Part shown: piece after piece, positions 1 to 32,000 of the stretch | How the letters are laid out: each line of letters opens with the position of its first letter | How positions within the stretch are numbered: the first letter of the stretch is position 1 | NCBI RefSeq assembly: GCF_008000775.2 | Contig: NZ_CP042905.2 | Coordinates: 1,890,001 to 1,922,000, forward strand | Direction of reading: 5' to 3' | DNA: 32,000 bases | Source: Promethearchaeum syntrophicum | Lineage (GTDB): Archaea; Asgardarchaeota; Lokiarchaeia; Sigyniarchaeales; Promethearchaeaceae | Program-made: the position numbers and the translations under genes | The notes under the pieces: model-generated | Told to the model about the DNA's origin: nothing | Seen by the model: the letters and a program-made list of their open reading frames with translations, nothing else | Database searches by the model: none

Positions 1-427
1 CTGATTTATTAAAAGTAACTGGTACACCATTTCTTTTATAAAAACTCGCAATTTTAGAGAATACATATTGTTTTGAGGCATTCCAACTCACTGTTTTAGG
101 AATTACCTTATCATTAATGGTGTTTTTGTCGTTTTCACCCACTAAATAATAAAAAAATCCAAACATTTGTTTTTTAGTAATATCCGTTCGATTTATCGGC
201 TCTGTTATTAAATCTGCATGGTGTTCGTTTATAAGAATTTCAGGTGTTTTCTCAAGAAAATCGCAATATTTCTTAAATACACCTACTCGTAATCGCTGAT
301 CTTTTACTCCATCTAACCATTTGATGATATATTTATCTTTCATATATTTTTCAAGATCGATTCGTTTCTTGACAAAATTTTCATGAGCAATTTTTTTATC
401 TTGTGCAGTTTCGTATTTTTTCCCCAT
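1..427 (-). CDS. Partial CDS running off the left edge: N-terminal (SAM-like/core-binding) part of a probable tyrosine recombinase/integrase
   Basis: Not in the ORF track because it is truncated. My translation from ATG 427..425 gives 142 open codons to the window edge: MGKKYETAQDKKIAHENFVKKRIDLEKYMKDKYIIKWLDGVKDQRLRVGVFKKYCDFLEKTPEILINEHHADLITEPINRTDITKKQMFGFFYYLVGENDKNTINDKVIPKTVSWNASKQYVFSKIASFYKRNGVPVTFNKS. The helical layout (WL..., Y..FL..., F.YL..., S.N....S.I.SFY..NG) resembles phage-integrase N-terminal domains. The catalytic domain would lie outside the window. Confidence 0.4.
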   Translation of the reverse strand, partial: MGKKYETAQDKKIAHENFVKKRIDLEKYMKDKYIIKWLDGVKDQRLRVGVFKKYCDFLEKTPEILINEHHADLITEPINRTDITKKQMFGFFYYLVGENDKNTINDKVIPKTVSWNASKQYVFSKIASFYKRNGVPVTFNKS

Positions 428-487
428 AATTATACTATAAAATTGTAAGTTTATAAAATTTACGGGAATTTAAGGCTTTTCTATAAT

Positions 488-511
488 AACATTTTGCTTT
501 AACAAAATGTT
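488..511. promoter_or_regulatory. Perfect 9-bp inverted repeat AACATTTTG-N6-CAAAATGTT in the divergent spacer between the integrase-like ORF and the PfkB kinase
   Basis: Read directly from the sequence (aacattttg ctttaa caaaatgtt). It could be an operator or a hairpin; function unknown. Confidence 0.3.
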
Positions 512-592
512 GAAATTATTATAATATTCATTCCAGTTAATCCGAAAAATTTTTAGTTAGACAATTAAATGATCTATCTATTGGGGAATTAG

Positions 593-1633
593 ATGGCACT
601 GAAAAAAATCGTATGTATAGGTGATGTTTTTTTAGATATAATTCCGTCCGTCTTTCCGATTGTAAAAGATGAAATTCTATCAGATGGAGAAACTTTTGTA
701 GATTCCGTCACTTTTCAAAAAGGAGGATGTGGGGGCAATTTTTCTTGCGTTTTGAAGTCCGTTATGCCTATGGCTGAAGTTTCTTTAGTGTCGCGTGTTG
801 GGAAACTACCCTATAGTGATTTTTTAATCTCAGAAATTAAAAAATTTGGAGTTATCCCAATTTTTCAAATCGATTATGAGGAAAGAACCCAAGTGTCAAT
901 AGGAGTCTCATATATTGATGGACAAAGACATTTTCTTACATTTTTAGGAGGTTTGAAGAATTTTACAATAAATGATATTCCAGAAGAAATCTTTACAGAT
1001 TTACATCATCTAGCTTTTCGCGGAATATGGTTTGCTGAAAAATTACTACTAAAATCTGAGCTTTTCATAAAAAAAGCAAACACATTGGGTGTTGACATAT
1101 CCATAGACTTAGGATTTGACCCTTATTGGAATTTCCACAAACAAGAGTTTTCATCCCAACAAAATATGGAAAAAAGACGTTTAGCTGTCATTGAAACGTT
1201 GAAATATGTAAAATTTATATTTGGAAATGAAATTGAATTCATGCAATTAACCAATACTAAATCATTAGAAGAAGCCATTAATGAAATTATTAATAGAGGG
1301 GTTAAAAACATCATTGTACATCGCGGAAATAAAGGGTGTCGGATAATTCAAACTTCAAGAATGAATCCAACCAAAGCTGAGTTTTCAGTAGATATTCCCG
1401 CATTAGATGTAGAAGTTAAAAATCCAATAGGATCTGGTGATACTTTCGATAGCATATTTTTAACTGAAGTAATGGAAGGAAAAACCTTGATTCAAGCAGC
1501 AGCCATAGCAACTGCAGGAGCTGCCTATTCTTTGTCAAACCCCGCGGGAACAATTATCACGATAGATAAAATTAGGAAATTTAGCTCACAATTTCCAGTA
1601 TTAACCCCATTTCTTAACTACTTCAAAATCTAG
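593..1633 (+). CDS. PfkB/ribokinase-family carbohydrate kinase
   Basis: N-terminal KIVCIGDVFLDIIP plus GGCGGN, and the C-terminal PfkB signature NPIGSGDTFDSIFL (DTxGAGD-like). Length of 346 aa is typical for the family. Confidence 0.8.
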   Translation: MALKKIVCIGDVFLDIIPSVFPIVKDEILSDGETFVDSVTFQKGGCGGNFSCVLKSVMPMAEVSLVSRVGKLPYSDFLISEIKKFGVIPIFQIDYEERTQVSIGVSYIDGQRHFLTFLGGLKNFTINDIPEEIFTDLHHLAFRGIWFAEKLLLKSELFIKKANTLGVDISIDLGFDPYWNFHKQEFSSQQNMEKRRLAVIETLKYVKFIFGNEIEFMQLTNTKSLEEAINEIINRGVKNIIVHRGNKGCRIIQTSRMNPTKAEFSVDIPALDVEVKNPIGSGDTFDSIFLTEVMEGKTLIQAAAIATAGAAYSLSNPAGTIITIDKIRKFSSQFPVLTPFLNYFKI

Positions 1634-1763
1634 TCGTTTGCTCTCTTGAGAAATTGTTCTTTTTGTTTTAAATCTTGCTTTTTCAATAAATCAACCCTAA
1701 AAATGGTTATATATTCTAATCTTTTCTAAAGCTTTTTAAACCGAACGAGAAATTGTTTTAATA

Positions 1764-2903
1764 ATGGTAATAATGGAATCCGAAAACAGAATTCTTGATT
1801 GTCATATACACTACGCTTTACCCGTTAATCCACAAGAATTATTTGGCATTTTGGAATATACTAAAACAGACATGGCCAATTTGGTGATCGTTCCCGACGC
1901 TCAACGTATTTCATCCGTTCCCGATGCTTTAATGGTGAAATATCTAAATCCAATGAAGATTTTTGTGTTTGGAAGCCTTGACGTTTCACAATATTTTATC
2001 CACAACAAATCTATTGGTAGACATTTTGTCAAATATGTGAAAAGAATGCTGCTTTGCGGGTGTGACGGAATCAAAATGATTGAAGGAAAACCGGATTTAA
2101 GACGAACAGTACCAATACCTGATTTTGATTTACCTGCATGGGAACCATTTTGGAGTTTTGCAGAGGAAATTGGTTTGCCAATTATATGGCACGTCAATGA
2201 TCCAGAAGAATTTTGGGATGAGTTCAAAATTCCTTCATGGGCGAAAAGTCAAGGGTGGTACTATGGGGAAGAAACAATCAATAACGAAGTGCAATATACT
2301 CAAGTTTTCACGGTATTGAAGAGACATCCAAATCTAAAAATCATATTCGCTCATTTTTTCTTTATGTCTGCACAATTGGATCGTTTATCCAAAATTTTTG
2401 ATAATTTTCCTAATGTTTGTGTTGATTTGACGCCAGGGATCGAAATGTATGTGAACTTATCAAGAAATCAAGAAGCTGCTATCCGATTTTTTGAAAAATA
2501 TCAAACGCGTATCCTTTACGGAACTGATATAGGGGCCAGATGTGTGATAGCACATGAATCTGAATTAAACAAAGCAGAAAGTATAAATCGTTCTAATTTA
2601 GTTCGAACTTTTTTAACAAAACCAGGCCATATCACAGTGAAATCCGATGGTGATTTTTTGATTGGGATGGAAGATTTTGATTTATATGGTCTCAATTTAA
2701 AACGGGAAATAACCCAAAAAATATTTTGTGGCAACTTTTTACGTATTGTGGGAGAAAAACCAAACGTTGTCAATCCAAAAAGGGTTATCAAAGAATGTAA
2801 AAAAATCAAATCCATGATTAGAATCATGTCACTAATTAAAAGAATTCCGGTTGCTGACTATTCTTACGCTAATCAGGTAATCGATTTTTTCAAACAGAAA
2901 TAA
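1764..2903 (+). CDS. Metal-dependent amidohydrolase-superfamily (TIM-barrel) hydrolase
   Basis: N-terminal LDCHIHY (HxH metal motif), internal IIWHVNDP and IIFAHF histidines, and late ILYGTDIG aspartate. This pattern matches amidohydrolase_2-type enzymes. Substrate unknown. Confidence 0.6.
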   Translation: MVIMESENRILDCHIHYALPVNPQELFGILEYTKTDMANLVIVPDAQRISSVPDALMVKYLNPMKIFVFGSLDVSQYFIHNKSIGRHFVKYVKRMLLCGCDGIKMIEGKPDLRRTVPIPDFDLPAWEPFWSFAEEIGLPIIWHVNDPEEFWDEFKIPSWAKSQGWYYGEETINNEVQYTQVFTVLKRHPNLKIIFAHFFFMSAQLDRLSKIFDNFPNVCVDLTPGIEMYVNLSRNQEAAIRFFEKYQTRILYGTDIGARCVIAHESELNKAESINRSNLVRTFLTKPGHITVKSDGDFLIGMEDFDLYGLNLKREITQKIFCGNFLRIVGEKPNVVNPKRVIKECKKIKSMIRIMSLIKRIPVADYSYANQVIDFFKQK

Positions 2904-2942
2904 ATTTTTTAATAAATTTAAAAGTGGAGAGCAAAAAGAAAA

Positions 2943-4355
2943 ATGAAGAAATTAACGAAAAAACAACTTCCATTGTATGCTTTTGCAGGTTTTGGACCAA
3001 GTTTTCTGGGACTTATACTCGGTTCTTATTTGATTAATGCCTTAGATACTAGTGGATTTGATATTGGAGTGGAGAACTGGACTTATGCGAATAAAATATT
3101 GGTTGTCACAACCGTATTCAGTGTAATGGTTTTCATTGCTAAAATGTTAGATGGAATTACAGATGTTCCCTTCGCTGCGTTGACCGACTCCCTAAAGACA
3201 AAATGGGGGAAAAGAAGACCTGCGATATTAATAGGTTTCGTTCCTATGGTTCTTTCCTACGTTCTGTTCCTGTTTCCGCCTTCGAGTGATGAATTTAGTA
3301 TGCTGAATACCATTTACCTTGGAATATTGCTAATGGTTTATTTTTCTGCATACACCTTGACCTTTGTTACATATTATGGTACATATTCCGAAATAACTGA
3401 ATCATCAGAAGATAGGATTAGTTTATCGAACTGGAAAGCCTTTTTTGATACGATTCATTACAGCATCGGCTATGCAGTTATTCCTCTTATCGTTGGGGCA
3501 GAAATCAATATTAAAATCATCGGTTTGGGCGTACTCCCACTGATGCTTACAATGTTAATCGCTATCGTTATGATCAAGGAGAAATCAACCTTACCCAAAG
3601 ATGTTGCTGAAGCAAAACAAGAAACTGAAAGGTCTTCAGATTCACCTCCGGAAGAAGAAGATGTCGGTTTTATGGAAAGTGTTAAACTCACCGCCAAGAA
3701 TAAAGGATTTATGATTTGGCTTTCGGTGATGGCAGCCTTCTTTTTTGGACTTCAACTATTTTTAGCGGGACAAAGTGTGCTTGCATCGGGAGCCATGGGA
3801 TTCGAGGGATGGCAAATTGCAATTCTAAATACTTCTGCTTTTGCTCCAGTTCCTATAACACTACTTATTTATAGGAAAATAATGAAAAAGAGAGGCTTCC
3901 GTTTCGCTTTCCAAACAGCTCTCTTTGCCTTTGCATTAGCCATGATTTCGTTCGTTATTGCATATGTTGAATGGATTCCAAGTGTATGGGTGCGTTTGAT
4001 TATCGGAATCACTGGTGGAACAATCGGCAGCTATGGTATCGGTGCGTTTTTCTCTGCTCCATATACTATACCTTCACAGATGGCCGCAGAAGAATTAGCA
4101 GCTACAGGGAAAAGCCACCCTTCAATGTATTTTGCGATGCAAGGATTATTTAATGCAATTGTTGCTGCAATCAGCACCAGTCTCGTCTGGTTGAACATTC
4201 GCGATGAGACCCGCCCAGGGGAGGAGTTCTTTGGGGTACATCTCATGCCTTACATAGTTGCAGGTTCTTGTCTTGTTGCGATTATATTGGCTTTCTTTTT
4301 GCCAAAATCCTTCAGTCAACTAGGTCGAGCTGAAAAGGAGAAGTTTAGTGAATAG
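2943..4355 (+). CDS. GPH-family (glycoside-pentoside-hexuronide:cation symporter, MelB/YicJ-like) transporter
   Basis: About 12 hydrophobic segments with a central charged loop. The GPH signature after TM2 is present: LDGITDVPFAALTDSLKTKWGKRRP (DxxxDPxxGxxxD+xxxxxG+RRP-like). Confidence 0.7.
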   Translation: MKKLTKKQLPLYAFAGFGPSFLGLILGSYLINALDTSGFDIGVENWTYANKILVVTTVFSVMVFIAKMLDGITDVPFAALTDSLKTKWGKRRPAILIGFVPMVLSYVLFLFPPSSDEFSMLNTIYLGILLMVYFSAYTLTFVTYYGTYSEITESSEDRISLSNWKAFFDTIHYSIGYAVIPLIVGAEINIKIIGLGVLPLMLTMLIAIVMIKEKSTLPKDVAEAKQETERSSDSPPEEEDVGFMESVKLTAKNKGFMIWLSVMAAFFFGLQLFLAGQSVLASGAMGFEGWQIAILNTSAFAPVPITLLIYRKIMKKRGFRFAFQTALFAFALAMISFVIAYVEWIPSVWVRLIIGITGGTIGSYGIGAFFSAPYTIPSQMAAEELAATGKSHPSMYFAMQGLFNAIVAAISTSLVWLNIRDETRPGEEFFGVHLMPYIVAGSCLVAIILAFFLPKSFSQLGRAEKEKFSE

Positions 4356-4402
4356 TGGGCTGTTTATCCTTTAGATTATAAAAGAGTAGAGAGTAAAAGC
4401 TC

Positions 4403-4418
4403 TTTTTTTTAATTTTTT
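4403..4418 (+). terminator. Oligo-T tracts (T8 aa T6) about 50 nt after the transporter stop; archaeal-type terminator candidate
   Basis: Sequence reads tcttttttttaattttttcc. Archaeal RNAP terminates at oligo-T runs (established knowledge). No experimental support. Confidence 0.3.
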
Positions 4419-4476
4419 CCTATATGATTTCGAAGAAAAAAAGTTTTTGACAAATAATTTCTATTTAAAATCATCA

Positions 4477-5598
4477 ATGAATTTATTTTTCGAAGAAATT
4501 TCTTCTCAAGGAATGGCATTAAAGCGGACTCTGGATTATATAAAAGATAAATTTGAAAATCTTTTTGGACAAATTAAAATTTTAATCAAAGATAGGAAAA
4601 TTTCAAAGTTGATTTTTACGGGAATGGGGTCGAGCTTTTTCTGCAATTATGTTCCTCTTTACATGTTAAAACAAGTGGGTTTTGATGTTGAAATGATAGA
4701 TGCAGGAGAATTTCTATTTCATGGGGTCCCAGAGAATAATGAGCTCGCTTTTGAAACCACCTGTATCATTTTAGTATCTCAATCTGGCGAATCTGGCGAA
4801 ATAGTGGAATTACTTCAAAAATTAAATATGTTACGGTCAAAACCTATGACTATTGGTATTACAAATACCCCCAAAAGTTATTTAGCTAACCATTCTACTA
4901 TGCAACTCTATCTAAACGCAGGGAAAGAAGAAACGGTTACATCAAAAACCTACGTTTGTTCCATTTTAATCCTTTATTTCTTAGCAAAATCAATTATAAC
5001 ACAAAATATTTCCATGGTTAGTGAAATTAAGGAAATTGAACAAATAATTGATTTTGTATCCAAATTATTTCAATTTGATCAATCTTTAGAGAGAATTATG
5101 CAAACACTTCAAAATGTTAATAAAAACTTCGGATCGGATTACAAATTTGTTCAAATATTAGCTAGAGGGCCATCATTATCAACAGCACATCAAGCTGCTT
5201 TAAATTTCAAAGAAATTGTAAAAATTAACTCTGAAGCATCATCAATTTCCACCTTTAGACACGGTGGAATTGAAAGTTTGACCGAATTGTCTAAAATAAT
5301 TATATTATCATCATCCGACAAAGATCATATTTTAGATAATCGTTTCATTAGAAATTTTATCGAAAAATGGAGTTTTGGAACCCTATTCTACATCACATCT
5401 CAAAAATTTAAATCAATCGATGAAGAAATTCGTACAAATCCCAAAATCTTTATTATCTCATATGATTTTAAAAATCATTTCTTAGCTCCAATTGTTGAAA
5501 TTATCATTTTACAGCTCATGATTTATAATACAGCATTAAAAAGAGAAATAACCCCCGGTCTATTTAGATTTACTCAGAAAATAACTCGAGGATTATAA
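4477..5598 (+). CDS. Double-SIS-domain sugar-phosphate isomerase/deglycase (GlmS-isomerase / AgaS / FrlB-like)
   Basis: MNLFFEEISSQGMALKRTL resembles the EIxEQPxAL N-terminus. SIS motifs FTGMGSSFF and ILVSQSGESGEIVELL are present, with a second SIS-like half (ILARGPSLSTAHQAALNFKE). The ORF track starts at TTG 4447; I prefer ATG 4477. Confidence 0.75.
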   Translation: MNLFFEEISSQGMALKRTLDYIKDKFENLFGQIKILIKDRKISKLIFTGMGSSFFCNYVPLYMLKQVGFDVEMIDAGEFLFHGVPENNELAFETTCIILVSQSGESGEIVELLQKLNMLRSKPMTIGITNTPKSYLANHSTMQLYLNAGKEETVTSKTYVCSILILYFLAKSIITQNISMVSEIKEIEQIIDFVSKLFQFDQSLERIMQTLQNVNKNFGSDYKFVQILARGPSLSTAHQAALNFKEIVKINSEASSISTFRHGGIESLTELSKIIILSSSDKDHILDNRFIRNFIEKWSFGTLFYITSQKFKSIDEEIRTNPKIFIISYDFKNHFLAPIVEIIILQLMIYNTALKREITPGLFRFTQKITRGL

Positions 5599-5619
5599 CT
5601 TCTCAGAGTATAAGTAAAA

Positions 5620-5630
5620 TTTTTTTTTTT
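5620..5630 (+). terminator. T11 tract 22 nt after the SIS gene stop; terminator candidate
   Basis: Sequence reads taaaattttttttttgac, seen directly. Confidence 0.3.
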
Positions 5631-5855
5631 GACTTTCAATCTTACACAAATAACCTTTTAGAATAATATTTTTGGAAAACTAAAAAATCACAAGCAAAAA
5701 TGAATTCAGAAAGAAAAGAATTAAATATTCCAAATCGATAAAATGTCTTAGTCGTCTGTGAAATTAAGGTAAGGGCATTTATTTTCCATAACATCGTTAA
5801 ATAAGCAGAATAATGGGGAGGCAGAAAAATTAGAGAAATTATTTTTAAAACGATA

Positions 5856-6521
5856 TTGGAACTTCTAGAGTTATCTGCATTTGAATTAGAATTTCAAAAC
5901 AGAGCTAAATTAAATTTATTCAGTGAAAAATGGAAAAATTGCACATTAACAAAATCAAGACAGAAAAAATTGAGGAATTACCTCTATAACCACATTAAAA
6001 TTATCCTTTTCTCCGAAAATAGTAAGGATTTTTATGAAATTACCTTGAAACCATTTATTCATCATGAACATTATTCAATCATGGATAGTTTTAAAACTTC
6101 AAAGGATTCTAGGGAAAAAAATCTACTCTATAGAATGATTTATTTCAAGCATAATCTTGAAGACTTATTTATTTTGCTTACTAATGTAATTGCATGGGAA
6201 CACCAGAATTATCCTGCATTATTGGAAAACGCTTTATTAAGTAAATATAATGAAGAATATGAAGAAGGAATTCAAAAAAATGATGATTTACTTCTCTACT
6301 ATGTCCGATTTCTCGATGTGTTATCTTCAGAGGAGATTATTTCATTATTTGATTTAGATTCTTTAAGATTTACAATCAAAAGGGATTTTGGAAGTATTGG
6401 AATTAAACCTTTAGAATCTCTATTTCTATTTTCCGATTGGCCTGTATATAATTCTCAGACTTTTTTTACTCGCTTCCCTACTTTTCGAGAAAATTTATCA
6501 AAAAAAATTGCAATGCAATAA
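5856..6521 (+). CDS. Hypothetical protein (221 aa, predicted helical, no motif recognised)
   Basis: Long ORF in a coding-dense region. The TTG start is uncertain: the frame is open from 5814. Confidence 0.4.
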   Translation: MELLELSAFELEFQNRAKLNLFSEKWKNCTLTKSRQKKLRNYLYNHIKIILFSENSKDFYEITLKPFIHHEHYSIMDSFKTSKDSREKNLLYRMIYFKHNLEDLFILLTNVIAWEHQNYPALLENALLSKYNEEYEEGIQKNDDLLLYYVRFLDVLSSEEIISLFDLDSLRFTIKRDFGSIGIKPLESLFLFSDWPVYNSQTFFTRFPTFRENLSKKIAMQ

Positions 6522-6606
6522 ATCGAAGATTGATGCAATCAAAAAAATTGCTAACTAGAATATATTTTTATATTAATATCTTCATAAATTTATTAGGGAA
6601 TAGATT

Positions 6607-6855
6607 ATGTTAGGTAAGCAAACTCAGAAGATGATTTTTCCATATAAAACCGCTTATGATGAGCAGTGGGATGAAACTTGGGCGGCAGATTGGAAGAAAA
6701 TATCCGAGATATTCGATCTTATTGATGAATTGGAATCTACTTTCAATACATTAGAGGTTTCTGTCTTAAGAGAATTATCCCAAAAAAAATTAATAATTGA
6801 TCTTCAGAAATATGCCTATTCATTAAGTGTGTGGATTCAAAATAAATATAAATAA
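6607..6855 (+). CDS. Hypothetical small acidic/Trp-rich protein (82 aa)
   Basis: ORF with AGGGA 10 nt upstream of the ATG. No recognisable domain. Confidence 0.35.
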   Translation: MLGKQTQKMIFPYKTAYDEQWDETWAADWKKISEIFDLIDELESTFNTLEVSVLRELSQKKLIIDLQKYAYSLSVWIQNKYK

Positions 6856-6938
6856 ATTAAATCACTGGTTTTTATTTTAATCCTTTTTTGATCTCTTCTA
6901 CTTTTTTCGATCGAATTTATTAAAATTATTATCTTATT

Positions 6939-7775
6939 ATGTTCTTTTTTCCAAATATTTTAAGCAAGAAAAAACAATGTGAGTTTATGAGTGTACCTCC
7001 CGAATTACAAGATACTTTCATAGGTTTAATATATGAAAGTGGAATAATATTTTTGTTTTTAATACTACTTGTATTAATTATAATTCATTATAATAAGAAG
7101 AAAACATTGAACACTTTTCTTCTACTTGCCTCATTTACCTTTATGTTTTTGGCGATTGTTTTTTCCTGGTTATCTAAATTTCTGCTAATTCGGGAAATTG
7201 TCCCTGAATTTGTTGATATGGATCCTAATATGCCGATTTTTTGGATTTCTGCTTTAATTGTGCAATTTCGTATTAGTTTTGTGGTGATAGTTATTGCATC
7301 CGATATAACACATATTCTGAAGGTAAAAATATTTGATGATACACCTAATAAGGTAGAAAGATGGATATTAATAATTCTTTCATTATTTACAATCATTTTT
7401 GCAGTAACTGCAATGGAGCAAGGAAATGTTTTATTAGATGTTCTTGCCTTTTTATTTGTTTTAATAATTATGTGTTATGTCTATATTCCTTTTGTTGCTG
7501 CTTCTTTGAAAATGTATCGTATAATGAAAGAACCACATTATAAAAGAGCATCATTATCATTAGCAATTTTGGGTCTTTCTTTCATTATGGTGTTTATTGG
7601 ATTTTTAGCTGATAGATTAATGATATTGCTTACAGATAGCCTCGGTTATACTCCTTTCTATTTTGCCGCCTGGGGATTTGTTATTGTTGGAACTTTTGCA
7701 GCATATATGGGGTATATAAGGACATCCCGGCAAAAATCTCTAAAAGAAGAGAAACAAATCGAGCAAAAAGAGTAA
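6939..7775 (+). CDS. Seven-transmembrane-segment membrane protein, unknown function
   Basis: I count 7 hydrophobic segments of about 20-25 aa, followed by a charged C-terminal tail (RTSRQKSLKEEKQIEQKE). Confidence 0.5.
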   Translation: MFFFPNILSKKKQCEFMSVPPELQDTFIGLIYESGIIFLFLILLVLIIIHYNKKKTLNTFLLLASFTFMFLAIVFSWLSKFLLIREIVPEFVDMDPNMPIFWISALIVQFRISFVVIVIASDITHILKVKIFDDTPNKVERWILIILSLFTIIFAVTAMEQGNVLLDVLAFLFVLIIMCYVYIPFVAASLKMYRIMKEPHYKRASLSLAILGLSFIMVFIGFLADRLMILLTDSLGYTPFYFAAWGFVIVGTFAAYMGYIRTSRQKSLKEEKQIEQKE

Positions 7776-7792
7776 TCTCAACTCTTATTTTT

Positions 7793-9109
7793 TCATTTAT
7801 CTTTTAAAATTTTTGTAAGATCTGATCGTTCTGAAGGTTTTTTTCTAAATTTTGACCCGATTTTGACCATTATCCATTCAAAACTAAATTTATATTTGTG
7901 TTTTTCCCATTTTTTTAAAATTATCAACCACGATCCGAATACTATGATTAAAAATAGCAAATTCAAACCAAAATTCGTCATTACTACATCCTTTTCTCCC
8001 GAAAAACTTCCAAAAGCTGTATGGAAAATGAATGACCATAATGTGCACCAGAATGGCTCTAACATAAATAAAGTTAGTGAAAGAATTCCGAATCTTCTAA
8101 TTAATATTGTTTTTTCTGCAATTTTTGCGTGTTTCTCATCCGAGCAATAGTCTATTTTTTCAAAAAACCATGGAAACCAAAGCATCATTATACCCAAATT
8201 TAAAAGATATAAATCAGGGGGAATCATTTTATATTTAAAGAAAAATGACATCAAATTACCTTCAACGGTAAAAATATGATATATAGCAAGTATTATACTT
8301 ATAATTATTAACGAAAATCCTACTTTTTTAGCGAAATTTTTTATTTCTTGAATGCTCTTCTGTTCTGCTAAATAAATCCCTAAAATTATCCCAAAAGCAA
8401 CATATCCGCCATACGGCAATAAGCAATGCATAGTCCCTGAAATAAAGGAAAGAAAAAGAGCAGGGATGTAATACAAACCCCCTTTATTTAAGAAGGAAAT
8501 AAAAATCGGATAAAGTAAATTCCATAATGGTTGCGAAACTGCTAGTATTATTGCTCCGAATTCAAGTATAATTTTAATACTACGCTTTGTGTTTTGGAAA
8601 CCTTGCTTTCTCCAAATTATCCAAAGAAGGAGACAGGTAAGATATCCACTTGCTGAAATCATCGCTAAAGCATCAGCTCTAAAGAATAATTCTATCGGGG
8701 GGAGACTAATTTGCTGTAACTCAATCGAACCAGTTATAAGTGAATGGTTAAATCCATTTCCAGTTAAAGATTCTGATACTCTATTAAATAATCCTAAGAA
8801 TATGAAATGTATAATTAAAACTAGAGTAGAATTTATGAAACATCCTTGTAATGCTACACCAATATCTTCCTTTTTTTTCATTCTGAGGTAAATTTGATAT
8901 GAATTTACAAGCCCTGTTATAAGTGCAAATATCCCTGCCCAAGTTCCGAAGATAAGAAGAGGCGCGAATATAACTAAAGGCGATTTGGGTAATAATGTTC
9001 GGGCGTTTTCTTCATTTAGCATTATTCCATAAGTAATAGCATGGTTTACTATAACCCCAATTATGGCTAAACCTCGAATAAAATCCAAAGATAAAATCCT
9101 TTTACCCAT
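7793..9109 (-). CDS. Polytopic membrane protein, DUF1624 / heparan-alpha-glucosaminide N-acetyltransferase-like (acyltransferase-3-like)
   Basis: The N-terminus RILSLDFIRGLAIIGVIVNH matches the R..lD..RG.a...m...H opening of that family. It has 10 or more hydrophobic segments. Confidence 0.5.
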   Translation of the reverse strand: MGKRILSLDFIRGLAIIGVIVNHAITYGIMLNEENARTLLPKSPLVIFAPLLIFGTWAGIFALITGLVNSYQIYLRMKKKEDIGVALQGCFINSTLVLIIHFIFLGLFNRVSESLTGNGFNHSLITGSIELQQISLPPIELFFRADALAMISASGYLTCLLLWIIWRKQGFQNTKRSIKIILEFGAIILAVSQPLWNLLYPIFISFLNKGGLYYIPALFLSFISGTMHCLLPYGGYVAFGIILGIYLAEQKSIQEIKNFAKKVGFSLIIISIILAIYHIFTVEGNLMSFFFKYKMIPPDLYLLNLGIMMLWFPWFFEKIDYCSDEKHAKIAEKTILIRRFGILSLTLFMLEPFWCTLWSFIFHTAFGSFSGEKDVVMTNFGLNLLFLIIVFGSWLIILKKWEKHKYKFSFEWIMVKIGSKFRKKPSERSDLTKILKDK

Positions 9110-9203
9110 TACTACTCAAATAATATTCCGTAATCAAAATTATTAAAATCAATAAGTAGATCACTAAGTAGATTGATAATAAATTATAAAAAAAAAAAGT
9201 GTT

Positions 9204-12200
9204 TTAAATTCGTTTGAATTTAATTTGAATAGTCCCTATTGTGCCCTGACTAAGTTTTTTTTCGCAATAAGAACATTTTCCTTCTTGACCATCAAATATC
9301 TTTTGTACTGCCTTTTCCCTAATCATGGCAAAACATTTTCCATTGGTGCAGACATGAAATTCATGAAATATCCATTCATCTTCCTTCTCGATTTGTTGAT
9401 CGACAATTTCCAAAGGATACGCAGTTACTTTTTCAACAATTTTTGCTTTCGTATCTTTCAATGTGCCCAGTAAAAATGGATGTTCGGATGCAAGCTGTAG
9501 GTTTATTTCTTCTCCAGTTTGTAATTTATGTTGCTTGCGTAAAAATTGAATAGTTCGCAATAAATCCCGTAATATCCGTTCTTGTTGGAGTTTTTTAGAA
9601 TCTTTAATATCCAAGTAAATATTATACTCTGGTAATTCCGTTTCAATTATTTTACCTTTCCTTGGTTTCTCATCAACAATATAAATTTCCTTGACATTGC
9701 ACATTTCCTGAATAAGGTCCTTAAATAAGAGTTCTTTTTTCTCCTTTGGTAATAGGGATAGACTTTTAGTAGGCCATCTTAATTTAATCTTATGTTCTGA
9801 TTTTAGGGATCTAACTTCATCAATAATTTGACGAGCATCAAGCATTTGAGATTCTATTGCTTCATCTATGTATTTTTTTACAACTTTCGGCCATTTTTCT
9901 AAATGAACCGATGCTTTACTCTTTGTAATCATTTCATCTTTGAATAATTTCTGATAAATTTCTTCAGAGATCATTGGGTTAAGAGGTGCCATTAATAAAC
10001 ACAATTTGTAAAGGATATGCCATAGAACTGCTAAAGTGGTGTATTTCTCTTCATCTTCAGCATTCACATCAACTCTATCGCGAATAATAGTGATATACCA
10101 TCTTGATAAATCATTTAGAATATAATCTTGTAAACGGATTGGAATTGATGGCAATTCAAAAACATCATAGAGATCTGTCAATTCTTTTATTAATGAATAT
10201 GTTTTCGATAAAATCCATTTATCTACAGGAGAGAGTTCTTCATAAACGAATTTATGTTTCTTTGCATCAAATTTGTTTAGATTCATTTTTTCTTGAGCAA
10301 ATAAGAATGTATTCCAGAAAGTATTCAAGACTTTAAATGTATCTGTATATTCTTTGTAATCAAAATTAAAATCTCTCCCAGGTGGAACATTTCCAACGCA
10401 ATAAAATCTAAACGTTTCTATGCCCTTAATATTACTCCAGCGTCTGTCATCCTTGATATATTTCTTTTTTGCTGCTTTTCTAACTTTCTTTTTAGGATCT
10501 ATCTTTTTAGTTTTATCAAATTTTGAAATTGAAGCTAAAGTTGCGACTTTTCGCATTTCTTCTTTTTGTTTCTCTGTTAGGATCTCCACTTTACCTTCTA
10601 AAACATCTTGAGGTAATACCGCGTTTCCTATTGATTTAGACATCTTCATTCCATGTGAATGAACCCATCCATGCATAAAACATGCATTGTAATTTTTCCG
10701 TTTAGAAGAAAGCATAGCACTGGAAAGAAGTGAATTAAACCATCCTCTAATCTGATCTTTTCCTTCCAATATAAAATCCACAGGCTCCCAAGTATCATAA
10801 TGCTCATGCCCGTCAACAAATTGTTGAGATGCCCACATAACAGAACCACTATCAAGCCATACATCTGCTAAATCGGGAACTCTTTTCATTGTTCCTTTAT
10901 CGCATTTTGGACATTTCCAGGTCACTTCATTAATAATTGGGATATGAAGATCATCAGGGCAATCACCAGCTTTTTCTTTTAATTCCTCCATTGAGCCGAT
11001 TACATCTATTTCACCGCATTCTTCACTATCACAAACCCAAATTGAAAGCGGTATTCCCCATAATCTCTGACGTGAAATGCACCAATCTTGTAATGAATTT
11101 AACCATGATTTGAAGTTTGTAGAACCTGCTCTTTTTGGGATCCAAAGAATTTCTTCATTTGCCTTTAACATTTCATTTCTCAACGCGGAAGTTTTGAAAA
11201 ACCATTGCTTGGTTGCGCGATAAACTAGTTTGGTTTTACATCTCCAACAATGAGCATATTCGTGTTGAATTTTTTCTTCATGAATTAAAGTACCTTTTTC
11301 AATAAGCATATCCATTATTTCCCGATTTACTTCATGCACATATTTTCCTTCAAAAGTTTTCCCCGCTTCTTTAGTATAGCATCCATCCATTTCTACAGGA
11401 GAAAAAATAGGAATACCATTTGCTAAACCTACTTCAAAATCTTCAGGTCCATGGCCTGGAGCGCTGTGAACCAATCCAGAACCTCCTGTTTCTTGAACAT
11501 ATTCACGAGACATTAATATTGAATGAACTTTAGGTTCTTCTATTTCTAATTCTGCTTGATATGGGATTTCATCAGCCAATGGATGAATATATTTCTTTCC
11601 TTCTAACTGTGAACCTTGTATTCTCTCTCCATATTCAAATCCATCCTCTGTTTTTAAAGTTAAACCTAATTTATTCTGGAGTAAATCTGCAGTTGAAGCT
11701 ATCCCCATTATCCAATATTCGTCTTTAACGCGCATTTTAACATATTCTATATCAGGATTTGCCATTATATTTGTGTTTGACACAAGAGTCCATGGAGTTG
11801 TGGTCCAAATAACATAAAATGTTTTAGGATCTTCAACAGATCGAAATTTAACGAAAATTGCTGTGTCTTCTATATCGTAATATTCGAATTCATGTTTTGC
11901 TAAAGCTGTTCCACAACGTGGGCAACAATTCATAGGGCGAAACCCTTGATATAAATAGCCATTTTCCCACACTTTCTTTATGGTCCACCAAACGCCCTGA
12001 ATATATGTGTTTTTTAATGTGATATATGGATTATCCCAGTTCCAAAAATTACAGCCGAGTCTCTTAAATTGATCGTTCATTGGTTCGATTTTACTAATTG
12101 CATATTCTCTACACTCTTTAATGAATTTTTCTAAGCCATATTCCAAAATCTCTTTCTTATTTTTTATCCCCAACTTCTTTTCAATTTCAACTTCAATAGG

Positions 12201-12470
12201 TAATCCATGTGTATCATAACCGGGGGTGTCAATGACTCTAAATCCTCGCATTCTTTTATATTTAATAATCATGTCTTTTAGAATCTTGTTCCACGCAGTT
12301 CCAAGATGAACGTCCCCAGTAGTGTACGGTGGACCATCTAAATAGAAAAATTTCTTATTTTTTGCTTTGGGTTCAGCCTTTTTGATGAGATCATATGTTT
12401 TTTCCGTTTCCCACCATTTTATAATTCTTTCTTCGATTTCGTTTGAATCAAATTTTCCGAGTGTTTTCAT
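9204..12470 (-). CDS. ileS: Isoleucyl-tRNA synthetase, archaeal/eukaryotic type
   Basis: HIGH-type motif PPYTTGDVHLGTAWNK and KMSKS motif GMKMSKSIGN. Editing-domain TTTPWTL, Zn knuckles CPRCGTAL / CWRCKTKL, and a C-terminal Cys cluster. Length 1088 aa. Confidence 0.97.
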   Translation of the reverse strand: MKTLGKFDSNEIEERIIKWWETEKTYDLIKKAEPKAKNKKFFYLDGPPYTTGDVHLGTAWNKILKDMIIKYKRMRGFRVIDTPGYDTHGLPIEVEIEKKLGIKNKKEILEYGLEKFIKECREYAISKIEPMNDQFKRLGCNFWNWDNPYITLKNTYIQGVWWTIKKVWENGYLYQGFRPMNCCPRCGTALAKHEFEYYDIEDTAIFVKFRSVEDPKTFYVIWTTTPWTLVSNTNIMANPDIEYVKMRVKDEYWIMGIASTADLLQNKLGLTLKTEDGFEYGERIQGSQLEGKKYIHPLADEIPYQAELEIEEPKVHSILMSREYVQETGGSGLVHSAPGHGPEDFEVGLANGIPIFSPVEMDGCYTKEAGKTFEGKYVHEVNREIMDMLIEKGTLIHEEKIQHEYAHCWRCKTKLVYRATKQWFFKTSALRNEMLKANEEILWIPKRAGSTNFKSWLNSLQDWCISRQRLWGIPLSIWVCDSEECGEIDVIGSMEELKEKAGDCPDDLHIPIINEVTWKCPKCDKGTMKRVPDLADVWLDSGSVMWASQQFVDGHEHYDTWEPVDFILEGKDQIRGWFNSLLSSAMLSSKRKNYNACFMHGWVHSHGMKMSKSIGNAVLPQDVLEGKVEILTEKQKEEMRKVATLASISKFDKTKKIDPKKKVRKAAKKKYIKDDRRWSNIKGIETFRFYCVGNVPPGRDFNFDYKEYTDTFKVLNTFWNTFLFAQEKMNLNKFDAKKHKFVYEELSPVDKWILSKTYSLIKELTDLYDVFELPSIPIRLQDYILNDLSRWYITIIRDRVDVNAEDEEKYTTLAVLWHILYKLCLLMAPLNPMISEEIYQKLFKDEMITKSKASVHLEKWPKVVKKYIDEAIESQMLDARQIIDEVRSLKSEHKIKLRWPTKSLSLLPKEKKELLFKDLIQEMCNVKEIYIVDEKPRKGKIIETELPEYNIYLDIKDSKKLQQERILRDLLRTIQFLRKQHKLQTGEEINLQLASEHPFLLGTLKDTKAKIVEKVTAYPLEIVDQQIEKEDEWIFHEFHVCTNGKCFAMIREKAVQKIFDGQEGKCSYCEKKLSQGTIGTIQIKFKRI

Positions 12471-12612
12471 TTAACTTAACCTTAACCCTTAGTTTTCGCT
12501 AAACAAAAAAAGAAATCATGTTTAAAAAAATTTAGGAGAAATAGAATAATTAGGAGAAAAATAAAAAAAGAAATTGTAATTGAAAAAAAGAATAAAAATA
12601 TGATGTTAAAAA

Positions 12613-12825
12613 TTATTTGGAGCCAATCAAGGCATTCATTTGTCTTTCTTTTAAAACTTTGAATTGATCATGTTCAATTTCTTTCACAAGATTAGCTTCT
12701 TTTGTCAAAAATTGATTTAAAGCTTGGCGAACTGCTTCAGAACGGCTTGGGAAATATCCTAAATCAACTAATGTTTTTAAGCAGTCAAGGTATTGTTCCG
12801 GTATATTAATAGTAACGATTTTTAT
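12613..12825 (-). CDS. Unannotated ribbon-helix-helix (CopG/Arc/MetJ-type) DNA-binding protein, about 70 aa, apparently with a non-canonical ATA start
   Basis: My translation of the minus strand: (ATA)KIVTINIPEQYLDCLKTLVDLGYFPSRSEAVRQALNQFLTKEANLVKEIEHDQFKVLKERQMNALIGSK*. The beta-strand plus helix-helix pattern with FPSRSEAVRQAL is classic RHH. An in-frame TAG lies 6 codons upstream of the ATA. There is no ATG/GTG/TTG before the RHH strand. GAGGGG sits 6 nt upstream of the ATA. Confidence 0.55.
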   Translation of the reverse strand: MKIVTINIPEQYLDCLKTLVDLGYFPSRSEAVRQALNQFLTKEANLVKEIEHDQFKVLKERQMNALIGSK

Positions 12826-12903
12826 TTTGTTCCCCTCTTTTTTCTAAAAAATTTTGATTTTACTGATGGTTTGTTTGAAGATAATAATTTGTTAACACTT
12901 TCT

Positions 12904-13021
12904 TTTTGTCGGCATTATTTTTAAAGAAATCTTATTCACATTCAATATACAGATGTTAAGCCCTTAACTTCCTATTTTGTCGGCATTATTTTTATTGCAT
13001 TCTTATTCATATTCACTATAC
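12904..13021. repeat. Two copies of a 47-bp imperfect direct repeat (12904..12950 and 12975..13021, period 71 bp) flanking a 14-bp palindrome (12955..12968)
   Basis: Hand alignment gives 41/47 identical, including an exact 20-mer ttttgtcggcattattttta. The palindrome is gttaag cc cttaac. The repeat lies in the divergent spacer between the RHH gene and nreA. Confidence 0.8.
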
Positions 13022-13095
13022 CTAAATAATTATTTATTATGCCTGGTCCTCCTTATTATAAATAACTAAGCACTTGAAAAAGCATCAGAAATATA

Positions 13096-14487
13096 TTGTT
13101 AATTGAGAGGATTAAAGTGAATCAGTACTCATCAGCACAAACTGGACCGATAGAAATTGAAAATATCTGTATTCGTTGTAAAGGATCCAGATTACTGTGC
13201 GGGAAGAAAACCTGTCCAATTTTGATGAGAAATTCCATTTTGAAAAGTTCCGTGGGCATAGATCCTAAGGATTATAAGGGCAAAAAAGATATTTTCGGTG
13301 CAAGTCCTCCTGCTGTCTTTGTTGGATCTTATGGATACCCGAAAGTAAATATTGGCCCACTTCTCCCAATTGGAGAGTATGCAAAATCTAAAGACACACA
13401 TTTTTTGGATTCTCCCGAATCTTGGTTTGGAAAACCAATTGAAGAAATAGTTGGTTTTCGTTCAAGTATGATTCGTTCAAATTTTAATATCAGTGTTCGT
13501 TATAATGATAATCTTGATACCACATACGGGAAATTAAATAGATCTAATCGGAAATTACTGGATGCAACTCAAGAATTAACTCTCGCTTCAAATTCAGTTG
13601 ATACTGAAGCACACCTTTCAAGAATACGTTTCAATTTAAAATATGATACTAATGCTGCACCAACAGGACCTTCTGGAAGGGCGGAAGAGATAAAAGTAGT
13701 TGATAATATTAAAGTTCTTAAATCCGTTGATAAAGTGTATTCTGATAGAGATCTCAAAGCAGCCGATGCAATTTTAGATTATTTATACAAATCTGAAGAT
13801 GTATCAATTACTTCAATTCAACGTTTACTTTCAGCAGGGTTACTGGGTGTAAAGAAAAAGAGAACGCTAGTTCCTACGAGATGGAGTATTACAGCAGTAG
13901 ATGATATTATCGGGAAAGGAATAGCCAAGAAATTAATTCATTTTCAAACATTAGATAAGACTTACACCTTTACGGGGAAATATCTAGATAATAAATTTCT
14001 GATTTTACTCACCCCTGGTCCATGGAGCTATGAGATGAATGAATATTGGCATCGGGACTCCATTTGGAATCAAGATATTCCTGGTGTTTCTAATAACCAA
14101 CCGTCTATGCCTGTTATTGCGACTGATTATGAATTCGAAAAAGGTAGAAAGAATTATGCTGGAAATATCACAGGAGCATATTACGCCGCTCGAAAGGAAG
14201 TTGAAGAATTTTTATTCAAACAAAGACGACAAGCACGTGTGTTTGTTTTTAGAGAGATCTCGGGAGGTTATCTCGTTCCCCTTGGTGTTTGGGTCATTAG
14301 AGAGACTGTACGTAATATTTTGTCAGATGGAATGAAGGGAGGGAATGTGCAAATCCACGAATCTTTGGAAACTGCTCTTCAACGCATTAGAGAAGTATTC
14401 ACTCTTCCTATTAAACACTGGATAAAAACAAGTCACCTTATCCCTTATATTCGTAAACAACGTCGATTGGATTATTGGATGGTTTGA
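13096..14487 (+). CDS. nreA: Archaeal Nre-family DNA repair protein (NreA-like; Nre_N/Nre_C, formerly DUF650/DUF651)
   Basis: N-terminal Cys cluster CIRCKGSRLLCGKKTCP, followed by FGASPPAVFVGSYGYPKVNIGPL and LVPTRWSITAVDD blocks as I remember them for Nre proteins. The C-terminus QRRLDYWMV is PIP-box-like. The start may be GTG 13117, which has GAGAGG 6 nt upstream. Confidence 0.75.
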   Translation: MLIERIKVNQYSSAQTGPIEIENICIRCKGSRLLCGKKTCPILMRNSILKSSVGIDPKDYKGKKDIFGASPPAVFVGSYGYPKVNIGPLLPIGEYAKSKDTHFLDSPESWFGKPIEEIVGFRSSMIRSNFNISVRYNDNLDTTYGKLNRSNRKLLDATQELTLASNSVDTEAHLSRIRFNLKYDTNAAPTGPSGRAEEIKVVDNIKVLKSVDKVYSDRDLKAADAILDYLYKSEDVSITSIQRLLSAGLLGVKKKRTLVPTRWSITAVDDIIGKGIAKKLIHFQTLDKTYTFTGKYLDNKFLILLTPGPWSYEMNEYWHRDSIWNQDIPGVSNNQPSMPVIATDYEFEKGRKNYAGNITGAYYAARKEVEEFLFKQRRQARVFVFREISGGYLVPLGVWVIRETVRNILSDGMKGGNVQIHESLETALQRIREVFTLPIKHWIKTSHLIPYIRKQRRLDYWMV

Positions 14488-14536
14488 AAGAATTACTATA
14501 AAAAGATTTAATTAAAATTGAGTTTTTGACATTATA

Positions 14537-15088
14537 ATGAGTGTTGCTTTGCTTGTTATCGGAATATGTTTTTTAATATTTAGGATTTGGTTAACCGAAT
14601 TCCGATTAAAAGAAGAGCTCCAATTCCGGCGACACTATTTATCGCGTTTTTTAAATTATTATTTTTGCCTAGCTTTAATTTCAAGTTTTTCATGGGATCT
14701 CTTTAATTTTATTTTAATCAGCGAAACAATTCCAATGATAATTGCTCTAATTGGTTGGGATATTCCCTTCTTCATCAAATTTAATAACCAAACCCATTGG
14801 GAAAAGAATAAAGTATGGTTAATTGTCGAAAGAGCAACTCTGCATCCTCCAATGATAGCAACGATTATTTGGATGTTTATTTCGGGTTTGAAATCTTTTG
14901 TGGATTCTTCAAACTTAATCCCAATTATAATCATCACATTGATTATAGGTTTACTTCCCTATTTTCTATTTGATCAAAGATGGACAAGAAATTTCATCAA
15001 AAAGGGTGTTTTTTTTAGTTTTAGGTGGGAAATTCTAACTATTGCAATCATATCTTTGATACTGACAATTATTTATTTTCTAATTTAG
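14537..15088 (+). CDS. Small integral membrane protein (183 aa, about 5-6 TM), unknown function
   Basis: Hydrophobic segments throughout. No motif recognised. Confidence 0.45.
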   Translation: MSVALLVIGICFLIFRIWLTEFRLKEELQFRRHYLSRFLNYYFCLALISSFSWDLFNFILISETIPMIIALIGWDIPFFIKFNNQTHWEKNKVWLIVERATLHPPMIATIIWMFISGLKSFVDSSNLIPIIIITLIIGLLPYFLFDQRWTRNFIKKGVFFSFRWEILTIAIISLILTIIYFLI

Positions 15089-15266
15089 ATTCAAAATTGA
15101 TCTAATTTTATTATTGTTATATTTATAGCTTAACTTAAATTCGAGCGAAAAGAATACTCATGAGGATTAGGTATAAAAATATAACCTCGATCGGAAAAAT
15201 CTAATAGCACAATTTTCAATAGTACTATTAATAGAGAAAAATTAAAATTTTTGAGCTTAAAAAAAA

Positions 15267-15803
15267 ATGAAACTTGTTAAGGAACCTAATAGTATCATCA
15301 AATTACTAAACTCAAGCAATGAAGATGAGAAAACTTTAGGATACAAGTCATTTTTAAGTCGAACACACTGGTTTTCTGCTCAAACTCCTGAAGCATTAAA
15401 AATTTTTGCATGTAATCAATTAAATGTAAATCCTCGATATGTTTTAGCTACAGGTTTTAAAAAAATAGAGCCGGCCTTTTTATATGCAAGTCAAGACTCG
15501 TTGGAAAATAAAAAACTCAAAATGGTTTCAGCAGCCTATGATTATGTTAAAAGTATCAATGAAGAGATCCCCCCCATCATTGTGTGGAATTTTTTTGATT
15601 CGCAGAAAATTAGATTTATTGTTCACGATGGCCATCATAGAGCATTTTTCGCTTATCGTTATCATAGAAAAGTAAAGGCAGTTATACTCGAACCATTAGG
15701 GAATTATCACCAAATGGAAGAAAAGTTTAATTACGCGTTTCAAATTCAAAAAAGGGTAATAGATTTACCCGTTACTCGTCAAAAAGCAGATATGGTGAAT
15801 TAA
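15267..15803 (+). CDS. ParB/sulfiredoxin-fold (ParBc-like) protein, paralog A
   Basis: EIPPIIVW-x12-FIVHDGHHRAFFAYRYHRKVKAVILE matches the ParB N-terminal/Srx pattern (strand, DGxHR, helix, hPAhV strand). No HTH is evident. Confidence 0.6.
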   Translation: MKLVKEPNSIIKLLNSSNEDEKTLGYKSFLSRTHWFSAQTPEALKIFACNQLNVNPRYVLATGFKKIEPAFLYASQDSLENKKLKMVSAAYDYVKSINEEIPPIIVWNFFDSQKIRFIVHDGHHRAFFAYRYHRKVKAVILEPLGNYHQMEEKFNYAFQIQKRVIDLPVTRQKADMVN

Positions 15804-16403
15804 ATGGTAAATTCAGAGATTAAATGGGAATTTATAGATGTTGATGAATTTACAATCAAGCATCTTCAAGATTTCAATGTAAAAGATTTAACCAGGATGT
15901 TTTTGAGAGTAGAAGATCCAATGGTTCCTGAATTAGCTTATCTCGCATTTTTGTTAAAAAGCAAATGGGGAGTTACATTTGATATTGAGCGAGGTATAAG
16001 AAGAACATTAATGCAACTTAGATTACCTCTATTTGAAGGAAAAGGATTAAGCTGGAAGGAAAGAAAAATGAATCCCGCTAAAATTTGGGCTTCTGAAGAT
16101 TCCTTGGATTTTGAAAAGTTCCAAATGGTAAAAGTAGCCCTCGAATATATGATAAAAAATCATAAACCAATCCCCCCGGTAGTAGTTTGGCTCATAAAAA
16201 CAGAGTCTAGATATAACCTCGTATGCCATGATGGACATCATCGTATTCATGTAGCTAATGAATTAAAAATGCCGATTCCCGCGATTGTTCTTGAATATTG
16301 GATTGATAATCGAGAGATTCCTATTTTACCTCAAAAAATACCATATCGGAAAATTAATAGTTATGTAATTGATTTACCCATAGAAAAATTCGTTCCAATC
16401 TAA
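15804..16403 (+). CDS. ParB/sulfiredoxin-fold (ParBc-like) protein, paralog B
   Basis: PIPPVVVW-x12-LVCHDGHHRIHVANELKMPIPAIVLE. It is clearly homologous to the upstream ORF (ASEDSLDFEKFQMVKVALEYM vs ASQDSLENKKLKMVSAAYDYV). Its ATG directly follows the upstream TAA, with GGTGA 5 nt upstream. Confidence 0.6.
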   Translation: MVNSEIKWEFIDVDEFTIKHLQDFNVKDLTRMFLRVEDPMVPELAYLAFLLKSKWGVTFDIERGIRRTLMQLRLPLFEGKGLSWKERKMNPAKIWASEDSLDFEKFQMVKVALEYMIKNHKPIPPVVVWLIKTESRYNLVCHDGHHRIHVANELKMPIPAIVLEYWIDNREIPILPQKIPYRKINSYVIDLPIEKFVPI

Positions 16404-16472
16404 GGTAAATTTCATTTTTTTATTAATTTGGAAAACAATTACTTTAAAATTTCAAGTTAATTTTTATAAAAT

Positions 16473-17234
16473 ATGAATTTTGAAGAAAAATATGAATTTG
16501 CTAAAGAAAAATTCAAAACCTTTAGAAATTATATCGAAATATCTGATTTTAGACAATTTATGTTATTAATTTTAAATATCGAAGGAGACGGTGCCGAGGC
16601 CATAATGCGACAATTAGGTATGGGTTCTAAAACCAAGACACTATTGCCATATGATCCTTTCAAGAAAGCGTATTATACCAAAGTGATATCAAGTCTTTCT
16701 ATGAAAAATCAATTAAAAATATACATAAAATCAGAGAAAATTAATGAATCTCTGCTGAATAAATCAGATTCTAAGATTTTTACAGAAAATTTAAGTGAAT
16801 ATGAACGAAAAAACCTTCTTCCTAACAAATTTGCTTTGATTACTCCATCAGTAGTAGATACTTTGTATGAAAATCCTGAAAAAATTGAAAAAAAGGAAAT
16901 TATTCCGGTTATCGAATCCTTATATGAAGATTTAGCAGAATTTATTGCTAGTCAAAATTTAAAATATATTTTTATTTTGGAAGATGATACTGCAGATATT
17001 TTATTTACTGTAAATATGTCGTATGCTCCTGATACTAATTCTTCAAATCTGATCCAGTTCTTTGATGTTTTTATTGATGAAGAAAAGAAGATTCGAAATC
17101 ATACATTTATTAGAATGAAAAAGGATGAGATAGATATGGAATTTATGAATGAAATTAAAGAATATAGTCATTCTGACATTTTTAAATCACATTTCACCAT
17201 TATTGTTAAAATTAAATCATTCGATTTATTATAA
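16473..17234 (+). CDS. Hypothetical protein (253 aa), last gene of the co-directional nreA-parB-like cluster
   Basis: ORF only. No motif recognised. Confidence 0.4.
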   Translation: MNFEEKYEFAKEKFKTFRNYIEISDFRQFMLLILNIEGDGAEAIMRQLGMGSKTKTLLPYDPFKKAYYTKVISSLSMKNQLKIYIKSEKINESLLNKSDSKIFTENLSEYERKNLLPNKFALITPSVVDTLYENPEKIEKKEIIPVIESLYEDLAEFIASQNLKYIFILEDDTADILFTVNMSYAPDTNSSNLIQFFDVFIDEEKKIRNHTFIRMKKDEIDMEFMNEIKEYSHSDIFKSHFTIIVKIKSFDLL

Positions 17235-17275
17235 ACAAATTTGACAGAAGAAAATATAAAAAAGGTGTTTTTTAT

Positions 17276-18367
17276 TTAGGTTATCGTAATATAACCTTTA
17301 TCTTTAAATTCTTCAAGAATATCTGGAACTAAATTATAATCAAATTCCAAAGTTCGTTCATAAGCTCTTTTTTCTAAATGATTAATTATTCCTGCCATAG
17401 AAACAACAGTTTCGCCCCTGATTATTTGGAGAACGTGTTTTTTAATGTCAGTATCTTGGTTTTCTGCCGTCCGCACATGGATTGCTGAATTATAGAAGTA
17501 TAAATGATCGATTTTTGGTTTTTCTGCTTTAGCTTCTGCTTTGGTTTCAGATTTGGCTTCTGGTTCTTTCCACAAATCTTTTCTTAAGTGCATAACTTCT
17601 ATCCACCGAAAAGAAAACAGGTTTTCTTGGTCTGGATATTTTTTTTTCATTATTTTCTGAAAGTTTTTGTCATCGGTATTCATGCTCTCAAATTCATCTG
17701 TAAATTTCAGAATATAATCAATTGTATTTTTGGCATATATCAAGCTTAATTTTGAATCTTTTTCTCTTAACGAGTCTAAAACTTCTTGAAAAGCTTCAGA
17801 ACTACTATCACCAAATGGTTTTTGAACACTAATTTTATATAAAACATTAAAAATAGAGTAATTCTTTAATTTTTCACTTTGTTTATCATTAAATTCAAGA
17901 TAACTTGGTGGATTCATTATTATACACGTTTCAGGCATTTTTGGAAAAAACCATGCAAGTGCATTAAAAAGTACCCCAAATCTTTCTGAATCTAAATCAT
18001 CTTCGATAAAAAGAATTGGACTCTCAACAAAACAAGATAATAATAATGATCGAAAATCTCGTTCATTAATGAAATTTAAAAGATTTTTTAAAGAAATATC
18101 AAAAGTTTCTTTTTTCTTAAGTAGAAAATTGAGTTTTGATTTAATTTTTAATGCTTCTGCTTTTAACGAGTATTCTAATACTAAATAATCTCTAACTTTA
18201 AAGTTCTTATCGATATATGCGTAAAATTCATGAGGGCAGACGAGATCTCGCGGAATGTAAACAGATGTTGCACCAGAATCCTTTTCTGTAATAACAGCTG
18301 TAGGTACAGGGATTCTTCCTGATTTTGAACAAACTGGACAAACGACCATTATTCTTTTTTCGCTCAT
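17276..18367 (-). CDS. Zn-ribbon protein with central DENN/folliculin-like alpha/beta core (tentative) and C-terminal winged-helix-like domain
   Basis: IMVVCPVC-x30-CPH at the N-terminus. Residues 105-157 read FRSLLLSCFVESPILFIEDDLDSERFGVLFNALAWFFPKMPETCIIMNPPSYL. The C-terminus reads HVLQIIRGETVVSMAGIINHLEK...FKDKGYITIT. Domain calls are by eye only. Confidence 0.5.
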   Translation of the reverse strand: MSEKRIMVVCPVCSKSGRIPVPTAVITEKDSGATSVYIPRDLVCPHEFYAYIDKNFKVRDYLVLEYSLKAEALKIKSKLNFLLKKKETFDISLKNLLNFINERDFRSLLLSCFVESPILFIEDDLDSERFGVLFNALAWFFPKMPETCIIMNPPSYLEFNDKQSEKLKNYSIFNVLYKISVQKPFGDSSSEAFQEVLDSLREKDSKLSLIYAKNTIDYILKFTDEFESMNTDDKNFQKIMKKKYPDQENLFSFRWIEVMHLRKDLWKEPEAKSETKAEAKAEKPKIDHLYFYNSAIHVRTAENQDTDIKKHVLQIIRGETVVSMAGIINHLEKRAYERTLEFDYNLVPDILEEFKDKGYITIT

Positions 18368-18504
18368 AGCTTATCGCTTTTTTTGTATCTATATTAAATT
18401 GGGAAAAGATGTTATATTTAAAATTGATCTAACTAACGAATGATCTGTTTAATATCTAAGTATTACATATTTCAGAAAATACAGAAAAGTAAAAAAAAAT
18501 AGAT

Positions 18505-19923
18505 TTAATTAAAGCTTGCGTTTGCATGTTGTTCTTTGAGATATTCAACAATTCCATCTTGAACTTTTTTAAATTCTTCGAGAACTCCTGTAAAAGGTTT
18601 TTGAGTAACATCTTCAAGCCAGCCATTAAGTTTTTTGAGAATTCTTTCTTGTAAATCCAGATTTCCTTCAATTAAAAGAGAAATATAATAATTTCCTAAT
18701 TTGGAGAATAAAATAAAGCGATAATGTTGAAAACCGAGCTTAACTGAAATCCAATTTGGCATCATTTGAGTATTTGCAACAGTATTTGCTGCCATTGCTT
18801 CAACTTTCGCCGTAATTAATGCTTCTGCCATTTCTTGTTGATTAAAATCGGAACTACTATCATTATCCGGATCAATGGGTGGTAATCCTTCGATTTCCAA
18901 TTCGTTAGTAATTATTTTTGATATTACCCCGATCGATTGATAACTTAAGCCAAAATAATCTACTCTTAGAAAATTGTCTAAAGATTTTAATTTTCGTTCT
19001 GTAAATACATCTTGGAGTTTAATATATTCATTTAAAATGAATTTAACACGTGATGGGAAATTTTGCTTTACGTTATATAAATCGAGTTTTGATAAATTTT
19101 TAACATCTTTTCCTCTCAGAATTTCTTTAATAAGCGTTTTCATATTGTTTAATAACCAAGCGGCTTTCATATCAGGAAAATTACCATAAATGACATATAA
19201 AAAATCCCTATCACTTAAGAAATAGCAAATCTCTTCATACCCTCCATTATCAAGGGGAGATAGCATCATCCGATCAAGTTCACCACTTAATATTGAAGTA
19301 GCAATATAGTCCAGGTTCGATCCTAATTCAAGGAAATATTTGAGTTTCTCATTAGAATAATATATTTCTGTTCTTTCCTTGGTGATTATACCCATAAATT
19401 TTAGATATTCATCTTTTTTTCCCAGTTCAATTTTAGTATTAGATAAATTGATTTCTTTTCGTTCTTTCAACTTTACTTTAATTCTCGTATCAGAATCTGA
19501 AGCTGAATCTTTGGAAATATGCATATCTGTAACCTCGTTATCTTCGGCTAATTTTTCGATTTTTTCCGAGATAACAATATCGGGATTAGATTGAATTTTT
19601 AGATTTTTAGAAAAATCATCAGGATTTAACTCAATTTTTCCTTTATCTGATTGATCAAGCGTTTTAAAAATGGGTTTATTCTCAAAAACCTTTTTCTCTT
19701 CTTCTTTTCGTTTTAATTGCCCTTTAATGATTTCACCATTAAAGATCTTGTTCTCAACATTCTCTGATTTTTCTCTATTTAGCATTCTTCTAGTTTTTTT
19801 CTTTGGAACTTCGACACCTGGAATTCTTTCATTACATTTTGGACAATTTACTGGGAAAGGCGCAACTAAAAGATATCCACATTGAGAGCATTTTTTTTTT
19901 TCCAAAGAATCATTAAAGAACAT
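18505..19923 (-). CDS. Zn-ribbon protein with K/E-rich linker and two longin/roadblock-like modules (tentative)
   Basis: CSQC-x11-CPKC at the N-terminus. Later segments GGYEEICYFLSDRDFLYVIYGNFPDMKAAWLLNNMKTLIKEIL and HYRFILFSKLGNYYISLLIEGNLDLQERILKKLNGWL look longin/roadblock-like by eye. Confidence 0.5.
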   Translation of the reverse strand: MFFNDSLEKKKCSQCGYLLVAPFPVNCPKCNERIPGVEVPKKKTRRMLNREKSENVENKIFNGEIIKGQLKRKEEEKKVFENKPIFKTLDQSDKGKIELNPDDFSKNLKIQSNPDIVISEKIEKLAEDNEVTDMHISKDSASDSDTRIKVKLKERKEINLSNTKIELGKKDEYLKFMGIITKERTEIYYSNEKLKYFLELGSNLDYIATSILSGELDRMMLSPLDNGGYEEICYFLSDRDFLYVIYGNFPDMKAAWLLNNMKTLIKEILRGKDVKNLSKLDLYNVKQNFPSRVKFILNEYIKLQDVFTERKLKSLDNFLRVDYFGLSYQSIGVISKIITNELEIEGLPPIDPDNDSSSDFNQQEMAEALITAKVEAMAANTVANTQMMPNWISVKLGFQHYRFILFSKLGNYYISLLIEGNLDLQERILKKLNGWLEDVTQKPFTGVLEEFKKVQDGIVEYLKEQHANASFN

Positions 19924-20035
19924 TTTCGTTTATCATTTTTACTAGAGTTATTTTCGTTAATTAATGTTTGTTAACTAGTCATTCATCTAAATTTTCATTC
20001 CTTATTGAGGTTATACTATTATAAAAAATAGCAAA

Positions 20036-21361
20036 TCAATCTTGATTTAGAATTTCTTTCATATGATTTATTCGTCTGTCTAATACTTTTTGTGATCCAA
20101 TATCAGTTCTGTGGAAAAGAGCTCCTTGAATAAAAGAAGTTCCCTTTTCTGCAATTTTTTCTGCTTCGTCAAGGGTGTCTGCAATTCCAAGTACTGCTAT
20201 CGCTCTAGATGTAGATGTAAATATTTTTCCTTCTTCCTCACTCACTGATGCAAAATATAAATTTGCTCCTAATTTTTTTATCTCTGTTTCATTGATTTTT
20301 ATTTCAGAATGTGCAATTGGTTTAACTGGATATCCTTCTGGAACCAAATATTTACACACAGTGGCTTTTTTCTCGAATTCTAAAGGACTTCTTAAATTTC
20401 CATCTAAGATTTGTTGGCAAACTGTTACAAAATTACTCTTCATTATTGGTAAAACGTTCATTGCTTCTGGATCCCCAAATCTTATATTAAATTCAACAAT
20501 TTTCAGCCCCTTCTTTGTCTTCATGAATTGTCCATACAGAAAACCCTTAAACTGAGTTCCTGTTTCTTCAGCTACAGCATCTATAACTTGTTTCATTTGA
20601 TTATTTGCATATTTTATATCTTCACTTGAAATAAATGGCAATAAATGATTTTGCATAGAATATGAACCCATTCCGCCTGTATTCGGGCCTTTATCTCCAT
20701 TGAATGCGCGTTTATTATCTTGAACGATAGGTGTTCCGACTACATTGATTCCATCAACAAAACATATATATGTAAATTCTTCCCCGTTAAGTTTTTCCTC
20801 AATGATAATTCGTCCGTTATTATTTAAGATTTCCTTACAATAATCCATTATATCTTGCTCGCTTTGTAAGTGGTCTCCCCAAACTTTTACCCCTTTTCCA
20901 CCAGTTAATCCATCAGGTTTAATTACTACGTTTTTCATACCAATTTCGTTAATAAATTCTGGGATCCCAGTAATTTCGGAGAAATTTTTAAAAATTATGT
21001 TCGATTCAATCTTATATTTCTGTAATAGAGATCTGGTAAAAATCTTCGAACTTTCAAGTTGTGCACATTCAATTGTAGGTCCAACTGTAGGAATATCGTG
21101 AGCTTGGAGTGCATTTGTTAGTCCCATTGCCAAAGGTGCTTCTGGTCCTGCTACTGCAAAATTAACTTCGTTTTTTTTCCCAAAATTTGCTATATCTTGA
21201 AAATTATCTAAATTTCCAATTTTTACATTATGATTACAGAGTTTGGCAATTCCAGGGTTCATCTTAGCCATATAGGCAGTTAAAGTTGCTCCACCTCTTA
21301 CAAGAGCTTCTCCTAATGCATGTTCTCTTGCGCCGTTTCCAATTAGCAAAACATTTACCAT
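20036..21361 (-). CDS. purD: Phosphoribosylamine--glycine ligase (GAR synthetase)
   Basis: MVNVLLIGNGAREHALGEAL N-terminus, an ATP-grasp core (VVIKPDGLTGGKGV, EEKLNGEEF), and the C-terminal GPNTGGMGSY ... FNIRFGDPE motifs. The ORF track starts at TTG 21376; ATG 21361 gives the canonical N-terminus. Confidence 0.93.
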   Translation of the reverse strand: MVNVLLIGNGAREHALGEALVRGGATLTAYMAKMNPGIAKLCNHNVKIGNLDNFQDIANFGKKNEVNFAVAGPEAPLAMGLTNALQAHDIPTVGPTIECAQLESSKIFTRSLLQKYKIESNIIFKNFSEITGIPEFINEIGMKNVVIKPDGLTGGKGVKVWGDHLQSEQDIMDYCKEILNNNGRIIIEEKLNGEEFTYICFVDGINVVGTPIVQDNKRAFNGDKGPNTGGMGSYSMQNHLLPFISSEDIKYANNQMKQVIDAVAEETGTQFKGFLYGQFMKTKKGLKIVEFNIRFGDPEAMNVLPIMKSNFVTVCQQILDGNLRSPLEFEKKATVCKYLVPEGYPVKPIAHSEIKINETEIKKLGANLYFASVSEEEGKIFTSTSRAIAVLGIADTLDEAEKIAEKGTSFIQGALFHRTDIGSQKVLDRRINHMKEILNQD

Positions 21362-21433
21362 AGTTCTAATCAACAAATAAAATAAGGTTTGAATTTTTAA
21401 AAACTTGAAATGTTATATGTTTAATAATTAAAT

Positions 21434-22303
21434 GTGGTTGAACTAATTTTTTCTGGAATTTTTGATATGGTTAAAACATTTGAATGTGGCCAAATATTTC
21501 GATTTGAAACTATAGATTTTGGAAAAACTTATTTTGGGGCATTACACGATAGAATAATTAAAATTACTCAGAAAGATCCACACACTTTGATATTTTCATC
21601 TAATATAAATTCAAACTTAGAGAAACTTTTAAAAATATTTTTTCGAACACATGACAATTATTTAGACATGCAAAAATCTATAAAAATCGATAATCTTATG
21701 AAAAAAGTAGTGGATTTTTCAAATGGGCTTCATCTATTAAACCAAGATAATTTTGAATGTTCTATTTCATATATTTTATCACAATGTTCAAATATTCCAA
21801 GAATTAAAAGAAATTTGAAAGATCTCGGAAAATTGTATGGAAAACAAGTTATGTTTGAAGATAAAGAGTTTTTTCTATTTCCTACGCGTTCTGATTTAAT
21901 AACCGTCACTGAAGAAGAATTTCGGGATTTAGGATTTGGGTATCGTGCAAAATATTTACGAAATTTCATAAAAAATTATCCCTCTTTTTTTAATGAACCA
22001 GTTTTAGATTCAGAAATTTTTAACCAAAAACTACAAAATATTGAAGGTATTGGTCAAAAAGTAGCTGATTGTATTCAATTATTTGCTTATGGTGATATTT
22101 CTCATTTTCCGGTTGATACTTGGATGGAGAAATTTATGATTAAGTTTTATAATAATGGAGAAAAGATCTCAAAGAAAAAAATTAGGGAATTAGGTGGTAC
22201 CTTATTTGGTAAATGGGCCGGCTATGCTCAAGAATTTATATTCTACTATGCTCGTAATCACCCGCAATTTTTTCCTTCTAAAAAAAAAAAAAAAAAAATT
22301 TGA
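21434..22303 (+). CDS. ogg: 8-oxoguanine DNA glycosylase/AP lyase, OGG1 family (HhH-GPD)
   Basis: N-terminal FECGQIFRF (OGG1 A-domain motif). HhH-GPD IEGIGQKVADCIQLFAYGD carries the catalytic-type Lys, and FPVDTWM carries the Asp. The start is uncertain (GTG 21434 or ATG 21467). The protein ends in a KKKKKKI tail. Confidence 0.85.
   Translation: MVELIFSGIFDMVKTFECGQIFRFETIDFGKTYFGALHDRIIKITQKDPHTLIFSSNINSNLEKLLKIFFRTHDNYLDMQKSIKIDNLMKKVVDFSNGLHLLNQDNFECSISYILSQCSNIPRIKRNLKDLGKLYGKQVMFEDKEFFLFPTRSDLITVTEEEFRDLGFGYRAKYLRNFIKNYPSFFNEPVLDSEIFNQKLQNIEGIGQKVADCIQLFAYGDISHFPVDTWMEKFMIKFYNNGEKISKKKIRELGGTLFGKWAGYAQEFIFYYARNHPQFFPSKKKKKKI
22280..22298. repeat. A19 homopolymer inside the last codons of ogg
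   Basis: Counted directly: tct aaa aaa aaa aaa aaa aaa att tga. Confidence 0.95.
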
Positions 22304-22345
22304 AGATGGATGAAATTATAAATTCATAAAAAATCAAATTAAATC

Positions 22346-23422
22346 ATGCCATTCTTCGGTCATTTTGTCATTGCTATGTGTATTATTATCCCCATTTACT
22401 ATTTTAATAAGGAAAAATTCAATTATAAGATCGCCGTGATATTTGTTTTAAATAATTGGATCGGTCCAGATACCGCTCAAGCTTATTTTTTTTTACCTAT
22501 AGATTTTCATTATCTTATTCCCTATCTTTTTTGGGCTCTTCCCATGGCTTTTTTCTATTCTTATATCTCTAGATTTTCCATCAAATTTGAAAATCATAAA
22601 TTTCAAATTATTGATGATAAACAAAAAGTTTTGAATTGGCGTAATGCGTACCTATTAATGATATCAGGTGGAATTTTGCACACGGTATCAGATACAATAT
22701 TCAGATCTAATCTAAAGTTTAAATTCATTGAAAATATTTTTGAGCCAAGATTACCCGAGATTCAAAATTATGGAATGGGGTTTGGTCTTGATTTTGGAGC
22801 AGTTCATTTATTGGGATATTTATTTCTAATTTTTATCTCCTTTCTCATATTTTTCTTCTTTAATCGAAATTTAAAGGATATGATTCTTTTTTACACTAGC
22901 TATATTATCATTGTTCTAGTTTCTATCCTTCTTCTGGGGGATGATTTAGCTGGTGAAGAATTTGATATAGGAGTAATATTTTTCGCATTGATTTTTATTT
23001 TCATCCCGCTATTTTTGCTATTTTATGTAGCCAATAGCGTGTTTAAACAAGATCCTGAAAGCTTGAAAACGAAAATTTTATCTGAAAAGCAGATTAAAAG
23101 AGGATTATTACTCGTATCAATATTCACTTTACTTATATCAGGGGTTCTTCTTATATGGGGAATTTTCTGTTTTACAAGTCCAGAAATTTTTGAAGAATTT
23201 TTCAAAATAAATGAAAATGGAGTTATATTTCTAGGAATTTTTGTCTTGATACTGACGATTTGCGCTCTATATGGAGGAATAGGGTTGCTCCTTAAACAGA
23301 AATCCGCTCGAATAATGACAGCATTAATGATGTCATTTTTATTGGTGTTTATATATCCTTTATTTGCAGTTTTCTATCTATACCAAGATGATGTGAAATC
23401 TTTTTATGAAAAAAATATTTAG
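22346..23422 (+). CDS. Polytopic membrane protein; the N-terminal part is possibly a DUF457/YdjM-like membrane-bound metal-dependent hydrolase
   Basis: MPFFGHFVIAM opening and GGILHTVSDTIF (H...D) resemble the YdjM family. The C-terminal half adds further TM segments. Weak, by-eye call. Confidence 0.4.
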   Translation: MPFFGHFVIAMCIIIPIYYFNKEKFNYKIAVIFVLNNWIGPDTAQAYFFLPIDFHYLIPYLFWALPMAFFYSYISRFSIKFENHKFQIIDDKQKVLNWRNAYLLMISGGILHTVSDTIFRSNLKFKFIENIFEPRLPEIQNYGMGFGLDFGAVHLLGYLFLIFISFLIFFFFNRNLKDMILFYTSYIIIVLVSILLLGDDLAGEEFDIGVIFFALIFIFIPLFLLFYVANSVFKQDPESLKTKILSEKQIKRGLLLVSIFTLLISGVLLIWGIFCFTSPEIFEEFFKINENGVIFLGIFVLILTICALYGGIGLLLKQKSARIMTALMMSFLLVFIYPLFAVFYLYQDDVKSFYEKNI

Positions 23423-23425
23423 GCT

Positions 23426-24640
23426 TTAACTTGCAACTTGTAACAACCACATGATAAATTTCCAGAATCTATTAATTCGGTTACCAGTTCTTAGCTTCTT
23501 AAAAATCATCCATTCAAAAATTCCGATGAGTTTATAAGAAGTATTAACTGTTTTATAGATTTTAGATTTTTTAAATTGTTTAGTTAGATATTTTCGATTT
23601 TCCAAGCTCCAGTCATATTGATTATCGATGAGTGATTCGGAGATCAAATCTACCCAAAATTGTGCCATTTTCATTCCGAAGTATAATCCCGATGATCCAT
23701 TTGCATCAATAAATCCGGCACTATCCCCTATAAGGATTGCACCTCCATTTCCTAAGATAAAATTTTTCACTAGTCCAGCATTAGGCATTTGCGTCAATTT
23801 TTCATATTCAATTTTAATACCTTCAAAAAATTCATTGAATCCGGGATAACTTGATTTTAAATTTTCCCATACCGCCATGATTTCTTCTTCATTTGGGATC
23901 TTTACTGATTTCATATTAAAAGCAGTGGTCATTCTAAGCATTAGACCGGCTTCAATTTTTTTTCCTCCAATTGGAAAGATATATGCGACAGAAGGAGGAA
24001 AATTTGGGGCATAATCAAGAACACCGTTATTAACAAAATAAAATTGAGGAGAAGAAACTTTATCAATATTAATATGAGCATTATTTCCCAAGAATTTGAC
24101 AATTGGACAATTAATTTTTGAGTAATCGACATTATAATAGGAACCGATGGTGCTGAGATGTCCATCACAGGCCAAAACTACATTTCCAAAGACATCTTGA
24201 ATTTTTCCTTTTGAATTTTGATATTTAACTCCTTTACATATGTTATCTTCTTCAATCGGTTGATGAACTTCACAATTGAATAAAAATGTTACTCCGTGAT
24301 TTTTAGCAATTTCAACCATATGTTCTATTAAGATGCGCCACTCAAAGAAATAGTAAGGAGTTCCCATGTCTATATTTCCAACTGGTTGTATGTCTCCGGG
24401 GCTATGGTAAACTCTATGTGATGGTTTAACTTCTGCTATGGACTGTAAATAACCTTTTCCTAAGATTTCATCTAATAAAGGATAGTACGCCATACTCTCT
24501 CCTCTAGGTTTTGGACCTGCAACCTCCCCTTTTTCTAATACTACAACAGAATGTCCGTTCTTTGCTGCAACTATTGCAGCTGTTAATCCCGCAGTACCCG
24601 CTCCAACAATGATAAAATTATAAAAATCTTCTTTTTTCAT
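23426..24640 (-). CDS. FAD-dependent oxidoreductase, geranylgeranyl-reductase family
   Basis: Rossmann FAD motif FIIVGAGTAGLTAAIVAAKNGHSVVVLEKG, plus VLACDGHLS (GADG..S-like) and IGDSAGFIDA motifs. I prefer ATG 24640 (MKKEDFYNF...) over the ORF-track start at 24724, which would leave only 15 bp to the divergent gene. Confidence 0.65.
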   Translation of the reverse strand: MKKEDFYNFIIVGAGTAGLTAAIVAAKNGHSVVVLEKGEVAGPKPRGESMAYYPLLDEILGKGYLQSIAEVKPSHRVYHSPGDIQPVGNIDMGTPYYFFEWRILIEHMVEIAKNHGVTFLFNCEVHQPIEEDNICKGVKYQNSKGKIQDVFGNVVLACDGHLSTIGSYYNVDYSKINCPIVKFLGNNAHINIDKVSSPQFYFVNNGVLDYAPNFPPSVAYIFPIGGKKIEAGLMLRMTTAFNMKSVKIPNEEEIMAVWENLKSSYPGFNEFFEGIKIEYEKLTQMPNAGLVKNFILGNGGAILIGDSAGFIDANGSSGLYFGMKMAQFWVDLISESLIDNQYDWSLENRKYLTKQFKKSKIYKTVNTSYKLIGIFEWMIFKKLRTGNRINRFWKFIMWLLQVAS

Positions 24641-24739
24641 GATATGTTCCCTTAAGTGAAATATCTGCTGAGATTTTAAAAGTTTTTTTGAAAATAACAA
24701 TTCTTTAAAACAATAATAACCCAATATATCATATAGAAA

Positions 24740-25072
24740 ATGGATGATTATGTAAAAATAGGAATTATTTTTGTTATTTTAGCGTTTGTTTTTCTGATGA
24801 CTTATCGGAAAACTAAATTAAAATATAAATTACTCTCTATTTATCTATTAGTTCTATTTATGGATTTAATGGTGGCAATGATTATTCCTTCTCCATATGA
24901 GTGGATTACATTTTTAATTTTTATCATTTTAATGTTTTTAATCCTCTTCAACAAGTTTACTTTAGATATTATCAACAATAATGTTGATCTGATCTATGCT
25001 GATAAAGAACCGCAAATCTGGGATGATTTCGATACGCCCCCTGAATTGAATATTCAAAATAATGGCAAATAA
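24740..25072 (+). CDS. Small membrane protein (110 aa, about 3 TM)
   Basis: ORF with hydrophobic segments, 18 bp upstream of the next membrane gene. Confidence 0.4.
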   Translation: MDDYVKIGIIFVILAFVFLMTYRKTKLKYKLLSIYLLVLFMDLMVAMIIPSPYEWITFLIFIILMFLILFNKFTLDIINNNVDLIYADKEPQIWDDFDTPPELNIQNNGK

Positions 25073-25090
25073 AAAAAAAGATGATGTAAA

Positions 25091-26587
25091 ATGGTAAATA
25101 ATCTCTTGACTTTGGTTCCTTTCCTAATAGTATTTGTAATGGCGATAATTTTAATTGGGTCTCCATTGAAAATAAAAACTAAATCTATGTTAGCTTTTTG
25201 TAGTCTGTTTTTAGCATTAATTTTTATTTTTATCTTGCTCAACTTTATAATAATCGAACGACGACAGACAATTTATTCAAATCTGCAAAATATTCAACTC
25301 TATTTAGAATTTTCTAAGTCACATTTCTCATATTTGATTCAAGGTGTTACATTATGTATCTCTCTTGTAATTTATTTTAGATTTCACCAAAGAATACGTC
25401 AAATCCATTCAAAGGAATTTTTTATCAGTTTTTATTTAATATTTACTGGATCAATAATGGGACTTTTTGTATCTGAAAATCTATTAGTAATTTCTTCATT
25501 TTTTATACTCGCTTCCATTTCTTTAGAATTTCTAATTTATTTTGATACAATTGAAAAAAGGATATCAAAATTCAACCTTATTCTAATCTCAATATTCTCT
25601 GGAATCTTAGTTTTAACCAATATTTATGTCCAAATTACTTTTAGATCATTAGATCTAAATATTTTAATTCAAGAGGTAAGTAACAGTTCCATTTTTACAC
25701 AAATAATTATTTTCCTCGGTTATTTCTTTGGGATTGGAGGTTTGTGTATATTATTTCCGCTCTCCAATCTTAAGTTACAAAATATTTACAGGAAATCAAA
25801 TCCGATTCATCTATTCTTGATGAGTTCTATATTTATTCCGACAGTTAGCTTAATATTAATGAAGATTTCATTGATATTTTCATTTAATAATCATGCCATC
25901 GCCCATATTTTTTTTGTAATGGGGTGTATTGGAATTAGTTTTTCTAGTATTCAATTAATTATTGAAATTTTTGGTTTAAACAGATCATCCAATCAATCAA
26001 TCAAGAATTTTATTGGGCTCTTATCTGCAATTGAATTCAATATATTTTTAATGTTTGGAGGTTTGGTTCGACTTCCAATTATAATCGATGATATTCTATA
26101 TATTCATAGATCAATTACCATTTTCTTCATTTTATCAGTGATCACAAAATCAATTTTAATTGAAATTCTTCAACCAAAAGAAAGTATAGATTCAAAAATT
26201 GAATGGAATTTTGAAAGTCTAAGAGGAAAATTTTACCATAAGATTTTTTTTGCCCTTATAATGTTAGTTATTCCTTTATTTTATGCTTTTCCAGGATTTT
26301 TAGGTTTTGATTTCTTTTTACTTCTTTTTGATTCAATTAATTTTGAAACGCCTTATTCATCACTATATTTTGCAGAATTTTGGGTTATAATAATTCTGAT
26401 TATATTTTTCGAATGTATCCTAATGATTTTAATAAGTAATGTAATTTTCAAAACCTATTTTCAGAAATCAAATCAAGTTGAAGGAACTACTCAGAAAATA
26501 ATGAAGTTTAAAAAAATTACATTTGTTATACCAGTTATTTTGATAATTTACAATTTGATTGCGATCATTTTAAATATGGGTTTATAA
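25091..26587 (+). CDS. Polytopic membrane protein (about 14 TM), possibly a highly divergent NuoL/M/N-MrpA/D antiporter-like subunit
   Basis: By eye, ENLLVISSFFILASISLEFLIYF resembles the D/N-LL..F...E..S...Y.L block. GIGGLCILFPLSNLKLQNIYRKSNPIHLFLMSSIFI resembles G..GKSAQFPLH.WLPDA...PTPVSALIHAATMV, but several canonical charged residues are replaced. Confidence 0.4.
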   Translation: MVNNLLTLVPFLIVFVMAIILIGSPLKIKTKSMLAFCSLFLALIFIFILLNFIIIERRQTIYSNLQNIQLYLEFSKSHFSYLIQGVTLCISLVIYFRFHQRIRQIHSKEFFISFYLIFTGSIMGLFVSENLLVISSFFILASISLEFLIYFDTIEKRISKFNLILISIFSGILVLTNIYVQITFRSLDLNILIQEVSNSSIFTQIIIFLGYFFGIGGLCILFPLSNLKLQNIYRKSNPIHLFLMSSIFIPTVSLILMKISLIFSFNNHAIAHIFFVMGCIGISFSSIQLIIEIFGLNRSSNQSIKNFIGLLSAIEFNIFLMFGGLVRLPIIIDDILYIHRSITIFFILSVITKSILIEILQPKESIDSKIEWNFESLRGKFYHKIFFALIMLVIPLFYAFPGFLGFDFFLLLFDSINFETPYSSLYFAEFWVIIILIIFFECILMILISNVIFKTYFQKSNQVEGTTQKIMKFKKITFVIPVILIIYNLIAIILNMGL

Positions 26588-26665
26588 TTATCTTAATTTG
26601 GAAATTGCGTAGTTTTTTCAAGTTTTATTAATTCTATTTAATACTTAACAAAAAAAGGGAACACA

Positions 26666-28114
26666 ATGTTTGGAACGTGCGGTATTCGTAAAATATATTC
26701 TAGCTATGATAAATCTGAAAGAACTTTTACTCCGTCTATAGCTTTGCGACTTGGATTGGCCTTGGGAACAGTACTTGGTAAGGATAAGAATAAAACAGTT
26801 GTAATAGGTAGGGATGTTAGAAAACCTAGTTTAGCAATTCAACTCGCGCTTACAAGCGGATTGATGTCAAGTGGATGTAAAGTTTTTACTATCAATGTTG
26901 TTTCAACCCCAACATTATGCATGTCGATAGATTATTTGAATGCAGACTGCGGTGTAATGATTACTGCTTCACATAATCCTCCTGAATATATCGGTATTAA
27001 GCTTTTTAACAAAGGCGGTCTGGGTTTTAGTCCAGAACAAGAACAGGAAGTTGAAAAGATTTATCAAAATCGAGCATTCAACTCCAAGGCATGGAATGAG
27101 CAAGGTTCTGTTGCCGAAGTTCAAAGAATAAATAATACTCATATTCGGAAAATACTACGTTTAACTAAATATGAAAATCACGCAATAAGAAATCGTAAAT
27201 ACATCATAGATCCTGGGAATGGATCGGCTTCAATTATCGGACCTATGCTAATCAATAACATGGGATTAAGATATATTACCTTAAATTCTCAACCGGACGG
27301 AACATTCCCTGGAAGATTATCGGAACCTAGTAAAAAAAACCTATTTGATTTATGTAAATTTATTAAACTCTCCAATGATGTTGACGTCGGTATCGCTTTT
27401 GATGGAGACGCTGATAGGGTTGTGTTTGTTAATGAAAATGGTGTTATCGTTGAGCCGATACGTGTGTTGACATTTTTAGCTAGGGAATATATTCAGAAAA
27501 ATTTTCCAGATAAAACTTCACGAAAAAACTTATCGGTAGTCACACCAGTAAATTCTTCTGGGGTTATCGAGCACATTTTGGAACCTATGGGTGTTCAAGT
27601 CCACAGAACTAAAGTGGGCGATATTAATGTTTCCATTGCTATGCAAAAATTCGGATCATTTTTGGGTGGGGAGAATTGTGGGGTTTATATTTGGCCAGAA
27701 TTTGCGGGACATCAAGGACCCGATACTTTAATGGCGATTGCGATATTGCTTCAGTTCTTGGGAAAATATGAAAAAAGTTTCAGTGAATTATTTGAAGATA
27801 TTCCGATATTTCCTTATATCCAACGGGAGCTTCATTTGGTTCACGACCGAATATTTGGGGATGAAGATTACAGAAAATTTGCTGAATTAATTATTCCAGA
27901 GTTAGAAAAAGCAGGTTATCATAATTTTCGTAAGAATTTAATCGATGGACTTCATATTCGATTTGATGAGGGCTGGGTTTTAGTTAGAAAATCTGGAACA
28001 ACTCCAATAATGAGATTAACGGGAGAATCCAAAACAAATCTTAGCGAAACCGAGAAAATCATTAAAATTGCGCAAGAAGTAATCTCAAGTTTAATTGAGA
28101 TTAAAAAACAATAG
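26666..28114 (+). CDS. Alpha-D-phosphohexomutase (phosphoglucosamine mutase / phosphomanno-/phosphoglucomutase type)
   Basis: Active-site loop ITASHNPPEYIGIK, metal loop GIAFDGDADRV, sugar loop GGENCG and phosphate loop RKSGTTPIMRL. Confidence 0.9.
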   Translation: MFGTCGIRKIYSSYDKSERTFTPSIALRLGLALGTVLGKDKNKTVVIGRDVRKPSLAIQLALTSGLMSSGCKVFTINVVSTPTLCMSIDYLNADCGVMITASHNPPEYIGIKLFNKGGLGFSPEQEQEVEKIYQNRAFNSKAWNEQGSVAEVQRINNTHIRKILRLTKYENHAIRNRKYIIDPGNGSASIIGPMLINNMGLRYITLNSQPDGTFPGRLSEPSKKNLFDLCKFIKLSNDVDVGIAFDGDADRVVFVNENGVIVEPIRVLTFLAREYIQKNFPDKTSRKNLSVVTPVNSSGVIEHILEPMGVQVHRTKVGDINVSIAMQKFGSFLGGENCGVYIWPEFAGHQGPDTLMAIAILLQFLGKYEKSFSELFEDIPIFPYIQRELHLVHDRIFGDEDYRKFAELIIPELEKAGYHNFRKNLIDGLHIRFDEGWVLVRKSGTTPIMRLTGESKTNLSETEKIIKIAQEVISSLIEIKKQ

Positions 28115-28145
28115 AAAAAAATACCTCAAGAATCCTATGCTTGAT

Positions 28146-28460
28146 TTAAATCTTTGGGTCTGGATCTCGTGCACCTAATAGTACGAGATTTTCAAGGCAT
28201 TTTATTCCACGGATTCCCCCCGCTTCAATAAAAAGAGAATCATTTCTATGTAATTCAAAGGTTTCAGTTCCTCGTGTAAATATCCCAGATCCCTCAATTA
28301 CAAGGAAAAATGTTGCATTAGGTTCAGTATGTGGGTCAATTTCTAATCCTTTGGGCAAACAAACTCTAACTATGTTAAAATTTGGTGATGAAATTATTTT
28401 TTTCATTACAGGTTTACCGGTTGAGAAATTGGTATCAGAAAGATAGGAAAATACATCCAT
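28146..28460 (-). CDS. Small single-domain cupin protein, copy 1
   Basis: Cupin-like LPKGLEIDPHTEPNATFFLVIEGSG...LFIEAGGIRGIKCLENLVLL. 78/104 residues are identical to copy 2 by hand alignment. Confidence 0.65.
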   Translation of the reverse strand: MDVFSYLSDTNFSTGKPVMKKIISSPNFNIVRVCLPKGLEIDPHTEPNATFFLVIEGSGIFTRGTETFELHRNDSLFIEAGGIRGIKCLENLVLLGARDPDPKI

Positions 28461-28617
28461 GATATTTTAAATTTCAATCCTTTTTATTTGAAGTTATTCC
28501 GAATGAATTCTAATCAGAATTTGAAATGAACTTAACATCTATAAGCAAAATATTATCTCGAGTTAAATAAAGATAAAAAATGATTAGAGAAATTCTATCA
28601 AGAATATATTTAATGAT

Positions 28618-28932
28618 TTATAACATCGGATCAAGATCTCTAGCACCCAAAAGCACAAGATTTTCAAGACATTTTATTCCACGAATTTCTCCCGCCTTTA
28701 CAAATAGGGAATCATGTTTATTCATTTCAAAGGTATCATTCCCTATTGTAAAAATTCCAGATCCTTCTATTACAAGGAAAAATATTGCATTTGGTTCTGG
28801 GTGCGGTGAAATTTCTAACCCTTTGGGCAAAATAATTCTAACTATATTAAAATTAGGGGAGAAAAATATGTTTTTTAATTCAGGTTGACCAGTTGAGAAA
28901 TTTAAATCAGATAGAAAGGAAAATACATCCAT
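28618..28932 (-). CDS. Small single-domain cupin protein, copy 2
   Basis: LPKGLEISPHPEPNAIFFLVIEGSG...LFVKAGEIRGIKCLENLVLL. Tandem paralog of copy 1. Confidence 0.65.
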   Translation of the reverse strand: MDVFSFLSDLNFSTGQPELKNIFFSPNFNIVRIILPKGLEISPHPEPNAIFFLVIEGSGIFTIGNDTFEMNKHDSLFVKAGEIRGIKCLENLVLLGARDLDPML

Positions 28933-28977
28933 AAAATAATTAATATATACCTTTTTATTTGAAATTATACCAAATGG

Positions 28978-29685
28978 TTATTTTGGAATCTTCTTTCTGA
29001 TTCGCTGTTTGTATGAAAGATTCTTCTTTCCGGTCTTCTTTTGAGATTTTTTTGGAGATTGTGAAAAATCGGTAATAATTTTCAGATAGTTTTCAGCAAT
29101 CGGTTGGACCTTATTAGATTTGACTGCTTCATTCCATCTTTTTATGAAAATTGCATCTCGAATGATATTCTCTAAGGTTAATTTTCCAACAATCATCCAT
29201 CTAGCGTTATCAATTACTGGACTGGATTTTTTAATTCCAGGACAAAATTCCATAGCTTTGGCTGCGTAATTAATGGTTACATTCATTTTTTCCATTTGGT
29301 CTTTATGAGGGATGGAATGGAAATGGAAAGGAAATGTTCTGCAAATATCTGGACGTGCCTTGTAAATTTTGCATTTTTTATTTTTATCTAAGAAAATACA
29401 AGATCCTTCATCATTTTTTCGTAATCCCAGAAAAGCTTGTCCATTTTGAGTTTCAATATGTGGAAGAACCATTTTTTCTTTCTGTTCATCTGTAATTGGT
29501 TCATCAAAAATATAAAATCCAACAATGTCCAACAATCCCTGGAAATCTAATTTTTTTTCCCATTGGATCCTCAAAATATCACTATATGTTAAATTTACTA
29601 TTGTATTTTTATCTGAGCAACAATTTCCGCACTGAATACATTTGAAATGATATGGAGGCTGAAGATCAATTTCACCATTTTCCAT
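28978..29685 (-). CDS. YkgJ/UPF0153-family CxxCxxCC cysteine-cluster (Zn/Fe-S) protein with Lys-rich tail
   Basis: FKCIQCGNCCSD motif near the N-terminus. Later CKIYKARPDICRTFPF is typical of the family. K-rich C-terminus. Confidence 0.7.
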   Translation of the reverse strand: MENGEIDLQPPYHFKCIQCGNCCSDKNTIVNLTYSDILRIQWEKKLDFQGLLDIVGFYIFDEPITDEQKEKMVLPHIETQNGQAFLGLRKNDEGSCIFLDKNKKCKIYKARPDICRTFPFHFHSIPHKDQMEKMNVTINYAAKAMEFCPGIKKSSPVIDNARWMIVGKLTLENIIRDAIFIKRWNEAVKSNKVQPIAENYLKIITDFSQSPKKSQKKTGKKNLSYKQRIRKKIPK

Positions 29686-29688
29686 GTT

Positions 29689-29715
29689 GTTTTAAATGTT
29701 TTAAATGTTTTAAAT
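29689..29715. promoter_or_regulatory. Three perfect tandem copies of GTTTTAAAT (TATA-box-like) in the 41-bp divergent spacer
   Basis: gttttaaat gttttaaat gttttaaat read directly. TTTAAAT resembles archaeal TATA boxes. The copies lie 20-45 nt from the start codons on both sides. Confidence 0.45.
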
Positions 29716-29726
29716 GATAATTTAAT

Positions 29727-30422
29727 TTGAGAATGTTTGACGAAATCGCCTCTGATTGGGCTAAAAAAAGATCAAGAGAATGGAAACCTTTTGTAGTAAT
29801 TCTTGAACCTAGGATAGAAAAATGGGGTCACTATTTTACGAATGAGAGGGATTTTCCCTTTATTTTTATTGATTTAGGATGCGGTTCAGGTAGACATTCA
29901 GATTTTTTTCAAAATCATTGCAAGAAACTAATAGATTTAGATGAATCACGCGAAATGCTTAAAAAAAACCGTTCTAAATCGATTAAAATTCAAGCTCAAA
30001 TGGATTCTCTTCCCTTTAGAAACTCTTCTTTTGATGGAATTTTCTCAATAGCCTCACTGCATCATCTAAGAAGTTTAAAAGAACGTCATAATACGATAAT
30101 GGAGATAAATAGGATTGGGAGAAGAAATGCCCTTGTTTCTATAACAGTTTGGCGGTTTTATCAAAAAAAATTTCTAAAACAGTTTTTGGAACAATTAAAC
30201 AACTCCTTTGATATAAAGGATAATTCTGAGATAGGAGATGTAATTGTTCCATGGATTGTGTCCCAAAAAGGAGGAGAAAAGAAAATTGAACGTTTTTACC
30301 ATCTCTTTAGAGTTGTAGAATTCAGACGATTGATGTCTAAATTTGAGAAAATACATAAATCCACAATGGGAAAAGGAAAAAAAAAAGATAATTTTATTTT
30401 TATAGGTAGAATAGCTAAATAA
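29727..30422 (+). CDS. Trm9/ALKBH8-type class I SAM-dependent tRNA methyltransferase
   Basis: Blocks matching my memory of yeast Trm9: FDEIASDWAKKRSREWKPF, motif I IDLGCGSGRH, LPFRNSSFDGIFSIASLHHL, ITVWRF, DVIVPW, RFYHLFRVVEF, DNFIFIG. The start is probably ATG 29733. Confidence 0.75.
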   Translation: MRMFDEIASDWAKKRSREWKPFVVILEPRIEKWGHYFTNERDFPFIFIDLGCGSGRHSDFFQNHCKKLIDLDESREMLKKNRSKSIKIQAQMDSLPFRNSSFDGIFSIASLHHLRSLKERHNTIMEINRIGRRNALVSITVWRFYQKKFLKQFLEQLNNSFDIKDNSEIGDVIVPWIVSQKGGEKKIERFYHLFRVVEFRRLMSKFEKIHKSTMGKGKKKDNFIFIGRIAK

Positions 30423-30428
30423 TTAACT

Positions 30429-30941
30429 CTAATTTGCGTGACATTGGATGGAGTTAATAAAATTCAATATTGCTTCTTTATAATAATCAAATGCATTTGC
30501 TAAACAATTTGCATGAATATGGAACAACCTTTGAGTTAGTTCACAAAAGAAGGTTGCATGAATAACTTTTGATACAAAATATCGTCTTCTATTCATCTGC
30601 TGCCTGTTTCCGTACCAGATTGTCATTTCATGGGATAAATGCCATAGACTTTTCTCTATCTTAGATGTTGTGACATTAATCAAAGCATAATTTTGAATAG
30701 ACTCGTTAACTATCTTCCCAAGGTGAAAATGACTGGCTTCTAACTTTTTCCATTCAATTGTAATATCTGAATCAGCTCCCCACACATCATCTGAAATTTG
30801 AACGGATTTAAATTCGATTCTACCCTCGTCAAGATTTCCCTCCTTTTTAATAAATTTTTTATCACTTGAATAGATATTTGAAATTTTATTAATTACAATC
30901 TGGTTTTCTATATTTAGATATTTCCAATTCTTTTGGAGCAT
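30429..30941 (-). CDS. Hypothetical protein (170 aa)
   Basis: ORF only. His/Trp-rich, with no motif recognised. Confidence 0.4.
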   Translation of the reverse strand: MLQKNWKYLNIENQIVINKISNIYSSDKKFIKKEGNLDEGRIEFKSVQISDDVWGADSDITIEWKKLEASHFHLGKIVNESIQNYALINVTTSKIEKSLWHLSHEMTIWYGNRQQMNRRRYFVSKVIHATFFCELTQRLFHIHANCLANAFDYYKEAILNFINSIQCHAN

Positions 30942-31037
30942 AATTTATTCTTTACGTCCGTAAATAAAAACATTTTACGCTTCTGATTAAAATTCAGAAA
31001 TGAAAAATTTTTTTTTAAATGGAGTTTTCAAGATGAC

Positions 31038-31517
31038 ATGAACCGAATTATTCGCTTTAGTTTAAAGGAAGTCAAAAAATCGGGTTTAAATATTAAATTG
31101 CTCAAATTCAATAATGTAAAAGTTGATGTGAGAAGAAAAACCGAAAAACCAGCAAATATTGAACTCCTTAAAAAAATGAAGTTAGATCCTTTACCTATAG
31201 GTGGTCAAAAGAAGCCTAAAAAAGTAAAATCAACTAAATCTGCTAAAATTGAAACAGAAGTAAAGGAAATAAAAGAAAAAACAGATGACAAACCCGTTAG
31301 TAAAGAAATAGCTAAATCAGTTCCAAAAAAATCAAAAATATCTAATTTAGAAGATTTAGAAGGAATGGAGCCAAAATATTTGAAAAAATTAACTGATTTA
31401 GGAATTGATTCTCCTTCGAAGATTATGGATGAAGATTTTAAGGAACTTGCTAAATTAATTAGATCAACTCAAAAATTAATTAAAAGTTGGCGAGCTCAAA
31501 TTACTGGGGAAGAATAA
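31038..31517 (+). CDS. Lys-rich protein with C-terminal helix-hairpin-helix-like (DUF4332-like) motif
   Basis: K-rich low-complexity centre. The C-terminus LEDLEGMEPKYLKKLTDLGIDSPSKIMDEDF resembles an HhH (L..I.Gh.....L...GI.t...h). Confidence 0.45.
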   Translation: MNRIIRFSLKEVKKSGLNIKLLKFNNVKVDVRRKTEKPANIELLKKMKLDPLPIGGQKKPKKVKSTKSAKIETEVKEIKEKTDDKPVSKEIAKSVPKKSKISNLEDLEGMEPKYLKKLTDLGIDSPSKIMDEDFKELAKLIRSTQKLIKSWRAQITGEE

Positions 31518-31519
31518 GC

Positions 31520-31987
31520 TTAATTGGCAATTTCTGCCAATGGAGATTTTATAATATCTATTTTTTTCAGTTTTTTTAGAATTTCAGCTACTTTTTCATG
31601 TGGGATATTTGTTTTTTCTGAAATCTGAAGAGGAGATAATGATCCTCTGCAAATATTAGCAATTGATAAGTCTTCTTCGGAAATTATTTCCATCTTAAGT
31701 AATTTTTCCAAAGTTGAGTCACTCACAATTAATTTTGGTCGATTTTCTGCGATTCTTCCGTCTCGAGTTAGCATTTCGATTTCAATAATAAATGAATTAA
31801 AAATTTCTTTTTTATTCGTTTGTAAGAATTTATCTATATCCATACTATGTTTTTGCCAAAATCTCCTACCCAATGTATCTAAAACCGATAATATTTTTTC
31901 CTTAATATCATCAACATCAGATAAGCAGCATAATAAGATTTTTGCTGGATGGTAATAGTGAATTATTATACTAAATTTATCGATCAT
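31520..31987 (-). CDS. Hypothetical protein with C-terminal winged-HTH-like domain; the N-terminus may extend beyond the window
   Basis: ICRGSLSPLQISEKTNIPHEKVAEILKKLKKIDIIK looks like a wHTH. There is no in-frame stop between ATG 31987 and the window end, so the true start is uncertain. Confidence 0.45.
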   Translation of the reverse strand: MIDKFSIIIHYYHPAKILLCCLSDVDDIKEKILSVLDTLGRRFWQKHSMDIDKFLQTNKKEIFNSFIIEIEMLTRDGRIAENRPKLIVSDSTLEKLLKMEIISEEDLSIANICRGSLSPLQISEKTNIPHEKVAEILKKLKKIDIIKSPLAEIAN

Positions 31988-32000
31988 TAAAATGCGGGAA

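Follow-up and report, generated by a model that had tools for sequence, protein, structure and literature searches.

Adjacent Lokiarchaeial genes with predicted longin-type and DENN-like folds, a candidate pair of small-GTPase regulators

Longin and DENN modules are core components of the machinery with which eukaryotes switch Rab, Arf and Rag GTPases on membranes, and the origin of that machinery is central to eukaryogenesis. The longin fold serves as a dimeric platform that binds these GTPases in Mon1-Ccz1, Fuzzy-Inturned, BLOC-3, TRAPP, FLCN-FNIP and GATOR1; the DENN fold occurs in the DENND1 Rab-GEFs and in the C-terminal halves of folliculin and SMCR8/C9orf72. In FLCN-FNIP and C9orf72-SMCR8, every subunit contains both a longin and a DENN domain, and the subunits pair longin-to-longin and DENN-to-DENN. 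The tri-longin Rab GEFs (Mon1-Ccz1, Fuzzy-Inturned and BLOC-3, HPS1-HPS4) are multi-longin heterodimers, with three longins per subunit.

The DENN module is defined as having at its center a three-layer alpha/beta sandwich whose sheet has five strands, with the all-helical dDENN after it (PMC3521125), and complexes of the FLCN-FNIP / C9orf72-SMCR8 type have a catalytic arginine finger and a GP motif in one longin domain (PMC12290439). In Asgard archaea, DENN-domain proteins and a LAMTOR1-like/Rab-like GTPase/DENN operon have already been inferred (bioRxiv 10.1101/2020.10.19.343400), and expanded DENN paralogue families were described in Loki, Hel and Heimdall (Liu et al. 2020/2021; bioRxiv 10.1101/2020.10.19.343400). 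The literature searched held no link between tri-longin GEFs and Asgard archaea.

The locus considered here lies in a stretch of 32,000 nucleotides (the window) from Promethearchaeum syntrophicum MK-D1. It consists of two genes, A and B, both annotated as hypothetical proteins. Their parts, with the basis for each, are as follows (AF2, AlphaFold2 model):

18505..19923 (stop included), minus strand: gene A, DSAG12_02293 (QEE16463.1, WP_147663340.1, A0A5B9DCI0), 472 aa, Zn ribbon, disordered linker and two predicted longin-type domains; ORF list, AF2
19828..19899, minus strand: A residues 9-32, four-Cys Zn ribbon (C12, C15, C27, C30), two short strands flanking the knuckles at pLDDT about 80; AF2
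19429..19818, minus strand: A residues 36-165, K/E-rich linker, mostly disordered; AF2, alignment
19573..19614, minus strand: A residues 104-117, conserved linker island F-x-K-x-L-K-I-Q-x-N-P-D-I-V; alignment of long-type A
19009..19416, minus strand: A residues 170-305, predicted first longin-topology domain (beta-beta-alpha-beta-beta-beta-alpha-alpha); AF2, Foldseek
18511..18975, minus strand: A residues 317-471, predicted second longin-topology domain; AF2, Foldseek
18368..18504, minus strand: A-B spacer, 137 bp; sequence read directly
17276..18367 (stop included), minus strand: gene B, DSAG12_02292, 363 aa, Zn-beta module, predicted DENN-like core and helical region, winged helix; ORF list, AF2
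18170..18358, minus strand: B residues 4-66, five-stranded CCCH Zn-beta module (C10, C13, C44, H46) with invariant D53 and R59, then helix 68-84; AF2, conservation
17810..18070, minus strand: B residues 100-186, predicted alpha/beta core like the central DENN domain; AF2, Foldseek
17573..17809, minus strand: B residues 187-265, helical bundle at the d-DENN position (helices 187-202, 206-229, 233-243, 245-251, 253-265); AF2
17279..17503, minus strand: B residues 289-363, acidic C-terminal winged-helix domain; AF2 secondary structure

The initial annotation, made by eye, had already described two same-strand ORFs 137 bp apart, and it was right in this; the B ORF is 100% identical to its database entry. 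No tRNA genes or Rfam families were found in the window, and a literature search with the locus tags and accessions of A and B returned no paper. Both genes are selected as proteins: their homologues (72 for A, 32 for B) are 35-93% identical and all come from Lokiarchaeia/Promethearchaeota. The Cys knuckles noticed at the outset (C12-S-Q-C15, 11 residues, C27-P-K-C30 in A; IMVVC10-P-V-C13, 30 residues, C44-P-H46 in B) are present, and in the family alignments conservation is at least 90% at four of these positions in B (C10, C13, C44, H46) and two in A (C27, C30), so they do not occur by chance. Conserved arginines include R184, R320 and R402 in A and the invariant R59 in B.

The annotation had further read longin domains into A and a DENN domain into B. 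Sequence profiles do not bear this out. At E<=5, Pfam gave no DENN, uDENN, dDENN, Folliculin, Longin or Robl_LC7 match in 23 B-family and 43 A-family members; curated DENN-type profiles including Folliculin_C and relatives were likewise unmatched at that threshold in the 23 B-family members. In the 43 A-family members, longin and roadblock profiles were unmatched and Zn-ribbon families were alone in matching, below threshold, in 17-25 of them. Searches of PDB sequences with three family profiles returned Zn ribbons and a weak HTH, nothing else. Comparison of B-family profiles with the folliculin C-terminal domain (its sequence checked against the PDB) by hhalign gave non-significant E-values of 0.19 and 0.22; the best such stretch falls on B residues 100-186, and the best stretch of the profile A1 against folliculin is co-linear with the helical bundle at residues 187-265. 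When longin domain 1 of A was compared by hhalign with domain 2, and both with the N-terminus or core of B, there was no signal, so neither an internal duplication in A nor a longin nature of the B N-terminus can be demonstrated at this level.

Predicted structure, on the other hand, sides with the annotation. The AF2 model of A has a mean pLDDT of 75.7, about 90 in the folded part. The K/E-rich linker is borne out, with pLDDT under 50 for most of residues 41-152 (segments 41-65, 79-99, 117-146 and 148-152). It is restricted to the ‘long’ A subfamily, the one that pairs with B, and short-type A proteins align without it. Within the linker, only the island at 104-117 is kept across linker-bearing long-type proteins, which makes it a candidate docking motif; two A sequences of at least 415 aa that lack the linker (P0080, P0093) lack the island too. 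The longin order beta-beta-alpha-beta-beta-beta-alpha(-alpha) appears twice in the model, at residues 173-305 (E173-181, E186-189, H196-212, E215-223, E231-238, E241-248, H251-268, H279-305) and 319-471 (E319-328, E331-337, H357-385, E387-397, E400-409, E412-420, H422-436, H449-471). Most 10-residue blocks of these regions have pLDDT 81-94, with 65-70 in the loop 341-360. The two segments in which the annotation had seen longin or roadblock texture are the last two strands and following helix of each module.

A Foldseek search of 350,542 PDB chains was used to find the nearest solved structures. For A, the best 15 matches are all subunits of tri-longin Rab GEFs, aligned over 330-380 columns at E 7e-7 to 1e-3: Fuzzy/Inturned 7q3e and 9rs9 (E 7e-7 to 6e-4), BLOC-3 8zwc, and Mon1-Ccz1 8c7g, 7qla and 9l0d. 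Single longins come next (AP-1 sigma 9ddt_B, target TM 0.71 and rmsd 3.6 A; SRX 2fh5; VAMP7 4b93; zeta-COP), and across AP sigma, SRX, VAMP7, zeta-COP and sedlin the target TM is 0.45-0.71. Roadblock subunits of Ragulator rank below the longins (5yk3_H, target TM 0.40). MglB/roadblock platforms share the five-stranded alpha/beta core of longin domains, but the A domains begin beta-beta and end in two helices, which is the longin and not the roadblock order. A is thus predicted to contain two longin-topology domains.

The B model has a mean pLDDT of 80.7. Its core is predicted to comprise H102-113, E118-121, H128-140, E149-151, H153-167, E171-174 and E179-182; the stretch initially singled out as DENN-like (residues 105-157, nt 17897..18055) is helix-strand-helix-strand and opens this alpha/beta core. 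Foldseek ranks 1-9 are all DENN-module proteins, namely DENND1B 3tw8 (E 5e-4), DENND1A 6ekk, folliculin 6nzd_H and 3v42, and C9orf72-SMCR8 chains, with DENND10 at rank 18; the next fold class is isocitrate dehydrogenases at probability <0.15. For the folliculin C-terminal domain 3v42, the alignment spans 206 columns and the target-normalised TM is 0.49. As in DENND1A/B (Rab35 GEFs) and the C-terminal DENN of folliculin, SMCR8, C9orf72 and DENND10, residues ~100-265 of B are predicted to form an alpha/beta sandwich followed by a helical bundle, and a local motif of folliculin 361-414 recurs co-linearly in B (FRxL helix, hydrophobic strand, aromatic/Leu-Pro, then strand-Pro-x-x-Tyr). B differs from these proteins in having no profile-level similarity to them, four core strands by DSSP rather than the canonical five, an extra C-terminal winged helix, and a CCCH Zn-beta module as N-terminal partner domain in place of a demonstrated longin/uDENN. 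We take B to have a probable DENN-like core and helical region.

The fold evidence for both proteins comes wholly from AF2 models, as opposed to solved structures or sequence profiles, and the resemblances could in principle be prediction artefacts, or convergence among small alpha/beta folds, with A and B belonging to unrelated lineage-specific families. The profile results above fit such a reading, as do the shallow alignments behind the predictions (23 sequences for B, 43 for A) and the low global TM-scores of both proteins against multi-domain targets (0.16-0.32). It nevertheless seems very unlikely to us. The top matches are strikingly specific, with the best 9 for B and the best 15 for A each falling in one functional class out of 350,542 chains; pLDDT is 85-94 across the folded domains; the hhalign optima against folliculin, non-significant as they are, are co-linear with the structural correspondence; and longin and DENN domains have been independently documented in Asgard archaea.

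The winged helix that the annotation had suspected at the C-terminus of B appears in the AF2 model, and there is a weak PDB profile match to the Lrp/AsnC-type HTH of PF0864 (2ia0, E 0.012). The domain belongs to the B-type subfamily (~345-390 aa, mostly paired with A) and is found in 5 of 148 superfamily representatives. With an HTH match of this kind, B might be a ligand-sensing winged-helix transcription regulator and A a longin/GAF/PAS-like sensor, the two controlling purine or histidine genes with no GTPase involved. In several lineages A-family genes do lie next to purD or follow hisG-hisD-hisC at its 3' end, and PAS-GAF sensors appear among the lower-ranked Foldseek matches of A, at probability <0.25. 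The best fold matches, however, are GTPase regulators at probability 0.96-1.0 and not sensors, and in other proteins the Zn-beta module is joined to GTPase domains. The winged helix is also acidic (mean net charge -1.5), and its last 35 residues, where a recognition helix would lie, carry a net negative charge in 19 of 22 members, which is unusual for DNA binding; this surface composition argues for a protein-binding role over a DNA-binding one. We therefore regard regulation of transcription as highly improbable.

Co-conservation of the two genes in related genomes had been set beforehand as a refuting test. Of 13 Lokiarchaeial loci with a B-type gene, 12 have an A-family ORF immediately upstream in the same orientation, among them the loci of three more Promethearchaeum species, of Lokiarchaeum ossiferum and of Harpocratesius repetitus. 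One B-type lineage (L004) has no adjoining A, and there are short-type A genes with no adjoining B. The pair sits within a conserved housekeeping synteny block (purD upstream, Nre and ParB-CE-like genes downstream, and PfkB) common to L. ossiferum and Harpocratesius, and for this reason adjacency alone is weaker evidence than it appears. A and B could be neighbors by inherited synteny only, B being a member of a large paralogue family and A an independent longin scaffold, each with other partners and forming no complex. The unpaired genes would agree with this, as would the unrelated neighbors of the ~280-aa proteins that resemble B. A short A-B spacer is not seen in any locus, the other intact ones having 83-363 bp between the two genes. 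In MK-D1 the spacer contains a T9 run (18491..18499) 5 nt past the end of A, and it has AT-rich, TATA-like boxes at about 18414..18424 and about 18390..18398, the second of them 23-31 nt ahead of the B ATG. Judged by eye, these are a candidate terminator and candidate promoter elements; such a spacer allows separate transcription of A and B.

Against inheritance of the block as the whole explanation, the adjacency of A and B outlasts its flanks, which vary between loci: the purD-A interval is interrupted in some of them by IDI and polyprenyl synthase genes or by a PEP-utilising enzyme, and the genes downstream of B differ. The lineage-specific additions also come together, in that the linker-bearing A form (with its island) and the winged-helix B form co-occur in paired loci. 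Synteny without cooperation is thus unlikely in our view, though of the alternatives it is the one to which we give the most weight.

On balance we lean towards A and B being two subunits, or cooperating components, of an Asgard-type small-GTPase regulator. A would supply two longin domains and B a DENN-like alpha/beta-plus-helical module, with each protein starting with a Zn-binding module; the acidic winged helix of B and the conserved island in the flexible linker of A would be the likeliest protein-protein docking elements. We infer that A and B bind one another and act on a GTPase, most likely one of the many small GTPases of MK-D1, as either a GEF or a GAP. That partner would be encoded elsewhere in the genome. 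As the annotation had stated, the window has no small-GTPase gene: none turned up when its ORFs of at least 100 aa were scanned against Pfam, nor when every six-frame ORF of 80 aa or more was searched for a P-loop motif. The conserved GTPase neighborhood that was looked for across the loci did not materialize, a single species having a GTPase gene 2.4 kb away. MK-D1 encodes 74 small-GTPase-related proteins, generally outside operons with roadblock or longin genes (PMC10933270), and a missing GTPase gene is therefore expected.

Compared with the known systems, such a regulator would be unusual. The annotation's analogy with FLCN-FNIP and C9orf72-SMCR8 is apt in that two adjoining, co-conserved genes would jointly supply longin and DENN-like folds. 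It does not extend to architecture: A, as predicted, carries two longins but lacks a DENN, and B joins a Zn-beta module, a DENN-like region and a winged helix but lacks a canonical longin, so that neither combines the two domains as both subunits of those complexes do. The tri-longin GEFs are the best structural matches of A, but A differs in having two longins rather than three and in carrying a Zn ribbon and a disordered linker of 130 residues, and its conserved neighbor is DENN-like instead of a second tri-longin subunit. The Asgard DENN proteins of Liu et al. 2020/2021 come from the same phylum and share fold classes and an inferred GTPase-regulator role with A and B; unlike their operon, the A-B locus has no GTPase gene, and the partner is a di-longin Zn-ribbon protein rather than a LAMTOR1-like one. 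The eukaryote-like signature highlighted at the outset is thus real but not new, longin and DENN domains having been reported in Asgard archaea in 2020-21; what the pair adds is its unusual architecture.

A bolder version would make A/B a heterodimeric longin/DENN regulator of an architecture absent from eukaryotes, sister or precursor to FLCN-FNIP, C9orf72-SMCR8 and the tri-longin GEFs, with the Zn-beta module (D53, R59) as an undescribed GTPase-interacting or catalytic element and the purD/hisGDC position reflecting a nutrient-linked role like that of Rag/FLCN/GATOR; this we consider distinctly unlikely. In either case, the locus is a concrete, conserved two-gene candidate that sequence-based annotation has overlooked. 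Both Lokiarchaeia in culture, P. syntrophicum MK-D1 and L. ossiferum, carry the pair, so that Zn binding, the partner GTPases and any GEF or GAP activity are open to direct tests.

The locus also draws attention to a Zn-beta module, so far uncharacterised, which is found alongside DENN-like and GTPase domains in hundreds of relatives known without cultivation. The annotation had likened the strand-plus-CxxC start of B to the folliculin N-terminus. Instead, residues 1-84 are predicted as beta-beta-(one helical turn)-beta-beta-beta-alpha with a CCCH Zn site and have no profile similarity to the A longins; the B N-terminus is an autonomous, mobile Zn-beta module and probably not a folliculin-like longin. 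The module occurs without the rest of B in 85 of the 148 representatives and in two copies in 4, and it is fused elsewhere to GTPase, PARP, PAS and Ig-like domains. In P0220, the Zn-beta module known from B lies between Arf-like and Ras/Roc-like GTPase domains of a single polypeptide, a link to GTPases that favors the regulator reading; the region around the insert matches Robl_LC7 at E 0.21, and we do not claim it as roadblock. The invariant R59 and D53 are candidate functional residues.

The ~280-aa Zn-beta/DENN-like proteins form a large family (575 representatives at E<=1e-3), which may equal one of the ‘expanded paralogue families’ of Asgard DENN proteins. No longin or GTPase neighbors were found in the contexts examined; the idea that a small longin gene precedes these proteins too was rejected for two contexts, in which the adjoining genes encode a membrane protein and a small protein of an unrelated kind. 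Finally, the notion that P0032-type B has no CxxC was also rejected: its start was called too far into the gene, and beginning at the GTG of L004:7968 brings RCPSCG back.

The window comes from Promethearchaeum syntrophicum MK-D1, the first Asgard (Loki) archaeon brought into culture. Two genes in it, A and B, both labelled 'hypothetical protein' by NCBI and UniProt, are the subject here. A direct check of the sequence confirmed both reading frames, their strand and the 137-bp spacer as given in the initial annotation, along with its Cys spacings (CSQC-x11-CPKC in A, CPVC-x30-CPH in B), the peptides it quotes and the nucleotide positions it assigns to B residues 105-157.

Genes of the pair (window coordinates)
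18505..19923, minus strand: A, the upstream gene, a 472-aa ORF (DSAG12_02293)
17276..18367, minus strand: B, the downstream gene, a 363-aa ORF 100% identical to DSAG12_02292

GenBank holds two versions of the A product, of 472 aa (QEE16463.1) and 466 aa (QEE16463.2), the latter also being the length in the WP_147663340.1/UniRef record. The two differ at window 19906-19923. Homologues start M-[FLV]-F-[NGK], and the 472-aa start at 19923 is therefore favoured. The spacer contains a T9 run (18491-18499) that begins 5 nt past the stop of A. It also has a pair of AT-rich TATA-like boxes within 18390-18424, the nearer of which is 23-31 nt upstream of the B ATG. These motifs suggest that A is followed by an archaeal terminator and that B may be transcribed from a promoter of its own.

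Structures of both proteins were predicted with AF2 (mean pLDDT 80.7 for B and 75.7 for A, with ~90 over the folded part of A). The model of B has four parts, and that of A has a ribbon, a linker and two modules.

Parts of the AF2 models (residue numbers)
B 4-66: Zn-beta part, five strands with CCCH ligands on two hairpin tips, followed by a helix (68-84)
B 100-186: alpha/beta core
B 187-265: helical bundle
B 289-363: winged helix, after a disordered linker
A 9-32: Zn ribbon
A between the Zn ribbon and the first module: linker, mostly disordered
A 173-305 and 319-471: longin-order modules, each beta-beta-alpha-beta-beta-beta-alpha-alpha

The models were used to search 350,542 PDB chains with Foldseek. 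For B, ranks 1-9 are occupied exclusively by DENN-module proteins, in agreement with the DENN resemblance that the initial annotation proposed for this protein. They include DENND1B-Rab35 (3tw8, E 5e-4 and 9e-4), DENND1A (6ekk, E 4e-3) and folliculin (6nzd_H and 3v42, E 0.04; 206 columns, rmsd 5.7 A, target-normalised TM 0.49), with chains of the C9orf72-SMCR8 complex (6lt0_B, 7o2w_B) next; DENND10 appears at rank 18, and isocitrate dehydrogenases, which make up the next fold class, stay at probabilities <0.15. For A, the best 15 PDB matches are tri-longin Rab GEF subunits (Fuzzy/Inturned at E 7e-7, also BLOC-3 and Mon1-Ccz1), followed by the single longins AP-1 sigma (target TM 0.71, rmsd 3.6 A), SRX, VAMP7, zeta-COP and sedlin. 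The initial annotation had described two longin/roadblock segments in A; the longin half of that description holds, in the form of the two modules, but roadblock proteins rank below longins.

Every sequence-profile test of A and B failed. Pfam gives no match for B and nothing for A beyond sub-threshold Zn-ribbon matches, and the same is true of every alignment member scanned at E<=5. Against all PDB sequences, the A-family profile retrieves Zn ribbons only, and the B-family profiles give one weak match, to an Lrp/AsnC-type HTH (residues 307-354, E 0.012). B-family profiles were also compared by hhalign with the C-terminal (DENN) sequence of human folliculin (FLCN), verified beforehand against PDB 3v42 and 6ulg; the E-values, 0.19 and 0.22, are not significant. 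The two best local alignments, at these non-significant E-values, are nonetheless co-linear with the structural correspondence of B to folliculin. One pairs B 92-161 with FLCN 348-414 and takes in the DENN motif previously read by eye (B/FLCN: FRxL ... ILFIE/VIWKS ... FFP/MLP ... CIIMNPPSY/VRIIPYSSQY); the other pairs B 214-248 with FLCN 513-547. The motif is thus real, being co-linear, yet at these E-values it has no statistical weight alone. Set beside the failed profile tests, the uniform top rankings of both proteins and this co-linearity leave a prediction artefact or convergence as an improbable explanation of the DENN and longin resemblances.

The winged helix that the initial annotation had seen at the C-terminus of B is present in the model. 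It is acidic, with a mean net charge of -1.5 and a net negative last 35 residues in 19 of 22 members, which, as judged from composition, speaks for binding to protein rather than to DNA. The HTH match falls in this region, and the pair can also be read as a transcription regulator of the winged-helix type plus its sensor partner, though we consider this quite unlikely.

At the other end of B, the Zn-beta part had been likened to the folliculin N-terminus. That comparison is unsupported as such, because the N-terminus of B is a separate, mobile Zn module that recurs in other protein contexts. A B-family profile run against 1.84 billion cluster representatives finds 575 proteins at E<=1e-3 and only 17 at E<=1e-30. 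When domain profiles were applied to the top 148 representatives, 85 had the Zn-beta module alone, 56 combined it with the DENN-like region (typically ~280 aa in total), 5 had a winged helix and 4 had two tandem Zn-beta copies. In one DENN-like relative, FeoA replaces the winged helix at the C-terminal end. The module is also fused to a PARP catalytic domain, PAS domains and Ig-like domains, and in the protein P0220 (651 aa; contig L010 7001-8956) it lies between Arf-like and Ras/Roc-like GTPase domains; this fusion ties it independently to GTPase biology. Further proteins with the mobile module are P0175, P0191, P0157, P0224, P0122 and P0125. Its broad signature is CPxC ... CxH ... [FY]x[AIF][FY][IV]D..[FG].[IV]R[GD]Y, with D53 and R59 invariant. 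The module has no curated family; in Pfam, only sub-threshold hints recur, to CpXC and Brz-type Zn beta-ribbons.

In a collection of 5.8 billion proteins, homologues number 32 for B and 72 for A; those carrying a source name are from Promethearchaeota/Lokiarchaeia. The alignments indicate strong purifying selection on both families; among the conserved positions are C10, C13, C44 and H46 (B) and C27 and C30 (A). The A family takes two forms, a long one (~415-480 aa) with a K/E-rich linker and a short one (~320-415 aa, full-length sequences only) without it. The long-type linker is unconserved save for an island at 104-117, F-x-K-x-L-K-I-Q-x-N-P-D-I-V, a candidate short docking motif. This linker and the winged helix of B are the two features peculiar to the paired forms.

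Loci with a B-type gene number 13 and are from the window, two isolates of L. ossiferum, Harpocratesius repetitus, three further Promethearchaeum species and several MAGs. At 12 of them an A-family ORF sits immediately upstream in the same orientation, and the two genes are thus co-conserved. Spacers are 83-363 bp, or 452 bp in one frameshifted assembly. Flanks of the pair vary: some genomes have extra genes between purD and A, and the genes past B differ. That A and B are adjacent by synteny only is doubtful, in our estimation. There are exceptions to the pairing: one divergent B lineage (L004) is without A, and short-type A genes come after hisG-hisD-hisC with no B alongside. The best-supported reading, and one we lean towards, is that A and B would form a two-component small-GTPase regulator, in which the di-longin A and the DENN-like B may act on a small GTPase as GEF or GAP, much as eukaryotic longin/DENN regulators do. 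The initial annotation noted that the window has no small-GTPase gene. This is so, and such a gene is within 2.4 kb of the pair in one species only; it is also expected, since the 74 GTPase-related genes of MK-D1 generally do not share operons with genes for roadblock or longin proteins (PMC10933270).

The pair is not a member of any single eukaryotic longin/DENN family by the tests run, because the sequence-profile tests fail and the architectures differ. FLCN-FNIP and C9orf72-SMCR8 have a longin and a DENN in each subunit, unlike A and B, so the analogy drawn to them earlier does not extend to architecture; nor do A and B have the tri-longin architecture of the Rab GEFs. An earlier study already reported Asgard DENN-domain proteins, among them expanded paralogue families in Loki and one encoded in an operon together with a roadblock-family protein and a Rab-like GTPase (bioRxiv 10.1101/2020.10.19.343400). 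FLCN/SMCR8-type longins have been described in Asgard archaea too (PMC12290439), and a further paper notes the DENN fold in both archaea and bacteria (PMC13392464). The longin/DENN kind is therefore known in Asgard archaea, and it is the architecture of A and B that is unusual. A literature search, with asCOG tables outside its scope, found no paper naming DSAG12_02292 or DSAG12_02293 and none connecting tri-longin GEFs with Asgard archaea. What gives the pair a moderate interest is its presence in both cultured Lokiarchaeia.

Several further observations concern the neighbourhoods. Three independent contigs carry short-type A in the same orientation as hisG-hisD-hisC, at the 3' end of that gene set.

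Short-type A and his gene contexts
L005 2352-7107
L006 2098-6798
L007 1-1750

hisB is close by in L007 and L009, and long-type A adjoins purD (window 20036-21376). This recurrent link of longin proteins to histidine and purine biosynthesis genes may be plain synteny or may reflect a nutrient-related role. In L009, both A and Nre are split into several short ORFs (6168-6970 and 11770-12968, respectively), which look like assembly frameshift errors rather than pseudogenes. For P0032, a divergent homologue of B (L004 7968-9038), the start has been called too far downstream; the apparent lack of CxxC is due to this mis-call, and a GTG at 7968 restores an RCPSCG Zn knuckle and gives 356 aa.

Three plus-strand genes are convergent to B.

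Genes convergent to B (window coordinates)
15267-15803, plus strand
15804-16403, plus strand
16473-17234, plus strand

They comprise two tandem paralogues with sub-threshold ParB-CE-domain matches and a 253-aa gene without a family; L. ossiferum (L001) and Harpocratesius (L008) have genes of matching size at this place, between B and Nre. Sizeable ORFs without a Pfam family, of 221, 278, 438, 358, 110, 498 and 170 aa, are also found at window 5856-9109, 22346-23422, 24740-26587 and 30429-30941. Counterparts equal in size to the 110-aa and 498-aa ORFs, which lie upstream of phosphoglucomutase, occur in L. ossiferum (L001 935-2754).
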